Of a stretch of 64,000 nucleotides of DNA, positions 1-64,000 are shown piece after piece (position 1 is the first letter of the stretch; the number at the start of each line of letters is the position of its first letter). The DNA lies in the NCBI GenBank assembly GCA_963768805.1, contig CAVYJI010000004.1:1415-65414 (forward strand), given 5' to 3'. The DNA comes from an uncultured Bacteroidales bacterium (lineage in GTDB: Bacteria > Bacteroidota > Bacteroidia > Bacteroidales > FEN-979). A model generated the notes under the pieces. It saw only the letters and a list, made by a program, of their open reading frames with translations. It was not told the origin of the DNA and searched no databases. The translations under genes and the position numbers were made by a program.

Positions 1-345
1 TCATCAACCCTTTTAATGGCTTCTTCATAGTCCCCTTGGATCTTTAGCCCTCGGATGATCTCATATTTTTGAAGCTTTGAAGAAAGTTCAATATTCCAAT
101 CTTTCAACCATTGGTTCTCAACTTCGAGAATCTGGTTCTTTCTAAGAATCCATTTCAGGTCGTTGAAATAGTCCCAGGAAAACTTCATTACATCAGCAAC
201 CCTGGCCCAGAATAGGTAAGACTCTGTTTCACCTGTTTTTGCTTTCTGTTTGGCAAGAATGCTGTTGACCTCAGCAATCTTGTCAAGGAGCATCTCAGGA
301 GCGGCTTCATAAAAACTGTGCGTGATTTTTTGCGAATGCCTATGC
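1..345 (-). CDS. hypothetical protein, C-terminal part cut by left window edge
   Basis: Minus-strand frame is open from the ATG at 343-345 (MHRHSQKITHSFYEAAPEMLLDKIAEVNSILAKQ...) to position 1. It is absent from the ORF track because no stop lies in the window. No motif recognised. Confidence 0.4.
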
Positions 346-391
346 ATTACTAAAGGTGCTGGGATGGTAAGAATAGACTGGATTCATTTCA

Positions 392-589
392 TTATTCTGA
401 TAAGATATCCATCTCCAACACCTCTATCAACTCCGCTAAACGACGATTTTGCAGTTTGAGATTCTCCTTAACTTCCGATGGTAAGTTAAATGATGTCTCA
501 ATAGTCATCAAGTTAAACAGACTAAGTCGCTTATAGGCATGAATAGTGAGTCGTTTATCAGGTATAGACATGGAACTAAAGGTCCGCAT
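392..589 (-). CDS. small hypothetical protein
   Basis: 65-aa track ORF that overlaps the 3' end of 508-840 in another frame. An internal Met at 571 (MSIPDKRL..) would shorten the overlap. The tail is heptad-like (LKLQNRRLAELIEVLE). No family recognised. Confidence 0.3.
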   Translation of the reverse strand: MRTFSSMSIPDKRLTIHAYKRLSLFNLMTIETSFNLPSEVKENLKLQNRRLAELIEVLEMDILSE

Positions 590-840
590 AAAATGCTCAA
601 GATTAAATCATTAATTCTTCTTTCCATTGCTGCTTTTCTGGCAACAGCTTCTTCGCATACTAAGATTGTTTCATTGATTATTATCTCATTATAATCATCT
701 TTATTTGGATCCAGGCAGCGGTAGATGTATTGTTCAGAGAAATATATGCCTTTATTAGCAAGACGTTGTTTAATCTTTTGAATGCTTCCGGCGGGAGTTT
801 TCTCCCTTAATTCTCTGATTGCTTTATTGCTTATTCTCAT
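508..840 (-). CDS. hypothetical protein (3' end uncertain)
   Basis: 110-aa track ORF. The first ~80 aa look protein-like (MRISNKAIRELREKTPAGSIQKIKQRLANKG..). The last ~30 aa look like out-of-frame read-through. Confidence 0.4.
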   Translation of the reverse strand: MRISNKAIRELREKTPAGSIQKIKQRLANKGIYFSEQYIYRCLDPNKDDYNEIIINETILVCEEAVARKAAMERRINDLILSILCGPLVPCLYLINDSLFMPISDLVCLT

Positions 841-1049
841 TGGCGTTTATGTATTTCGAGTATATACTTATCAGTCCATCATTTAGTTATGGACTCAATT
901 TCCATAGAAAAAAATCAAGGGAATATTCTAGGAGATCTGAGGCGGCGAAAGTAGAAAAATAAAATTGACGCCAAAAAAATAAACTTAATTTATTCATAGT
1001 CTTAATTTAAATTTTATTGTTTTTTAGATCAACTATTTACTTAATACTA

Positions 1050-1229
1050 TCAGCATTTTTTCAAATCTTCCATAACCTCACTTTCGAAAAAAAACAGTTT
1101 TCCTCCAAGTTTATGACATCTGACAATTCCAGCCTTGCTCCATTTATGGAGTGCTGGACGACTAACCCCTATCATTTTGCAGATGTAAACGGCAGTAACA
1201 GGTTTTTCAATTATTGATTTTTCGCTCAT
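1050..1229 (-). CDS. excisionase-family / MerR-superfamily helix-turn-helix DNA-binding protein
   Basis: 59-aa ORF below the track cutoff, translated by hand: MSEKSIIEKPVTAVYICKMIGVSRPALHKWSKAGIVRCHKLGGKLFFFESEVMEDLKKC. The pattern (..GVSR.AL.KW...G.I....LGG...F...EV) is typical of small Xis/AlpA-like HTH proteins of Bacteroidota mobile elements. Confidence 0.6.
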   Translation of the reverse strand: MSEKSIIEKPVTAVYICKMIGVSRPALHKWSKAGIVRCHKLGGKLFFFESEVMEDLKKC

Positions 1230-1322
1230 CGTATTTATTAAATTTTACGGCTGCAAAAATATTTAACAAGAAATTAACTTGCAAATAAATATTTTATCAA
1301 CTAACTGATTTATAACGTGTTA

Positions 1323-1363
1323 TTAAACTAAAAGTAACCTTATTTTAAACTAAAATTAACCTT
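1323..1363. repeat. 19-nt direct repeat pair, TTAAACTAAAAGTAACCTT / TTAAACTAAAATTAACCTT
   Basis: Copies at 1323-1341 and 1345-1363 match at 18/19 positions. They lie ~100-130 nt upstream of the Xis-like gene and are followed by the inverted repeat CATTCAG(1366-1372)/CTGAATG(1386-1392). Confidence 0.75.
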
Positions 1364-1528
1364 GTCATTCAGAAATAAACTATACCTGAATGAATTATAA
1401 TCTTAGTTTAGAATTGAAAAAAATTATGGGAAAGATGGAATTAAGGAACTTTTTGTACTATACGGGATCGCACCCAAAGGATCAGATTAAAAAGTTGTAA
1501 AATTTTGAGGAAGACTTATTTTTTGAAA

Positions 1529-1653
1529 GCAGTAACGCGCCGCCGGCGGTCACTTTACGGGCATTAGCAAAGTTTATATTTGAATTTCGTTCCCATGTTT
1601 AGTATCCCCAATCAGCCTCCTTACCAGAATTCCCCGCCTTGTTCGGCTGCAAG
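1529..1653 (-). repeat. junction element family R2, copy 3 (diverged)
   Basis: Lies directly 3' of orf151. It shares blocks with the copies at 3252-3388 and 12981-13124: ..ATTAGCAAAGTTTATATTTG.., ..CTCCTTACCAGAATTCCCCGCC..GGCTGCA. It contains the CCGCCGGCGG palindrome. Confidence 0.6.
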
Positions 1654-1684
1654 CACATTATAGCCAGTGCATTTTTTCTACTAT

Positions 1685-2140
1685 TTATTTTATAGTCACA
1701 AGAAATATTCCGCCTAAATTACAAGATAAATAGTGAACATAATATTTCCCATTTGACAATTTTGTGATGTCAAGTAAAACTTCTTGTTTTTGATTAAAGG
1801 TTCCATGAGTCAAGGGCTCAATTTTTACTCTTGTATTACTCTGGATATTTTTTAAGTAAGTGCTGTCGTAAATAAACACATTCGTTTCTGTTCCTCCGTT
1901 TGGAAATTTTAGTTTGTGAAATTTCTTTATATTGTCACGAGTTACAGTTGCTTTAAATTCCATGGTGTCAAGTCCTGCTGGTAAGTCCACGTAATAAATT
2001 CCGATGATGTCTTTTTGCCAAATAATATTTCCTACTTTGTCTTGTCGCATACTGTTTACAAAACCAACAATTTGATAAATGCAATAACCAAGACCTACGG
2101 TCAAAATGATAATAGAAATTATGAGAATTTTTCTTTTCAT
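1685..2140 (-). CDS. hypothetical membrane-anchored protein
   Basis: 151-aa ORF with an N-terminal hydrophobic anchor (MKRKILIISIIILTVGLGYC). No conserved motif recognised. Confidence 0.6.
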   Translation of the reverse strand: MKRKILIISIIILTVGLGYCIYQIVGFVNSMRQDKVGNIIWQKDIIGIYYVDLPAGLDTMEFKATVTRDNIKKFHKLKFPNGGTETNVFIYDSTYLKNIQSNTRVKIEPLTHGTFNQKQEVLLDITKLSNGKYYVHYLSCNLGGIFLVTIK

Positions 2141-2200
2141 TTGTTGAATTAAGTAGTCGTGCTATCGTCTATTAGCATTAGCTATAATGGCTTGTTGTGC

Positions 2201-2578
2201 TCATTTTTTTGTTTTTAATAGATTATCCTTAACTTCTTCTATTACAAATTTGCTATCTTCTTTCCCTTCTGTATTATACAACTTAAGCTCATTTGTTTCT
2301 TCATTGAATGTCCAGGTTCCATCTACCATGTAATGGCAGTCATCTGGCGATAAAACAAGCCATGAACAGGTTGAACCACTTTTTAAATTCATTTTAAATC
2401 TGTACCTGGACGGTGGAAATACCTTATAGTCACATGGCCTGAAAATAAAAACATTTGATCCTTGAGTATTTTCTTCTCTTGAGTCTGTCCAACATCCAAG
2501 TAAATCCGATTTGCTTATTTTTTGTCCGGATACTTGAAAAGAAAACAATAAAAGGGTAATTATTGTAAAATATTTCAT
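2201..2578 (-). CDS. hypothetical secreted protein
   Basis: 125-aa ORF with a signal peptide (MKYFTIITLLLFSFQVSGQ). Small Cys-containing, beta-rich sequence. Confidence 0.6.
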   Translation of the reverse strand: MKYFTIITLLLFSFQVSGQKISKSDLLGCWTDSREENTQGSNVFIFRPCDYKVFPPSRYRFKMNLKSGSTCSWLVLSPDDCHYMVDGTWTFNEETNELKLYNTEGKEDSKFVIEEVKDNLLKTKK

Positions 2579-2657
2579 TCTGACAATTATTTGGTTAGTG
2601 CTTGTTTTTCTAAATCGAGAACAACGTTCGGCTGTTACGCGACGTGCGGGATCAAAA

Positions 2658-3233
2658 TTAGGTGATGATGCTATTACGTTTTGGTTTTGTAATATATTTC
2701 GACCATTGTTTGAAGTTATTCTCCCATTTTAGTAATTCTTTTGGACTTCTAAAATGTTCCGATAGAATTATTGGAACTTCGTGAATGTAATGTTTATCTG
2801 GTTTCAAAGATTCATCAAATTCAATTTCAACCTTTTTTCTTGCGACATAGAATAAATATCCTCGTTGCATTTTATAATTATATTTATCGGAAAAATGATT
2901 TTTTGCTTTAACAATACGATTAAAATCTGTAATTGCCGATCTTGGTTTAGTTTTTTTCCATTCTTTTAATTCAATAATTATCCATGGTTTTTTGCGGCGG
3001 AAAATTACAATATCCGGGTGAATACCAATTTCTTTTAAATATGGTTTATTCAAAACACGAATCATTCTTTTCGTCCGATCATCATCCATAAAATAATCAT
3101 TTAATATCTGCCAGACATGACATTGTAGGTCAGCTTCAGATAAAATTTGGAATGTTTTGTACCGTTCCAAAATTTCTTTTGCAAGAGATGTAAAAATAAA
3201 ATCTTGTAACTCTTTGATGCCTAATCTTTTCAT
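2658..3233 (-). CDS. PD-(D/E)xK nuclease-fold-like protein (hypothetical)
   Basis: 191-aa ORF. ..IGIHPDIVIFRRKKPWIIIELKEWKK.. fits the (P)D..x(n)..ExK restriction-endonuclease-like motif. No other domain seen. Confidence 0.45.
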   Translation of the reverse strand: MKRLGIKELQDFIFTSLAKEILERYKTFQILSEADLQCHVWQILNDYFMDDDRTKRMIRVLNKPYLKEIGIHPDIVIFRRKKPWIIIELKEWKKTKPRSAITDFNRIVKAKNHFSDKYNYKMQRGYLFYVARKKVEIEFDESLKPDKHYIHEVPIILSEHFRSPKELLKWENNFKQWSKYITKPKRNSIIT

Positions 3234-3251
3234 TTGGTTTATCCTTTCTTA

Positions 3252-3388
3252 ATAGCATTATCACCTAAGCCCCTTATGCAACGTCATTGCGGGTTTTAGC
3301 AGATTTTATCTTTGTTCTTTGTTTTCATTTTATAAGCCACAACCACTTTCTTTACCGATTGCCCTCGTATTGCGATTGGCCTGCTTGC
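3252..3388 (-). repeat. junction element family R2, copy 1
   Basis: Lies 3' of the protease gene and 18 nt upstream of the next start. 3301-3360 aligns without gaps to 13031-13090 at 50/60 positions. Variable hairpin GCAACGTCATTGC at 3278-3290. Confidence 0.85.
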
Positions 3389-3434
3389 TATGGCCAGGGC
3401 CTTATTTTTCTTCTTCAGTTTCTGGGTAGGTAGT

Positions 3435-4322
3435 TTATTTTGTCTGTCCGCTTATCCAGTTCGCAAACACGGACACTCTTGTCCACTCGTCTATTTGTCC
3501 GTAATAACCGGATTTCATCAATTGCTCAATGTTTACAGCCGATCCAGAAGTAATACCTATTAATTCCCAACCAGATTTTGTTTGTCTGAAGAGTCCACCT
3601 CCGCTGTCACCGGCAGCACTAATATATTCTAATGGTCTTGGTTTAGAACTTCCCATTTTATTACAGTCTTTTCGCGTGGGATGGTCAAAATCACTTAGTA
3701 GTTTTGTTGGTTTGTCATTCAATATAAATCCAGATAAACTGTCAATAACATTTTCACCCGCAATCTTTTTATTATAAAAAGCAACTGTCTGCGGTTGGCT
3801 TGCAATGCCAGATGCTCCAAAACCCACACCAACAACATTAGAATGTAATTCATTAAAAGAATTGGAAACTGTTGCCGGTGAAATTATTTTCACCACTTCT
3901 TTAAGTTCAATCAGGGCAACATCACAGTTGCCTTTTGTTATGCTGTCAAGATATGCAGGATATATTTTAAGAGATTTACCCTGATAACGTTTACCATTAA
4001 ATGAAAAAAAGTAAGTTGTGATGTCACCGGTTCTAGGATTTATTGGTTGGTTTATTATCATCGTCATTCCATTGGACACAATGGTATCTAATCGGAAATC
4101 ATTCTCAATAAAAACATGAGCTGCGGACAAGACAAATCGGTCACTAACTAAAACACAGGAACCTGCAGGAACTGTGTCCTTAAATACTTGTCCGACGCAA
4201 TCAAATTGTTTTTGCTGAGCTAATTTTAAATACTTTTCTTCCTTAACATCATCTCTGATGATGCCTGAAAAAAAAGTTAAAAATGCCAAAACACTAAATG
4301 TCAATATTGTTATCTTTTTCAT
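3435..4322 (-). CDS. trypsin-like serine peptidase (S1 family), exported
   Basis: Catalytic triad contexts LSAAHVF (His), DVALIEL (Asp) and GDSGGGLF (Ser). N-terminal signal/anchor MKKITILTFSVLAFLTFFSG. Confidence 0.85.
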   Translation of the reverse strand: MKKITILTFSVLAFLTFFSGIIRDDVKEEKYLKLAQQKQFDCVGQVFKDTVPAGSCVLVSDRFVLSAAHVFIENDFRLDTIVSNGMTMIINQPINPRTGDITTYFFSFNGKRYQGKSLKIYPAYLDSITKGNCDVALIELKEVVKIISPATVSNSFNELHSNVVGVGFGASGIASQPQTVAFYNKKIAGENVIDSLSGFILNDKPTKLLSDFDHPTRKDCNKMGSSKPRPLEYISAAGDSGGGLFRQTKSGWELIGITSGSAVNIEQLMKSGYYGQIDEWTRVSVFANWISGQTK

Positions 4323-4345
4323 ATCGCTCGTTATGCTTCAGTATA

Positions 4346-4909
4346 TCATTTTAAATATTCTGCAAATTTGTTGAAGCTAAATCCAATACCATGAATATTT
4401 GGCTCTAATCTTATTGATTTTATGAATGCTTTTCCGATTCCAGGTTTTAATTCCTTACAAATTCTAAAATCCTTAAAGTCCTTCTTCATTTCAATATCAT
4501 TTGTGATTTTTGTCACGAGATTCATTACATCACTCTCAGTCTTACACAACTTTTTAATAGGAATTAAAATATACCTTAGATCATGTTCCTTTTTTTTATC
4601 AGGGTTCACCATATATTCTCGAAATATATGTGGGTTGGTTCTTGTTATTAAAATTGCTGGTAAAAGTTCAGAAGCATCCTCTCCATTAATTTGATGCCAA
4701 GACAACACTTCATTATCGAAATGTCCGACCTCACCCACCCCAGTGATCACTGCTGATTCATTTTGAGATGACCACCTAGCTAAGTTTTGAAAGTTTCTCT
4801 GTAAAACATTCACTATTGGCTCATCCCAACCATAATCGAGAATATAAATGAAATAGTCTCTTGTGGCTTCCTTCGAAAGCACTTCTAAACTATGAACCAT
4901 TAATCCCAT
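4346..4909 (-). CDS. hypothetical cytoplasmic protein, first gene of a two-gene unit with the protease
   Basis: 187-aa ORF, 23 nt upstream of the protease gene. No signal peptide. Alternating beta/alpha pattern (DYFIYILDYGWDEP.., SAVITGVG.., LPAILITRTNP). No family recognised. Confidence 0.6.
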   Translation of the reverse strand: MGLMVHSLEVLSKEATRDYFIYILDYGWDEPIVNVLQRNFQNLARWSSQNESAVITGVGEVGHFDNEVLSWHQINGEDASELLPAILITRTNPHIFREYMVNPDKKKEHDLRYILIPIKKLCKTESDVMNLVTKITNDIEMKKDFKDFRICKELKPGIGKAFIKSIRLEPNIHGIGFSFNKFAEYLK

Positions 4910-4938
4910 AAGTTTTGTATTTTAAATGATTTATTGAG

Positions 4939-5128
4939 GCTAACCGACTGGGTAAACTCAACTGTCGATGTTATTTTATCTATGTTTTCATCCGAAACTT
5001 GCTGTTATCCACCATATTTCAATTGTATAACCGCATTGGAACTACATACCATCCACCAAATATAATCCAAAATATTGCACAAAGAATTTTCCGAAATATT
5101 ATTTTTGGATGAAAAAGACATCAACAGG
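4939..5128 (-). repeat. leader repeat family R1, copy 1
   Basis: Same element as 13811-13955. Carries a 44-nt internal insertion (5015-5058) bracketed by the direct repeat ATCCACCA (5007-5014, 5051-5058). Ends 30 nt upstream of the orf187 ATG. Confidence 0.85.
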
Positions 5129-5203
5129 TAAGGACCCCATTTGGGATCACATCCAAACTGCTTGCCTAATAAGTTGCCTAACTTTAGGCCCCTACATTCA
5201 AAA

Positions 5204-5340
5204 CATCAGTAAAATAATATGACACAGAAGGGCGGATGAATCCCGACGGGGTCACGAAGACAAATGCGAAATGTGAAGTATGACGTACATTACATTTTAC
5301 ATTTCGCATTTTGCTTTTCAGACTTCTCATTTTGCAATAG
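5204..5340 (+). ncRNA. X element copy a: conserved leader + heptad-periodic hairpin + T-rich tail (candidate small RNA or terminator module)
   Basis: Leader is CAGAAGGGCGGATGAATCCCGACGGGGTCAC..ACAAATG. A 13-bp perfect stem pairs AAATGCGAAATGT (5262-5274) with ACATTTCGCATTT (5299-5311), followed by TTTTGCTTTT. Confidence 0.35.
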
Positions 5341-5467
5341 GAAAGTAATTTAGAATTGAAATAAATTTGTAGCGAATTGTGAACGGAGGAGTATAAACCC
5401 GCAAAACACCGGCAAAGGCTAATACCTGCCAGCAAAGTTGACAGTTTTTAAGAAAGTAATTTTGAAA

Positions 5468-5631
5468 CAGCAGTAAAATCAAATGATCCAGAAGGCCATA
5501 TGAATCCCAGGCGGATCACCTGACAAATGTAAAGTGCAAGGTGCAAAGTGTAATATTTTGCACTTTGCACTTTTCGTTTTACACCTCACCCTTTTCGTTT
5601 AACACCTTGCACTTACACATTGACCTTTCAC
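5468..5631 (+). ncRNA. X element copy b (tandem to copy a)
   Basis: Leader is CAGAAGGCCATATGAATCCCAGGCGGATCACCTGACAAATG. The stem pairs GTGCAAAGTG (5541-5550) with CACTTTGCAC (5561-5570) and is extendable to ~20 bp, followed by TTTTCGTTTT. Clean 7-nt periodicity over 5534-5631. Confidence 0.35.
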
Positions 5632-5781
5632 TGATCAGGTATAATATAGATAAAATACAGGAATCTGAATAATTCAGTATTACAGACTTTCATCTGGTGA
5701 ACAAGGCCACGAGCAGTGTATTATAATACTCCCCAAATTTCAGACCACTGGTTAAGTTGAAAATTTAACTTAATTTTATCA

Positions 5782-6075
5782 GTGGATATGAGAGCAAAAA
5801 GAAGAAAATTTACAGCAGCCTTTAAGGCACAAGTAGCCATAGAAGCGCTCAAGGAGCGTTTGACATTGGCGGAGATCTCAAAAAAGTATGAGGTCCATCC
5901 TAATTTAATATCAAAATGGAAGGCGGAGTTTCTGACCCGATCGGCAGAGATCTTTGAGACCCAACCTCCGGAGGTGGATTTTGAAGCTGAACGGCAAAAA
6001 CTCTTTGCCAAAATCGGCGAGTTAGAAATACAGCGTGACTGGCTAAAAAAAATTTCAAAACAGGCCGGACTTTGA
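5782..6075 (+). CDS. IS3-family transposase OrfA (HTH)
   Basis: MRAKRRKFTAAFKAQVAIEALKERLTLAEISKKYEVHPNLISKWK.. is the typical IS3/IS911 OrfA helix-turn-helix with a leucine-zipper tail. Confidence 0.9.
   Translation: MDMRAKRRKFTAAFKAQVAIEALKERLTLAEISKKYEVHPNLISKWKAEFLTRSAEIFETQPPEVDFEAERQKLFAKIGELEIQRDWLKKISKQAGL
6045..6052 (+). other. programmed -1 frameshift slippery run (A8)
   Basis: Read as CTA AAA AAA ATT in the orfA frame. orfB is in the -1 frame and overlaps the orfA stop. This is the standard IS3 A-AAA-AAA motif. Confidence 0.7.
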
Positions 6076-6899
6076 AAGAGGTCCTGAGCTATATTGAAGA
6101 AAATGAGGATATAAGCATTCGATGTCAATGTGAATTGCTGGAAGTAAATCGAAGCACAGTGTATTATAAACCTGCCCCGGAATCGGAAGAAAATCTTGCC
6201 ATTATGCGGTTGATGGATGAGCATCATCTGGATCATCCAACACATGGTGTGCTGCAGATGCAGGATTACCTGTTTATGTGCAGTTTTATCGTCAATACAA
6301 AACGCGTTCGCCGGTTACTCAGGCTGATGGGGATCATGGCGTTATACCCAAAACGGAATCTGAGTAAATTGGGGCTTGCAAAATACATCCGGCCCTATCT
6401 TCTGAAAGGACTTACAATCGAACGACCTAACCAGGTCTGGGGCATTGACATTACTTATATCCCCATGGCCAATGGATTTATGTACCTGACTGCTATTATT
6501 GATCTTTACAGCCGTTATATTGTGGGCTGGGATGTATTCAACAGTCTTAATGCAGAAAACACACTGGAGGTGTTAAAACAGGCCATAGCACAGCATGGTA
6601 AGCCTGAGATTATTAATTCGGATCAGGGGAGTCAGTTTACCTGTGCACTTTGGACTGAATTTGTCGACAAGGCTGAAATAAAAATCAGTATGGATGGCAG
6701 GGGCCGGGCCACGGATAATATTTTCATCGAGCGCTTCTGGCGTACGTTAAAACAGGATTATGTGTATTTAAACCCAGCTGAAAGCGGCACAGAGCTTTAT
6801 AGAGGATTAAGAAAGTATATCCTTTACTACAATAACCAGAAGTCCCACCAGGGAATTGGAAGAATCAGTCCGGCTAAACTGTATCATCAGGCAGCATAA
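6072..6899 (+). CDS. IS3-family transposase OrfB (DDE/rve integrase core)
   Basis: WGIDITYIPM..(D), IINSDQGSQFT (D) and NIFIERFWRTLKQD (E) form the DDE catalytic core. The track start is a TTG; the protein is probably made as an OrfAB fusion. Confidence 0.9.
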   Translation: MKEVLSYIEENEDISIRCQCELLEVNRSTVYYKPAPESEENLAIMRLMDEHHLDHPTHGVLQMQDYLFMCSFIVNTKRVRRLLRLMGIMALYPKRNLSKLGLAKYIRPYLLKGLTIERPNQVWGIDITYIPMANGFMYLTAIIDLYSRYIVGWDVFNSLNAENTLEVLKQAIAQHGKPEIINSDQGSQFTCALWTEFVDKAEIKISMDGRGRATDNIFIERFWRTLKQDYVYLNPAESGTELYRGLRKYILYYNNQKSHQGIGRISPAKLYHQAA

Positions 6900-7058
6900 A
6901 AGTTATGAACAAAAGAAAAAAGAAGCAAAAAAGAAAAACTGTTAACATCGAGAATAACTCTTCGAGTTATTTCCCGATATTAACAGCAATTACAACAAAT
7001 TATATCTTAAAAAATTCAATTAAGAAAAGTAAAATCGTGGTCTAAAGAATGGGGAGTA

Positions 7059-7163
7059 GAAAATATTGATATAATAGTTCCCGACCCCAGGTTTCTTTTT
7101 AGTAAGGAAACCACCATTGGCTAACTGATTCAAATAACTGGATGCTGTTTTCTTTACAAACAT
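7059..7163 (-). pseudogene. remnant of a second Fic-family gene (C-terminal winged-helix part only), truncated by the IS
   Basis: The hand translation MFVKKTASSYLNQLANGGFLTKKKPGVGNYYINIF parallels ..ITAANYLNQLSDDGFLTKKKLGVGNYYINE of the intact Fic gene (8838-9926). The nucleotide match TGATATAATAGTTCCC..TTAGTAAGGAAACC is visible at 7067-7110 versus 8873-8916. Confidence 0.75.
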
Positions 7164-7279
7164 AGTTCAATATGTAAAGAAAAATCAATTTTCTTCTTAA
7201 TCATTCTCCTGATCATTGAAAAAATCGGAAGAATGAATGATTGTCGATGTATTAATTACTTTTAATTACATTTGATGCC

Positions 7280-8767
7280 ATGAGAAAACTAGTCAGGTTA
7301 TTTTGTTTTGCAACCCTTCTCCTGAACTTTTCGGTAATATACGGGTATTGCCAGAATGTATATCCAGTATGCAACAAGCGCGTGGGAGAATTAGAAGCCG
7401 TACAGTCGCAATCCGGCGCTTTTGTGGTTGCTTTGATGAATACTGATTCCATTCCCTTCGGAACCCATTGTTACATAACAATATACAGGAGCACTAATAA
7501 CGGTGTCAGTTGGGATTCTGTAACTTATATCCCGAATCCCAATGGCGGCTATCTTGCTGACCCTGCAATGACAATAGATAGCTCAGGTGTTATCAGCCTG
7601 ATTTTTATGAGCAATCCGTCAAAGGATAAGAGTTATCATAAAATAATTGCAAATCCCTCAAAAGTTGACAGCGGCTATGCAGAGACTCACCTTCATCTTT
7701 ACAGATCGACAGATGAAGGATTGTCCTGGCAATATATCGGTGAGCCGTATTCTGGAATCAATATGGCAGATTATCCCAAGATCATGTCGTCGGGATCGGG
7801 AAAACTGGAACTTACTTATACTCTGTACACACCTGATTCCTTCGTTAATTTTGTTTCTTCCTCCGATGGAGGGGTAACGTGGAGTACCCCGGTTACATTC
7901 ACCTCCCCGCAAGGAAGCACCATATATCAATCGGTAGGGTGTGACCTTGGAATCACGGGAAATAATGCATTTTGCCTGGCATTCGGGGATTATAATTACG
8001 ACAGTATTTATTTTGCAATCAGCACGGACTCAGGGACCATATGGAGTACATTGGATACCATTCCGGGGATCATTACCTGGACTGTTAATAAAGTGATCAG
8101 TCAAAAAGGTATGATCCCAATCGGGATTCTGTCTCATCAGCCGCATACACTTTGGAACCCTCTTTATTTCTCGGTCAGTAACAACCAGGGGGCCACATGG
8201 ATAACGAGCGTACTTTCCGACAGCGCATCTTATGCACAGGGGTTCATTGATACATATGGTATTTTTCATGTTATTTACAATAAACTGGAGCTGCCTGAAT
8301 TCAAACTGATGTATACCTATTCGGATGACGGTGGCATCACCTTCAGGGAACCTGTTGCCCTTTTCTCAGGAACAGAGGACGTAACCGGGTGGACCGGCGA
8401 ATACCAATCACTGATCCTTGCCCAGGACCATATGTTTCATCTGACCTTTATAGACCTTAGTGATTCCGCCCGAACTAAGCAAATTATTTTTGCCCCGGTC
8501 CTCGATGGCATCAGGAACGGGTTAGTAGAGGATAAAATGCCAAGAATATTCCCTAACCCTACCCAAGATGTTCTGAATATAGAAATTCCAGCTGGATCAA
8601 CGTTCACCCGATATGAGATATCAGATATAAAAGGAACAGTTATTCAATCGAATGATCTGAGTGCGGGCAGGTTACAGATCGATTTATCAAAACAGGAAAA
8701 TGGCATGCTGTTTCTGAAATTAATTTCTCCCACCAGAACTGTCATATGCAAGATTAGCAAATGGTGA
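7280..8767 (+). CDS. BNR/Asp-box repeat (sialidase-superfamily beta-propeller) protein with T9SS type-A C-terminal sorting domain
   Basis: Six SxDxGxTW-type boxes (STNNGVSWD, STDEGLSWQ, SSDGGVTWS, STDSGTIWS, SNNQGATWI, SDDGGITF), a signal peptide and the C-terminal ..IFPNPTQDVLNIEI.. CTD. Confidence 0.85.
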   Translation: MRKLVRLFCFATLLLNFSVIYGYCQNVYPVCNKRVGELEAVQSQSGAFVVALMNTDSIPFGTHCYITIYRSTNNGVSWDSVTYIPNPNGGYLADPAMTIDSSGVISLIFMSNPSKDKSYHKIIANPSKVDSGYAETHLHLYRSTDEGLSWQYIGEPYSGINMADYPKIMSSGSGKLELTYTLYTPDSFVNFVSSSDGGVTWSTPVTFTSPQGSTIYQSVGCDLGITGNNAFCLAFGDYNYDSIYFAISTDSGTIWSTLDTIPGIITWTVNKVISQKGMIPIGILSHQPHTLWNPLYFSVSNNQGATWITSVLSDSASYAQGFIDTYGIFHVIYNKLELPEFKLMYTYSDDGGITFREPVALFSGTEDVTGWTGEYQSLILAQDHMFHLTFIDLSDSARTKQIIFAPVLDGIRNGLVEDKMPRIFPNPTQDVLNIEIPAGSTFTRYEISDIKGTVIQSNDLSAGRLQIDLSKQENGMLFLKLISPTRTVICKISKW

Positions 8768-8773
8768 AAGATC

Positions 8774-8836
8774 CGTAATACGTGACGCGCAATACGTGAT
8801 TCGTGATACGCGATGCGGGATGCGTTACTCGTGTAC
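8774..8836. repeat. nine degenerate CGNNNNN heptads filling a convergent intergenic gap
   Basis: cgtaata cgtgacg cgcaata cgtgatt cgtgata cgcgatg cgggatg cgttact cgtgtac. The array lies between the stop at 8767 (+) and the stop at 8838 (-). Confidence 0.85.
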
Positions 8837-8837
8837 C

Positions 8838-9926
8838 TTAGGCCTGTGATAATAATGCGAACAGCGGCTCATTGATATAATAGTTCCCAACTCCCAGTTT
8901 CTTCTTAGTAAGGAAACCATCGTCGGAAAGCTGGTTAAGGTAATTTGCCGCTGTTATCCGTGAAACCTTCAGATCCTTTTGAATGAACTCTATCTTCGTG
9001 TACGGATGACAGAACAGATTATTTATCAGTTCCTGGCTGTAAAACTTGTAGCCATCCCGTATCCGGTGTTTGTAATCCATCATAAGGTCTTTGATCTTCA
9101 ATATCAGGGAGATCGTATCGATGGACGTTTTTTCAATGCCATCAAGTATAAAAAGGATCCATGGTTCCCACTCACCTTTCTCACTCACATTCTGCAGATG
9201 CTGGTAACAATCACCTTGATGATCAATAATGAAACGGCTTAAGTAAAGAATGGGCAGGTGTAAAAGAGATTTCTGAACGAGGTATAAAATATTAATGATC
9301 CTTCCTGTACGGCCATTCCCGTCAAAAAAAGGATGGATACTTTCAAACTGAAAATGAATCACTGCCATTTTTACCAGAGGATCCACTTCACTCAAAGAAT
9401 CATCATTGATGTATCTTTCCAGGTCAGTCATAGCCTTCACAATTATATCATAATCCTGGGGAGGAGTAAAGACAGTTTCCCCGGTCTGATCATTTTTCAA
9501 TACAGTTCCCGGCAACTTCCTGAACCCGGCTTTGTTCATTTCAAGGACAGACTGAATCTTAAGGATATGATTGGCCGTGATCAGGTTGTTCCTCCGTACA
9601 AGATCGAACCCGGTATTCAGTGCAGCCACATAATTCTGGACTTCTTTAGTTGCAACTGTCTGCCACCCGCTTACATTCAATCCTGCCTTGTATAATTCAT
9701 CCTGAGTAGTAATAATATTCTCAACAGCAGAACTGTCTTTTGCTTCCTGCAATCCCAGAGTATTCAGCAATATTGCCTGGTTGGGAATAGTACCGGCAAC
9801 TCCCTTCAACTCAGCCAGGGCACGATGAGCCAATGGCAACTTTTTAAGGACCTTTCTTGACTCAAGCTCGATACCCGGAGGCAGAATTCCGGGCTGCCAT
9901 GGAATATTTGCAGGATTCGTTTCCAT
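8838..9926 (-). CDS. Fic/DOC family protein (AMPylase-type) with C-terminal winged-helix
   Basis: Canonical Fic motif HPFFDGNGRTGR (HxFx[D/E]GNGRxxR). Fic N-terminal region and C-terminal HTH-like tail. Confidence 0.9.
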   Translation of the reverse strand: METNPANIPWQPGILPPGIELESRKVLKKLPLAHRALAELKGVAGTIPNQAILLNTLGLQEAKDSSAVENIITTQDELYKAGLNVSGWQTVATKEVQNYVAALNTGFDLVRRNNLITANHILKIQSVLEMNKAGFRKLPGTVLKNDQTGETVFTPPQDYDIIVKAMTDLERYINDDSLSEVDPLVKMAVIHFQFESIHPFFDGNGRTGRIINILYLVQKSLLHLPILYLSRFIIDHQGDCYQHLQNVSEKGEWEPWILFILDGIEKTSIDTISLILKIKDLMMDYKHRIRDGYKFYSQELINNLFCHPYTKIEFIQKDLKVSRITAANYLNQLSDDGFLTKKKLGVGNYYINEPLFALLSQA

Positions 9927-9947
9927 TTGCCAGGTTTTTATCGAAAT

Positions 9948-10035
9948 CTTTACAAAGGAGAGTCTTATGTAAAGATTTCTTCATTTCCTTTACAAAGGTA
10001 GTAAGATATGTAAAGAAAATTGGATTTTCTTTACA
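9948..10035. promoter_or_regulatory. five phased CTTTACA/TGTAAAG heptamers (operator-like) upstream of fic
   Basis: CTTTACA at 9948, 9988 and 10029 alternates with TGTAAAG at 9968 and 10009, at 20-21 bp spacing. The same CTTTACA-N13-TGTAAAG pair occurs at 7152-7178 next to the Fic remnant. Confidence 0.6.
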
Positions 10036-10037
10036 CA

Positions 10038-10069
10038 ATAGAGGGGTTCAAAATCTTGAACCCCTCTAT
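10038..10069. repeat. REP-like perfect palindrome ATAGAGGGGTTCAA-AATC-TTGAACCCCTCTAT
   Basis: 14-bp arms and a 4-nt loop, in the divergent fic/ATPase intergenic region. The core GGGGTTCAAAAT.TTGAACCCC recurs inside the RAYT gene (11919-11948). Confidence 0.85.
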
Positions 10070-10123
10070 TGACAAAAGCGAATATTTATGTAAATTTGCA
10101 GTACAAATACAAAATTACATAAA

Positions 10124-11278
10124 ATGATCCAGAGAAGCTTATCCGAAACCATATTGAAATTTGCCGGAAAGTACCCGGTAGTTTCTATCACCGGCCCCAG
10201 GCAATCAGGAAAAACAACATTGGTGAAAGCCCTTTTTCCAAAGCATAAATATATATCCCTGGAGAACCCGGAAACAAGGAGCATTACCCTGAGTGATCCT
10301 AAAAGTTTATTCGAGCCGAAAAATCAGTTTTTGATCCTTGATGAGATTCAGCATGTTCCTGACTTGTTATCGTACATCCAAGTGATCTCTGATGAAGAGA
10401 AAATACACGGACAATTCATCCTGACCGGTTCACAGAGCCTGATCCTGAGTGAAAAGATATCCCAGACGCTGGCAGGCCGAACGGCGATCCTGAAATTACT
10501 CCCGTTCAGTCTGTCTGAAATCAGCGAATTGAAGCAGGTAAAGGATTTTTCATACGAAGACTTCATCTTTAAAGGATTTTACCCCAGAACATATGATCAG
10601 GACATTTCCCCTGAGGAGTTTTATCCTTTCTACCTGGAAACCTATGTACAAAGGGATGTTAGAGAAATTCAGAACGTAAGGGATCTGAACACGTTTACCA
10701 ATTTTGTAAGACTGTGTGCCGGACGTATTGGCCAGCTTATGGATTATTCTTCTCTCGCTAAAGATACGGGTGTCAATGTCGGAACCATTAAGGGCTGGAT
10801 TTCGATCCTGGAAGCAGGATTCATCGTTTTCCAGCTTTACCCTTATTATAAGAATTTCGGAAAAAGAATGATCAAGGCCCCGAAACTTTATTTTACAGAT
10901 CCCGGGCTTGCTGCTTTTCTCCTGGGAATTAAAAGCGCTGAGCAAGTGAGGACTCACTACCTGAAGGGTTCCCTGTTTGAGAACCTGGCCGTTCTTGAAT
11001 TGCTTAAGCAGCGATTAAATCAGGGTCTTCCCCATGATCTCTGGTTTCTCCGGGATAGTAATCACAATGAAGTGGATGTTGTTGCTGAGAAGGAACAACT
11101 GCAGTGGATCGAGATGAAATCTGCGCGAACGTTTTCGCCTGATTTTCTGAACTCGTTTCGTTTCCTTGATAAAAATCCGGAAACTCAAAACGGAAATAAA
11201 TCGATCATTTATGGGGGTGATGAATCCTTTACCTATAAAGAAGTGCAAATTATGTCTTGGAGAGACCTGGGAATTTGA
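10124..11278 (+). CDS. AAA-family ATPase with DUF4143-type C-terminal domain
   Basis: Walker A ITGPRQSGKTTL and Walker B FLILDEIQHVP. The length and C-terminal half are typical of the AAA_14/DUF4143 'ATP-binding protein' family. Confidence 0.8.
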   Translation: MIQRSLSETILKFAGKYPVVSITGPRQSGKTTLVKALFPKHKYISLENPETRSITLSDPKSLFEPKNQFLILDEIQHVPDLLSYIQVISDEEKIHGQFILTGSQSLILSEKISQTLAGRTAILKLLPFSLSEISELKQVKDFSYEDFIFKGFYPRTYDQDISPEEFYPFYLETYVQRDVREIQNVRDLNTFTNFVRLCAGRIGQLMDYSSLAKDTGVNVGTIKGWISILEAGFIVFQLYPYYKNFGKRMIKAPKLYFTDPGLAAFLLGIKSAEQVRTHYLKGSLFENLAVLELLKQRLNQGLPHDLWFLRDSNHNEVDVVAEKEQLQWIEMKSARTFSPDFLNSFRFLDKNPETQNGNKSIIYGGDESFTYKEVQIMSWRDLGI

Positions 11279-11524
11279 CTTCAGATTCCCTACCCAGATG
11301 AGTTTAACTAAAAGCACTGCTTATTTTCAAATTAGCAGTATATTTGGTTAAATAAAACTCAGCTTCCATTTAGTTGATAGTTTAAACTAAAATCACCCAA
11401 AAAAAGTAGGTTCGAATCCCATTACGATCCGAACCCAGGACCCCTTTTATAGGCTCAAAATTGTTGCCTAACGGCCTGCCTAACGAAAATTGACTAATGC
11501 TATAACATAGGCCATTAGCGGCGT

Positions 11525-11652
11525 TCAGAAGGTACTATTGAATCCCAGGCAGATCACAGCCCAAATGGCAAAGTGCAAGGTGCAATTACGTGCATTTTGC
11601 ACTTTTTTTTATACACCCTGCACTTTTCTATTGCATTTTACACTTCTCGCCT
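11525..11652 (+). ncRNA. X element copy c
   Basis: Leader is CAGAAGGTACTATTGAATCCCAGGCAGATCACAGCCCAAATGG. The stem pairs AAAGTGCAA (11570-11578) with TTGCACTTT (11597-11605) and has an inner TGCA/TGCA stem, followed by a T8 run (11603-11610). Confidence 0.35.
11570..11610 (+). terminator. hairpin + T8, intrinsic-terminator-like (part of X copy c)
   Basis: ~15-bp composite stem followed by TTTTTTTT on the plus strand, about 290 nt downstream of the ATPase gene. Confidence 0.45.
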
Positions 11653-11671
11653 TCTGGTTCGCGATTCATAG

Positions 11672-12325
11672 TTAATCAATCCATTTTTCCGGATTAGTGC
11701 TAATGTATTCCGAAATCCGGCGGTAAGACGCTTCATTCCGTATGAGATGTTCATAATAGTTCCGTTGCCAGAGTCGCGTTCCCATTTGATTTTCACGAAA
11801 CCATTTTGTCACCCCGGTTTTATATCCACGGATAACAGTCCCAACCGACCGTGGGATTATTTTTTGGAATTCATGGTGTTGATGTTTTATGGATACAACA
11901 TTTCGTTTTAATGGTCGTCGTAGGGGTTCAAAATTTTGAACCCCTACGAAATTTTGAACCCCTACGATACCGGTATATCCATCAATCGCCCCATTTTGCC
12001 CATTACCCACATCGGAATGTCCATCGATCCCCGCATTTTCCCGATGTTCCGGATTGTTTACCAATTCAATAATCCCATGAATATGATCCGGCATCACAAT
12101 GAAATCATGCAAAACCACATTTGGATAATGGATCGGGATTTCCATCCAACATTTTTGGGCAATGACCCCTGTTTCATTCAAATACATCATGGCATTGTCA
12201 ATGAATCTGAATATCCTTTGTTTTTCATGGGTACAGATTGTAATAAAAAATATCCCATCTTGCGAATAATCATAACCTTTTAACCGTGTACTGCGACGAT
12301 GATGATATTGTGTAAAATCTTTCAT
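11672..12325 (-). CDS. REP-associated tyrosine transposase (RAYT) / IS200-like Y1 HUH transposase
   Basis: HUH motif in FIVMPDHIHGIIEL and a C-terminal catalytic-Tyr region WQRNYYEHLIRN. Single gene without IS ends. Variable insert between the motifs. Confidence 0.8.
   Translation of the reverse strand: MKDFTQYHHRRSTRLKGYDYSQDGIFFITICTHEKQRIFRFIDNAMMYLNETGVIAQKCWMEIPIHYPNVVLHDFIVMPDHIHGIIELVNNPEHRENAGIDGHSDVGNGQNGAIDGYTGIVGVQNFVGVQNFEPLRRPLKRNVVSIKHQHHEFQKIIPRSVGTVIRGYKTGVTKWFRENQMGTRLWQRNYYEHLIRNEASYRRISEYISTNPEKWID
11919..11966 (-). repeat. GTAG-headed REP palindrome plus an extra half-site, in frame inside the RAYT gene
   Basis: In gene sense the sequence reads GTAGGGGTTCAAAATTTC GTAGGGGTTCAAAATTTTGAACCCCTAC, which encodes VGVQNFVGVQNFEPL. 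The palindrome spans 11919-11948 and the extra arm 11949-11966. Confidence 0.85.
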
Positions 12326-12444
12326 CTGTTGTTTTTCACCTTTATGTGCTGAGAAAGCAAAAGGTGGTACATGAATGGAAATAATTATGCGATTCTGCCA
12401 TCGGGGGGCTTGTATTTCCGTTCGGCTTCATGGAAACAATTCAA

Positions 12445-12558
12445 GGCACTCTTACATGCCGGTAGCTGCTTGCAAAATTTTATCCGACTTTTAATTTGCT
12501 ATTCGTAATCACGGTTTGGGACAGGGATCCCTTTGCCTTACCAACTGCCCCGGCCTGC
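12445..12558 (-). repeat. junction element family R2, copy 4 (diverged)
   Basis: Lies 3' of orf107. The blocks are the hairpin GGCActcttacaTGCC, then ..GCAAAATTTTATCCGAC.., then ..TTGCCTTACCAACTGCCCCGGCCTGC, in the same order and orientation as the other copies. Confidence 0.55.
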
Positions 12559-12569
12559 GATTTACGGCT

Positions 12570-12588
12570 CGTTGTAGGCAATGCAATT
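12570..12588. repeat. 19-bp inverted repeat, left arm (CGTTGTAGGCAATGCAATT)
   Basis: The reverse complement of 12981-12999 (AATTGCATTACCTACAACG) matches at 18/19 positions. The pair brackets orf107. Confidence 0.85.
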
Positions 12589-12598
12589 TGATTATTTC

Positions 12599-12922
12599 TC
12601 AATAATATACTTCATTTATAAATGCAACAATAATTAATAAAACAAATAAAACTAACGATGGCAGAATTAAAATTATTGAAATATATTTAATCTTCTTATT
12701 TGATCTGGTTTTCCATTTCTTTAATATCCATATTAATGATATAAAGGCGGTTAGTACACTGATCAAAAGAAATGAAGCAAAAAAATAGGTATATGTATTT
12801 GAATCATATTTTGATATTAATCCAAAAATATTATGATCTATTGTACTAAGTATAGAAACTGCTGTTGAGATTATTGAAACAATAGATAAAGTTAAAGTTA
12901 CTTTTTCTCCTTTGGATGCCAT
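12599..12922 (-). CDS. small hypothetical membrane protein (3 predicted TM segments)
   Basis: 107-aa ORF with three hydrophobic stretches. AT-rich. No family recognised. Confidence 0.55.
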   Translation of the reverse strand: MASKGEKVTLTLSIVSIISTAVSILSTIDHNIFGLISKYDSNTYTYFFASFLLISVLTAFISLIWILKKWKTRSNKKIKYISIILILPSLVLFVLLIIVAFINEVYY

Positions 12923-12980
12923 ACCCGATTATTTTATTTTTTAATAAAGGCCCGGTTAAAAAAATAGTTAAACCTTGACG

Positions 12981-13124
12981 AATTGCATTACCTACAACGC
13001 CCTACCCGCAGCAGCAGTGCGGATGTTAGCAGATTTTATCTTTGCTTGTTGTTTCCATTTTAGTAGCCACACCTACTTTCCTTACCGATAAACCCCGCAT
13101 TGAGGCTGCACGCTCCTTAGCTGT
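12981..13124 (-). repeat. junction element family R2, copy 2 (its first 19 nt are the right arm of the orf107 inverted repeat)
   Basis: Lies 3' of orf218. 13031-13090 matches 3301-3360 at 50/60 positions without gaps. Variable hairpin CCGCAGCAGCAGTGCGG at 13006-13022. Confidence 0.85.
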
Positions 13125-13133
13125 AAATAAATA

Positions 13134-13790
13134 TCAATATTTTTGCCCAGCACGAATTGATTTATTTACGGTTTTATTAATGGCGAATTCTTTTACCGTT
13201 ATTGTCATTGAATAGTCAAAATGCAGTAGAATCCACCCGTAATTGTAAACTCCGTTATTCCACAATCTGAATCCAAAATAAGTGTCACCTGCAAAACTAT
13301 TACAATCACAACCTATTGACGCCCCCTGACAAAATGTTGCAACACTATTCGTATAGGTGGATTTATTTGAAATCACCGAATCATTTGAGAATGAATGAGC
13401 GACTTTGCAAGAACCTGATGTGCCCGAATACGCTATACCAGCTGAATTATTTATCATGTATATTCCAGAATAAAAATTATAATTTGCCGCTGGATTACTG
13501 GCACTGACGAAATTATACGATGTTGAAATACCTACTCCCATATCACTTATTTTGTCTTTGTCAATATCTAATAACATACCAGCTGATGAATCAGCTGGTA
13601 CTGGTATATCTTGTCCAATTTCATTCTTCCAGGTACGTACGGATGTAAATGATGTATCGGGAGAAATGTCAGTATATATGATTTCATCTCCAACCGGTAA
13701 ACCAGGAAGGACATCGCTTCTTTTCTTGCAATATGGTAATATAGAACTGATGAAGATCAAAATGATGGATAATTTAAGAAATCTTTTCAT
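13134..13790 (-). CDS. hypothetical lipoprotein
   Basis: 218-aa ORF. Lipoprotein-type signal MKRFLKLSIILIFISSILPYC. Ser/Asn/Tyr-rich beta-type sequence. Confidence 0.6.
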   Translation of the reverse strand: MKRFLKLSIILIFISSILPYCKKRSDVLPGLPVGDEIIYTDISPDTSFTSVRTWKNEIGQDIPVPADSSAGMLLDIDKDKISDMGVGISTSYNFVSASNPAANYNFYSGIYMINNSAGIAYSGTSGSCKVAHSFSNDSVISNKSTYTNSVATFCQGASIGCDCNSFAGDTYFGFRLWNNGVYNYGWILLHFDYSMTITVKEFAINKTVNKSIRAGQKY

Positions 13791-13810
13791 TTTACCTATA
13801 TTTATTTACA

Positions 13811-13955
13811 GCTAACGACTGTGTAAACTCAACTATTGATGCTATTGTAACCATGTTTTCATCCGAAACCTGCGGTTATCCACCAAATATAATCCAAATT
13901 ATTGCACAAAGAATATTCCGGAATATTATTTTTGAATGAAAAAGACATCAAGAGG
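13811..13955 (-). repeat. leader repeat family R1, copy 2
   Basis: GCTAACGACTGTGTAAACTCAACTATTGATG...AAAGACATCAAGAGG matches 4939-5128 minus the 44-nt insertion. Ends 21 nt upstream of the orf218 ATG. Confidence 0.85.
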
Positions 13956-14049
13956 TTTATTTTTAAACGAACTACCCCGTTGCAAGCAGCGATACTTAAA
14001 CAAAATCTATCTCGATGTATTTAAAAAGGTAAATGCAGATTGGTATATC

Positions 14050-14105
14050 ATAATCCACCCGGAGTAAATCCATTCAAAAAATGGAGATCGCTCCGGGTGG
14101 ATAAT
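14050..14105. other. long composite hairpin 3' of the T9SS cargo gene
   Basis: The outer stem pairs ATCCACCCGGAG (14053-14064) with CTCCGGGTGGAT (14091-14102). The inner stem is TCCAT/ATGGA. No flanking T-run in gene sense. Confidence 0.7.
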
Positions 14106-14159
14106 CCGGTTTGCTGCAGAACCATTCAGTTAACAGCAATAATTATTGAAAAAGAAGAC

Positions 14160-15590
14160 CTATTCCTTCAGGAACTTATCTACAAAAACTCCCTGGTCGT
14201 TGCGGATTTTAATGATATACATACCATCAGTAAGATCTGCAACATCAAGCACGGCTTTAGTTCCGCTAAGTGAATAATTGTTTAGTAAACGTCCATCCAT
14301 GGTGAAAATAGCAGCTTCGAATTTCCCTGTCGTCTGGTTTGTAATAAACAGCTTGTCCTGTGCTGGATTTGGATAGATCATTATACCGCCCTGTTTATTT
14401 TCCGTGATGCCAAGTGGGGCAGATACCGCTACATTTGAAACAACGCTCTGGTAAACATTATCCTTAAGCGTGGGATAGCAAGGGTATGGCTTGACAACTT
14501 CAATATAATAATTGGTGACTCCCGACTCAAAATATGGGTCAGTATATAGCAGGGTATAACTGTCAGCAGCCACAGAATCGATCACAATCCAAGGACCGGA
14601 TTCATGTTTTCTATGGATGCGGTAAGTCTGGAATGTAAACCCGATATAGGAATTCCAGGTAAGGTTGAATCCTGTGAAGCCGGAACTGGCATCCAGGTGG
14701 ATGGTCATATGATCGGGGCTTAAAGCAGATTCCACTCCATTCGTGTCTGTGACAGACAATTCGTAACGATCCCAGTGTACCAAGGGATGAGAAGTTGTAT
14801 CTACATAGGTGCTCATGCTTGAGAAAGGAACCTGTCCAATCTTGGCATAGACATTCGACTGGTAGGTTTGTTTATAAATGTTATAGTGGGACAGGTTATA
14901 AACTCCGGTCGGCTTATCCCAGATGACCTCGTACTTTGACGTTGTGGTGTCATACGTAACCATGCAGATGTTTGGCGTCGTTGGAGGAGCACCGCTGATG
15001 GTTACAACGGCACTATCGTACATACTGGTCAGGCAGGCGCCTGAGGTGGTGTCGTATTTTGCTTTACAGGTATATGTTCCCGCCGTGGTAAATAGTCCGA
15101 AATCAAGAGCACTCCCTGTCCCCTCCATACTGGTGACACTTGAGGTACCTCCGTTTAAATAAAGGTAATAACTGATTGTGGTCTGCGAACCGCTTAACCC
15201 GATGTGAACACCCGGGTACCCGTAAGGATAACTTCCACCCCCTGTAACTGAATAAACCGTCGGGTCCGCCACAATATGAATAGTGCCTGAGCTGTTGCAG
15301 GATTGTCCACCGTAAATGACATTAAGGGTTACCGTTTTATAACCAAGGGTATCCCATATAATATAATACGGGCCCGGCCCGGTACCGGAGATAATGACCC
15401 CACCATCGAAATTCCAGTTAAAAGTTGCTGAACCGGGGGCATTTCCCTGGTAAGACACATAGGTATAACAGCCCACCGGCGCCTTGGGATACATAAAAAA
15501 TGTACATGAGATGCTGTCGGTTTCGGCATAAATCTGGTAATTCATCATGCATAAGGTGATGAACAGGAAAAATGTAAAGATCTTTTTCAT
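14160..15590 (-). CDS. secreted Ig/FN3-like repeat protein with T9SS type-A sorting domain
   Basis: Signal peptide MKKIFTFFLFITLCMMNYQIYA. Beta-rich T/S/Y/G repeats. C-terminal ..IMIYPNPAQDKLFI...DGMYIIKIRNDQGVFVDKFLKE. Confidence 0.8.
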   Translation of the reverse strand: MKKIFTFFLFITLCMMNYQIYAETDSISCTFFMYPKAPVGCYTYVSYQGNAPGSATFNWNFDGGVIISGTGPGPYYIIWDTLGYKTVTLNVIYGGQSCNSSGTIHIVADPTVYSVTGGGSYPYGYPGVHIGLSGSQTTISYYLYLNGGTSSVTSMEGTGSALDFGLFTTAGTYTCKAKYDTTSGACLTSMYDSAVVTISGAPPTTPNICMVTYDTTTSKYEVIWDKPTGVYNLSHYNIYKQTYQSNVYAKIGQVPFSSMSTYVDTTSHPLVHWDRYELSVTDTNGVESALSPDHMTIHLDASSGFTGFNLTWNSYIGFTFQTYRIHRKHESGPWIVIDSVAADSYTLLYTDPYFESGVTNYYIEVVKPYPCYPTLKDNVYQSVVSNVAVSAPLGITENKQGGIMIYPNPAQDKLFITNQTTGKFEAAIFTMDGRLLNNYSLSGTKAVLDVADLTDGMYIIKIRNDQGVFVDKFLKE

Positions 15591-15710
15591 AGGATTTGAT
15601 TTATAATGTGATATTTAGACATGAAAGTCCATTCAGGGTTGCCTGGATCCAAATAAATTATTGGTCGGGTTCTTTTTTACAGCTATTTTAGATTTGAATT
15701 ATTATCCGCT

Positions 15711-15930
15711 TTAATGTTGAACTATCCGTCGCTGACTAATAATTTTATCGAAGGATAAAAGTTCAACAAGATAGACACCGCTTTTAGATGATCTTCCCTG
15801 TAAAATCAATTATTTCTAACCTGGTATTCCCGGATATAGCGACATCATAATTCTTAAAATAATGGAAGTCTGGAACATGATTTTAATCTCAGACCAGTCT
15901 TAATAATGCTTTCTGGATTAATTGGAATCT
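15711..15930 (-). pseudogene. orphan, frameshifted remnant of a T9SS type-A sorting domain
   Basis: Hand translation gives ..IPINPESIIKTGLRLKS.. then a stop, ..DVAISGNTRLEIIDFTGKII in one frame, and SKSGVYLVELLSFDKIISQRRIVQH* in another. There is no upstream passenger ORF. Confidence 0.5.
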
Positions 15931-15933
15931 CAT

Positions 15934-16653
15934 TTATTTCCTGCCAGGACCAGGAATATCCTGTATTGAAACTTTCTTCATGAGATCGGATGTCGATTCC
16001 AGTTTTATAGAGCCCGACAATGAAAATTGATTCTTGAACACTCCTGCCGTTTCAAGCCTGATCTTACCCGTACCCTGAACAGAAGCCATAAGGGTATCTA
16101 TCTTATTGGATTTCATTATATAGATGTCCTGCTGATCAATAATTCCGGGGAAATCGAGTGTTAAGGTTCCAGCCCTGCAACTGTCGGCTGTAAATGAATA
16201 GATCCTTTTACATTGAATATGAATTTCTTTAAGATTGAGTCCCGATAATTTGACTCCTGAGAAATTATAGAGAGAAAGTAAAGAAACTGCAGGTAAAGTC
16301 AGGATGATAGGAGAATCATAATATATTAGCTTTTTAAACTGGATCATTGATTCCCCGTTTTTCAGGTCTGTATAGCTGATATCCCAAACCCGTTTATCAG
16401 TTTTAACAGCCAATTCCTTCCCGGGCATGATGCTCAAAAAGGCAGTCCCTTCAGCTGAAAGGAACAATTCGCTGGCAGGTGCAGGAAATGTTTTCTTGTG
16501 GCTTTCCATTATCTGTGTATAGGATCTTGCGTAATGTAAGTTCCTCCTCTCCAGGTAATTATTGATAGTCGAAGCAGCAAGCCAGCCAATGATGACCGTC
16601 CAGGTTAATGCAATTAAAGTGGCACCGATAATTAGAATATTGCTCTTTTTCAT
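15934..16653 (-). CDS. membrane-anchored hypothetical protein (possibly DUF2807/GIN-like beta-helix)
   Basis: N-terminal TM segment. C-terminal repeats of the ..VQGTGKIRLE.. and ..LSGSIKLES.. type. Last gene of the GntR/ABC operon. Confidence 0.5.
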   Translation of the reverse strand: MKKSNILIIGATLIALTWTVIIGWLAASTINNYLERRNLHYARSYTQIMESHKKTFPAPASELFLSAEGTAFLSIMPGKELAVKTDKRVWDISYTDLKNGESMIQFKKLIYYDSPIILTLPAVSLLSLYNFSGVKLSGLNLKEIHIQCKRIYSFTADSCRAGTLTLDFPGIIDQQDIYIMKSNKIDTLMASVQGTGKIRLETAGVFKNQFSLSGSIKLESTSDLMKKVSIQDIPGPGRK

Positions 16654-16665
16654 ACCCTGAAATTT

Positions 16666-17061
16666 TTATTGCTTTGGATTTTCTTCTGTGAATTTTTTAT
16701 ACAACCGTTCCATCTCATCAAACCTGATATTCAACAGGGACAGGTTTCTGAACAATGCAGGGAGTTCTGATTGCAGAAACCTATCCCTCCTTGATGTAAG
16801 GATCTTTTCTCCTGCATCCTGCGAGACATAATTCCCCAACCCTCTCTTGTTATAAATAATTCCCTCCTGCTGAAGAAGATCATAAGCCCGCATAACGGTA
16901 TTCGGGTTTACCTGGAGATCGGCAGCAAGGTCGCGGACAGATGGGATTTTCTCCTCTGTCTTCCAGTTACCAAGCAATATCTGCTCTTTGACAAACTCTG
17001 TGATCTGCAGGTATATGGATTGATTCTCAGAAAAATTCATCTTGACAATTTTATAATTCAC
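16666..17061 (-). CDS. GntR-family (YtrA-like) transcriptional regulator
   Basis: Winged HTH KIPSVRDLAADLQVNPNTVMRAYDLLQQEGIIYNKRGLGNYV. Short 131-aa YtrA-type architecture. Confidence 0.85.
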   Translation of the reverse strand: MNYKIVKMNFSENQSIYLQITEFVKEQILLGNWKTEEKIPSVRDLAADLQVNPNTVMRAYDLLQQEGIIYNKRGLGNYVSQDAGEKILTSRRDRFLQSELPALFRNLSLLNIRFDEMERLYKKFTEENPKQ

Positions 17062-17872
17062 GTTCCTTTAATCTGAACCATGCTGACAGATACAACATGG
17101 CGAACACAGCAAACCAGATCCATCTGTTTAAATTTCCTATCAGCTTGGTGAATGAAAAGTACTCAGTTATATTCTGAATATTTACATTTTTATAATAACC
17201 AAAATCGGGAGAAAGGAAAGTAAAAAGCGCCCCTGGTATTTTTACGATAATACCTTTGTGAGGAACCAGGTCGGACATTAATTTAGTCATACCTATGTTA
17301 TAAATAATAATGACCGCAAAGAATATTAAAAAGAAAATCAGCAACTGATTTTTTTTGAATCTGATAACGCATATCAGGCAAATGGACTGAATAAACATAA
17401 ACATCAAGAAAAAAACAAGATATGTTCGTAATGGAAATAATGTAATCTCATTGATCGCTTCTTTCATGAAATCATGAAATGGTACAAGATTATTGGAGAA
17501 GAATAAAAACACAATAAGGTATGTAACTATATATCTCATAATAAAATAAGTCAGGCAGTAAACACCCGTAAATAAAATCATGCTAAAAAACAGGCCACAT
17601 AGAAACTTTTCTGCCAAAGAAGCCGGGATCAGCATGTAACCTGCTGACCTGCCAAAATCTGACCAGCGGGGAAAAGTAATAAAAGTTATTACGGCTGCTG
17701 TAAGACCGTATATTAATAGGTACCCTCCATTATTAATCTTATCAGGAAATAATCCAAAAAAAACCATTCCACACGATATCACTCCCCAGATTATAATGTA
17801 AAGAATTTTATTCTCTGCCCATTGCCGTCTGACAAGTAGCCAGAACCTATTGAAATTGAAGTAATTATTCAT
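17051..17872 (-). CDS. integral membrane protein (putative permease partner of the ABC ATPase)
   Basis: 273 aa with ~6 hydrophobic segments. Overlaps the GntR start by 11 nt and lies 11 nt downstream of the ATPase gene. Confidence 0.65.
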   Translation of the reverse strand: MNNYFNFNRFWLLVRRQWAENKILYIIIWGVISCGMVFFGLFPDKINNGGYLLIYGLTAAVITFITFPRWSDFGRSAGYMLIPASLAEKFLCGLFFSMILFTGVYCLTYFIMRYIVTYLIVFLFFSNNLVPFHDFMKEAINEITLFPLRTYLVFFLMFMFIQSICLICVIRFKKNQLLIFFLIFFAVIIIYNIGMTKLMSDLVPHKGIIVKIPGALFTFLSPDFGYYKNVNIQNITEYFSFTKLIGNLNRWIWFAVFAMLYLSAWFRLKEREL

Positions 17873-17883
17873 GATCCTTTGTA

Positions 17884-18720
17884 TTAATTGTCTAGAACTA
17901 CAGATAGTTTGTCCGGAATATTTATACTGGCATTAAAAAGTGTTTCAAGATCGACAATCCCTGCAATGCCTGAATTATTGATTGACATCAGGCTTTGCCC
18001 CATTTCGCTCTTTACGGAATAAATAACTTCACCGGGAACCGGCGACAATAAAGAATGTCCGAAGGAAAATTTCTGTGCAACCCTGTCCAGTGACTGGTTC
18101 AGGATGATCTTACGGTTCTCAAGAATGATCACACTGTCAATAAGGCTTTGAAGATCTCTTACCTGGTGAGTGGAGAGTATGATGGTTTTATCTTCAGAAA
18201 ACGAGGATGCCAGGAGTGTTCTCAGAATAGCTTTTGAAGGGATATCCAGAACGTTTGTCGGTTCATCGAGAAATAAATACCGGGTATTTGTTGCCAGGGC
18301 AAAGGAAATCAATGCTTTTTTCTTCTGGCCATGTGACATTCCTGAGAATTTCTGACCAGGATCGACTTCAAATTTCCCAAGGATCTCTCTGTATTGTACA
18401 GCGTCAAAACAAGGATAAAAGCAGCCATAAGTCCTGGCAAATTGAACTGCATTCATAGAAGGCAGTGAAACCTCTTCCGGAACGAAAAAGAGCCCGCATA
18501 AAAATACCGGTTGACGATTTGCCGGAATGGCATCATCGACATTGACTTCACCGGACTTAGGAAAAGAAAGTCCACTGATTAGCTTTAAAAGGGTGGTTTT
18601 CCCAACACCGTTTTTCCCGAGAAGACCATAGATGTGACCTTCACCCAGTTGCAGGGAAAGGTGTTCAAATACAATATTCCTATTTGAATACCAGAATGTT
18701 ATATCTTTAATTGTGATCAT
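17884..18720 (-). CDS. ABC transporter ATP-binding protein
   Basis: Walker A GLLGKNGVGKTT, degenerate signature FSGMSHGQKKK, and Walker B YLFLDEPTNVLD. Confidence 0.9.
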   Translation of the reverse strand: MITIKDITFWYSNRNIVFEHLSLQLGEGHIYGLLGKNGVGKTTLLKLISGLSFPKSGEVNVDDAIPANRQPVFLCGLFFVPEEVSLPSMNAVQFARTYGCFYPCFDAVQYREILGKFEVDPGQKFSGMSHGQKKKALISFALATNTRYLFLDEPTNVLDIPSKAILRTLLASSFSEDKTIILSTHQVRDLQSLIDSVIILENRKIILNQSLDRVAQKFSFGHSLLSPVPGEVIYSVKSEMGQSLMSINNSGIAGIVDLETLFNASINIPDKLSVVLDN

Positions 18721-18910
18721 AAGTTTAGTGTATTAGTACATTAATACACTGCAAAGATAATACGCTATTTTCAAATGTCAAGAAAAAAGTAAAAAAAATG
18801 ATATCTCCCAAAATCCTGAATAAAAAACAGGGCTATAAAAAATGATACTCGTTGTAAATATCAATTTACAATTTACTACCTTTCGGACATTAATCAAAAA
18901 CCCTGGTAAT

Positions 18911-20194
18911 ATGACTCTGAATCGCCGCATGTTCCTGAAAAAGCTTGGAACAACAATTGGTGCCGTATCCCTCAGTAACATCCTGATGTCATCGCTGGCT
19001 TCGGGAAAGTCATTATTTGATGAAAAAGAGGGACCTCCTTCTCCTGACATGAAGGACGAGGATTTCTGGGCATGGGTGCAGGAATCTTATACGGTGTCGC
19101 CCAACATTATCAATCTTAACAACGGGGGAGTAAGTCCCCAACCCCTTGTGGTGCAGCAGACTTTTGAGAAATATAACCGCCTTTGCAATGAGGCGCCATC
19201 CTATTACATGTGGAATATCCTGAATGAAGGCCGCGAGGCCCTCAGGGCCGACCTTGCTGATTTCGCAGGATGCTCGGCGGAAGAGATCGCTATCGACCGC
19301 AATACTACCGAGGCCATGAATGATATAATCTATGGCCTTCCCCTGGTCGCTGGCGATGAGGTGGTACTCACCAAACAGGACTATCCTAATGTCATAAACA
19401 CCTGGAAGCTGCGTGAAAAACGGGAGGGGATCGTGTTGAAATGGATCAACCTCGAACTTCCTTCAGAGAATGAAGATGAGCTGGTCAACGCCTATGTCTC
19501 ACAGTTTACTGATAAGACCAAAGCCGTTAATATCACCCATATCATAAACTGGATCGGGCAGATCATTCCCGTGAAAAAGATTGCAAAGGAAGCCCATGCA
19601 AGAGGGATTGATGTCCTGGTCGATGGCGCCCATACCTTTGCACTCCTCGATTTCAAGATACCTGACCTTGAATGTGATTACTTTGCTACAAGCCTGCATA
19701 AATGGATGTGCGCACCTTTTGGATCAGGATTGCTCTATGTTAAGAAGGACAAGATCAGCAAGATCTGGACCCTGTTCCCTGATGCCCAGCCACTTGGAGA
19801 CAAGATCACCAAATTCGAGACATTGGGGACCCGTAACTTTGCCAGCGAAATGGCCATCGGCAGCGCTCTTGATTTCCACCTGGCGATCGGCTCCGAAAGA
19901 AAAGAAAAAAGATTGAGGGAACTAAAGGATTACTGGACAACCAGGGTGAAAGATCTTCCGGGTATCCACATCAAGACCTCTTTTAAACCAAAGTTTGCCT
20001 GCGTGATCGGACTGGTCTCTGTCGATGGTAAAAAGCCTGGGGAGGTTGTAAGATACCTGTTTGACAAGTATAAAATCCATACCACCGGTATTGAATGGGA
20101 AAACATTTCAGGCACCAGGGTTACGCCAAATGTCTACACAACTTTCAGGGACCTTGATAAGCTTGTCCTTGCCCTGGAAAAAATGCCCAGGTAG
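18911..20194 (+). CDS. class-V aminotransferase-fold PLP enzyme (cysteine desulfurase / isopenicillin-N-epimerase-like) with Tat signal
   Basis: PLP-lysine context SLHKWMCAPFGSG. Twin-arginine signal MTLNRRMFLKKLGTTIGAVSL. The track ORF starts at 18842 but the Tat-signal Met at 18911 is preferred. Confidence 0.8.
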   Translation: MTLNRRMFLKKLGTTIGAVSLSNILMSSLASGKSLFDEKEGPPSPDMKDEDFWAWVQESYTVSPNIINLNNGGVSPQPLVVQQTFEKYNRLCNEAPSYYMWNILNEGREALRADLADFAGCSAEEIAIDRNTTEAMNDIIYGLPLVAGDEVVLTKQDYPNVINTWKLREKREGIVLKWINLELPSENEDELVNAYVSQFTDKTKAVNITHIINWIGQIIPVKKIAKEAHARGIDVLVDGAHTFALLDFKIPDLECDYFATSLHKWMCAPFGSGLLYVKKDKISKIWTLFPDAQPLGDKITKFETLGTRNFASEMAIGSALDFHLAIGSERKEKRLRELKDYWTTRVKDLPGIHIKTSFKPKFACVIGLVSVDGKKPGEVVRYLFDKYKIHTTGIEWENISGTRVTPNVYTTFRDLDKLVLALEKMPR

Positions 20195-20243
20195 ACTTTT
20201 TACATCTTTAACTGATAAATCAATCTTAAACACACTAAAATAA

Positions 20244-20693
20244 TTGACCATGAGAAAATTTGTTCTGTTCATTCTTCTGACCATCTGCACTTATCCCCTC
20301 CTGGCACAGCAGCAGGATAAAATAGTTATCTATTCAGATAAAGCCCCGAAACCTATCGGCCCTTACAGCCAGGGGATATTAACAGGAAATACACTCTATC
20401 TTGCCGGCCAGATCGCAAAGATCCCTGAAACCGGGGGAATGGATACCCTCAATATCGTATCAGAGCTCCGCAGGATATTTGCAAACCTTGGGGCAGTGTT
20501 GAATGCTGCAGGGATGGGTTATACAAATCTCGTCAAGACGACGGTATATTGTACGGATATCAACAATTTCAATGCTATCAATTCAGTTTATGGGGAATAT
20601 TTCAAGGATAATTTTCCTGTACGGGAGACCATCCAGGTAGCTGCCATCCCTGGTAAAGCACATTTTGAGATCTCGGGGATAGCAGTGAAGTGA
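20244..20693 (+). CDS. ridA: RidA/YjgF/L-PSP family enamine-imine deaminase with signal peptide
   Basis: APKPIGPYSQGIL..NTLYLAGQI..TTVYCTDINNF..VRETIQVAAIP is the classic RidA signature. The N-terminal MTMRKFVLFILLTICTYPLLAQ is a Sec signal. Confidence 0.85.
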   Translation: MTMRKFVLFILLTICTYPLLAQQQDKIVIYSDKAPKPIGPYSQGILTGNTLYLAGQIAKIPETGGMDTLNIVSELRRIFANLGAVLNAAGMGYTNLVKTTVYCTDINNFNAINSVYGEYFKDNFPVRETIQVAAIPGKAHFEISGIAVK

Positions 20694-20697
20694 TTGT

Positions 20698-21999
20698 TTA
20701 CTTTACTAACACCTTTTCAACAAAATCTGTTCCTGAATTGTTAATACTGACAATATACAAACCAGGCCGTAGTCCCGTATCCAGCAATGCCTTAGGCCGA
20801 TCGATCAGGGTCATTTCCTTCATCAGCCTGCCGGTGTTATCAAATATCCTGAGATCTGATTGTCCATTGATCCCGGTCATTTCAATCTTCAGTAATCCTC
20901 CCTCAGAAGGATTGGAATAGATCCTGATATGCGGATCATTATTCCTGATGGTATTTATTCCCAGGTTGGTGACTAAAAAGGCATTCAGTGCCGCTGTTGG
21001 CTTTCCATCTGATCCCCAGCAGCTCAGCTGGTATCCGCTCCATGACTTCTCTCCTTCCGGTTCCCAATAAATAACCCCAATGCCCTGGTTGTTTGGAACG
21101 GCCTTGACCTTATTCATGACGGCTACAAGCATGTCATAAGTATTCTGAACCTGGGTATAATCCCCGCCGGTTTCGACCACAAAGACCTGTTTCCCATACC
21201 TGGAGACCATATCATTCAGATTGTTACCCAGGTCATTGATCGTAACCGTATAATCGGTTCCCAGCCAGTAAGGATAATAGGAAGCTCCTATAATATCATA
21301 TCTCACGGCATAAGTGGTGGCATTATCAAAAAAGGTCCTGAATCTTGTGTTATCATTTCCCTGGTCAAGGTGAATAATAACCTTGATGGAACTATCTACG
21401 GCTTTAGTGGCATCATATCCCTTATTAAGCAACTGTGCTAATTGTGACCAGTTTGAAGTACTCCCGTCGGGCCACAGCATCCCATTTGTGATTTCATTCC
21501 CGATCTGTACCCAATCCGGCTTGGCTCCGATGGTTTTAAGTGTATCCAGGACCTCATACGTGTGATTATAAAGATCGGTCAGCAGTTGGCTGAATGAATC
21601 GTTTACCCATGCTGCAGGCTTATTCTGTTTTCCCGGATCTGCCCAGGAGTCACTATAATGAAAATCGATAAGGACTCTCATTCCCATATTCTTTGCCCGG
21701 AGCGCCATTCCGGCAACTTCCTTCTTGCTGCAATGCCCGTTTATCTTATCGTTTGAGGGATTGACCCAGACCCTTAACCTGATCGTGTTGATCCCATGAT
21801 CTTTAAGTATCTGTAAACAATCCTTCTGAACCCCGGTGCTGTCATAGAATATATAGCCTGTCGCTTCCATCTGCTGCAGCCAGCCGACATCAGCACCTTT
21901 CACAAACTGCGCCTGGATCACCACAGGAAATAGCAACAGGAACAGAAAACAAACTAAAATGACAGAAACCAGGATAGGATAATTAATGAACTTTTTCAT
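20698..21999 (-). CDS. arabinogalactan endo-beta-1,4-galactanase (GH53) with T9SS type-A sorting domain
   Basis: GADVGWLQQME.., INTIRLRVWVNP, HYSDSWADPGKQNKPAAW and VQIGNEITNGMLWP are GH53 hallmarks. C-terminal ..IYSNPSEGGLLKIEM.. CTD. Confidence 0.9.
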   Translation of the reverse strand: MKKFINYPILVSVILVCFLFLLLFPVVIQAQFVKGADVGWLQQMEATGYIFYDSTGVQKDCLQILKDHGINTIRLRVWVNPSNDKINGHCSKKEVAGMALRAKNMGMRVLIDFHYSDSWADPGKQNKPAAWVNDSFSQLLTDLYNHTYEVLDTLKTIGAKPDWVQIGNEITNGMLWPDGSTSNWSQLAQLLNKGYDATKAVDSSIKVIIHLDQGNDNTRFRTFFDNATTYAVRYDIIGASYYPYWLGTDYTVTINDLGNNLNDMVSRYGKQVFVVETGGDYTQVQNTYDMLVAVMNKVKAVPNNQGIGVIYWEPEGEKSWSGYQLSCWGSDGKPTAALNAFLVTNLGINTIRNNDPHIRIYSNPSEGGLLKIEMTGINGQSDLRIFDNTGRLMKEMTLIDRPKALLDTGLRPGLYIVSINNSGTDFVEKVLVK

Positions 22000-22705
22000 T
22001 ATATCGGCTTAGAGCACCAGTTTCTCCTCATTAATGGTGAGTGTTTTTTGATGGATCCATGAATTAAACATTGGCTGACAACACAACATGACGACAAAAT
22101 TAATAAAGAAAACAGTGATTTTGGCTAAATCTTTTTTGAGGTGGTAAACCCCAACCCTGCCTCCCCTGCCTACCGGCAGGCTGGCGGTGATCTGGTTTTC
22201 AGTTATTCAAATAAAAATACAATATTGAATAATCGAATAATCGATCAACAATTTTTGAATTTCAAATGTTTTTGTTGAGTACTCGAATATCGGTAAACAA
22301 TTTTTGAAATCAGATTGAAGTTCAGGATTCCCGCCAGAAGTTTACGGACCATAGACAGGGTATACAAGGGACCAGGGACATGGTATACAAGGGAGGGGTT
22401 AGGTGGTGATGTCATGAAGCCATCCTTAAAATAAATTCAAAGTGCCTTCGAGGTGCCTTCGGGGTGTCTTCAACATCACTACAACATAGATTCGATTAAA
22501 ATTCGGTTAAAATTCGGTCAGGATTTGATCAGGATTCAACCAAGCTTCGGTTGCTTTTCTTCCTGGATTAGAAATTTTGGGGTGTCACGTTTAACAATTT
22601 GACTTCTCCCCCTTCTGGGGGAAAGGCTCAGGGGGGTGGGGTCAAAAAAAGATTTAGAGTTGATTCCGCTGTTTTTTGTATTTTTGATCTATAAAACTCA
22701 CGACC

Positions 22706-23350
22706 ATGACCGACATTCTGAAATTTGGAAATAATTTTTCCGATATAAGCACTGACGTTGCATTTCAATATGAATTCTATTGCGACTGTTGCAGGACAGG
22801 ATACCGTTCAACTGCCAAAGGCTATGCAGCCGGCAAGGCCTCAAAGATATTAGGCACTGCCAGCTCACTTTTCGGTGGCTTTATGGGGGGACTGTCACAG
22901 GTAGGCCAGACCGTTAAGGATGCCTCATGGAAAGATGCGCATGACAAAGCTTTTGAAGAAGCGCTCATTGAAATGGCACCGGTTTTTATCCAGTGCCCGC
23001 ACTGCCATTCATGGGTATGCCGGGAGCAATGCTGGAATACAAAAAAAGGATTGTGCAAAAGCTGTGCTCCTGATCTTGGAGTGGAAATGGCTTATGCACA
23101 ATCCGAAAAATCCGTGGAAGAGATCCATGAACATGCCGCGATGGCTGAAGAGGATAAAAAATTAGGCACGGAATACTGGAGAACCAATATCCGTGCCACA
23201 TGTCCCAAATGCGAAGCCCCCCTGGCTGAGAATGCTAAATTCTGTCCTAATTGCGGAGCGAAACTTAATGAGGATGATAAATGTGCCCACTGCGGGGCAA
23301 AACTGACTCCCGGCGCCAAGTTCTGTCCGGAATGCGGGGAGAAGGTCTAA
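22706..23350 (+). CDS. zinc-ribbon domain protein
   Basis: Several CxxC pairs and the C-terminal double zinc ribbon CPKCEAPLAENAKFCPNCGAKL..CAHCGAKLTPGAKFCPECGEKV. Confidence 0.7.
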   Translation: MTDILKFGNNFSDISTDVAFQYEFYCDCCRTGYRSTAKGYAAGKASKILGTASSLFGGFMGGLSQVGQTVKDASWKDAHDKAFEEALIEMAPVFIQCPHCHSWVCREQCWNTKKGLCKSCAPDLGVEMAYAQSEKSVEEIHEHAAMAEEDKKLGTEYWRTNIRATCPKCEAPLAENAKFCPNCGAKLNEDDKCAHCGAKLTPGAKFCPECGEKV

Positions 23351-24930
23351 TGACAAACCAGGATTTTCTGAAAATAACTCGTCGTTTTACACGATACTTT
23401 TACACTATACACGCCATCCTGAACCTGTCCGATATTGATAGGCGATAATAGCACTGATGGGTCTGATGATGCGTAAATCCTTTCTCCAAGCGTATTAAAT
23501 ATTTCAACAAGTTGAATTTCATTTTTTATTGCCTCATCAGTTGCAATATTGAAGATCCCGTCATTTGGATTGGGGTAAACGTTGATTGATACCGGATGGG
23601 TAATTTCATTAATGCCACCCGTCCTGTCAACACATCCTTCGGTACCAGTCATCGTCAGATTGGTAACCGGACCCGGTAAATGTTTCATCGTTCCTGCGGA
23701 TTGCGTTGTACAGGCAACATCAGCCAAGCTGGCAGAATAATCATATGAGGAACCATAACCCGGTTGTATGCATTCAGTTCAGTTTCCCGAAGAATCGGAT
23801 TTTATAACTCCTACCTGCGGAACGATAGGCTGCTCCCGTTTTGTACCGTATATTGGGCCATTACCGACCATTGAATAAACTCCAGTGTATGATTCTACGA
23901 TATCTGACGGGATAAGTATCAGCGACTCGGAAAACAGTAAATCACCTATGGAATCAACCTTCATCATATTTTCCTGGAATGGAGTGCCGGTAACAAAAAT
24001 ATACCCGTTATCAGAAGTCTGATGAAGTCTGAAACTGGCAGGGACCGTTTGATATCCGGAATTTCCAGAATAAGATTTACTCCATAAAACATCACCTGAA
24101 AGGTCTGTTTTCATTAAGATAAACCCGCCATTTGATGCATCAAAAAGGGTCATTATCCCGCCCTGCACGACATGTACATCATAACCCCTGGAATAAGTCG
24201 AGGAGGAAACATTTAGATATTTGGTCCATGAAACCGACCCTGTTGATGTTAATTTCATCAGATACATTACCATTTGATAATTGGTGTTTTCTCTATAACC
24301 GGTAATAATATACCCCGTATCTGGTGTCTGATCCGCTCCGCAACCAAAATTCTCATAATTGCCAACAGAAATGAGTTTTCCCCAGACTACATTTCCTGAT
24401 TCATTCAGTTTGACAACAACAATCTTTTCCAAGGAGGCGTCTCCGGTGAGAATGAATCCATTATCCAGAGTCTGTCTAATTGATATCGCCTCCTCATGGT
24501 ACCCCATATCAATCATTCTTGTCCACAAGGTATCCCCTGCTGAATTTATTTTAACACATAACAGATCGGAAGCAGAATCCCCCTGATTATAGGCAAACCC
24601 GGCTAACACAAAACATGAATCCCTTGTAGCTGTGAGACAATAAAAGGTGCCACCGTTGCTGCCATAGGTCTTGCTCCATGATATTGAACCCGTAGAGTCA
24701 ATTTTTGAGACAAATGCCAGGTTGTCTTTTTCTCCCGCTATTATCAAGCTTTGATTCATCATTTTTTCAACACAATAAACCTGTACAGCACCTTGAGGAT
24801 CATAAATCACTTTGGAAAAACCAGAGGACTGTGCGAAGCCAGGGTATGAGGTCAGGGAACATAAGCACCATACTATCAGAAACCGGGTAATTGTTTTAAT
24901 AGAAATAAATATTATAATTCGGGTTATCAT
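23347..24930 (-). pseudogene. T9SS cargo protein (beta-propeller-like repeats + type-A CTD) interrupted by one in-frame TGA
   Basis: Track ORFs 23779-24930 and 23347-23727 are in the same frame. The 51 nt between them are open, and the only interruption is the TGA at 23779-23781. The N-terminal part has the signal peptide and the C-terminal part has ..VYPNPNDGIFNIA.. CTD. Confidence 0.7.
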
Positions 24931-27029
24931 TACCTGACAACAGATATTTTCTTAGTAATTACCTGTCCATTAAATTCCGTTGAGAAGAGATACAAACCCG
25001 TGGGCAATCCTGAAATATCAACCGTGATCAAACGTCCTGAAGGAGTACCTGATTCTGAGCTGACCAAAACACCGTTGGCATTGTATACCCGTATGTTGAC
25101 AGGGGTATTGATTATCCTGTCAAACAGGATATTGACCTGTGTTGAAGCGGGATTTGGATAGAACAGGATCTTTATTGATGAATTTCCCGGGTGACTTGCT
25201 ATTCCATTAAATGAACTTCCATCGGGAAGTTCATTTGAGTTAAAGTATCCCTCAATGGTCTCGATATAAGTTCTTAGTTTATTTAATGAACTATCATTAT
25301 TGTAATCACGGGCAAAGGTATAGGCCAGATCGAGTTCCTGTTCCTGGCCTGGATTAAATGTGAATGGACCGGATGAACCAACACCCCTTTTGTCGTATGG
25401 TGCATCACCAGCTGTGGTTTCTGTCCAATTTAAAGGGACTTGAGGGATACACCATACTCCCCAGCATAATGTATCTGAAGTACCCGGGAACATAAATTTA
25501 CAAGGAGATCCATATGCACTTGGGTAATGTCCCATACCACCATATTTTAATTGAACGCTGTCATTAAATTTGCTTTGAAGATAGTTATAGTATTGTGGTG
25601 AATATAGGGGATCAGTCATGTAATCCGGTACCCCATAATTATAAAATGTCATAAAATCGGTCAATCCGTATCTTTCATTATCAACAATACCATCACCAAA
25701 ACCAGTGCCATTCACACTTGCATTACATAATTGGTGCCCCAGGCTGTCAACTTTTGGATTATCCTTACCATCAGGATCCATGTATGGCCCACCGATGAAA
25801 GCTACTGCCTGTGCGGGCGGGTTAGCCCCGTATGAGCCCGGCTGCCCGGTGCCATCAACCGGGTTCCCGTTGTAACCATAATAATAGCTTCTTTCAACAT
25901 CACATCCAATATAATCATCAAAGGGATAGCCTATATCTGTATCGGTAAAGACCCCTATATAGGTGTTATGATAAGTGTTCGCCGACCGGTTGATAATTTT
26001 ATAATTCATGAAGACGGTGTTCATTAATGCCGAATCTTCAGGGATATTGAAAACATATGCCATACCATGGATCTCCACTCTGAGTTTTTCACCCTCTGTT
26101 TCCATATGAACATTCCTGTCATCATTCAAAATAAAGAACAGGGCCTGGTCTCCCCTGATCAAAGGATAATCTCCATCCATCGGATTATAGATCCCATCAT
26201 TATTCCGGTCATAAAAAGGTGCTAATTTAGCTGCCTCCCCTAAGCTGACGTTGCCATTTCCGGGCCAGGTAAGGATATCATGGATAGGCTTGTAGCCCTG
26301 GTCCTGCCAGTGTGCTATATGGTAATCAATATCAGACTTCTTCAGGTTCCAGATATAATTCCATAAAGTATCCTGGTATATCGAATAAGCTGAAGAATCC
26401 ATGACCGGTCCTGCAAAATAATCATGATAAGTTCCTGCGGGTCCGGTCCCGGGACCTTGTCCATAACGCGCTCCTGAAAGGTGAAGACTGTCCTTCTCAT
26501 CAAGACCACCGATCCATAGTGTTGAAATAAAAATGGTATTCTTCCCACTGAATTTCGGAACCTCAAATCCGGGTCCACCTACATGTCGTCTGGTGAATTG
26601 GTCTCCGGTTGAATTTATCTGTGCGTTGATATTATTCATGTAAATAGAATCATAGCTATTATCATTTATCAGGAATACAATTTGGGCAGTAGCATTAGTA
26701 TCAAGGGTATAATCAACAACCCTGTATGTGATAATAGATTCAGGGCCATAACCCCATTGGTTCCCATTTTGATTGGCAACATAAGTATAATTATTACCCG
26801 ATTTACCGGTACACATTACATATCCATTGCCCATCCCGCCGACAACACGGATTGAATCCCCATAGGGGATAAGATCTTTCATCAGGAAATTGACAGCCTT
26901 CGGGATCGCCTGATTCAAATGAACAGTGTCATTTACAAGAAAGAAACCCTGGGAATGAATGTTGTTCAAAAAGAACAACTGGATAAAAATGACCAGGAGA
27001 AACCTGGTTGCGGAGTAAAGATTTTTCAT
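24930..27029 (-). CDS. large secreted hypothetical protein with T9SS type-A sorting domain
   Basis: Signal peptide starts at the Met at 27029 (MKNLYSATRFLLVIFIQLFFLNNIHSQ). C-terminal ..ILFYPNPASTQVNILF.. CTD. Its stop overlaps the next start (TAATG). Confidence 0.8.
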   Translation of the reverse strand: MKNLYSATRFLLVIFIQLFFLNNIHSQGFFLVNDTVHLNQAIPKAVNFLMKDLIPYGDSIRVVGGMGNGYVMCTGKSGNNYTYVANQNGNQWGYGPESIITYRVVDYTLDTNATAQIVFLINDNSYDSIYMNNINAQINSTGDQFTRRHVGGPGFEVPKFSGKNTIFISTLWIGGLDEKDSLHLSGARYGQGPGTGPAGTYHDYFAGPVMDSSAYSIYQDTLWNYIWNLKKSDIDYHIAHWQDQGYKPIHDILTWPGNGNVSLGEAAKLAPFYDRNNDGIYNPMDGDYPLIRGDQALFFILNDDRNVHMETEGEKLRVEIHGMAYVFNIPEDSALMNTVFMNYKIINRSANTYHNTYIGVFTDTDIGYPFDDYIGCDVERSYYYGYNGNPVDGTGQPGSYGANPPAQAVAFIGGPYMDPDGKDNPKVDSLGHQLCNASVNGTGFGDGIVDNERYGLTDFMTFYNYGVPDYMTDPLYSPQYYNYLQSKFNDSVQLKYGGMGHYPSAYGSPCKFMFPGTSDTLCWGVWCIPQVPLNWTETTAGDAPYDKRGVGSSGPFTFNPGQEQELDLAYTFARDYNNDSSLNKLRTYIETIEGYFNSNELPDGSSFNGIASHPGNSSIKILFYPNPASTQVNILFDRIINTPVNIRVYNANGVLVSSESGTPSGRLITVDISGLPTGLYLFSTEFNGQVITKKISVVR

Positions 27030-27184
27030 ATATAAGATGTTAACATAAGCCTTGATAATACTACAAATATACAATAAATAGTAGAAAGTTAACTGGAATT
27101 ATAAAATTATTTTTCCATTAAAGAATCACTTAGGAAAATCAAGAAAATTCGGCTGGAGACCAGGGGCTTATTTGATCCGGGAAA

Positions 27185-28255
27185 TCATTTCTTCCGTTTG
27201 GCCCGCTCATATTGTACCGGCCATTGAATATCTGTCTTAAGTTCCCATGCTGCACGTAAAGGAAAATAGGGATCACGGAGTGATTCCCGGGCAAGTAAAA
27301 CAATATCGGACTGGCCCTTCGAGATGATCTCATTGGCCTGGAAAGGATCGGTAATGATACCCACCGCACCGGTTAATATTCCCGCTTGTTTTTTTACATG
27401 CTCAGCAAACGGTACCTGGTAACCAGGCCCAACAGGTATATTTAAACCCGGAACGGCGCCTGCTGTGGAACAATCTACCAGGTCAACTCCATTATCCTTT
27501 AAAAGCCTGGCAAGTTTGACAGAATCTTCTATAACCCAGCCATCATCTCTCCAATCAACCGATGAAATCCTGGTAAAGAGAGGATATCCATCAGGCCATA
27601 CGCTCCTGATCGCCCTGACAATTTCCAGGAGTATGCGGATGCGGTTTTCGAATGATCCGCCATAAGCATCCTGACGCTTGTTGGTGAGGGGTGATAAAAA
27701 TTCATGGATAAGGTAACCATGTGCGGCATGGATCTCGATGACTTTGAATCCTGCCTTTAAGGCCCGGATAGCTCCGGAACGGAAATCATCGATCACCTTT
27801 CCGATACCTTCAATGGTCAACCCGGCAGGAAGTGCAGACTCTTCGGAAAATCGAATTGCACTTGGGGCAACTGTTTTCCATCCCCCTTCAGAGACAGACA
27901 ATAATCTGTTTCCATTCCAGGGAGAAGAATGGTTTGATTTTCTTCCTGCATGTGCAAGCTGGATACCGGGTATTGAATTCTGGTGAATATTGAAATCCGT
28001 GATCTTTTTGAGGTATTCTATATGGTCATCTTTCCAGATGCCAAGATCGTCAATGGAGATCCTGCCTTCAGGAGAAACTGAGGTTGCCTCTGACATAACC
28101 AGTGAGAATCCCCCTACTGCCCTGCTTCCCAGGTGTACCAGGTGCCATTCATTTGCAAAACCGTCTCTAGAGGAATATTGACACATCGGCGATACAACTA
28201 ACCGGTTCTTCAATTCAATATCCCTGATCTTCAATGGAGAAAAAAGTTCACTCAT
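27185..28255 (-). CDS. NADH:flavin oxidoreductase, Old Yellow Enzyme family (YqjM/NamA-like)
   Basis: LFSPLKIRDIELKNRLVVSPMCQYSS, WHLVHLGSRAVGG and IHAAHGYLIHEFLSPLTNKR.D.YGGS.ENR. Met at 28255 preferred over the track start at 28297. Confidence 0.9.
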   Translation of the reverse strand: MSELFSPLKIRDIELKNRLVVSPMCQYSSRDGFANEWHLVHLGSRAVGGFSLVMSEATSVSPEGRISIDDLGIWKDDHIEYLKKITDFNIHQNSIPGIQLAHAGRKSNHSSPWNGNRLLSVSEGGWKTVAPSAIRFSEESALPAGLTIEGIGKVIDDFRSGAIRALKAGFKVIEIHAAHGYLIHEFLSPLTNKRQDAYGGSFENRIRILLEIVRAIRSVWPDGYPLFTRISSVDWRDDGWVIEDSVKLARLLKDNGVDLVDCSTAGAVPGLNIPVGPGYQVPFAEHVKKQAGILTGAVGIITDPFQANEIISKGQSDIVLLARESLRDPYFPLRAAWELKTDIQWPVQYERAKRKK

Positions 28256-28346
28256 AACCTGCTTTTTTGGGTTAGAAGAAAACGCAGGAGATAACATTTT
28301 ATGTTATCCTGCGGGAAAAATCATAAGATCCCTGAACCAGGAAATG

Positions 28347-28766
28347 TCAGGCCTGTACCTGTCCGGGTACCTCTTCCTTTTTACCGATATATCTGGCGGG
28401 CCCGAACCCAAGGATGGCAAGGAAAATGACCCTGAGAAAGATAAGTCCGACAGTAAACCATCCTCCTTTACCGAAGTTCTTCGAGATCCCGTTGAGAATT
28501 ATGATCCCTATAATGATATTGACGATTGGAATAAGTAACAGGAGAATGTACCACCATGGTTTGCCCGCAACTTTTATCGCGATCAGGAGGTTATAGACCG
28601 GGATGATAGAAGCCCATCCATGTTCACCGGCTTTCTGGAATACAAACCAGAGGGCGACGCACCTTATCATCATCACATACATAGCAAAAAAGATAAGGCC
28701 GACGATCAGCGGCATTAAGCTCATAGCCCCAAAGCATGACATGCCTGAGTGTAAACTTTCTTCCAT
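28347..28766 (-). CDS. small integral membrane protein (DUF5684-like)
   Basis: ..VFQKAGEHGWASIIPVYNLLIAIKVAGKPWWYILLLLIPIVN.. matches the DUF5684 pattern as I recall it. Start codon uncertain. Confidence 0.6.
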   Translation of the reverse strand: MEESLHSGMSCFGAMSLMPLIVGLIFFAMYVMMIRCVALWFVFQKAGEHGWASIIPVYNLLIAIKVAGKPWWYILLLLIPIVNIIIGIIILNGISKNFGKGGWFTVGLIFLRVIFLAILGFGPARYIGKKEEVPGQVQA

Positions 28767-28912
28767 AAGAAAAGATTTTGGTTAATACTAAAACGTCAAT
28801 TATTCAAAAAATAATTTATTTTGTAAAGATATGTCAAAGGCATTACTATAAGCAAAAAAAGACAGGATTTTTCTTAACACAGGCTTGGATTATTGTTAGA
28901 AAAACATTATTG

Positions 28913-29518
28913 CTATTTCACAGGAACTTCGGTCACTTTCAGGACTGGGTGGATCTCTATCCCATTGGCACTGGATCCACGTTCGCCACTCGGGGCATTC
29001 CAGAATCGTACACCTGTAATTTTGACTTTAACGGGATTACTCTCCTGGCTTATTTTATTCATTAATCCGGCCAGTGTTTTCCATGTTTCTTTGAATTGTG
29101 CTCTTATATCCGGGAATTTATCAAGTGCCGGACAATCCGGGTTTGGCAATACAGCGATCATGGTTGAATTAGAATCCGGGTATCTTAACACCATTTTGAA
29201 ACTGTGCCCGTCTTCTGTGAAGGTGATGGTTGTTATATATGCAATTATCTCAACGACTTGTTTTTCAGATGGAAGCCTTACCTGTGTCTTATCTTTTATA
29301 CTCTTTTTATCAAGCACCATGGGTGCCTTTGTCTCTACGAAACTGTTGAAATCCATGACCAGCGGTGTTGCTTTCAATAGTTCAGCCCCACCCTTATCTG
29401 TCAGCATTTTTACATCTGCGCGCCATTGTTCACAAGACTTTATAACCTGCTGAGCATTGATTTGAATGGCCATGAATAATACCATTGAGATTGTCAAAAG
29501 TAAATTTACTTTTTTCAT
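28913..29518 (-). CDS. hypothetical secreted protein
   Basis: Signal peptide MKKVNLLLTISMVLFMAIQINAQ. Preferred over the overlapping plus-strand ORF 28893-29453, whose composition is Ser/Leu/Cys-rich and shadow-like. Confidence 0.65.
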   Translation of the reverse strand: MKKVNLLLTISMVLFMAIQINAQQVIKSCEQWRADVKMLTDKGGAELLKATPLVMDFNSFVETKAPMVLDKKSIKDKTQVRLPSEKQVVEIIAYITTITFTEDGHSFKMVLRYPDSNSTMIAVLPNPDCPALDKFPDIRAQFKETWKTLAGLMNKISQESNPVKVKITGVRFWNAPSGERGSSANGIEIHPVLKVTEVPVK

Positions 29519-29626
29519 GATAAGGTTAATTTAAAACAATTTTGACATCAAATATACTCATGAAACCAGGATTTAGCAAACTTTTTAAAGCCGGATATTG
29601 ATTACCTTTGGAAACAAAGAAAAAAG

Positions 29627-32461
29627 TTGAAGAAGTCTTATAAATACGAAACCATTGATGGAGATCCCCTGGGTACGAGGATCTATGTTCTAGAGAACGG
29701 GCTGAAAGTTTTCCTGTCGGTTTACCACGATGAACCAAGAATACAGATATATATCGCGGTGCATACGGGCAGCAAGATGGATCCACCTGAGACTACAGGA
29801 CTGGCTCATTATTTTGAACATATGATGTTCAAGGGAACAGAGAAGTTCGGGACCACAGACTGGATCAGGGAATCAAGGTTGATTGAGCAAATTGAAGGCT
29901 TATTTGAAGTGTACCGGAAGGAGAAAAGGGATGACATCCGTGCCCGGCTCTACCGTGAAATAGATAACCTCTCCCTGGAGGCTTCATTGCTGGCCATTCC
30001 TAACGAATACGACAAGTTGATGGATGCTATCGGTTCCCAGGGATCCAATGCCGGAACATCCAATGATTACACCATCTTCATGGAGAATATACCCTCCAAC
30101 CAGCTTGAGAATTGGGCTAAGATCCAGGCAGAACGGTTCTCAAGACCCGTTCTCCGGTTATTCCATACTGAGCTGGAGACCGTCTACGAGGAAAAGAACA
30201 TGTCACTTACCAGTGATTCCCGCAAGGTCAATGAGGTCATGATGAAAGTTCTTTTCCCCAACCATCCTTATGGGACCCAGACAACGCTTGGAGAAGCGGA
30301 ACACCTGAAAAATCCTTCTATGAAGAATATCCGGGAGTTCTTCGCGAAATATTATGTCCCGAACAACATGGCCATTTGCATGTCAGGCGAGCTTGATCCT
30401 GACAAGACCATTGAGATAATAGACCTTTATTTCGACAGGATGAAACCCCAGCCTGTTCCACCATTGCGACATGAGCCATGGAAACATCCTGATGGGACTG
30501 TTTTTAAGGAAGTTTTTGGGCTTGAAGCTGAGAACATCAGGATCGGGTATGGGTTTAATATAAAAGCAAGCGATGACGACTCTGTTCTGCTTACCATGGC
30601 TGCTTCTGTTCTTTTCAATGGCAAGACAGGCCTGATCGATCTGAACCTGAACCAGCCGCAGAAAGTACTGAATGCGTCTGCATACCATGGCCAGCTTGCG
30701 GATTACAGCATGATGATCCTGAATGGCAATCCGAAAACGGGTCAATCACTGGAAGAAGTCAGGGACTTATTGATGCACCAGGTCCGGCTGCTTAAAAATG
30801 GCGAATTCCCCGGCTGGCTGCCTGAAGCAATTGCCAACAATGCTCAATATGAAACCGGGAAGCAATATGAGTCGAACCAGGGTAGGGCAATGGCTATTTC
30901 ACATGCATATCTTTACGATATTCCTTACAGGGATTTCACCTCCTATATAAAAAAAATGCAACGATACAGTAAAAAGGATATCGTTGCATTTGCAAAAGGT
31001 CACCTGGAGGATAACCTGGTTGTCATATACAAAAGACAAGGAGTGCCTGAAGAAGTGATTAAGGTCAGCAAGCCCCCGATCACCCCGGTACACATCAACA
31101 GGCACCAGGAATCAGACTTCCTGAAAAAGGTAAAAGCGAGAGTGGTCCCGGCTGTGCATCCTGAGTTCCTGGATTATTCAAGGGATATCGATACCTTTCA
31201 CCTTCCTGACTCCACCCGCATCCTATACAGGAAGAATGAGGAAAATGAAACTTTTCACCTCGTGTTTTATTACAGAATGGGCAGACACCATGATAAGGTA
31301 ATGACCTTTGCCATCGAGCTTCTGCCCTTCCTCGGAACCTCAAAACATAGTGTGGAGCAGATCAACCTCGGTTTTTTTCGACTGGCTTGCTCTTTTCAGG
31401 TGAACGTGACGGATGAAGAGACAACACTTTCTATCGACGGGTTAAGCAAAAACATGGAACGGGCGCTGAGACTGGTTGAGGAGTTGCTGAACGATCCGGT
31501 TCCCGATGAAGAAACGCTTGTCAATCGTGTGGAAAACACACTTAAAGCACGGTCAGACCGGAAGTCTGATCAGAATGAGATGTTCTCTGCATTGGTCAGC
31601 TTTGGCATTTATGGATCTTCTTCTCCTTATAAAAACATACTGACCGAAAATGAACTCCGGTCAGTAACACCTCAACAGGTTGCAGATAAAATTAAAGATC
31701 TGAAAAATATCCGGCACGATATCCTCTATTATGGGAATCTCCCGCTGGTTGAACTTTCAGGTATCATTGTAAAATATCGCGAGGGATCAACTTCCTTAAA
31801 GCCGGTTCCCACACCGATGGTATTCAAGGAAAAAGAGACCAAAGAGAACAGGATCTTATTTGCACCCTATGATGCAAACCAGGCAAAGCTGCAAACACTT
31901 ATCGTTGGTGGCCGTTACGACCGCCGGCTGGCTCCGGTAATCGCCCTGTTCAACTTTTATTTCGGGGATATTGTTTTCCAGGAACTCCGTGAAAAAAGAG
32001 CTTTGGCTTATACCGCCTTCTCCCGCTTCCAGGAACCGGCTGATCTCGAAAAATCATATCTCGGCAAGGGTTATATTGCCACACAGAATGACAAGATCAT
32101 AGAAGCATTCCTTGCTTTCGACGATCTTTATAATGTCCTGCCCGTTTCTGAAGTTACCTTCCATGGATCCAGGTACGCTCTGTTAAATAAAATAAGTACT
32201 GAAAGGATCCGCAGGATGAACTGCATCTGGAATTTTCTGAATGCAGAAAAGCTTTGTCTGAAAAAGGATATCCGTCAGGATATATTCGAAAAAGTATCAG
32301 GAATGACAATGAATGACATGATCGCTTTTCAGCAGGAAAACCTGAAAGACAAAGCCAAAACATACCTGGTTCTGGGAAAGGAATCTGATGTCGCATTCGA
32401 TGCGCTTGAAAAAATAGGACCGGTCACAAAACTGACACTTAAGGACCTTTTTGGGTATTAA
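29627..32461 (+). CDS. M16-family (insulinase/pitrilysin-like) zinc metallopeptidase
   Basis: Inverted zinc motif HYFEHMMFKGT (HxxEH). ~940-aa two-half M16 architecture. The track start is a TTG, so the start is uncertain. Confidence 0.9.
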   Translation: MKKSYKYETIDGDPLGTRIYVLENGLKVFLSVYHDEPRIQIYIAVHTGSKMDPPETTGLAHYFEHMMFKGTEKFGTTDWIRESRLIEQIEGLFEVYRKEKRDDIRARLYREIDNLSLEASLLAIPNEYDKLMDAIGSQGSNAGTSNDYTIFMENIPSNQLENWAKIQAERFSRPVLRLFHTELETVYEEKNMSLTSDSRKVNEVMMKVLFPNHPYGTQTTLGEAEHLKNPSMKNIREFFAKYYVPNNMAICMSGELDPDKTIEIIDLYFDRMKPQPVPPLRHEPWKHPDGTVFKEVFGLEAENIRIGYGFNIKASDDDSVLLTMAASVLFNGKTGLIDLNLNQPQKVLNASAYHGQLADYSMMILNGNPKTGQSLEEVRDLLMHQVRLLKNGEFPGWLPEAIANNAQYETGKQYESNQGRAMAISHAYLYDIPYRDFTSYIKKMQRYSKKDIVAFAKGHLEDNLVVIYKRQGVPEEVIKVSKPPITPVHINRHQESDFLKKVKARVVPAVHPEFLDYSRDIDTFHLPDSTRILYRKNEENETFHLVFYYRMGRHHDKVMTFAIELLPFLGTSKHSVEQINLGFFRLACSFQVNVTDEETTLSIDGLSKNMERALRLVEELLNDPVPDEETLVNRVENTLKARSDRKSDQNEMFSALVSFGIYGSSSPYKNILTENELRSVTPQQVADKIKDLKNIRHDILYYGNLPLVELSGIIVKYREGSTSLKPVPTPMVFKEKETKENRILFAPYDANQAKLQTLIVGGRYDRRLAPVIALFNFYFGDIVFQELREKRALAYTAFSRFQEPADLEKSYLGKGYIATQNDKIIEAFLAFDDLYNVLPVSEVTFHGSRYALLNKISTERIRRMNCIWNFLNAEKLCLKKDIRQDIFEKVSGMTMNDMIAFQQENLKDKAKTYLVLGKESDVAFDALEKIGPVTKLTLKDLFGY

Positions 32462-32593
32462 TTCATTCCGATATTGACTTGAGGGTTTTTAAGTATTATC
32501 TTTATGCCATCAACCGGTATTGATTTCATTACCATTTCTTATATACAGGCTTCAAATGAAATTCATGGCTATTCATCAACCAAAATACAACCT

Positions 32594-33382
32594 ATGAAAA
32601 AATGTTTTACTCTGATTACAGTAATGCTGTTTACTGTAGCCTCCTGGGCACAGAATGCCGATTATCTTTTGAAAAAAGATTTTCAAACGGAGAAGAAGAA
32701 GATCTCTGAAGGGATCGATGCTGCAAAGAAAGCAGGATATGATGCAAAAAAAATCGCAGCCAGGCAGATGACTACCGCTGACAGCCTGGCGAAGATCACG
32801 GCTGCTAATGAAAAAAACCTTAAACTGACCAATGATTCACTGCAGAAAACGGCAGCACGCTTCAATGATCTGGATATAAGGGTAACCAAGTCCAGTAATA
32901 ATGCACAGAATTACCTTGTGCTGGCAACTATCATAATTGCTGTAATCTTCCTTCTCATCCTGGCTTTGATCTTCTTCCTTAGAAGTAAAACTGATCAAAA
33001 GATAGCTGAGCTGACTGAAGAACATCAAAAGTTGGATGAATCGGTAAAGCAGGAGATTGCATCAATGAGGACAGATCTGAAAAAATCAATAGAATCGCTT
33101 TCTTCATCTTTACATGAATATTCAACAAAATTAACAGCCTCTGTCGGGCATTGTGAAGATAAACAAAAAGCCTCTGCTGCAGAACTGGAAGCATCCATAA
33201 GCAAAGTTGCTAAAGAGCATGCTGATTACGTTCCAAAGGTCAATGAAAAGTTCGATGAACTGACAGCGAAGCTGAATACTGAACGGAAAGAGCACAAGGA
33301 CTTTCACGAGAAAATAGAATCGGATCTGAAAAAATTACCTTCGTTGCAAAAGATCGTAGATGAGATCAAAGCAAAGCTTTGA
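32594..33382 (+). CDS. coiled-coil membrane protein, hypothetical
   Basis: Signal peptide starts at the Met at 32594 (MKKCFTLITVMLFTVASWAQ). Central TM segment NYLVLATIIIAVIFLLILALIFFL. Lys/Glu-rich coiled-coil regions. Confidence 0.65.
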   Translation: MKKCFTLITVMLFTVASWAQNADYLLKKDFQTEKKKISEGIDAAKKAGYDAKKIAARQMTTADSLAKITAANEKNLKLTNDSLQKTAARFNDLDIRVTKSSNNAQNYLVLATIIIAVIFLLILALIFFLRSKTDQKIAELTEEHQKLDESVKQEIASMRTDLKKSIESLSSSLHEYSTKLTASVGHCEDKQKASAAELEASISKVAKEHADYVPKVNEKFDELTAKLNTERKEHKDFHEKIESDLKKLPSLQKIVDEIKAKL

Positions 33383-33424
33383 ACTTTTTATCTTTTGTAA
33401 ATGATCTGATCCGCTTTACCAGCT

Positions 33425-34303
33425 TCAGGGTTCCGTTGTCTCTTTTGGCTTCAATGGGATGATCCCTCCCATTTCACTGAGTACATTTACCAGATCTGAG
33501 CCTGTAGGAACAATGAATTTTGAATTCTCCTTAAGGGAGGTTTCCAGTGCCTGGATCCTTCTTAACAATTGAGCATTCCCTATAAAATATTTCTCCGCTG
33601 CTTCGTTGACAAGCTGGATAGCCAGGGCTTCTCCTTCTGCACGCAGTATGGCAGCCTGTTTGAACCCTTCTGCTTTCCTGATCTCGGCTCTTTTTTCGCC
33701 ATCAGCCCTGGTTTCTGTAGCAGTTGCAAAATCGATCGCAGCAATTTTCTCATTCTCTGCTTTCACGATCTTGTTCATTGTTTCCTGTACATCCTTCGGA
33801 GGCTCAATTTCTTTTAATTCAGTGCGTATGATCTCGATACCCCAATGGCTGGTCTCTGCAAGGAGGGTCGTATGAAGATCTTTATTGATCCTGCCCCGTT
33901 CACTGTTTGCTGATTTCAGGGTCAGGGTCCCGATGATATTACGAAGCGTCGTGCGTGCCAGGTTAACGATCTGGTATTCTATGCTGTTGACATTGTACTG
34001 GGAAAATTTAACGCTGTCCTCATCCGATTTGATCTTGAAATAAACCTGAGCATCGACCTTGGCATTCAGGTTATCATTTGTAATGATCTCCTGGGGTTCG
34101 GCATTGATCATTTTTTCAGTAATATTGACCTGGTACATCTTTTCAATGATGGGAACGATCCAGTGAAACCCCGGCATTGAAAAACGATTATATTTCCCCA
34201 GCCTTTCAACTAATCCGCGATGTGTGGGACGGACGATCCTTATGCCTGAAAAGAAAAGCAGCACCAGAATGCCGATAATAATTACAGAAATGGAAATGTT
34301 CAT
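33425..34303 (-). CDS. SPFH/band-7 (stomatin/prohibitin-like) membrane protein
   Basis: N-terminal TM, then RIVRPTHRGLVERLGKY.., TNDNLNAKVDAQVYFKI and ..GIEIIRTELKEIEPP.. are typical of the SPFH domain. Confidence 0.85.
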   Translation of the reverse strand: MNISISVIIIGILVLLFFSGIRIVRPTHRGLVERLGKYNRFSMPGFHWIVPIIEKMYQVNITEKMINAEPQEIITNDNLNAKVDAQVYFKIKSDEDSVKFSQYNVNSIEYQIVNLARTTLRNIIGTLTLKSANSERGRINKDLHTTLLAETSHWGIEIIRTELKEIEPPKDVQETMNKIVKAENEKIAAIDFATATETRADGEKRAEIRKAEGFKQAAILRAEGEALAIQLVNEAAEKYFIGNAQLLRRIQALETSLKENSKFIVPTGSDLVNVLSEMGGIIPLKPKETTEP

Positions 34304-34449
34304 AACAGAAGTTTTAATTGTTTTACATCAGTTTAAAGAGAAATCCTCGTCTCCTTCATAGACAAATATACTATAAATTATTAATTTCGCTTTTTAAATT
34401 TAAATGAAATGTTCTATAAGATTAACCAATTAATAACAAATACCAGTCA

Positions 34450-35439
34450 ATGAAAGAGATCAATTCGCCCGGAGAATTTATGGAAATGGTCAATGCCTTC
34501 CGCATCAGCAGGATCATTCTCTCAGCGCATGAACTGAACATTTTTTCAATGCTGAAAGACGGCCCGCTCACTTCTGTGAATGTGGCAAAGGCAGCAGGAA
34601 CCAATGAACGTGCTACTGACCGGCTAATGAATGCTCTTGTCCCCATAGGGCTTCTGAAAAAATCAGGCAGCCAGTTCTACAATACAGATTTTACTACCCG
34701 ATTCATGATCAAAGGACAGCCCTCATACATGGGGGGTATCGACCATCTTGTTCAGCTTTGGAGGACATGGAGCACACTTACAGAAGCAGTAAAAGCCGGA
34801 ACGTCGGTAGCCTTTAAGCAGCCGATCGGCGAGCGGGATGATACGTGGTTAGAACCCTTTATTGCAGCTATGCATTCGAGAGCACTTCAACAGGCAAAAG
34901 AGATTGCAGCGGTGCTTGATCTTACGGAAACAAAGAACATGCTGGATATCGGCGGGGGTTCCGGGGCATTCACGTTTGAATTCATCCGTGAGAATCCCAC
35001 GATCAAAGGAATTATTTTCGATCTTCCCAACGTGATACCACTCACAAAGCAATACATTACCAGGGAGGGATTTGATGGTAAGGTTTCGACAATCTCAGGT
35101 AACTACCTGAAAGACAAATTCGGCCATAATTTTGATCTGATCCTGCTTTCTGCTGTCATTCATATCAATTCACCTGAAGAAAACAAAGATCTTATAAATA
35201 AATGCACAGAAGCTTTGAACCCTGATGGTCAGCTTGTCATTCTTGACCACGTCATGACGGAAGACCGTACGTTACCTGCTGCAGGTGCTTTCTTTGCGCT
35301 GAATATGCTTGTGGGAACTGAAAAAGGCGATACCTATACGGAAAATGAGATCAAATCCTGGTTGCAGAAGGCAGGGTTCAGATACATCAGGAGAAGAGAT
35401 ACTCCACAGGGATCAAACATGATGATCGGGATAAAATGA
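34450..35439 (+). CDS. class-I SAM-dependent O-methyltransferase (family 2, with N-terminal dimerisation/wHTH domain)
   Basis: SAM motif I MLDIGGGSGAF, acidic residue in IIFDLPNV and post-I motifs. ~330-aa OMT architecture. Confidence 0.75.
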   Translation: MKEINSPGEFMEMVNAFRISRIILSAHELNIFSMLKDGPLTSVNVAKAAGTNERATDRLMNALVPIGLLKKSGSQFYNTDFTTRFMIKGQPSYMGGIDHLVQLWRTWSTLTEAVKAGTSVAFKQPIGERDDTWLEPFIAAMHSRALQQAKEIAAVLDLTETKNMLDIGGGSGAFTFEFIRENPTIKGIIFDLPNVIPLTKQYITREGFDGKVSTISGNYLKDKFGHNFDLILLSAVIHINSPEENKDLINKCTEALNPDGQLVILDHVMTEDRTLPAAGAFFALNMLVGTEKGDTYTENEIKSWLQKAGFRYIRRRDTPQGSNMMIGIK

Positions 35440-35473
35440 CCATCCCCTAAACAAGGCATCAGGACGGCATCGA

Positions 35474-38431
35474 TCATGCTCTTGGATCTTTCTTCAATGG
35501 CATCTTGGCCATTTTCTTTACCTCCATGCTCGGGAACCCGAATTCCTCCACGATCTTTCCCAGAACAAGATAGATACCGTCACCACGGAAGGGGTAATTC
35601 TTCACTGAATCAGGAAAATGAACTGTATCAAAGAACTGACCTGAGATGTCGATAAATGTCCCGAAATGCATCCATTCCTGCTTAACAGTCCTCACATATT
35701 TAATTGTCACAAGCTGCCCCAGCATCCTTACATTCCTGCCCAGGGCGCCAATCATGTCCTTTGCCATGATCTCACCCCGGAAAGAGGTTTCGAGAAGATC
35801 GAAATAGGTATGTTTTACTGGGAACCCGAGCAGTTCAACTTCATCATAAACGTCTTCCACGGTACTTTGCTCAAGGGAAGGCAGTTCATATGCTTTTGGC
35901 GGAGTATAGAAAAGCGCGTCATGTCCGTTGACAGAAGGCTTCTTCCCCAGAAGCAAATGCGATTCCCAGAGAAGCTGGGCCTTTGATTTTCCTGTGAAGC
36001 GCAGTGCCCCGATCCTGACAAGGAGTATAAGTTGTTCGAGCGGGATTTGCGTTCTCATGATGAAGTCTTCAAGGCCGGTGTATTCGCCATTTGCTTTTCT
36101 TTCTTCAGAGATCCTTTTCGCTACTGAGCTCTCAAGGTTCGCAACATGAACGAACCCCACATAAATATCGGTTCCGGTGATGCTCGTTTTATAATCGCCC
36201 CGATTGACACAGGGAAGATTAAGGGTGGCGCCGCAGTTCCTGGCCTCATTGAAGTAAACCCATGAGCTGTAAAACCCGCCGAAGTTGTTTATCACGCCGG
36301 TCATGAATTCCAAAGGGTAATGGGCTTTCAGGTAGAGGCTCTGATAGCTTTCAACGGCATAGGATGCCGAGTGGGCCTTTGAGAAGGAATATCCGGCAAA
36401 GGATTCGATCTGTCGCCAGACCTCCTTCGAAACTTCTTCAGGGTAACCAAAATCCCTGCAATTCTCAAAAAATTTATCGATAATCCTCTGCAGCTCTTTT
36501 TTCGAGCGGTATTTTCCGCTCATGGCCCGGCGCAGCACATCGGCATCAGCAAGGTCGAGCCCGGCAAAATGGTGGCATATTTTCAGGACATCTTCCTGGT
36601 ACACCATGACCCCGTATGTTTCTTTCAACTGCTCTTCCATCACAGGATGCAGGTATTTGAACTGCCCGGGGTGATGAAACCTGTAAATGTATTCGCGCAT
36701 CATACCCGAACGGGCCACGCCCGGGCGGATAATAGAACTGGCTGCAACCAGGCTGCGGTAATTATCACATTGCAGTTTTTTCAATAATCCACGCATGGCA
36801 GGACTTTCCACATAAAAGCAACCAATGGTCTCCCCCCTCCGAAGAAGATCTTTCACCTTTTCGTCTTTTTTAAATTCCTGAACCTTGTGAACATCAACAT
36901 TCACTGCCCGGTTCTTAAGGATGATCTCAGCAGTTTCCTTGATGTGACCGATACCCCGTTGGCTGAGGATATCCAGCTTTTCGAAGCCGATATCTTCAGC
37001 CACATACATATCCCATTGCGTCGTAGGAAACCCTTTTGGAGGCATGTCAAGGGCGGTATAGCAGGTGATAGGTTCATCTGAGATCAGCACTCCCCCTGCA
37101 TGAATACTGCGGAGGTTCGGAAAATCAACCATCATGGCCCCGAGTTCTGCGATCTTTTGGGTAATTTTATTCTTATGGATCTCTTTTTCAGGATATTTCA
37201 GCAGATCATCCATCTCCCCTTTAGGAAGTCCCTGCACCTTTCCAAGTTCCCTGTAGATCGAATTGCCTTTGAACGTTGACATGGCGCCAAGCAGGGCGGT
37301 ATATTTACGGCCATAACGCTTGAAGATATAATCCAGCACTTCATCTCTTTCTTTCCATGAATAGTCGATATCAAAATCAGGAGGAGAGGTCCTTTTGGGG
37401 TTGATAAAGCGTTCGAAGTAAAGGTCAAGCTCAATAGGATCCACATCGGTTATCTTCAGGCAATAGGCCACGATGCTGTTGGCGCCGCTGCCGCGGCCAA
37501 CATGGTAGAATCCCCGTGACATGGAATAACGGATGATGTCCCATGTGATGAGAAAATAGGGGGAAAAACCCATCTTATCGATGATATCGAGTTCATGCCT
37601 GACCCGGTTTGCTGCTTCCTTGTTGGCCTTTCCGTAACGGTAAACCAGCCCGTCGCCGGCGAGTTTCTCAAGAAGGGTCCTGTCATCATAGGAATTGCCG
37701 GTAAAGGTCTTCCTGTTCTTTAGAGTGGCAAAATCAAAATCCACTGAGCATTCCCCGAGCAGTTGTTCTGTATTCCTTATCAGTTGTGGATAATCTTTGT
37801 AAAGATCCCTTACTTTTTCTTCCCGCATTATCATTTCGCCGGGAGTAGCCAGTTGCCCCGGTTGAAGCCGGCTGAGGAGGATGTTGTTATCGATGGCCCG
37901 CAGGTGGCAATGCAGGGCGTATTCCTTTTCATTGCTGAATGTAACCGGGAAAAGGATGACAGCGCGATCAAGGATACTCTTGTCATTGACGGTCGCCAGC
38001 TTCCTGATGAATGAGGGATGAATGCCTGGAAACTGGCGAGCTGGCAGGTTCCCGTTATCCTTGTTTTTTACTGCTTCTCTACCGGGAAAAGGATAGATTG
38101 CAACTGCATTTTCAAACTCAGGGACCTGGTCTGGCAACGGAACTCCACTGATGGTATGATATGACAGGAATTCATTCAGCTCATGGAAGCCTTCATTATT
38201 TTTTGCAAGGCCGATATAGAGCAGCTTTTCCTCCCTGCGGAATTCAATCCCTGCAACAGGTCTGATCCCATTTTCACGGCATGTCTTTACAAAATCCATC
38301 ATACCTGTGGAATTGTTGATATCTGTTAAAGCAAGTGTCGTGACGCCGCATGCCTTTGCCGTTTCCACCAGTTTTTCAATGGAAAGGGTGCCATAGCGCA
38401 GGGAATAATATGAGTGGCAGTTGAGGTACAT
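35474..38431 (-). CDS. dnaE2: error-prone DNA polymerase III alpha-subunit paralogue (DnaE2-type)
   Basis: N-terminal PHP domain (YLNCHSYYSLRYGTLSIEKLV) and polymerase core (..FERFINPKRTSPPDFDIDY..). 985-aa short form, 9 nt downstream of dinB. Confidence 0.85.
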   Translation of the reverse strand: MYLNCHSYYSLRYGTLSIEKLVETAKACGVTTLALTDINNSTGMMDFVKTCRENGIRPVAGIEFRREEKLLYIGLAKNNEGFHELNEFLSYHTISGVPLPDQVPEFENAVAIYPFPGREAVKNKDNGNLPARQFPGIHPSFIRKLATVNDKSILDRAVILFPVTFSNEKEYALHCHLRAIDNNILLSRLQPGQLATPGEMIMREEKVRDLYKDYPQLIRNTEQLLGECSVDFDFATLKNRKTFTGNSYDDRTLLEKLAGDGLVYRYGKANKEAANRVRHELDIIDKMGFSPYFLITWDIIRYSMSRGFYHVGRGSGANSIVAYCLKITDVDPIELDLYFERFINPKRTSPPDFDIDYSWKERDEVLDYIFKRYGRKYTALLGAMSTFKGNSIYRELGKVQGLPKGEMDDLLKYPEKEIHKNKITQKIAELGAMMVDFPNLRSIHAGGVLISDEPITCYTALDMPPKGFPTTQWDMYVAEDIGFEKLDILSQRGIGHIKETAEIILKNRAVNVDVHKVQEFKKDEKVKDLLRRGETIGCFYVESPAMRGLLKKLQCDNYRSLVAASSIIRPGVARSGMMREYIYRFHHPGQFKYLHPVMEEQLKETYGVMVYQEDVLKICHHFAGLDLADADVLRRAMSGKYRSKKELQRIIDKFFENCRDFGYPEEVSKEVWRQIESFAGYSFSKAHSASYAVESYQSLYLKAHYPLEFMTGVINNFGGFYSSWVYFNEARNCGATLNLPCVNRGDYKTSITGTDIYVGFVHVANLESSVAKRISEERKANGEYTGLEDFIMRTQIPLEQLILLVRIGALRFTGKSKAQLLWESHLLLGKKPSVNGHDALFYTPPKAYELPSLEQSTVEDVYDEVELLGFPVKHTYFDLLETSFRGEIMAKDMIGALGRNVRMLGQLVTIKYVRTVKQEWMHFGTFIDISGQFFDTVHFPDSVKNYPFRGDGIYLVLGKIVEEFGFPSMEVKKMAKMPLKKDPRA

Positions 38432-38440
38432 TTCTTTATT

Positions 38441-39613
38441 TCACCATTTTACCATTTCGCTGTCGTTTATTGACACCGCTCTCCTCACCGCTTTTGGGCC
38501 ATATCTCCGTTTCATCCGGTCCACGGCCTGATAAAGGTTGATCATCTCCACCGAATCCTCGAACATGTCGATCTGCTGGCTGCCGGGAACCAGCTTGCTG
38601 AAACGTACCCCTACCAGGCGGATCAGCATACGGCGCTGATAGAGTTTGTCGAACAGTTCTTTTACAATGGGGATGAGGACATGGTCGAAGGCTGTGTAAG
38701 GGACCATTTGCTGGATGGTATGGGTATCGAAATTGGAATACCGGATCTTGACCGTTACACAGGCAGTAAGCTTTTGCTGTTCACGCAACTCATAGGCGAT
38801 CTTCTCCACCATCTTCACCAGGATCTCCTTCATCCTGACAATATCAATCGTATCCTGTTCAAATGTAGTTTCCGTGCTGACCGATTTGCTCTCAGAATAT
38901 TGCCTTACCGGGGTCGTGTCAATGCCATTGGCACGCTCCCAAAGGATGATGCCGTTCTTTCCCATGACCCGTTCCATCATTTCCATGGGAATGCGGCTCA
39001 GGGTATCGATGGTGGCAACTCCCATAGACCTGAGCAAAGGGTAGGTCTTCTCCCCTATTCCCGGTATTTTCCTGATCGACAAAGGGGCAAGGAACGGCTT
39101 TACATGATCTCCCGGCACCTGCAGTTCCCCATTCGGCTTGGCTTCGCCGGTAGCAATCTTTGAAACGGTTTTGTTTACCGATAGGCCGAATGATATTGGC
39201 AGTCCGGTATTTTTTATGATCGCCGTACGAAGCTCATGGGTCCATTTCAGCAGACCAAAGAAACGATCCATGCCGGTCACATCGAGATAATGTTCATCAA
39301 CAGAAGCTTTCTCATACAATGGCGCCTTTTCTGCAATGATGTCTGTGACCATGTGCGAATAGCGGGAATAAAGTTCCATATCGCCACGGATGAATATGGC
39401 ATCCCGGCACATCATCCGGGCCATTTTCATCGGCATGGCTGAGTTGACTCCGAAGCGACGGGCCTCATAGCTGCAACTTGACACAACGCCCCTGTCTGAC
39501 ATCCCGCCAATGATCACCGGCTTGCCCTGCAACGCAGGATTCTGCAGGCGTTCCACCGACACAAAGAAGGTGTCGAGATCAAAGTGAACAATATCGCGGT
39601 TTGTTTTTAACAT
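38441..39613 (-). CDS. dinB: Y-family DNA polymerase IV
   Basis: IVHFDLDTFFVSVE, SCSYEARRFGVNSAMP, SVDEHYLDVTG and ..IRKIPGIGEKT.. are Y-family motifs. Confidence 0.9.
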   Translation of the reverse strand: MLKTNRDIVHFDLDTFFVSVERLQNPALQGKPVIIGGMSDRGVVSSCSYEARRFGVNSAMPMKMARMMCRDAIFIRGDMELYSRYSHMVTDIIAEKAPLYEKASVDEHYLDVTGMDRFFGLLKWTHELRTAIIKNTGLPISFGLSVNKTVSKIATGEAKPNGELQVPGDHVKPFLAPLSIRKIPGIGEKTYPLLRSMGVATIDTLSRIPMEMMERVMGKNGIILWERANGIDTTPVRQYSESKSVSTETTFEQDTIDIVRMKEILVKMVEKIAYELREQQKLTACVTVKIRYSNFDTHTIQQMVPYTAFDHVLIPIVKELFDKLYQRRMLIRLVGVRFSKLVPGSQQIDMFEDSVEMINLYQAVDRMKRRYGPKAVRRAVSINDSEMVKW

Positions 39614-39708
39614 TTTTCTCGTTTTCCGTTATTTATTTTATTAACTTTGACGAAATTTTAATCATTATTCCGACTACAATATAATCATAATTTAAAACAA
39701 ATGCAACT

Positions 39709-40512
39709 ATGTTTTTTCATTCGAACATAAAATTTTTCAGAAAGAGGATGGGGCGGACACAGGATGATGTGGCAGCTGCCCTTGGAATGAAGCGTTCAAC
39801 CCTGAGCGGATATGAGAATGCCATTGCCCAGCCCGGCATAGAGGCCCTGGTCAGGTTTTCAAATTATTTCAGGGTAGCGATCGACACCCTGATCAAGGTT
39901 GATCTCACCAGGCTACCTGAAAGCCAGCTCCGCCAGCTGGAAAATGGCTACGATGTTTTCATCAAAGGCAGCAGCATGAGGGTGCTGGCGACCACTGTTG
40001 GACAGGATAACGTCGAGAACATTGAGCTTGTAACTGAAAAAGCAAAAGCAGGATATAAGAGTGGATTTGCTGATCCGGAATATATCAGTATCCTCCCTAC
40101 TTTCAGGCTTCCGTTTCTTTCAAAACAAAAAAAATACCGTACGTTCCAGGTTAGCGGCGATTCCATGCTGCCCATCCCTGAAGGAGCCTGGGTAACCGGA
40201 GTCTTCATCCAGGACTGGAGTTCCCTTCGCAACCGTGATGCATGTATTATCCTTACATCAGAAGAAGGCATCGTATTTAAAGTAATTGAAAACAGGCTCC
40301 TTGACGAAGGGAAGCTCATCCTTCACTCCCTGAACCCGGCTTATGAGCCTTATGATATTCCGGCAAACGATATCCGGGAAATCTGGCAGTTTGTCAATTA
40401 TATCAGCCCGGAGATTCCTGAAAACAATGCCAATACGACTTACCAGCTTGCCCAGACGGTAAAAAAACTGACAACCGACGTTAAAGCCATCAGAACCAGG
40501 CTTAATCTTTAA
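39709..40512 (+). CDS. XRE-type HTH + S24 peptidase repressor (non-canonical LexA-like)
   Basis: N-terminal HTH (RMGRTQDDVAAALGMKRSTLSGYENA) and C-terminal S24 domain with Ser in VSGDSMLP and a downstream Lys (GIVFKVIE). Divergent from dinB-dnaE2. Confidence 0.8.
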   Translation: MFFHSNIKFFRKRMGRTQDDVAAALGMKRSTLSGYENAIAQPGIEALVRFSNYFRVAIDTLIKVDLTRLPESQLRQLENGYDVFIKGSSMRVLATTVGQDNVENIELVTEKAKAGYKSGFADPEYISILPTFRLPFLSKQKKYRTFQVSGDSMLPIPEGAWVTGVFIQDWSSLRNRDACIILTSEEGIVFKVIENRLLDEGKLILHSLNPAYEPYDIPANDIREIWQFVNYISPEIPENNANTTYQLAQTVKKLTTDVKAIRTRLNL

Positions 40513-40591
40513 AACCCTTTATCTCCTGATCTCCTGGCAAATCATTTAATTAATGAAGTTATGTGAAATTATACTCATTTGATTTTCAATA

Positions 40592-40747
40592 ATGGATTTA
40601 GTTCTTCTCCTGCTATTCACTACATTTGCATACTGTACAGGCACAAACGATAAAAATTCAGGATCAGAGAGCAGGTCATTGCACCAGTCGTTTGAACGAA
40701 GCAAGGTTTCATCCGGGCCGAAAGGTCAATCCTTTCGCTATCAGTGA
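40592..40747 (+). CDS. possible small lipoprotein ORF (51 aa)
   Basis: Hand-found ORF MDLVLLLLFTTFAYCTGTNDKNSGSESRSLHQSFERSKVSSGPKGQSFRYQ with a lipobox-like FAYC. Followed by the small hairpin CGACTGAttTCAGTCG at 40764-40779. No homology evidence. Confidence 0.25.
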   Translation: MDLVLLLLFTTFAYCTGTNDKNSGSESRSLHQSFERSKVSSGPKGQSFRYQ

Positions 40748-40885
40748 TAAATTATAAAATATCCGACTGATTTCAGTCGTTACTAAGGATAAATAATGAC
40801 CTGAAAAGGACCCGGTAATGACAACAAGACAGGGTAATTAAAAATGGAACAGTCTTAGAAATATAGATCAAATAAAAAGAAGAGG

Positions 40886-41752
40886 ATGAAGATTCTTGTA
40901 ACAGGAGGGAACGGACAATTGGGAACCGCCTTAAAAAAATTTGCAGTTGATTATAAAGATCATGACTTTGCGTTTATTGATGTGCAGGACCTGGATCTCA
41001 CTGATTCCCAAGGAATGGCTGCCTTCTTTGCTAAACATAAACCCGGTATCGTGATCAACTGTGCTGCATATACTGCAGTGGACAAGGCAGAATCTGAACC
41101 TGATACAGCAATGGCTGTAAACGGAGAAGTTCCCGGAGAGATGGCAAAGATCTGTGCAAAATCAGGGATCCGGTTGATCCATATCTCAACAGATTATGTC
41201 TTTGACGGAAAGAGTTACATCCCATATAAAGAGACTGATACAGTAAATCCTGTTTCGGTTTATGCAAAAAGCAAGCTGGAAGGTGAAAAAAGGGTACTTG
41301 CAGAGGATGTCAAAGGCATTATCATCCGTACCTCATGGCTCTATTCGGAATATGGACAGAACTTTGTAAAAACGATCCTGAAGAAAGGGAAAGAACTAGG
41401 GAAACTGAGGGTTGTTTATGACCAGATCGGCGGACCTACTTATGCAGGGGATCTCGCCAGGGCAATACTTCAGATTTTGCCGGAGGTTGCAGAAATGGGC
41501 TCCATTGAGATTTACAATTATGCTGATGAAGGTGCGATCAGCTGGTATGATTTCGCACATGCCATTATCGAAATTTCAGGAGTAGATTGTTTTGTTGAAC
41601 CAATTGAATCAAAAGAATTTGCCACTCCTGCAACCCGTCCGGCGTACAGCGTTTTCAACAAAGCCATGTTTAAAGAACGGTTTGGAATTACCATCCCATA
41701 CTGGAGGGACAGCCTGAAAGAATGCCTCAGCAATATGAGGGAACTTCAATAA
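40886..41752 (+). CDS. rfbD: dTDP-4-dehydrorhamnose reductase
   Basis: MKILVTGGNGQLG Rossmann motif, INCAAYTAVDKAE, HISTDYVFDG, YAKSKLEGE. Confidence 0.9.
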   Translation: MKILVTGGNGQLGTALKKFAVDYKDHDFAFIDVQDLDLTDSQGMAAFFAKHKPGIVINCAAYTAVDKAESEPDTAMAVNGEVPGEMAKICAKSGIRLIHISTDYVFDGKSYIPYKETDTVNPVSVYAKSKLEGEKRVLAEDVKGIIIRTSWLYSEYGQNFVKTILKKGKELGKLRVVYDQIGGPTYAGDLARAILQILPEVAEMGSIEIYNYADEGAISWYDFAHAIIEISGVDCFVEPIESKEFATPATRPAYSVFNKAMFKERFGITIPYWRDSLKECLSNMRELQ

Positions 41753-41800
41753 ATTTCATATAACAACTAAAGCGAATTAAAATCTAACCAACGATCATTT

Positions 41801-43543
41801 ATGAATACTGCAATTGACCCTGATGTATTGAAGCGCGCGAATGCCTGGCTTAGCGGAGATTTTGACGATGAAACCCGGATACTGGTCAGGGAGATGATGG
41901 AAAAGAATTCAACAGAACTGACAGATGCCTTTTACCGCGACCTTGAATTCGGGACCGGTGGCCTGAGAGGTATCATGGGTGCAGGAACAAACCGGATGAA
42001 TAAATACACCGTTGGCATGGCTACACAGGGACTCGCCAATTATCTTCTGAAGATGCTTCCCAAGGTTCACACGATCAGTGCCGTTATATCTTTCGACAGC
42101 CGCATCAATAGCAGGTCATTCGCAAAGATAACAGCAGAGGTATTTGCAGCAAATGGTTTCAGGGTTTATCTTTTTGATGACATCCGCCCAACGCCGGAGC
42201 TTTCATTTGCCATCCGTCACCTTAAATGCCAGACTGGGGTAATGATAACTGCTTCGCACAATCCCAAGGAATATAACGGCTACAAAGCCTATTGGGATGA
42301 TGGTGCCCAGATGATCGCACCGCACGATGTAAATGTCATCGGGGAAGTTCAGAAGATCACTTCAATAGATGATGTCAGGTGGACAGGAAATCATGAAAAT
42401 ATTATTGAAATAGGGAAAGAGATCGATGAAGCATATCTTGATTGTATCCAGGGCCTTTCTTTATCACCTGACATAATCCGCCAGCAGAAAGACCTGAGAA
42501 TCGTTTATACGCCGCTTCATGGCTGCGGACGGAAAATGGTTCCGGAGATCCTTAGAAGATATGGGTTTGAGAATGTCACGACGGTGAAGGAACAGATGGT
42601 CGCTGATGGTAATTTTCCGACGGTACGTTCCCCGAACCCTGAAGAGCAGGATGCCATGACCCTTGCCCTCGAACAAGCCCGCAGGATCAATGCTGACCTG
42701 GTTATGGCCACAGATCCGGATGCTGACCGAGTGGGTGTTGCTTTGAAGAACGCCAAAGACGAATATATTCTTCTCAACGGCAACCAAACGGCAGCCCTTC
42801 TTTTTTACTACATACTTGATCGCTGGAAAGAGAAAAACCTTCTGACCGGAAAGGAGTTCATAGTATCGACTATCGTCACTACCGGGCTCCTGGAAAGAAT
42901 TGCTGAAAAATTCAGGGTCGGATACTTCGAATGTCTTACCGGTTTCAAATTTATTGCAGCTGTGATCCGGGAGCAGGAAGGGAAAATGAAGTTTATAGTG
43001 GGGGGAGAAGAGAGTTTCGGCTATCTGGCCGGTGATTTTGTCAGGGACAAGGATGCTGTCAGTGCATGTGCACTCATTGCAGAAGCTGCGGCCTGGATTG
43101 CCAGCAGAGGGAAATCACTTTTTGACCTGCTTATGCAGATCTACCAGGAATTTGGGTTTTATAAAGAATCTCTTTTTTCTGTAACCAAGAAGGGAAAGAG
43201 CGGTGCCGAAGAGATCAGAAAGATGATGGTTAATTACCGCAAGGATCCTCCGGCACTCATCGACAAAATGAAAGTTATCATGGTAAAAGATTATCTGTCA
43301 TTGCTTGAAAAGGATCTGATAACCGGGAAGGAAAAAGCGATTGATCTTCCCGAATCAGATGTTCTGCAGTTCTTCCTGGAAGATGGATCGAGGATCAGTG
43401 TGAGGCCTTCAGGCACCGAACCCAAGATCAAATTTTATTTCAGTGTGAAAGAACAGCTAAGTGACAAAAAAGTATATGACTACACAGATAATATCCTGAC
43501 AAAGAAGATTAATGACATTATTGCCTCGATGAATCTGAAATAA
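41801..43543 (+). CDS. phosphoglucomutase/phosphomannomutase family phospho-sugar mutase
   Basis: Active-site loop TASHNPKEYNGYK, metal loop ATDPDADRVG, sugar loop GGEESFG, phosphate loop RPSGTEPKIK. Confidence 0.9.
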   Translation: MNTAIDPDVLKRANAWLSGDFDDETRILVREMMEKNSTELTDAFYRDLEFGTGGLRGIMGAGTNRMNKYTVGMATQGLANYLLKMLPKVHTISAVISFDSRINSRSFAKITAEVFAANGFRVYLFDDIRPTPELSFAIRHLKCQTGVMITASHNPKEYNGYKAYWDDGAQMIAPHDVNVIGEVQKITSIDDVRWTGNHENIIEIGKEIDEAYLDCIQGLSLSPDIIRQQKDLRIVYTPLHGCGRKMVPEILRRYGFENVTTVKEQMVADGNFPTVRSPNPEEQDAMTLALEQARRINADLVMATDPDADRVGVALKNAKDEYILLNGNQTAALLFYYILDRWKEKNLLTGKEFIVSTIVTTGLLERIAEKFRVGYFECLTGFKFIAAVIREQEGKMKFIVGGEESFGYLAGDFVRDKDAVSACALIAEAAAWIASRGKSLFDLLMQIYQEFGFYKESLFSVTKKGKSGAEEIRKMMVNYRKDPPALIDKMKVIMVKDYLSLLEKDLITGKEKAIDLPESDVLQFFLEDGSRISVRPSGTEPKIKFYFSVKEQLSDKKVYDYTDNILTKKINDIIASMNLK

Positions 43544-45583
43544 ATGAGGGATCATCAGATAACCCGGTTAGTTTACCTGCCGTCAGCCAGGACAGCTGGT
43601 TTTTTTTTCTTTATCGTATTCCTGTTATTTTTTTCATTCACTTCCCGGAGCCAGCAGACCCAGAAAAGCCTTCAGGATACATTGATCTTTGATACTATCC
43701 ATGTAAAAAAAGGAACCTGGTTTCATTTTCAGGGTAAGAATTACAATGTAAAGAAAGACACCATCTTCATAGAGCAATCCATTAAAGCCAATCCAAAAGA
43801 ATCGAAGAACCTACAACGGTCAAAAACTTTTTATGATTCTGTTTACAGAAAATTATCCCGAAGCAAGTTCTCTCAATTTTTATATGATCTGGCTTTTGTG
43901 CCGCCCAAACCGCAACCCCTTCCCGGCAATTCGGATCAAGTTAAAAGCGAAAGCCCATTTGAAAAATACAAAGGAAAGATAATCCGGCATATCTGGATTA
44001 AAACCCTTGCCCCATTTGGAACGAATATCACTGATACCCTCGCATCCGCACGAACCAGCGCTGGTAGGGCTCTGAATGCAGCTCATCTAAAGACCCACCC
44101 CTGGGTTATAAGAAAAAACCTTTTCATCAAAGAAGGGCAGAAAGTCGATCCTTTCCTGCTGGCAGATAATGAGCGGAATATCCGTGATATGTCATACATC
44201 AATAGCGTTAAAACCTATGTTATCCCCGTAGACAATGCCAGCGATTCGGTGGATATCACCATCGTTACCAATGATGTGTGGTCGATTGGATTTGACATCA
44301 TATCTGCAGAAACCAATAAGGTAGCATTTCGTGTGTATGATGGGAACTTCCTGGGCCTGGCAGACCGGGTAGCACTGGGTTTTTCGTTCAGGACAAGACA
44401 GCAGCCATTTTGTTTTATCAATGGTGCTTCATACACTTATAATAATATCGCAGGTACATTCTTAAACACGGAGGTCAGCTACGCCCAGGATGACATTGGA
44501 AACCAAATCACAGGGATCACATTTAACAGGAACTTCTATTCTATAAACACCAAATGGGCTTTTGGTGGTGGATTCCAGAACACGAAGATGGTTGATCAGA
44601 TATCGACCAGCAGTGAAGAAAACAATGTTATCATGAATCAGATCAGTTATTACAACGATATGAGTCTCTGGGGCGGGCGTGCCTTCCGGCTCAACAATGC
44701 ACCCATTCCATCACGGTTCGTCTTGACTGAATCGTACTATCAAAGGGCTTACACTTCACGTCCTGTCATAACGATAGATTCTAATAAGATCTATTACAAC
44801 ACCACCAGGTTCCTGACAGGGCTGGCTTTCTCGGCAAACAGTTATTACCTCAGTGATTACATTTTTCATTTCGGTAAGATCGAAAACATACCTTATGGTG
44901 AGGCATTTAAATTAACCCTGGGTCCAGAAATTACTGATTTTTATTCAAGGCTATATGGAAGTATTGACCTTTCAGCCGGTAATTTTATTAACGGGTTTGG
45001 TTACCTTTCTGGTAGGGGTGTGTTGGGAGGATACCTGTATCACAAATCTGCTGAAGACTGTGTTCTCAAGATAAGTATGAAGTATCTTTCACCGCTCTAT
45101 GTGACCCCTGACAAGAAATTCAGATTTCGAGGCTATCTTACAGCTGATTATCGTTTAGGGTTCAAATTCCTGAAAAACAATACCGATTATACGAATATCA
45201 ACAGTGACTTGCTTATAAACCAGGTTGATTACGATACGGTTTTTCATGGAATACAGTCATTATCATCTACTCTTGCAGTAATCATGTATTCACCCCTGTA
45301 TCTTTACGGTTTCAAATTCGCCTTTGATATACAACTGAAAGGCGGATTTGTAGCGACAAATGTCCAGTCACTTTTTCATCAACCCTTTAATGCAGGTGTT
45401 GGGCTGGGAGTCATGATAAGGAATGACAATCTCATCTTCCCACCGTTAGTGATCTCCTGCTTTTATTACCCTTCTGTACCGCATGGCGTGACCTGGTGGC
45501 AATTCGGCTTCAACCAGGAAGTAGGGTTCAGAATCCCCGACTATAATGTTACAATGCCCCAGGTTGAAACCCTTCAAAATTAG
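43544..45583 (+). CDS. putative outer-membrane Omp85/BamA-like protein (POTRA-like + beta-barrel)
   Basis: N-terminal hydrophobic signal/anchor and a POTRA-like segment (..IRHIWIKTLAPFG...KEGQKVDPFLLADNERNIRDMSYINSVKTYVIP..DITIVTNDVWS). The rest is aromatic-rich with alternating beta-strands. The start abuts the preceding stop (TAAATG). Confidence 0.5.
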   Translation: MRDHQITRLVYLPSARTAGFFFFIVFLLFFSFTSRSQQTQKSLQDTLIFDTIHVKKGTWFHFQGKNYNVKKDTIFIEQSIKANPKESKNLQRSKTFYDSVYRKLSRSKFSQFLYDLAFVPPKPQPLPGNSDQVKSESPFEKYKGKIIRHIWIKTLAPFGTNITDTLASARTSAGRALNAAHLKTHPWVIRKNLFIKEGQKVDPFLLADNERNIRDMSYINSVKTYVIPVDNASDSVDITIVTNDVWSIGFDIISAETNKVAFRVYDGNFLGLADRVALGFSFRTRQQPFCFINGASYTYNNIAGTFLNTEVSYAQDDIGNQITGITFNRNFYSINTKWAFGGGFQNTKMVDQISTSSEENNVIMNQISYYNDMSLWGGRAFRLNNAPIPSRFVLTESYYQRAYTSRPVITIDSNKIYYNTTRFLTGLAFSANSYYLSDYIFHFGKIENIPYGEAFKLTLGPEITDFYSRLYGSIDLSAGNFINGFGYLSGRGVLGGYLYHKSAEDCVLKISMKYLSPLYVTPDKKFRFRGYLTADYRLGFKFLKNNTDYTNINSDLLINQVDYDTVFHGIQSLSSTLAVIMYSPLYLYGFKFAFDIQLKGGFVATNVQSLFHQPFNAGVGLGVMIRNDNLIFPPLVISCFYYPSVPHGVTWWQFGFNQEVGFRIPDYNVTMPQVETLQN

Positions 45584-45591
45584 CACCAATA

Positions 45592-46158
45592 ATGGAAAAA
45601 AAAGAAACTAATGTTACTTCTGATCCGGTTTATTCAAGAACCGTTTTAGAACTGCTTACTGTGGCAAATGAATATTGTTTATTTCTTGAGAAAGCTGAGA
45701 ATTATGACCGGCAGGATATCCTGCTGTTTCTCCAGAAGGTCTGCCCGCTGATCTACATCAAGTCTTCACTTTTGCCAGTTATTGAAATGACTGATGAAGA
45801 TGCTGCCGAACATTTTGTGACTGAAGAACAGTGGGAAGATCTATTCAATAGCCTCCGTCTGAAATTCGGTGAAGATGATATCTATTATTTTATAGATCCT
45901 CATGACCGAATTAATACCGACCCTATAAAGGCAAGCCTTGCAGAAAATTTTACTGATATCTACCAGGATCTGAAAGATTTTGTTCTCCTTTATCAAAAGC
46001 CCCTGAAAGCTTCTATGGAATATGCGGTGTTTGATTGCAAGAGGCAGTTTGAGACCCGGTACGGTTTCAGGCTTGTAAGGGCTCACTCCGCAATTCATTA
46101 TCTCCTCAACAAGGAAGGCGAGAAAAGCGAATTCCAGGATTTACTGGAAGATCTTTAG
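45592..46158 (+). CDS. DUF5063-like hypothetical protein
   Basis: 188-aa acidic helical protein (..YSRTVLELLTVANEYCLFLEKAE..). The family assignment is from memory only. Confidence 0.5.
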   Translation: MEKKETNVTSDPVYSRTVLELLTVANEYCLFLEKAENYDRQDILLFLQKVCPLIYIKSSLLPVIEMTDEDAAEHFVTEEQWEDLFNSLRLKFGEDDIYYFIDPHDRINTDPIKASLAENFTDIYQDLKDFVLLYQKPLKASMEYAVFDCKRQFETRYGFRLVRAHSAIHYLLNKEGEKSEFQDLLEDL

Positions 46159-46166
46159 GATATTCA

Positions 46167-47204
46167 TTATTTTTCCCTTGCCTTATCAAGCCGGTTCAAT
46201 CCGTCTATGGCCTTCTGGTAATTGGTCCTTAATTGAAGCACATGCTTATAATCCTGGTATGCCTTTGAATACTCTCCTGCCAACTCATAGGAATATCCCC
46301 TGTTGAAATAGGCCTCGACGTAGCCGGGATCACGTTTCAGTGCAGCAGAAAAATAATCTGCCGCTTTCCTGAAATCGTGAAGGTAAACAAGATAGATGTA
46401 CCCGGTATTGTATGGGGCATCTTTGAAGGTGGTATCGACTTTCCCTAATTTGTCATAGGTCTCAAGCGCTTCCTGGTATCTTCCATTGTCCTGATAAAAC
46501 ATTCCAAGCATGTAGAGGGCTTCTTTGCTATCCGGCCGGAGCTTGACAGCATTCTTCAGATAATCGATTGTAATCGGGTCTTTTTTCATCGAGTACAACT
46601 CCGCGAGTTCCACATAGGCTTCATAAAATGTCTGATCCTGATCTATGGTCTTCTTAAAGTCCTCAACAGCTGTGATGGTATCACCTTTTTCCAGAAATGC
46701 CAAAGCCAGTGTAAAATAAACCTGTGGATTCCGGGGTTCCACATCCAGCGCTTTCCTGGCATACTGGAATGTAGCCTTATAATCCTTGATGATGAGACTC
46801 AGTTTGGTAAGTCTTGTAAGGATAGAATTATTATTCGGATCGATGGATAAAGCTTTCTGCAGGGCCTCATTGCAATTGTCAGGCTTTCCCATGCCCAGGT
46901 ACACGTCGGAAAGCGTAATATACAATGAAGCTTTATCGGGAGAGAGGGAGATGGCTTTTGAGATATCTGCAAAAGCCAGTTTTTCCTGGTGATCCATCAG
47001 ATAGTATTTCGTCCTTTGTTGCAAAAGATCCGCATCTTTAGGATGATCTGCGATCTTCCTGCTCAGGTCATTTATCAGTACAGTGAGGGTGTCTTTGCCA
47101 GATATGTGTTTTTCGGTTACTTCATGCCTTCCTCTGCAGGATGTGATCAATAGAAGTGCGATGAACAGTCCTGAAACGAGTGACCCGACAGTTCTATTTG
47201 ACAT
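46167..47204 (-). CDS. TPR-repeat lipoprotein
   Basis: Start is the Met at 47204 ([23 protein letters not shown], lipobox). ~8 TPR units (..A..Y..AL..DP.N..). The start overlaps the recA stop by 11 nt. Confidence 0.8.
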
Positions 47205-48204
47205 TTTGCAACACCTCCATGATCTTCTTTTCAAGTTCGTCTGCGAGTTCAAGGTTGTCCTGAAGCAACTTTTTCACAGCATCCCTTCCCTGTCCAAGTT
47301 TGGTTTCACCATAAGAGAACCATGAACCGCTTTTCTTAATGATGTTATACTCGACAGCGAGGTCAATGATCTCAAGTATCCTGGAGATCCCTTCTCCATA
47401 AATAATATCAAATTCAGCTTTACGGAAAGGAGGTGCAAGCTTATTCTTGACAACTTTCACCTTTGCCCTGTTCCCGATGATCTCCTCCCCTTCTTTCAAC
47501 TGGTTCACCTTGCGGATATCAAGACGTACGGAAGCATAGAATTTCAGGGCATTCCCGCCAGTAGTGGTTTCAGGGTTGCCAAACATGATCCCGATCTTTT
47601 CCCTTAACTGGTTGATAAAAATACAACATGTTGCAGTTTTTGAGATCGTGGAAGTCAGTTTCCTCAATGCCTGTGACATTAACCGTGCCTGCAATCCCAT
47701 CTTTGAATCACCCATCTCCCCTTCAATTTCACTTTTCGGTGTTAATGCCGCCACTGAATCTATTACGATGATATCAATGGCACCTGAGCGAATAAGGTTC
47801 TCGACGATCTCCAGTGCCTGTTCACCATTATCCGGTTGTGAGATCAGGAGGTTCTCGACATCCACTCCCAATTTTTGTGCATAAAACCGGTCGAAAGCAT
47901 GTTCAGCATCAATAAATGCAGCAATCCCTCCCGTTTTCTGAGATTCAGCAATGGCATGAAGCGCAAGAGTGGTTTTTCCGGAGGACTCCGGGCCATAAAT
48001 CTCAATAACCCTTCCTTTTGGCAAACCGCCAATTCCCAGTGCGGCATTCAATCCTATGGATCCAGTCGGAATGAACTCCACTGCTTCAATGGCGTGGTCG
48101 CCCAGTTTCATGACCGTGCCTTTGCCGTATGTCTTTTCCAGCTTGTCCAGAGTAAGCTGAAGCGCTTTCATTTTTTCCTTGCTATTGTCTTCTTCTTTTG
48201 CCAT
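47194..48204 (-). CDS. recA: recombinase RecA
   Basis: [16 protein letters not shown] (Walker A), [10 protein letters not shown] (Walker B) and the L1/L2 regions. 336 aa. Confidence 0.97.
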
Positions 48205-48257
48205 ATTATTTTTTTTGATGTTAATTAAATTCCTGAAAGAGAAAAACTGACCGGGAT

Positions 48258-48719
48258 TTACTCTTCATTTTCCAATATCTGCTCTGTATGATTCTTTGTA
48301 TCAACCCTGGTGAAGATCTTCTCAATAACTCCTTTCTCTGAGATAACATAGGTCGTTCGAAGGATTCCATCATATTCCCTGCCATAAAGCTTTTTTTTAC
48401 CCCATGCGCCATATGCCTTCAGGATCTTTTTCTCTTTATCGGGGATGAGTGGAAAAGGTAATTCATATTTTTCAATAAATTTTTTATGTGACCTGTCATC
48501 ATCTGCGCTGACACCGATGATCATGTATCCTTTTTTCAGCAGCAAATTATAGTTGTCACGCAGGTTACATGCTTCCGCAGTGCACCCGGGAGTATCATCT
48601 TTAGGATAAAAATAGAGGATCAGTTTTTTTCCTCTGAATTCATTCAACGAGATGGGATTGCCATCCTGATCAATCGCTGTAAAAGCCGGGGCTTCATCTC
48701 CAATCTTTAATATTGCCAT
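48258..48719 (-). CDS. bcp: thioredoxin-dependent peroxiredoxin Bcp
   Basis: [15 protein letters not shown] peroxidatic Cys motif. 153 aa. Confidence 0.9.
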
Positions 48720-48809
48720 CTTGGTTAATATTTAATACAGAAAATCATCTCAAAGGTAAAATTTTTGATCCTAAACGAGCGCTTTCCGGAGTAGTAGTTA
48801 TTAACAAAA

Positions 48810-49454
48810 TTACTCCTTCCTGAGTCCCTGGTAATATTTGCATATCGTGGTCAGTCCGCATGCGGAACATTTTGGTTTTCGTGCAGTGCATACATAACGG
48901 CCATGCAGGATGAGCCAATGGTGGGCTAATGGAATGAGCCGGTCAGGAATGTACTTTACCAGTTGTATTTCAGTTTGGTAAGGAGTCCTGGCACCGAGGG
49001 TCAGTCCGATCCTTGCAGAGACTCTGAAAACATGGGTATCGACTGCCATGGCCGGTTTTTTATAAATAACCGAGGCCAGAACATTGGCTGTTTTACGCCC
49101 TACCCCGGGAATTGTCATTAATTCAACGACATCAGAAGGCAATACACCTGCAAAATCATGGACCAGCGAATTTGCCATGCCAATCAGGTTTTTCGCTTTG
49201 TTATTCGGATAAGAACAGCTTTTAATCAGCTCAAAAACCTCATCCTGACGGGCAGATGAGAGTGATCCGGCATCAGGGAACCTCCTGAAAAAGGCAGGTG
49301 TTATCATGTTTACCCGCTTATCAGTACACTGGGCAGAAAGGATCACTGCAACAATCAATTCATAGGGATCAGTATAGACCAGTTCTGTCTCAGCTTTTGG
49401 ACGGTGTTCAAGGAAATAGCCGATTAAAAAGGTGAATCGTTCTTTCCGGGTCAT
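48810..49454 (-). CDS. nth: endonuclease III
   Basis: HhH-GPD motif (MTIPGVGRKTANVL), catalytic Lys/Asp region, and the C-terminal 4Fe-4S cluster loop C..x6..C..C..x5..C (CTARKPKCSACGLTTIC). Confidence 0.92.
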   Translation of the reverse strand: MTRKERFTFLIGYFLEHRPKAETELVYTDPYELIVAVILSAQCTDKRVNMITPAFFRRFPDAGSLSSARQDEVFELIKSCSYPNNKAKNLIGMANSLVHDFAGVLPSDVVELMTIPGVGRKTANVLASVIYKKPAMAVDTHVFRVSARIGLTLGARTPYQTEIQLVKYIPDRLIPLAHHWLILHGRYVCTARKPKCSACGLTTICKYYQGLRKE

Positions 49455-49527
49455 AAGAATCTTTTAGACAAAAGTAGGGAAATTTGTGATAACCTGCGTA
49501 TTACTGTGACGCGTGTCAGATAGAAAC

Positions 49528-49602
49528 TAATCGAATCTCAATCGAATCTCAATCGAATCTCAATCGAATCTCAATCGAAGGTCAATCGAAGGTCAATCGA
49601 AG
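49528..49602. repeat. 11-nt tandem repeat, AATCGAATCTC x4 then AATCGAAGGTC x2 plus a partial unit
   Basis: Read directly. Located in the divergent intergenic region between nth (-) and the FAD reductase gene (+). Confidence 0.95.
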
Positions 49603-49885
49603 CTTGATTAAAGGATGGACGGAAGGAGATATGTTAACTAATTGATATTGATAATGGATACCTGATTGGACATCTTAACCGAGGAATATGCGAAACCGGG
49701 AATAAAAAGGAAACCGTGATACGGAAAAACCAGTCAGGTAACAAGGGGTGGAACATCAAAATATAATTAACCTTCAACATTTTATTCAGCCGTTTTTGAT
49801 TAAGTTTGTTTAGTAAATCTCATAAAGGAAAATGACTCGTTTGCTTATCTGATGTCAGTTAGCGAATTATAAGACCTTATAATAA

Positions 49886-51115
49886 ATGCAAACACCTGAT
49901 TTCGATCTTGTTATTGTAGGTGCGGGGCCTGCCGGGTGCACTACTGCATTAAAACTTGCAGGATCAGGTATAAAGGTTGCATTGATTGATAAAGCGGTTC
50001 TGCCGGCAGACAAAACATGCGGAGACGCACTGAGCGGAACTGTTTTACAAGTCCTAAGGAGACTTCCCGATTGTTATGATGAATTTCTGAAGCTCGAACC
50101 AAAAAACCCTTCCTGGGGAATACGTTTTGCAGCCCCAAGCAGGGAGTTTCTTGATGTTCCTTTCATCCTTGACAGGAAACCTGAAACCCCTCCACCGGGA
50201 TATCTCATCAAAAGAAAGCTATTTGATGGGTTTCTTCAGCAAAAGGTCAGGGATTTGACCCATTTTCCGGTGATTGACAATTTCAAGGCCGAACAGATCA
50301 TCCGCGAAAAAGAGTTTCTCATTATAAAGAGTGAAAAAGGAGATCTGAAATGCAGGATAGTCATGGGAGCAGACGGAGCTCTTTCAACTGTAGGCCGGAT
50401 ACTCGCAAAGCATCCGGTTAATTATAAGCACTATTGTTTTGGGGTAAGAACTTATTTTTCAGGGGTTACAGATCTTCATCCGGAGCACTTTATTGAATTA
50501 CACTTCCTTGAAGAACTTTTACCGGGTTATCTATGGATATTTCCATTGGCTGATGGCCTTGCAAATGTTGGTTTAGGGATGTTATATGAGAAGATGAAAG
50601 CCACCCCGGAATCCTTGCCTGCAATGCTGAAGGAGATTATCTCGACCCACCCTTTAATTTCAAGGAGGTTTTCCAAAGCTGTTATGAGAGGAAAGATCGA
50701 AGCACACGGACTTCCTCTTGGTCCTGATCCCAAAGCAATTTCAGGCGATGGATTTCTGCTTGCAGGAGATGCTGCTTCTTTAGTGGATCCCTTCTCAGGC
50801 GAGGGCATCGGCAATGCCATGGTCAGCGGGGAGATTGCAGCCGGTATGATCACTGAAGCATTTTCAGTAAACGACTTCTCAGCGAGATTCCTGAAACAAT
50901 ATGATGAAAGGATACACGAAAAACTGGGGAGGGAACTTAAAACCAGCCACAAAATACAGGAACTCTGTGCTCATCCTGCATTATTTAACCTGGTCGTGAA
51001 GAAAGCAAACAAAAATAAAGAGCTGAGGGAGATGTTTACCAGGATGTATACCAGTCAGGACATGTTCGACCAACTCAAGAATCCTGTGTTTTATATCAAA
51101 CTCTTGATGGGATGA
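49886..51115 (+). CDS. FAD-dependent oxidoreductase, geranylgeranyl reductase family
   Basis: DLVIVGAGPAGCTTALKLAGSG dinucleotide-binding motif and the later GDAASLVDPFSGEGI motif. Confidence 0.75.
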   Translation: MQTPDFDLVIVGAGPAGCTTALKLAGSGIKVALIDKAVLPADKTCGDALSGTVLQVLRRLPDCYDEFLKLEPKNPSWGIRFAAPSREFLDVPFILDRKPETPPPGYLIKRKLFDGFLQQKVRDLTHFPVIDNFKAEQIIREKEFLIIKSEKGDLKCRIVMGADGALSTVGRILAKHPVNYKHYCFGVRTYFSGVTDLHPEHFIELHFLEELLPGYLWIFPLADGLANVGLGMLYEKMKATPESLPAMLKEIISTHPLISRRFSKAVMRGKIEAHGLPLGPDPKAISGDGFLLAGDAASLVDPFSGEGIGNAMVSGEIAAGMITEAFSVNDFSARFLKQYDERIHEKLGRELKTSHKIQELCAHPALFNLVVKKANKNKELREMFTRMYTSQDMFDQLKNPVFYIKLLMG

Positions 51116-52276
51116 TTATTTTCTGATAATAGTCACAGCGCCTCTGTAAACCTCATCACCATTTTCCCCGTGACATTTTAAGAGATAATAATATACACCG
51201 GCTGAAAGGTTTCCTCCATCCCAGTCACCGCTTTTATAATTTGTCTTCTGAAACACCACTCTTCCCTGACGGTTATAAATATACATCTCGGTAGAAAGAT
51301 AGATATTGGTGAGGTCAAGGTTCGTCCCATAGGGTTTGTTAGTGGAAGGATCAAGTTGCCGGATATTTAACGAGCCATTATCGTCTCCGGTTCCCGGGGT
51401 AATGGCATTGGGAACAAACAATCTTAAAGTCTTGACAGTTAAGGTATCAACTACAGTAGAATCGCATAACTGGCCATTGACATTATCAGTAAAATTCAGG
51501 TCAATATAATAGAGGCCAATTTTGGAATAATTATGCCTGCAGGGATTCAATTTCACAACCTTGCTGGTCCCGTCGGCAAAATCAAAGTTCCAGTCATCAA
51601 GATGCTTAATTGCAGTATCAGGGATAGTTGCAGTAACTTCAGGATTACTCATGTAGATCGTGTCGGGTGGGTTCAAATGAAAAGTGATCTTGTGCAATAC
51701 GAGGGTCTTAATATCAAATTCCCTTGAGACACAATGAGTTGTATCATGGTCAGTAACTGTAACCATATAAGATCCTTTCGGAAAGCCAACGCCCAGAGTA
51801 TCAAGCTGATGATAAGATCCACCGCCCCAATTGTAAGTATAAGGAGGATCTCCTCCGGAGACCCTGATCTTCATCTGGCCATTGCTGTCATAAGGGCATC
51901 CCAGTGCATTGTAACGGTACAGTGTATCGATATGCAACTGGGCACGAATATGGAGATGCGAAGGGGAACTGGTATCTACCCTGTTTGATAATGTGTCTAT
52001 TACGATACATTTATAATAGCCGGTGTCTAAATTGGTGATATTCTTCACAATAAGGTAAGGACGAGCGGAATCTGCGATTGCAACATTATCAAATAACCAT
52101 TTGAAACTGTATTCACCAGTGGTAGTATCGATCACTGTGGCATGAAACTGAACTTTTCCTCCATAACAAACGGTGACATCAATTGGATCGACAAGTACAC
52201 GGAAGACTTGTCCATAAGAATGAATGCTTAAAAAAAAGAGCAGGAAAATAAAGATTCGTTTCATGGGATTCATCAA
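51116..52276 (-). CDS. Ig-like repeat protein with type-B T9SS (gliding-motility-associated) C-terminal domain
   Basis: Signal peptide. C-terminal ..FVPNAITPGTGDDNGSLNI...IYNRQGRVVFQ...GDWDG....GVYYYLLKC....YRGAVTIIRK fits the CHU_C/type-B sorting domain pattern. Confidence 0.8.
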   Translation of the reverse strand: MMNPMKRIFIFLLFFLSIHSYGQVFRVLVDPIDVTVCYGGKVQFHATVIDTTTGEYSFKWLFDNVAIADSARPYLIVKNITNLDTGYYKCIVIDTLSNRVDTSSPSHLHIRAQLHIDTLYRYNALGCPYDSNGQMKIRVSGGDPPYTYNWGGGSYHQLDTLGVGFPKGSYMVTVTDHDTTHCVSREFDIKTLVLHKITFHLNPPDTIYMSNPEVTATIPDTAIKHLDDWNFDFADGTSKVVKLNPCRHNYSKIGLYYIDLNFTDNVNGQLCDSTVVDTLTVKTLRLFVPNAITPGTGDDNGSLNIRQLDPSTNKPYGTNLDLTNIYLSTEMYIYNRQGRVVFQKTNYKSGDWDGGNLSAGVYYYLLKCHGENGDEVYRGAVTIIRK

Positions 52277-52488
52277 TTCGGCGGTAAATTTATGAATTTA
52301 TACAGCCAAAAAGGCGGATAACCCGAAATATTTGTGACAAAAATTCATGAAAGTGCCTTGAAAATTGAATGGCAAACTCTTTGACATATGAAGAATTGAA
52401 ATTAAAAAAACAGAATGGACTTTGAACTTTATCATTAATCAGATCATTCATTAAACACAGGGAGATCAAAAAATTAACATCCAGATAT

Positions 52489-54961
52489 ATGAATTTTAAC
52501 AACTTTACAATTAAATCGCAGGAAGCCGTCCAGAAAGCAACTGAAATTGCTACAGCGAAACAGAACCAGTCCATCGAAACCTCACATTTGCTAAAAGGAA
52601 TGCTGATGGTGGATGAGAATGTTGTTCCATATCTTCTCAAAAAACTAAATGTTAACATAGAAATTTTCACAAGGGCACTTGATCGTATTATTGACTCTTA
52701 TCCAAAGGTTTCCGGTGGAGAGCAATATCTTTCAGGCGATGCGAACAAAGCGTTGCAAAAGGCCTCAGCTTTGGCACAGGAGTTTAAAGATGAATTCGTT
52801 TCCATCGAGCACCTCCTGCTGGGAATTCTTTCAGTCAATGACAGTACTTCAAGGCTGTTAAAAGATAATGGAGTAACCGAAAAGGAGCTTAAAGCTGCCA
52901 TTCGTCAGCTCAGGAAAGGTTCGGTTGTCAACAGCCAGACAGCGGAAGATACGTATAACTCACTGAACAAATATGCCCGTAACCTGAATGAGCTGGCCCG
53001 TACCGGCAAGCTCGATCCGGTTATCGGCCGTGACGAAGAGATCCGCAGGGTGCTGCAGATCTTGTCGCGGAGGACTAAAAATAACCCAATCCTTATTGGA
53101 GAACCCGGTGTAGGAAAAACTGCTATTGCAGAAGGACTCGCACACAGAATCATTGATGGTGACGTGCCCGAGAACCTGAAATCAAAGCAGCTCTATTCAT
53201 TGGATATGGGAGCACTTATAGCCGGCGCTAAATACAAGGGGGAATTTGAGGAAAGACTGAAGAGTGTGGTCAAGGAAGTCATTTCGGCAGATGGTGAGAT
53301 CATTCTTTTTATTGATGAGATCCATACCCTTGTTGGCGCAGGCGCCAGCGAAGGCGCCATGGATGCAGCCAATATCCTGAAACCTGCACTTTCAAGGGGA
53401 GAGCTTCACGTGATCGGGGCCACTACCCTCAAGGAATATCAGAAATACTTTGAAAAAGACAAGGCGCTTGAACGGCGTTTTCAGCCGGTCATGGTCAATG
53501 AGCCTGAAACACTGGATGCCATCTCCATCCTCCGCGGGATCAAGGAAAAATATGAGACCCACCACCATGTAAGGATCAAGGATGAAGCCATCATTGCTGC
53601 CGTGGAACTTTCACAGAGATACATCTCCGACCGTTTCCTGCCGGATAAAGCAATTGACCTGATCGACGAGGCTGCTTCAAAACTCAGGCTGGAGATCAAT
53701 TCGGTACCGGAAGAGCTTGAAATCATCGAACGCAAGATCCGCCAACTGGAAATTGAACGTGAAGCCATAAAAAGAGAGAAAGATGAGGAAAAGCTCAGAT
53801 CCCTGAATGAAGAGATAGGGAATCTTACGGAAGAACGAAACAGATTGAAGGCCAAATGGCAATCGGAAAAAGATTTAGTAGAGCAGATCCAGGCAAAGAA
53901 GAACGAGATCGAGAACCTGAAATTTGAAGCTGATGGAGCCAACCGGAGCGGGGATCTTGGAAAAGTGGCAGAGATCAGATATGGGCATATCCCTGCAATC
54001 GAGAAGGAAATTGCCAGTTTGAAAGAAAAACTCACTGTTATTCAAAAAGATTCTGCCATGGTCACCGAGGAAGTGGACGCCGAGGCGGTGGCTGATGTAG
54101 TTTCACATTGGACAGGCATTCCCGTTAGTCGTATGCTTCAGAGCGAGAAACAGAAACTGCTTAATCTTGAAACAGAACTGCACATGCGTGTTATTGGTCA
54201 GGATGAAGCCATCGGAGCTGTTGCTGATGCAATCCGCAGAAGCCGTGCCGGATTGCAGGATACGAAGAGACCTATCGGATCATTTATCTTTCTTGGCACG
54301 ACCGGCGTAGGAAAAACCGAACTGGCGAAAGCCCTGGCTGAGTTCCTGTTCAATAATGAGAACAGCATGGTTAGGATCGATATGTCAGAGTACCAGGAAC
54401 GGCATACGGTTTCCCGGCTGGTTGGAGCACCCCCGGGATATGTGGGCTATGAGAGAGAGAGCCCAGGGACGATGGCGTTGATTTTACAAGAATACCATTA
54501 TCATTATGACTTCCAATATCGGTTCCCATTTGATCCAGGAAAACCTGGAAAAGGTAACTGGAAAGAACCGGGAAGAAGTTCTTAATCGTACACGGGAACA
54601 GGTGTTCGAATTGCTAAAAAAAACCATCCGTCCCGAATTCCTTAACCGGATTGATGAAATCATCATGTTCCAGCCTCTTACAGAGAAAGAGATCAGAAAG
54701 GTTGTGGAGCTGCAGATTGGAATTATCAGGGAGATGTTAGAAAAGAACGGCATCCATCTTACCCCGACACCAAAAACAATAAACCTGATCGCCACTCTTG
54801 GCTTTGACCCTCAATTTGGCGCCCGTCCTATCAAACGCGTGATTCAGAAATATTTACTGAATGAGTTATCTAAAATGATCCTGGAAGGGAAAGTAGATAA
54901 AGACAGTACCATTATTGTCGACGAGAAGAACGGCAAACTGGTTTTCAGGAATGAAAAATGA
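52489..54961 (+). pseudogene. clpB: ClpB disaggregase gene, disrupted (internal deletion + frameshifts in NBD2)
   Basis: The N-domain, NBD1, coiled-coil and NBD2 Walker A (GTTGVGKT) are intact through ..[10 protein letters not shown] (to 54453). GAGAGAGAGAG follows. RDDGVDF is readable in a second frame and [13 protein letters not shown].. continues in a third frame (from 54491) to the normal C-terminus at 54961. Confidence 0.85.
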
Positions 54962-54994
54962 GTCTACTACCCCACCCCCTGACCCCTCACCCAA

Positions 54995-55048
54995 GTGAGT
55001 AGTGAGTAGTGAGTAGTGAGTAGTGAGTAGTGAGTAGTGAGTAGTGAC
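54995..55048. repeat. perfect 7-nt tandem repeat (GTGAGTA) x7.5
   Basis: Read directly. Flanked by C-rich words (CCCCACCCCCTGACCCCTCACCC / GACCCTACCCCCTGACC). Confidence 0.95.
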
Positions 55049-55060
55049 CCTACCCCCTGA

Positions 55061-55084
55061 CCCCCTCCCCCAAGAGGGAGGGGG
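55061..55084. terminator. GC hairpin CCCCCTCCCC-caaga-GGGAGGGGG between convergent genes
   Basis: 9-bp G/C stem between clpB (+) and the MBL hydrolase gene (-). No U-tract, so its terminator function is inferred only. Confidence 0.4.
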
Positions 55085-55168
55085 AAGTGTTGGGGGAATT
55101 CATGAAGATTCTTACAGGAACTTCAACACAGATAACTTAAAAATAGTTCTCGCTGATTTACGCAGATC

Positions 55169-55927
55169 TCAATTTTTCCAGTCCTTAACAGCATTCTTAT
55201 AATCTGAAGTATATCCATAATGGGCAGTAAAGATATACTCAGTGCCGGGAAGATTGGCGATTTTTCCAATGGACTGACGTGCAACTTTTGAATCCATATT
55301 AAAAAAATGATTGAATTCATGAATCTTACCTGATTCAATTTTCAATGCATCCCCAATAAAAATATATTTACCATTCAGCAAGTAACACATGGAACCGCTT
55401 GTATGACCCGGAGTCAGTATTCCCTGGATTTTCATGTTTCCAATCCCGACAATTTGTTGGTCATCCAGAAGAGAGTATTTTTTCGGATAGATATGGTTCC
55501 CGAAAAACAAAAATTTTGATTTTTTCCCGGTTATCATATCTTCCTCCGGCCTTGAAAGAAAGACCTTCGCTTTTTTGAATAATTTAAGGGCAGCAACATG
55601 ATCCCTGTCAGTATGTGTAAGCATGACAGCAACTACCTGATCAGGGTTGATGTTCAGTTTTTTTAATTCTCCAGCTACATTATCTAAACTATTTCCGGCA
55701 TCAATAGCCACATAATGATCATTGTCTTTGATCAGGAACATGTTTACGAACGAATCTTTGACTGCAAAGATATTATCGACTATATTCCCGGTTTCGATCA
55801 CATTCATCCCTTTTGTTTCTGCCTTAAATTTGATAAAGAAACCAACGGAAAGCAGAACCAGAAGTAATATTATTATCCCGATCCCAATCAATACTCTTTT
55901 TAAGACCTTTTTCATATTCGTTTTCAA
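55169..55927 (-). CDS. MBL-fold metallo-hydrolase, membrane-anchored
   Basis: HxHxDH motif in MLTHTDRDHVAA, later His (PGHTSGS). N-terminal TM segment. Confidence 0.8.
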   Translation of the reverse strand: MKTNMKKVLKRVLIGIGIIILLLVLLSVGFFIKFKAETKGMNVIETGNIVDNIFAVKDSFVNMFLIKDNDHYVAIDAGNSLDNVAGELKKLNINPDQVVAVMLTHTDRDHVAALKLFKKAKVFLSRPEEDMITGKKSKFLFFGNHIYPKKYSLLDDQQIVGIGNMKIQGILTPGHTSGSMCYLLNGKYIFIGDALKIESGKIHEFNHFFNMDSKVARQSIGKIANLPGTEYIFTAHYGYTSDYKNAVKDWKN

Positions 55928-56053
55928 CTCATTAATTGATTATTTTATTAAATGACAATTACCAGTCATCAACATTTTTTATAGGGCGAGCAGATGCTGC
56001 CTGCAATAGTTTCTATATTTAGGCAGGAATTATTTTTAAGAAGAGGTCAGGAA

Positions 56054-56788
56054 TTATTCCATCTTGACCTCTATTTCTTTTTCTGCCGGTTTTGGCTTTT
56101 TATCAGTTTTGATCAGCACCCCGTTATCATAAATATCGGTTGATATAAGCTTTCCATCCAGATCATAGGTCAGCCATTTTCCATCAGGATAGCCATTCTT
56201 GTATTGTCCGATGTTAAATTTCTGACCAGTGGGATAGAACACGGTAATTGGGCCATCTTTAAGATCATTTTTATAACTCCCCTGGAGTTTTACCGTACCG
56301 TCGTCAAAATATTGAGTCCATGATCCTTCTTTCATTCCATCTTTCCAGGTAATTACCTCTACTAAAGTCTTACCGGCAAAATATGTTTTGGAGGGACCGT
56401 TTTTCTTACCTGCTGTATATGTTTCTTCAGAAATCAGTCTTTCATCAAAATCGCTGTAGAATCGCCATAATCCTTCCCGCTTCTGATTCAAATAACTTCC
56501 TTCCGCATTCTTTTTTCCATTGGGTGAATAGGTCGTCGTGTTTGACGTTTTGCCGTCTTCTGTAAAAACGGAAACAGCCTTTAACGAACCTCCGGGGTAA
56601 TAGTATTTAAAAGTTCCCTGCGGGATATTGTCTTTAAACTGTCCCTCATAGATTTTCCTGCCAGCTGAATCTTTTTTTATCCATTGACCCTGCCTCCTCC
56701 CCTCAGCATCTTTTTTATTGAGAGTTTCCTGAGAAAACCCGTAAAAAGGAACCATTACGATGAGGACAAGAAAAATAAATTGCTTCAT
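56054..56788 (-). CDS. MORN-variant repeat protein (YwqK-like)
   Basis: Repeats of G.W..YY..G.....G.YK.....G.W. Signal peptide starts at the Met at 56788 (MKQFIFLVLIVMVPFYGFSQ). The track start at 56878 is probably too far upstream. Confidence 0.75.
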   Translation of the reverse strand: MKQFIFLVLIVMVPFYGFSQETLNKKDAEGRRQGQWIKKDSAGRKIYEGQFKDNIPQGTFKYYYPGGSLKAVSVFTEDGKTSNTTTYSPNGKKNAEGSYLNQKREGLWRFYSDFDERLISEETYTAGKKNGPSKTYFAGKTLVEVITWKDGMKEGSWTQYFDDGTVKLQGSYKNDLKDGPITVFYPTGQKFNIGQYKNGYPDGKWLTYDLDGKLISTDIYDNGVLIKTDKKPKPAEKEIEVKME

Positions 56789-56905
56789 AGGGTTCGTATA
56801 ATGATGTACTTTTGTGGTGATAAAGTCAGAGTTGACTATTTGATTATAAACGCTTAAAACGTTGATTTTATTGTTCATTACACTATTTTTAAACTTGGAT
56901 CGACT

Positions 56906-57529
56906 TTGAATACTTTTCCGTCAAAACTCCTTGAAAATGCGGTCCTGGAACTTTCAAAGCTTCCTGGCATCGGACGTAAGAGCGCATTACGCTTAGCGCT
57001 GCATTTGCTACGTAAGGATATTCCAGAGGTCGAGGCTTTAGGAAATGCGGTGATAAAAATGCGTAAAGAGATCTGCTATTGCAGGGAATGCCATAATATG
57101 GCCGATGAAGACCTTTGTGCAATTTGCGCCAGCCCTAAAAGGGACAAATCGATCGTTTGCGTAGTAGAGACCACGAGAGATGTCATGGCCATAGAAAATA
57201 CCGGGCAGATGAGCGGTGTTTATCATGTGCTAGGGGGGATCATTTCTCCTATGGAAGGAATCGGGCCGGAAGATCTGACCATCGGGGACCTGATCAGCCG
57301 TGTCAGAGAAGGACATGTAAATGAAATCGTACTGGCGCTTCCGACTACTATTGAAGGTGATACTACCAACTTCTATCTTTATCGCAAGCTTAAGGAATTC
57401 CAACTAACAGTCACGACACTGGCCCGCGGTGTTTCCATTGGTGATGATCTCGAATTTACTGATGAAGTTACACTTGGCCGTTCAATTCTGAACCGGATGC
57501 CTTATGAAGGAATCTTCCAAAAAAAATGA
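56906..57529 (+). CDS. recR: recombination protein RecR
   Basis: HhH ([20 protein letters not shown]), C4 zinc finger ([16 protein letters not shown]) and Toprim ([14 protein letters not shown]). TTG start in the track. Confidence 0.92.
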
Positions 57530-57589
57530 CTGTTGAAGTTGTGAGTTTGTTTGTCCCGATGCGTTTAACCAATCAGCGATCACTAACCT

Positions 57590-57814
57590 TCAGTCTGTTC
57601 CAAACAGATCCAGCTGTTTATGTGAAACCTGTGGCGGACATGGGGATGCAGAAGCATAGTTGTTGAGAAGGGGTTGGATTGATTTCTTTATGATCTTGAT
57701 CGGTGTTGTGCCCCGGCTCCTGCAAAAATTTTCGAGGGATTTTTTCTGACGTTTAGTAACCTTCAGTTTTATAATCTTATAGCTAACAGGTTTCCGGGTT
57801 TTCTTTTTAGTCAT
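57590..57814 (-). CDS. small basic protein, ribbon-helix-helix-like (hypothetical)
   Basis: 74 aa. IIKLKVTKRQKKSLENFCRSRGTTPIKIIKKSI resembles a beta-strand/helix/helix RHH unit. Its start overlaps the glmM stop (ATGACTAA). Confidence 0.45.
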   Translation of the reverse strand: MTKKKTRKPVSYKIIKLKVTKRQKKSLENFCRSRGTTPIKIIKKSIQPLLNNYASASPCPPQVSHKQLDLFGTD

Positions 57815-59213
57815 GTGTGTTTATCTCGTTCAGAATTTCCTTAAAATCATTCATGATCTTTTTGGCCAGGTTCTCGGCCTTGACAAGTATGTCGCTTTCA
57901 GCGTATATCCTGACTATTGGCTCGGTATTTGATTTTCGCAAATGGACCCATTCATTATCAAACTGAATTTTAATTCCATCAATAGTACTGATCTTCATCG
58001 ATTTGTATTTATTGATGAACTTTCCCATGATCTCATCAATATCCATTTCCGGGGAAAATCCGATTTTATTCTTCGAGATGAAGAATGAAGGATAACTATC
58101 ACGCAATTCTGAGCAGGTTTTTCCTGATTTAGCAAGGTATGTAAGAAAAAGTGCTATCCCAACCAGAGCATCCCTTCCATAATGAAGGTCAGGATAGATC
58201 ACACCTCCATTTCCTTCTCCGCCGATGACCGCATTATGTTTTTTCATCATCTCAACGACATTTACCTCCCCCACAGCCGAAGCAAAATATTCTCCACCTG
58301 ACTGTTCTGTAATGATCCTGAGGGCTTGTGTTGAGGAAAGATTTGACACGGTATTCCCCGGGTGGTCTTTGAGGATATAATCAGCAACTGCCACGAGTGT
58401 ATATTCTTCTCCCCACGGTTCGCCTACTTCATTAATTATTGCCAGACGGTCCACATCAGGATCAACGACGAATCCCACATGGGCATGGGTCTTGATAATC
58501 CTTTCGCAGATCACACCTAGGTTTTCAGGTAAAGGTTCCGGATTATGAGCAAATTCACCGTCCGGGTCACAATTAATGGCGTCGATCTTAGTTACCCCTA
58601 ATGCCTTGAGCAACATAGGAACAGCAATCCCGCCAGTCGAATTGACGCCATCAACAGCGACGCTAAACCTCGCTTTTTTTATTGCATCAATATCTACCCG
58701 GGGAAGGGCAATGATCTTATCTATATGCTTCTTCAAAAATGAATCGTCGCAAGAATAGTTACCCAACCGGTTAACCTCAGCAAAAGAGTATCCTCCAGTA
58801 TCCGATAATCTTATTACCTCTTTCATATCTGCTTCAGAAAGAAACTCCCCTATATTATTGAGCAGCTTCAATGCATTCCATTCTTTCGGATTATGGCTTG
58901 CGGTGATGATGATACCCCCGTGTGAGCCGGTTTCGCGAACAGCAATTTCTGTAGTGGGTGTTGTAGTGAGGCCGATATCGGTCACATCGGCCCCCATTGC
59001 AATAAGAGTTCCCGAGATCAACCTTGTAACCATGTTGCCTGAGATCCGGGCATCCCTGCCAATGACAATCCGGATCCGGCTTTTATTATTTTCCTTTTTA
59101 AGAAATGAAGCAAATGCAGCCGAAAATCTTACAATATCATCAGGCGTCAATCCTTCGCCGGGTTTCCCTCCAATGGTTCCCCGGATGCCGGATATGGACT
59201 TTATCAAACTCAT
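57807..59213 (-). CDS. glmM: phosphoglucosamine mutase
   Basis: Active-site TASHNPKEWNALK, metal loop VVDPDVDRL, GGEGNGG sugar loop, RKSNTEPIVRIY phosphate loop. ~465-aa Bacteroidota GlmM form. Confidence 0.85.
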   Translation of the reverse strand: MSLIKSISGIRGTIGGKPGEGLTPDDIVRFSAAFASFLKKENNKSRIRIVIGRDARISGNMVTRLISGTLIAMGADVTDIGLTTTPTTEIAVRETGSHGGIIITASHNPKEWNALKLLNNIGEFLSEADMKEVIRLSDTGGYSFAEVNRLGNYSCDDSFLKKHIDKIIALPRVDIDAIKKARFSVAVDGVNSTGGIAVPMLLKALGVTKIDAINCDPDGEFAHNPEPLPENLGVICERIIKTHAHVGFVVDPDVDRLAIINEVGEPWGEEYTLVAVADYILKDHPGNTVSNLSSTQALRIITEQSGGEYFASAVGEVNVVEMMKKHNAVIGGEGNGGVIYPDLHYGRDALVGIALFLTYLAKSGKTCSELRDSYPSFFISKNKIGFSPEMDIDEIMGKFINKYKSMKISTIDGIKIQFDNEWVHLRKSNTEPIVRIYAESDILVKAENLAKKIMNDFKEILNEINTHD

Positions 59214-59367
59214 ATTATCTGTTGGTTTTGAAACAAAAGTATAGTTTTATTAATGTTCATGCATGACATTGTTGAAAAAAAATAAAAAGTGGTTCATGCT
59301 GCAAGTCGTCGTAATTTATTTTTCGTAATTTTGCCGGGATTTAAAAAGCCTTACCGGCTAAGACATA

Positions 59368-60780
59368 ATGGAAGAGCCCTTCGATTCCTTTTCTGATCCT
59401 GAAACGCTGGAACTTGCCCGGAGATTCGAGCAAATGGTTAAAGATAATGAGCATTATTTTTTCGATCTGGATGAATATGAAGAACTTATTGATTATTATC
59501 TATTTAATAATGAAATCCTGCAAGCAGAATCCTGTATTGCTATTGCCCTGGAACAATATCCCGGAGAAACCAGGTTATTACTAAAAAAAGCGCAGTTCCT
59601 GATCTCAACCAACAAGAATAAGAAAGCTTTGAAGATACTTTTGGATCTGGATGGAAGTAATTTTGGAGATTATGAGATCCACGTCGCAAAGGGGAATCTT
59701 TACAGCCAGTTGGACCGTTCAGAAAAGGCCATCGAGGAATATACTCTTGCCTTGAATGAAACAGGCGACCTGGATGAGATATTGTCGAATATTGCTTATG
59801 AATACGAAAACCTGGGAAATTACGAGAAAGCCATTGAGTTTCTGAAAAGAGTCACAGAGCAGAATCCTGCCAATGAGTCTTCCCTTTATGAACTTTCTTT
59901 CTGTTATGAGGTTATACAGCAGACTGAGAAGGCAGTATCTTTCCTTGAAGGATATATTGAAAAGCACCCCTTCTCCAAGGCTGCATGGTTCAATCTTGGC
60001 ACCGCATACAGTAACCTTGAACTTTATGAAAAGGCTATTGATGCTTACGATTATTGCATTGCGATTGATGAGTCATTTGCATCAGCTTACTTTAACAAGG
60101 CTAATTGCTATGCAAACCTTAACAACTATCCGGCTGCCGTTGAAACTTACCTTGAAACCAGTTTTCATGAGAACCCGGAACCGCTGACCTTTTATTACAT
60201 TGCCGAGTGCTATGAAAAGATGGAAAAATATGAATCAGCAATCCAATATTATACCAAGTCTATTGACCTTGATCCCGATTTTGCGGATGCATGGCTGGGT
60301 ACAGGTGTTGCATACGATGCACTGAACAATCCTAAAGTGGCACTAACTTACATTGAACAAGCAATTAAACTTGCACCCACTGTTGCTGATTACTGGTTCC
60401 TGAAAGGAGATATACAGTTGAAGATGGCACAGATTGAAGAGGGCATATTATCTTACCGAAAGGTTATAGAGCTGGAACCTGATGATCCGGAAATTTGGCT
60501 TGAACTTTCCATGGTCTATGCTGAACAGAAAAATTTCGCAAGAGCTCTCGAGACATTGCAAGAAGGTTCGAAATACCATAATCAGAATCCGGATTTTCTT
60601 TATGCAAGTTCGATCTACCTTTTGAAATCAGGAAAGACCAGGCATGCTTGTGAGGTGTTTGAAAAAGCACTTACTCTTAATTATGACGGACACCGGAAGA
60701 TTTTTAAGGCTTTTCCTGATCTCCGGGAAAACCAGACCATTACCGATATTATTGAAGGATACCGCGACAAGAGTCAATAA
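59368..60780 (+). CDS. TPR-repeat protein
   Basis: ~10 tandem 34-aa TPR units (..A...Y..AI..DP....AW...G.). No signal peptide. Confidence 0.8.
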   Translation: MEEPFDSFSDPETLELARRFEQMVKDNEHYFFDLDEYEELIDYYLFNNEILQAESCIAIALEQYPGETRLLLKKAQFLISTNKNKKALKILLDLDGSNFGDYEIHVAKGNLYSQLDRSEKAIEEYTLALNETGDLDEILSNIAYEYENLGNYEKAIEFLKRVTEQNPANESSLYELSFCYEVIQQTEKAVSFLEGYIEKHPFSKAAWFNLGTAYSNLELYEKAIDAYDYCIAIDESFASAYFNKANCYANLNNYPAAVETYLETSFHENPEPLTFYYIAECYEKMEKYESAIQYYTKSIDLDPDFADAWLGTGVAYDALNNPKVALTYIEQAIKLAPTVADYWFLKGDIQLKMAQIEEGILSYRKVIELEPDDPEIWLELSMVYAEQKNFARALETLQEGSKYHNQNPDFLYASSIYLLKSGKTRHACEVFEKALTLNYDGHRKIFKAFPDLRENQTITDIIEGYRDKSQ

Positions 60781-60836
60781 ATTCCCGGTGATACTGATCT
60801 GCCTGACAAATTGAATCTATTTCTAAATCTACTTAT

Positions 60837-61625
60837 ATGGAGAACATCCACTTACCCCTGATGCCGGAAAGAACAAAAAAGCCCAGGACGGGCGGAGTCG
60901 CTATGGTCATGGACAAAGGTCTCAGCATACGGGAGGCCGAAGATTTCATTTCAGTGTCCGGCGATTTGACTGATTTTGTTAAACTGGGGTTCGGGACATC
61001 GGTAGTAACCCCTAACGTTAAAGAAAAGATCAAGCTGTATCAGAATGCTGATATCAAAGTTTACTTAGGGGGTACTTTGTTCGAAGCTTTCCTGATCAGA
61101 AAAATGGAAGATCAATACAGGCGTTTTATCGACGACCTTGGCCTTGATACTATTGAGGTCTCAGATGGTTCGATGTACATTGACCATGCGAAGAAATGTG
61201 AGGTTATCCACAATTTCTCAAAGAATTATACTGTACTCTCTGAAGTCGGCGCGAAGGAAGAAGGTATACTGATAGCACCGGCCCGGTGGATCGAGATGAT
61301 GGAGACAGAATTGTCAGCCGGTGCCTTCATGGTGATTGCCGAAGCACGTGAGAGTGGTACTGTGGGTATTTACCGTCCCAGCGGGAAAGCCCATACGGTA
61401 CTGATCAACAAGATCCTTTCCAGGATTCCCATCGAGAAGATCCTTTGGGAAGCACCGTTGAAATCACAGCAGGCCTGGTTCATTCAGCATTTCGGTGCCA
61501 ATGTGAACCTGGGAAACATTCCTCCCAATGAGATTATTCCGCTTGAAACACTTCGTCTCGGCCTTCGGGGAGATACTTTTTTCCGTTTCCTCCCGGATGA
61601 CTGCAAGAAATTTATGCTTGAATAA
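60837..61625 (+). CDS. comA: (2R)-phospho-3-sulfolactate synthase (ComA family)
   Basis: Collinear with the archaeal ComA sequence as I remember it: ..VMDKGL..DFVKLGFGTS.., KVYLGGTLFE, IEVSDGS, LSEVG, IAEARESG, WEAPLKSQQAWFI, LETLRLGLRGDTF. Confidence 0.88.
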   Translation: MENIHLPLMPERTKKPRTGGVAMVMDKGLSIREAEDFISVSGDLTDFVKLGFGTSVVTPNVKEKIKLYQNADIKVYLGGTLFEAFLIRKMEDQYRRFIDDLGLDTIEVSDGSMYIDHAKKCEVIHNFSKNYTVLSEVGAKEEGILIAPARWIEMMETELSAGAFMVIAEARESGTVGIYRPSGKAHTVLINKILSRIPIEKILWEAPLKSQQAWFIQHFGANVNLGNIPPNEIIPLETLRLGLRGDTFFRFLPDDCKKFMLE

Positions 61626-61726
61626 CCAGCCAGGTCAACAGCGGACAGGCAGGCTACCCTCTTCGATCCTACTTAGGTCGAATGCTCGGAAATGACCTTA
61701 CCAGGATCAGACAAAGGCAAATATAA

Positions 61727-62062
61727 CTATGCTTTATTTTCAGGAGGTTTTGCCTCTTGCCGTTCTTCAGTTCTGATTACCTCTATCTTCAGGTTTGCTA
61801 CCATAGCGGCAAGTGCACCCAACGCTGCAAGTGTCGGCGCAAGAAGTGCCCCGATCAATCCAAGTGTGACTGGAATCTCAAGATACACTTTCCCATCCTC
61901 ATCCTTGATTATCAGTCTCCTGACATTACCTTCATGCATCAGTTCTTTGACCTTTCCAATCACTTCCTCACTTTTTACTTTGAATTCTTCTTTAAAGTTT
62001 TCCATATGCCTGAATATTAACCGATTTGTTTGTTCCGTATCTTTTACACTTAAAGTATTCAC
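61727..62062 (-). CDS. DUF4342-like small protein
   Basis: 111 aa. ..RRLIIKDEDGKVYLEIPVTLGLIGALLAPTLAALGALAAMVANLKIEV.. fits the DUF4342 pattern. Preferred over the overlapping plus-strand shadow ORF 61692-62078. Confidence 0.65.
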   Translation of the reverse strand: MNTLSVKDTEQTNRLIFRHMENFKEEFKVKSEEVIGKVKELMHEGNVRRLIIKDEDGKVYLEIPVTLGLIGALLAPTLAALGALAAMVANLKIEVIRTEERQEAKPPENKA

Positions 62063-62448
62063 GGCAGATCAAAGGTAAAGTGACCCGGGCTTTTTGTCAA
62101 GCAAAAAATTCCTCCCCCGAGTGGGAAGCAAGTGATCCATTGTGGTGGGGGTAAAAGTTACAGGGTTATAGCGTCACAACGTCAAGTGCAAGGTGTAAAG
62201 TGCAAAATTCAAGGACATATGTCATGTTATACAACAGTGAGCTTTTATGAAAAAGATTCAATAGGTTCATGAATAAATAAATCAGAAAATTGTAGATTTG
62301 CATAGGGGGATAAGATTTACATACTATTGGCGGAATTACCTATATGAGAGGATGAGGGCTTATTTAGCCAGCGAATTATCAACCCGACCTAAGCGAGGGA
62401 ATAATACTTTGTCAGGTTTTTATTTACTTCTCAAAATCATAAGCAGTC

Positions 62449-64000
62449 ATGAAATCAAGGTTTATCAAGGGTATGATGACTGTTTGCATGTTTTTTTTAT
62501 CCATCATAACTTATGGACAAGATGAGTGGCTATTTTTTCCTTCCGCTATACCAAAGAATTGGCTAAACATAGGTAATTTGAGTGTAACCGGAGATTCTAT
62601 TACAGTTGAAGCCCTGATTGATCTTATTGATACAAGCAGTACACCTCCAAAAGATATTGTTTCAAAACATAGTGATCCTCCTGATTGTAATTATCTATTA
62701 AGGCATTATAAATTCGAGCTGACTACTTCTTCCGGATATAAAGCATTACTTAACCCAAAAAAATTCTGTGCAGATTCAATATATCATGTTGCCGGTACCT
62801 ATGATGGTGATAGTATGAAGTATTATGTCAACGGTATCAAAGTTGCCTCAGTTCATTGGACAGGAACTCTTGTTCAAAATAGTTTACTTGCTGCAATTGG
62901 TAATATTTCTGACGCTGCTGTTAATGAGCAATATTTTGGTTATCTTGATGAAGTACGTATATGGAAAATTGCACGTTCACAAGCGGATATTCAAAATAAT
63001 ATGTACAATCTTCCCAATCCCACGAGTCAATATGGACTACTTGCATATTATAAATTTGACGGGAATTATGATAATATCCAGGGTAATTCTGCTTATGATG
63101 GAGTACCCGAGGGGTCACAACTTGAAGATATTGTCAATCCATATTTTAATGGAACCATATCAAATTTACCGGTAACTGTCAGTGTGACAATAAGTGTATC
63201 AAATAATTCAGTATGCCAGGGGACTTCAGTTACCTTCACTGCCAATCCTGTTAATGGGGGCAATTTACCATTCTATCAGTGGAAAGTCAATGGGATAAAT
63301 GCAGGTACGAATAGTACAACATTTACATATGTGCCGGTTAACGGGAATATCGTAACCTGCACACTAACATCAAGTTTTGCTTGTTCATTCAATAATCCGG
63401 CAATCAGCAATCCGATTACAATGGTTGTTAACCCCAATTTACTGGTAAATGTATCAATTAATGCATCTTCAAATCCTGTTTGCAGTGGTACTTCCGTGAC
63501 ATTCACGGCAACACCGACCAATGGCGGGATATCTCCGTTTTACCAGTGGCAGGTCAATGGAATTAATTCTGGTCCTGATAGTCAAACATATACTTATGTC
63601 CCGGTAAACGGTGATATTGTAACTTGCATATTGATATCGAGTGATAATTGTACGACAAACAACCCTGCGACCAGTAATTCAATAACCATGGTTGTCAATG
63701 ATATCTCACCTGTCAGTATAACTATTAATCCATCTTCAAATCCTGTTTGCAGTGGCACTTCAGTTATATTCACTGCGACAACGACCAACGGCGGTACAGC
63801 ACCATCTTATCAATGGCAAGTCAATGGAATAAATGCAGGAACAAATGATCCAATTTACACCTATACTCCAAGCAATGGTGATATCGTAACCTGTGTCCTG
63901 ACATCAAATGCAACATGTCCGACAGGAAACCCGGCAACCAGTAATTCAATCACTATGGTTGTCAATAACAATTTGGCTGTCAGTATTACTATCAGCGCAT
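62449..64000 (+). CDS. large surface protein: LamG/concanavalin-A-like lectin domain + tandem Ig-like repeats (3' end beyond window)
   Basis: Not in the track (no stop in the window). ATG at 62449 (MKSRFIKGMMTVCMFFLSIITYGQ signal). LamG_3-type ..YHVAGTYDG..MKYYVNG....FGYLDEVRIWKIARSQADIQ, followed by 89-aa repeats C.G.SVTFTA....GG..P.YQW.VNG. Confidence 0.8.
   Translation, partial: MKSRFIKGMMTVCMFFLSIITYGQDEWLFFPSAIPKNWLNIGNLSVTGDSITVEALIDLIDTSSTPPKDIVSKHSDPPDCNYLLRHYKFELTTSSGYKALLNPKKFCADSIYHVAGTYDGDSMKYYVNGIKVASVHWTGTLVQNSLLAAIGNISDAAVNEQYFGYLDEVRIWKIARSQADIQNNMYNLPNPTSQYGLLAYYKFDGNYDNIQGNSAYDGVPEGSQLEDIVNPYFNGTISNLPVTVSVTISVSNNSVCQGTSVTFTANPVNGGNLPFYQWKVNGINAGTNSTTFTYVPVNGNIVTCTLTSSFACSFNNPAISNPITMVVNPNLLVNVSINASSNPVCSGTSVTFTATPTNGGISPFYQWQVNGINSGPDSQTYTYVPVNGDIVTCILISSDNCTTNNPATSNSITMVVNDISPVSITINPSSNPVCSGTSVIFTATTTNGGTAPSYQWQVNGINAGTNDPIYTYTPSNGDIVTCVLTSNATCPTGNPATSNSITMVVNNNLAVSITISA
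63172..64000 (+). repeat. 267-bp (89-codon) tandem coding repeats, at least 3 units
   Basis: TCTTCAAATCCTGTTTGCAGTGG recurs at 63466 and 63733, exactly 267 nt apart. Diverged units start near 63199 and 63973. Confidence 0.85.

What the first reader, a model, noticed from the sequence alone, without database searches (positions are those of the whole stretch)
1529..13124. A shared structured junction element (4 copies) follows consecutive orphan ORFs, giving a cassette-array-like organisation with no integrase in view
Copies lie at 1529-1653, 3252-3388, 12445-12558 and 12981-13124. All have the same orientation, and each sits directly 3' (gene sense, minus strand) of a small unrelated orphan ORF: orf151, the protease, orf107 and orf218.

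3301-3360 and 13031-13090 align without gaps at 50/60 positions. The other two copies are diverged but keep the same blocks in the same order. Read in gene sense, each copy has:
- GCAG(G)CC..G(C)GGGG..GGTAAGG;
- an A/T-rich core (..AAAGATAAAATCTGCTAA..);
- a short hairpin at a fixed position whose sequence differs in every copy (GCAAtgacgTTGC, CCGCActgctgcTGCGG, the CCGCCGGCGG palindrome, GGCAtgtaagagTGCC);
- a GCGTT../CTTAGG.. box 18-60 nt before the next start codon.

One element per ORF, conserved flanks and a position-conserved but sequence-variable hairpin resemble integron attC sites, REP/BIME units or MITE ends. The only recombinases in view are an IS3 transposase and a RAYT HUH transposase that abuts copy 4. 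On the gene strand the canonical attC core GTTAGGC occurs three times nearby (complement of 5176-5182, 11466-11472 and 11478-11484). I could not find clean R''/R' pairs in the R2 copies themselves.
Basis: partly seen in the sequence, partly recalled or inferred. Interest (0 to 1): 0.7.

Follow-up and report, generated by a model that had tools for sequence, protein, structure and literature searches.

The report
Decayed integron-type cassette sites in Bacteroidales
The four repeats are worn-out copies of a 127-base recombination site that marks the end of mobile gene cassettes, and related DNA suggests they belong to an integron-like gene-capture system in wetland Bacteroidales whose recombinase lacks the domain that defines classical integron integrases.

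Summary
A covariance model built only from copies outside the window finds exactly four matches in 64 kb: 12992-13122, 3263-3390, 1530-1663 and, weakly, 12449-12577.

About 130 further copies occur in Bacteroidales and related wetland or permafrost MAGs and metagenomes. Conservation stops at CTAAC on the 5' side and GTTAG on the 3' side. The consensus folds as single-stranded DNA into a long hairpin supported by compensatory changes. 83% of copies directly follow a same-strand ORF.

Three results show cassette behaviour:
- Loci that share an ORF plus element diverge exactly at the GTT.
- Each ORF is flanked by a cassette-specific 17-19 bp inverted repeat that starts at G|TTA.
- This repeat carries a conserved A·C mismatch at position 10.

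Elsewhere the same elements, mixed with other attC-like types, lie downstream of an IntI-related tyrosine recombinase and a conserved attI-like head. That recombinase lacks the IntI extra domain. Both window arrays start with a homologous head.

The window has no such recombinase, its copies no longer fold better than shuffles, and some junctions are deleted. It therefore holds two decayed, integrase-less cassette arrays. The attC reading is supported; REP/RAYT and MITE are not. The platform looks like an undescribed integron variant.

The parts
13816..13956 (-). Head A: attI-like leader of array A. It ends ...GAGTTTACACAGTCG|TTAGC, with the crossover at G13816|T13815. It carries a GGATAAC box and a TTTG..TAtaTTTG promoter-like motif.
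   Evidence: It repeats at 4929-5129 (81-94%). It is homologous to the heads directly downstream of the recombinase in L082 and L120 (blastn E 5e-8 and 2e-6; alignment). The promoter-like motif was read by eye and not tested.
12998..13815 (-). Cassette A1: 5' arm (13798-13815), orf218 (13134-13790), 3' arm (13117-13134), then copy c4.
   Evidence: The inverted repeat I1 covers 13100-13134 and 13798-13832. The arm finder scores it 17/18, against 0 hits in shuffled windows.
12998..13120 (-). Copy 4 (c4), the best-preserved attC-type element. R''-like box is CTAAG (C mutated to G). R'-like box is G|TTGTAG, with the crossover at G12998|T12997.
   Evidence: The covariance model gives 121.8 bits, E 4e-30. 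Part of the long-range stem is kept, but the overall fold is not significant.
12445..12997 (-). Cassette A2: 5' arm (12981-12997), orf107 (12599-12922), 3' arm (12572-12588), then copy c3.
   Evidence: Inverted repeat I15 is 19 nt and 95% complementary. The arm finder scores it 16/18. In L005, orf107 is interrupted by an IS256-like insertion at 12856.
12445..12574 (-). Copy 3 (c3), a strongly diverged element of a subfamily also seen in L018, L036 and L058. R'' is CAAC. The R' box is degenerate (C|TTGAAT).
   Evidence: The covariance model gives 28.4 bits, E 3e-5, with many broken pairs.
4944..5129 (-). Head B: second attI-like leader. It ends ...GAGTTTACCCAGTCGG|TTAGCC, with the crossover at G4944|T4943.
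   Evidence: It is the direct repeat D3/D5 of head A. It is homologous to the L082 and L120 heads.
3269..4943 (-). Unit B1: orf187 (4346-4909), a trypsin-like protease (3435-4322) and copy c2. Its arms are no longer complementary.
   Evidence: ORFs are. The protease matches Pfam Trypsin at 4.4e-9. I compared the arms by eye and found no convincing pairing.
3269..3390 (-). Copy 2 (c2). R'' is TAGC and R' is C|TTAGGT, with the crossover at C3269|T3268. Its stems are largely broken.
   Evidence: The covariance model gives 84.6 bits, E 3e-20, with many non-pairs. The fold has z about 0.
2625..3268 (-). Cassette B2: 5' arm (3250-3268), orf191 (2658-3233) and 3' arm (2658-2676, overlapping the stop codon). 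A 3'-half remnant of an element follows (2625-2657, ..CCCGCAC..AACG|TTG).
   Evidence: Inverted repeat I16 is 19 nt and 95% complementary. The arm finder scores it 18/18, with the A·C mismatch at position 10. The remnant was identified by reading the sequence.
2188..2624 (-). Unit B3: orf125 (2201-2578) with weak arms (TTGTTCTC.. and ..GAGCACAAC). The element after it is deleted to the 5-nt junction CACAAC-AAGCC-A|TTA (2188-2200).
   Evidence: Read from the sequence. The covariance model finds only a non-significant partial match at 2170-2233 (E 0.1).
1536..2187 (-). Cassette B4: 5' arm (2174-2187, after A2188|T2187), orf151 (1685-2140), 3' arm (1661-1674), then copy c1.
   Evidence: Read from the sequence. 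The arms are complementary over about 13 bp and carry the family's A·C mismatch at position 10. The G-to-A change at the crossover base is matched by a C-to-T change in TAAT.
1536..1660 (-). Copy 1 (c1), the last element of array B. R'' is TAAT and R' is G|TTACTG, with the crossover at G1536|T1535. No matching arm lies further downstream.
   Evidence: The covariance model gives 83.1 bits, E 8e-20. A search for the partner arm found only the site itself. A phage-like region follows.

Best explanation
**What it is.** The four copies are attC-type cassette recombination sites. They belong to one sequence-conserved, 127-nt class, comparable in length and uniformity to the Vibrio VCR repeats. They mark the 3' ends of gene cassettes in two short arrays on the minus strand:
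- Array A: head A, orf218, c4, orf107, c3.
- Array B: head B, orf187 plus protease, c2, orf191, remnant, orf125, deleted junction, orf151, c1.

**What is shown.**
- The element is bounded by CTAAC and GTTAG.
- Its consensus folds as single-stranded DNA into a hairpin: a 6-bp outer stem, an asymmetric 1x4 loop, a 10-bp stem, a third stem, and an AT-rich top of about 70 nt.
- Units are exchanged between genomes with the break at G|TT. The element travels with the ORF upstream of it.
- Each cassette carries its own 17-19 bp inverted repeat, starting at the TT, with a conserved A·C mismatch at position 10.
- In other contigs such cassettes lie downstream, on the same strand, of a tyrosine recombinase and a conserved head ending ..CA(A/G)TCG|TTAG. 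The recombinase's closest solved relative is the Vibrio integron integrase, but it lacks that enzyme's extra domain.

**What is inferred by analogy with integrons.** The recombinase binds the folded single strand and cleaves at G|TT. It excises a cassette as a circle, in which the two arms come together and add about 12 kcal/mol of stem. It then re-inserts the circle at the head.

**State of the window.** The system is inactive here. There is no recombinase in view, the core boxes are mutated, the hairpins are lost, and two junctions are deleted. The arrays are identical in all strain contigs recovered.
For: - **Copies confirmed.** A covariance model built without the window copies finds exactly the four copies.
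- **Family.** There are 10 further copies in 9 MAG loci of Bacteroidales, Bacteroidota, Chitinophagaceae and Ignavibacteriales, and 100 metagenome loci. Conservation ends at CTAAC and GTTAG.
- **Fold.** The consensus folds as single-stranded DNA at -23.9 and -24.6 kcal/mol, z -4.2 and -5.5.
- **Pair counts.** 91.3% of cells are paired, against 23-41% when partners are slid. 66 cells show a change on both sides, against 30 +/- 4 in shuffles (0 of 500 reach it).
- **ORF association.** 65 of 78 copies follow a same-strand ORF within 90 nt, against 6 with an opposite-strand ORF boundary there.
- **Crossover.** Two locus pairs, L037/L044 and L042/L057, are 100% identical upstream and 99.2% in the element. 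They then diverge right after GTTAG and GTT respectively.
- **Arms between neighbours.** The 3' flank of one copy pairs with the 5' flank of the next copy at 14-16 of 18 positions. Flanks of the same copy pair at 6.1 of 18, which equals the random value.
- **Arms upstream.** 70 of 114 copies have a partner scoring at least 15/18 at 260-2199 nt upstream, nearly always preceded by ..CG. None of 114 shuffled controls reaches this.
- **Arm profile.** Positions 0-9 and 11-16 are 92-100% Watson-Crick. Position 10 is A·C in 54 of 62 pairs.
- **Circular form.** The reconstituted circular-form site is 12 kcal/mol more stable than the integrated form in 51 of 51 cases.
- **Window arms.** They are I1, I15 and I16, the only three such units in 64 kb, with 0 in shuffled windows.
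- **Platforms.** L082, L120, L121, L123, L124-126, L127, L128 and L130 all show the recombinase with a same-strand downstream region. A conserved head was read in five of these contexts (L082, L120, L121, L123, L124). Cassettes with arms were read or scored in L082, L120, L124, L127, L128 and L130. The other attC types there include canonical G|TTAGGC.
- **Recombinase.** It scores 225-244 bits on NF040815, which passes. It scores 221-243 on TIGR02249, below the 265 cut-off. Its best PDB match is VchIntIA 2a3v, where 23 residues stand in place of 66.
- **Window heads.** They are homologous to the platform heads.
Against: - No recombination has been observed. All mechanism steps rest on analogy.
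- The window copies do not fold better than shuffled sequence, so they may be non-functional.
- The recombinase lacks the IntI additional domain. Cury et al. 2016 (PMC4889954) treat that domain as the defining feature of IntI, and it is reported as necessary for integrase activity.
- The consensus has no single-base bulges where classical attC sites have extrahelical bases.
- The link between recombinase and array rests on eight contexts, chosen through one query.
- The IntegronFinder attC model could not be run.
- RNAalifold with RNA parameters predicted almost no structure on the same alignment.
- The highly conserved AT-rich top has no assigned role.
Confidence: 0.8

Rival explanations
1. 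REP/BIME-type repeats dispersed by the neighbouring RAYT (a REP-associated tyrosine transposase). The ORF association would then be incidental.
For: A RAYT-like gene (11672-12325) lies directly downstream of c3. It matches NCBIfam REP_Tyr_transpos at 55.7 bits, below the 80 cut-off. The element family forms hairpins.
Against: - The RAYT is found only in this strain's own contigs and in none of about 110 other element-bearing loci.
- The elements are 127 nt, always co-oriented with the ORFs, and bounded by CTAAC and GTTAG.
- Units are exchanged at GTT together with their ORF.
- The window has different, shorter palindromic repeats that fit REPs better: GTGCAAAGTGCAA-type at 5525-5596 and 11563-11632, and GGGGTTCAA-type at 10024-10083 and 11918-11967.
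Confidence: 0.03
2. A non-autonomous transposon (MITE) or IS end that prefers intergenic regions.
For: The element is multicopy, about 130 nt, self-complementary and intergenic. IS elements cluster in these loci: IS3, IS256-like, and integrase plus IS91-like pairs.
Against: - There is no target-site duplication.
- Identity between copies stops at CTAAC and GTTAG, not at terminal repeats.
- The flanks of one copy do not pair with each other, but the flanks of one ORF do.
- The same ORF plus element occurs with different downstream neighbours. A MITE would show the reverse: the same neighbours with or without the element.
Confidence: 0.03
3. A conserved transcript-level element (terminator, insulator, processing site or small RNA) carried at cassette ends. 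Its conservation would reflect an RNA function as well as, or instead of, DNA recombination.
For: The AT-rich top of about 70 nt is far more conserved than a variable terminal structure needs to be; many columns are at least 90% identical. The element sits between co-directional ORFs. The arms would also enclose each ORF in a transcript.
Against: - No Rfam family matches, even at permissive thresholds.
- RNAalifold finds no RNA consensus structure.
- The evidence for exchange at GTT and for recombinase-linked platforms is at the DNA level.
- High sequence uniformity of attC sites is normal in sedentary chromosomal integrons (established knowledge, e.g. the Vibrio repeats).
Confidence: 0.1
4. 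3' UTR or terminator sequence inherited with a segmental duplication of head plus ORF plus element.
For: Head and element are both duplicated in the window in the same order (heads at 13800-13956 and 4929-5129; c4 and c2).
Against: The ORFs between head and element are unrelated, and similarity is confined to the head and the element. There are more than 100 copies in other genomes behind unrelated ORFs.
Confidence: 0.02

Closest known systems
attC sites (59-base elements) of sedentary chromosomal integrons, e.g. the roughly 125-nt Vibrio cholerae repeats
   Same: - Inverse-core and core boxes (xxTAAC and GTTAxx) lie at the two ends.
- The site is an imperfect palindrome that folds as a single strand into outer (R) and inner (L) stems with an unpaired spacer.
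- It sits at the 3' end of a co-oriented ORF.
- The crossover is at G|TT, so the site moves with the upstream ORF.
- Sequence uniformity within a class is high.
- Cassette content is orphan secreted proteins or lipoproteins, toxin-antitoxin pairs and defence genes.
   Different: - There is no extrahelical single base in the inner stem of the consensus. Instead there is an asymmetric 1x4 (or 2x5) loop between the stems, shared by the other attC types of these arrays.
- The complementarity outside the core boxes runs for 17-19 bp, is cassette-specific, and carries a fixed A·C mismatch at position 10.
- As far as I know, classical cassettes pair over only the 7-bp core.
[quoted passage not shown] 2016, PMC4889954; Neron et al. 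2022, PMC9024848)
   Same: There are two or more attC-type sites in a row with no integrase nearby. CALINs are interpreted as degraded or detached arrays. The window arrays fit this, decay included.
   Different: Each window array still begins with an attI-like head. Whether the IntegronFinder attC model would score these sites is untested.
Inverted-integrase integrons (Treponema denticola type)
   Same: The recombinase gene is on the same strand as the cassettes and upstream of them. This arrangement is described in PMC4889954 and PMC13323075.
   Different: As far as I know, the Treponema-type integrases carry the IntI additional domain. The recombinase here does not. It also has an extra N-terminal stretch of about 95 residues with no Pfam match in the records.
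Folded single-stranded attP of CTX phage, recombined by XerC/XerD
   Same: A Xer-type enzyme without the IntI domain acts on a hairpin that mimics a duplex core site. This is a possible model for how a recombinase lacking the extra domain could use the long regular stems seen here.
   Different: This is only an analogy from established knowledge. There are no gene cassettes or arrays in that system, and nothing was tested here.
REP/BIME elements with RAYT
   Same: Both are multicopy intergenic palindromic DNA, and a RAYT gene is adjacent to c3.
   Different: Size, boundaries, strict co-orientation with ORFs and unit exchange all differ. The RAYT is absent from all other loci.

Membership tests
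Integron attC site | Inverse core R'' (RYYYAAC) at the 5' end and core R' (GTTRRRY) at the 3' end | tested here: met
   The family consensus is nCTAAC...GTTAGnn, and conservation stops there. Only AAC and GTT plus one or two neighbours are fixed. In the window the boxes are mutated: c4 CTAAG and GTTGTAG; c2 ATAGC and CTTAGGT; c1 TATAAT and GTTACTG; c3 TACAAC and CTTGAAT.
Integron attC site | Single-strand hairpin with paired R and L boxes separated by an unpaired central spacer, kept by structure rather than sequence | tested here: met
   The consensus fold has z -4.2 and -5.5. 91.3% of cells are paired, and compensatory changes exceed all 500 shuffles. This is not met by the window copies individually.
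Integron attC site | Extrahelical bases in the L box that give bottom-strand selectivity | tested here: not met
   The consensus inner stems have only symmetric 1x1 mismatches. The asymmetry is a 1x4 loop between the stems, plus an A·C mismatch (G·T on the other strand) in the outer arm. The bottom strand is favoured by only 1.0 kcal/mol.
Integron attC site | Lies 3' of a co-oriented, usually promoterless ORF; one site per cassette | tested here: met
   65 of 78 copies have a same-strand ORF ending within 90 nt upstream. Cassette spans are 260-2199 nt. Absence of promoters was not tested.
Integron attC site | Crossover between G and TT of R', so that the cassette is TT...ORF...attC...G | tested here: met
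   Identity between loci ends at GTT or GTTAG. The cassette-specific arms begin at TT. The element co-varies with the upstream ORF, and the opposite case was never seen. This is comparative evidence, not biochemical.
Integron attC site | Scores above threshold with the IntegronFinder attC covariance model or HattCI | not testable with these tools
   That model is not available here. No Rfam family matched.
Complete integron | An integron integrase (tyrosine recombinase with the IntI-specific additional domain) adjacent to the array | tested here: not met
   The window and the 8 kb to its left contain no tyrosine recombinase. The recombinases of related platforms score 221-243 bits on TIGR02249, below the 265 cut-off, in two stretches. 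They have 23 residues where VchIntIA has 66.
Complete integron | An attI site at the head of the array, next to the integrase | tested here: inconclusive
   A conserved head ending ..CA(A/G)TCG|TTA lies between the recombinase and the first cassette in L082, L120, L123 and L124. In L121 the head is present but cut by an IS3 before the crossover. Homologous heads start both window arrays. Function as a recombination site is inferred only from position and from the arm that starts at its TT.
CALIN | At least two attC sites clustered with no integron integrase nearby | tested here: met
   c4 and c3 are about 550 nt apart; c2 and c1 are 1.7 kb apart with remnants between them. There is no recombinase in 72 kb. 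This depends on accepting the sites as attC.
REP/BIME with RAYT | Short (about 20-40 nt) palindromes flanking, and genome-wide co-occurring with, a RAYT gene | tested here: not met
   The element is 127 nt. The RAYT is absent from all other element-bearing loci.
MITE | Terminal inverted repeats with a target-site duplication, and presence/absence polymorphism of the element alone | tested here: not met
   The flanks of one copy are not complementary beyond random (6.1 of 18). The variation seen is exchange of whole ORF plus element units.

The most novel reading that the evidence does not exclude
The window's relics may belong to a distinct, so far undescribed branch of integrons found in Bacteroidota, with relatives in Spirochaetota and Marinimicrobia MAGs. 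Its features would be:
- The recombinase is the closest relative of IntI but lacks the additional domain held to be essential. It has an extra N-terminal domain and lies on the same strand as the cassettes.
- The recombination sites lack extrahelical bases.
- The sites instead use an asymmetric spacer and a long cassette-specific outer stem with a fixed A·C mismatch 10 bp from the crossover.

Such platforms would be missed as integrons by integrase-based detection. This could account for part of the many 'integron-type' recombinases without a recognised integron reported from Stordalen Mire (PMC13323075).
Probability: 0.45. Interest if true: 0.8.

Novelty: new variant of a known kind. Interest (0 to 1): 0.62.

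Why it matters
Integrons are defined operationally by an integrase that carries a specific extra domain. Tyrosine recombinases without it that lie near attC sites have been set aside as 'not IntI' (PMC4889954).

Here a recombinase clade without that domain sits in eight contexts at the head of same-strand arrays of accessory genes; in six of them I read or scored cassettes with cassette-specific arms. The cassette boundaries obey the G|TT rule. If the clade is active, three things follow:
- The additional domain is not universally required for recombination of folded-DNA cassettes.
- The site features found here (asymmetric spacer, long outer stem, fixed mismatch) become testable determinants of strand and site choice.
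- Cassette-borne gene flow in Bacteroidota of wetlands and permafrost is larger than integrase-based surveys report.

For the window itself the result is modest. It holds two fossil arrays that explain the run of small orphan genes.

Tried and rejected
- **Rfam.** Searches at gathering and at permissive thresholds gave nothing relevant.
- **BLASTN.** Each copy against the window detects only the c2/c4 pair, so BLAST alone would have left c1 and c3 unconfirmed.
- **RNAalifold.** On the 86-sequence alignment it returned only 3 pairs. I therefore wrote the structure from the single-stranded DNA fold and tested it by pair counts.
- **Other integrases near elements.** The integrases in L024 and L051 are paired with an IS91-like Y2 transposase. 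They lie in either orientation next to arrays, so I treated them as IS insertions rather than the platform enzyme.
- **Arm downstream of c1.** A search for a partner arm found none.
- **L006 divergence.** The breakpoint at window 5506 proved to lie in an unrelated repeat next to a paralogous DUF4143 ATPase, not at a cassette boundary.
- **Strain comparison.** Ten contigs showed only IS differences and no cassette turnover.
- **Strand asymmetry by folding energy.** It is small, at 1 kcal/mol.
- **Promoter in the AT-rich top.** I looked by eye for a Bacteroidetes-type promoter on the gene strand and saw none that was convincing.
- **One script** timed out and gave nothing.

Full report

The minus strand of 1500-14000 carries small co-directional ORFs with repeats between them. 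BLASTN confirms only the c2/c4 pair (88 nt, 80.7%, E 2e-18). The stated 50/60 ungapped match is exact, whereas random 60-mers share 15.4 +/- 3.5 positions, maximum 30.

BLAST does not find c1 and c3. A degenerate pattern covering all four copies recovered 10 copies in 9 MAG loci and 100 metagenome loci. I aligned 86 distinct non-window copies and built a covariance model from them. On the window the model finds exactly four significant matches:

| Copy | Coordinates | Bits | E-value |
|---|---|---|---|
| c4 | 12992-13122 | 121.8 | 4e-30 |
| c2 | 3263-3390 | 84.6 | 3.3e-20 |
| c1 | 1530-1663 | 83.1 | 8.2e-20 |
| c3 | 12449-12577 | 28.4 | 3.1e-5 |

One caveat applies: the loci were collected with a pattern derived from the window copies. 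The model's other positions are independent of it.

**2. Anatomy of the family**

In 107 full copies, conservation begins at CTAAC and ends at GTTAG, spanning 127 nt. Outside these boxes the sequence is unrelated.

The consensus folds as single-stranded DNA into one long hairpin (-23.9 and -24.6 kcal/mol; z -4.2 and -5.5):
- CTAACG pairs with CGTTAG.
- An asymmetric loop follows (A opposite GGGG).
- GCAGGCAGCC pairs with GGCTGCCTGC.
- TGCGGG pairs with CCCGCA.
- The top is an AT-rich stretch of about 70 nt, mostly unpaired.

On the 86-sequence alignment, 91.3% of cells form standard pairs, against 23-41% when partners are slid. 66 cells carry changes on both sides, against 30 +/- 4 in shuffles (0 of 500). 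The clearest covariation is at columns 12/125, 13/124, 28/113 and 29/112. RNAalifold with RNA parameters did not recover this structure.

Of 78 copies with enough flank, 65 have a same-strand ORF ending within 90 nt upstream. Only 6 have an opposite-strand ORF boundary there.

**3. Evidence that the unit is a mobile cassette**

- **Exchange between loci.** L037/L044 and L042/L057 are 100% identical in the upstream ORF end and 99.2% in the element. They become unrelated immediately after GTTAG and GTT respectively. No pair shares only the downstream side. The element therefore travels with the ORF upstream of it, and the junction is at GTT.
- **Arms between neighbouring copies.** For adjacent copies up to 1100 nt apart, the 18 nt after GTTA of the upstream copy pair with the 18 nt before TAAC of the next copy at 14-16 of 18 positions, in 10 of 12 cases. 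The two flanks of one copy pair at 6.1 of 18, equal to random (6.3 +/- 2.2).
- **Arms upstream of each copy.** 70 of 114 copies have a reverse-complement partner of at least 15/18 at 260-2199 nt upstream. No shuffled control exceeds 13. The partner is nearly always preceded by ..CG, the end of a previous site or of a head.
- **Position profile.** Positions 0-9 and 11-16 are 92-100% Watson-Crick with all pair types. Position 10 is A opposite C in 54 of 62 pairs. Pairing fades at positions 17-19.
- **Energy.** Joining a cassette's 5' arm to the 3' end of its own element, as in an excised circle, stabilises the fold by 12 kcal/mol in 51 of 51 cases. The bottom strand is favoured by only 1 kcal/mol.

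**4. The platform and its recombinase**

tblastn found tyrosine recombinases in only a few loci. In L024 and L051 the integrase is paired with an IS91-like transposase and lies in either orientation next to arrays. I regard these as insertions.

In L082 (also seen as L052) a recombinase gene is followed on the same strand by a 250-nt head ending AGTTTGCACAATCG|TTAGGT, and then by cassettes. Each cassette has matching arms, and the sites are separated by 127-nt elements and by a different attC-like site.

Homologues of this recombinase are 366-417 residues long. I fetched their contexts:

| Locus | Context |
|---|---|
| L120 | Head, then six successive sites of four sequence types, including one ending in the canonical G\|TTAGGC |
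| L121 | Head cut by an IS3 |
| L123 | Head, then contig end |
| L124-126 | HigBA pair, head, then cassettes (head and cassette read in L124) |
| L127 (Spirochaetota) | Restriction, defence and toxin-antitoxin genes with the same kind of sites |
| L128 (835-kb contig, same study as the window) and L130 (982-kb contig) | Arrays of at least 6-10 kb carrying HigBA, PIN, TIR, Phd/YoeB and other genes |

The full-length proteins pass NF040815 ('site-specific tyrosine recombinase/integron integrase', 225-244 bits against a 220 cut-off). They fail TIGR02249 (221-243 bits against 265) and match it in two stretches. The best solved relative is the Vibrio integron integrase 2a3v (E 5e-45). Residues 271-293 of the query (23 aa) correspond to residues 181-246 of that enzyme (66 aa), so the IntI additional domain is absent. 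About 95 extra N-terminal residues have no Pfam assignment in the records.

**5. The window re-read**

Both window arrays begin with a head (13816-13956 and 4944-5129). The heads are homologous to each other and to the platform heads (blastn E 5e-8 and 2e-6; shared GGATAAC box, AATATAACATCA and AGTTTrCnCArTCG|TTAG).

- **Array A.** Head, orf218, c4, orf107, c3.
- **Array B.** Head, orf187 plus a trypsin-like protease, c2, orf191, a 3'-half remnant, orf125, a 5-nt junction, orf151, c1.

The arms of orf218, orf107 and orf191 are the inverted repeats I1, I15 and I16. They are the only such units in 64 kb, and shuffled windows give none. The arms of orf191 and orf151 keep the position-10 A·C mismatch.

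There is no recombinase in the window or in the 8 kb to its left. The core boxes are mutated, and none of the four copies folds better than shuffles on either strand. Ten contigs of the same strain differ only by IS insertions. These are fossil arrays.

**6. Comparison with known systems**

The geometry is that of integron cassettes and attC sites, and the window fits the definition of a CALIN. Three respects differ from classical integrons: the recombinase, the site structure (no extrahelical bases, an asymmetric spacer) and the long outer arms.

The literature held here:
- defines IntI by the extra domain and dismisses nearby recombinases that lack it (PMC4889954);
- notes that the insertion is 'not fully conserved' in an 'integron-like' recombinase subgroup (PMC8138268);
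- reports few integrons in Bacteroidetes complete genomes (PMC9024848);
- reports that 97.4% of Stordalen contigs with 'integron-type' recombinases are not complete integrons by IntegronFinder (PMC13323075).

Five full-text searches found no description of this platform. That is not proof that none exists.

**7. Verdict**

The finding is real, and the attC and cassette-array reading is right. The REP/RAYT reading is excluded by distribution, and MITE and duplication readings do not fit. The window copies themselves are inactive relics. The interest lies in the family and its recombinase, which look like an unrecognised integron variant. Their activity remains to be shown.

Noticed in passing
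window 5525-5596, 11563-11632, 62178-62209; also 5500-5520 and 11540-11560: A second, unrelated repeat family: a GTGCAAAGTGCAA...TTGCACTTTGCAC palindrome followed by GTGATCCGCCTGGGATTCA. One copy lies just downstream of the RAYT. The strain variant L006 diverges from the window inside such a repeat and continues into a 77%-identical paralogue of the DUF4143 ATPase (10124-11278).
   Followed up: partly
window 11672-12325 (RAYT), with 11918-11967 and 10024-10083: The RAYT-like ORF matches REP_Tyr_transpos only below the cut-off. It contains a perfect palindrome of about 50 nt (TCGTAGGGGTTCAAAATTT...AAATTTTGAACCCCTACGA) that encodes a duplicated GVQNF motif. A similar GGGGTTCAA palindrome lies at 10024-10083. 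This looks like a REP-type insertion inside the transposase gene.
   Followed up: no
L001 12141-20456 (left of window position 1) and window 1-1500: Directly beyond c1 lies a phage-like block on the same strand: an HTH_17 (excisionase-like) gene, then ORFs of 135 and 701 aa, a ClpP/S49-type protease (408 aa), a 315-aa ORF and others. Array B therefore abuts a possible prophage. Whether the array belongs to it was not resolved.
   Followed up: partly
window 5727-7058; L005 at window position 12856: An IS3-family element with 22-nt terminal inverted repeats is present in the window but absent from L006 and L007. A different strain contig (L005) has an IS256-like (Transposase_mut) insertion inside orf107.
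   Followed up: partly
L024 1369-3434; L051 5698-7573: Pairs of a tyrosine recombinase (40% identical to the platform enzyme) and an IS91-like Y2 transposase lie right next to cassette elements, in either orientation. The folded sites could be preferred targets for this IS type.
   Followed up: partly
L130 14151-14957; L128 17973-18428; L127 9372-15072: Recombinase-linked arrays carry a Pterin_bind (dihydropteroate-synthase-like) gene, a TIR (ThsB-like) gene, a methyltransferase/helicase/AAA_15 block, and several toxin-antitoxin pairs. This is typical content for sedentary integron arrays.
   Followed up: no
window 49518-49616 and 54994-55047: Two short tandem arrays: an 11-nt unit (AATCGAATCTC, about 9 copies) and a 7-nt unit (AGTGAGT, about 7 copies).
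   Followed up: no
window 13878-13956 and 5051-5129: The 5' part of both heads (94% identical) is specific to this genome. It contains TTTG...TATATTTG, which resembles the Bacteroidetes -33/-7 promoter consensus and could drive the array. The spacing looked short, and nothing was tested.
   Followed up: no
The tandem pair reads TTTTCG|TTAGGCAGGCCG|TTAGGCAAC. They may be remnants of other attC types, but no matching arms were found.
   Followed up: partly
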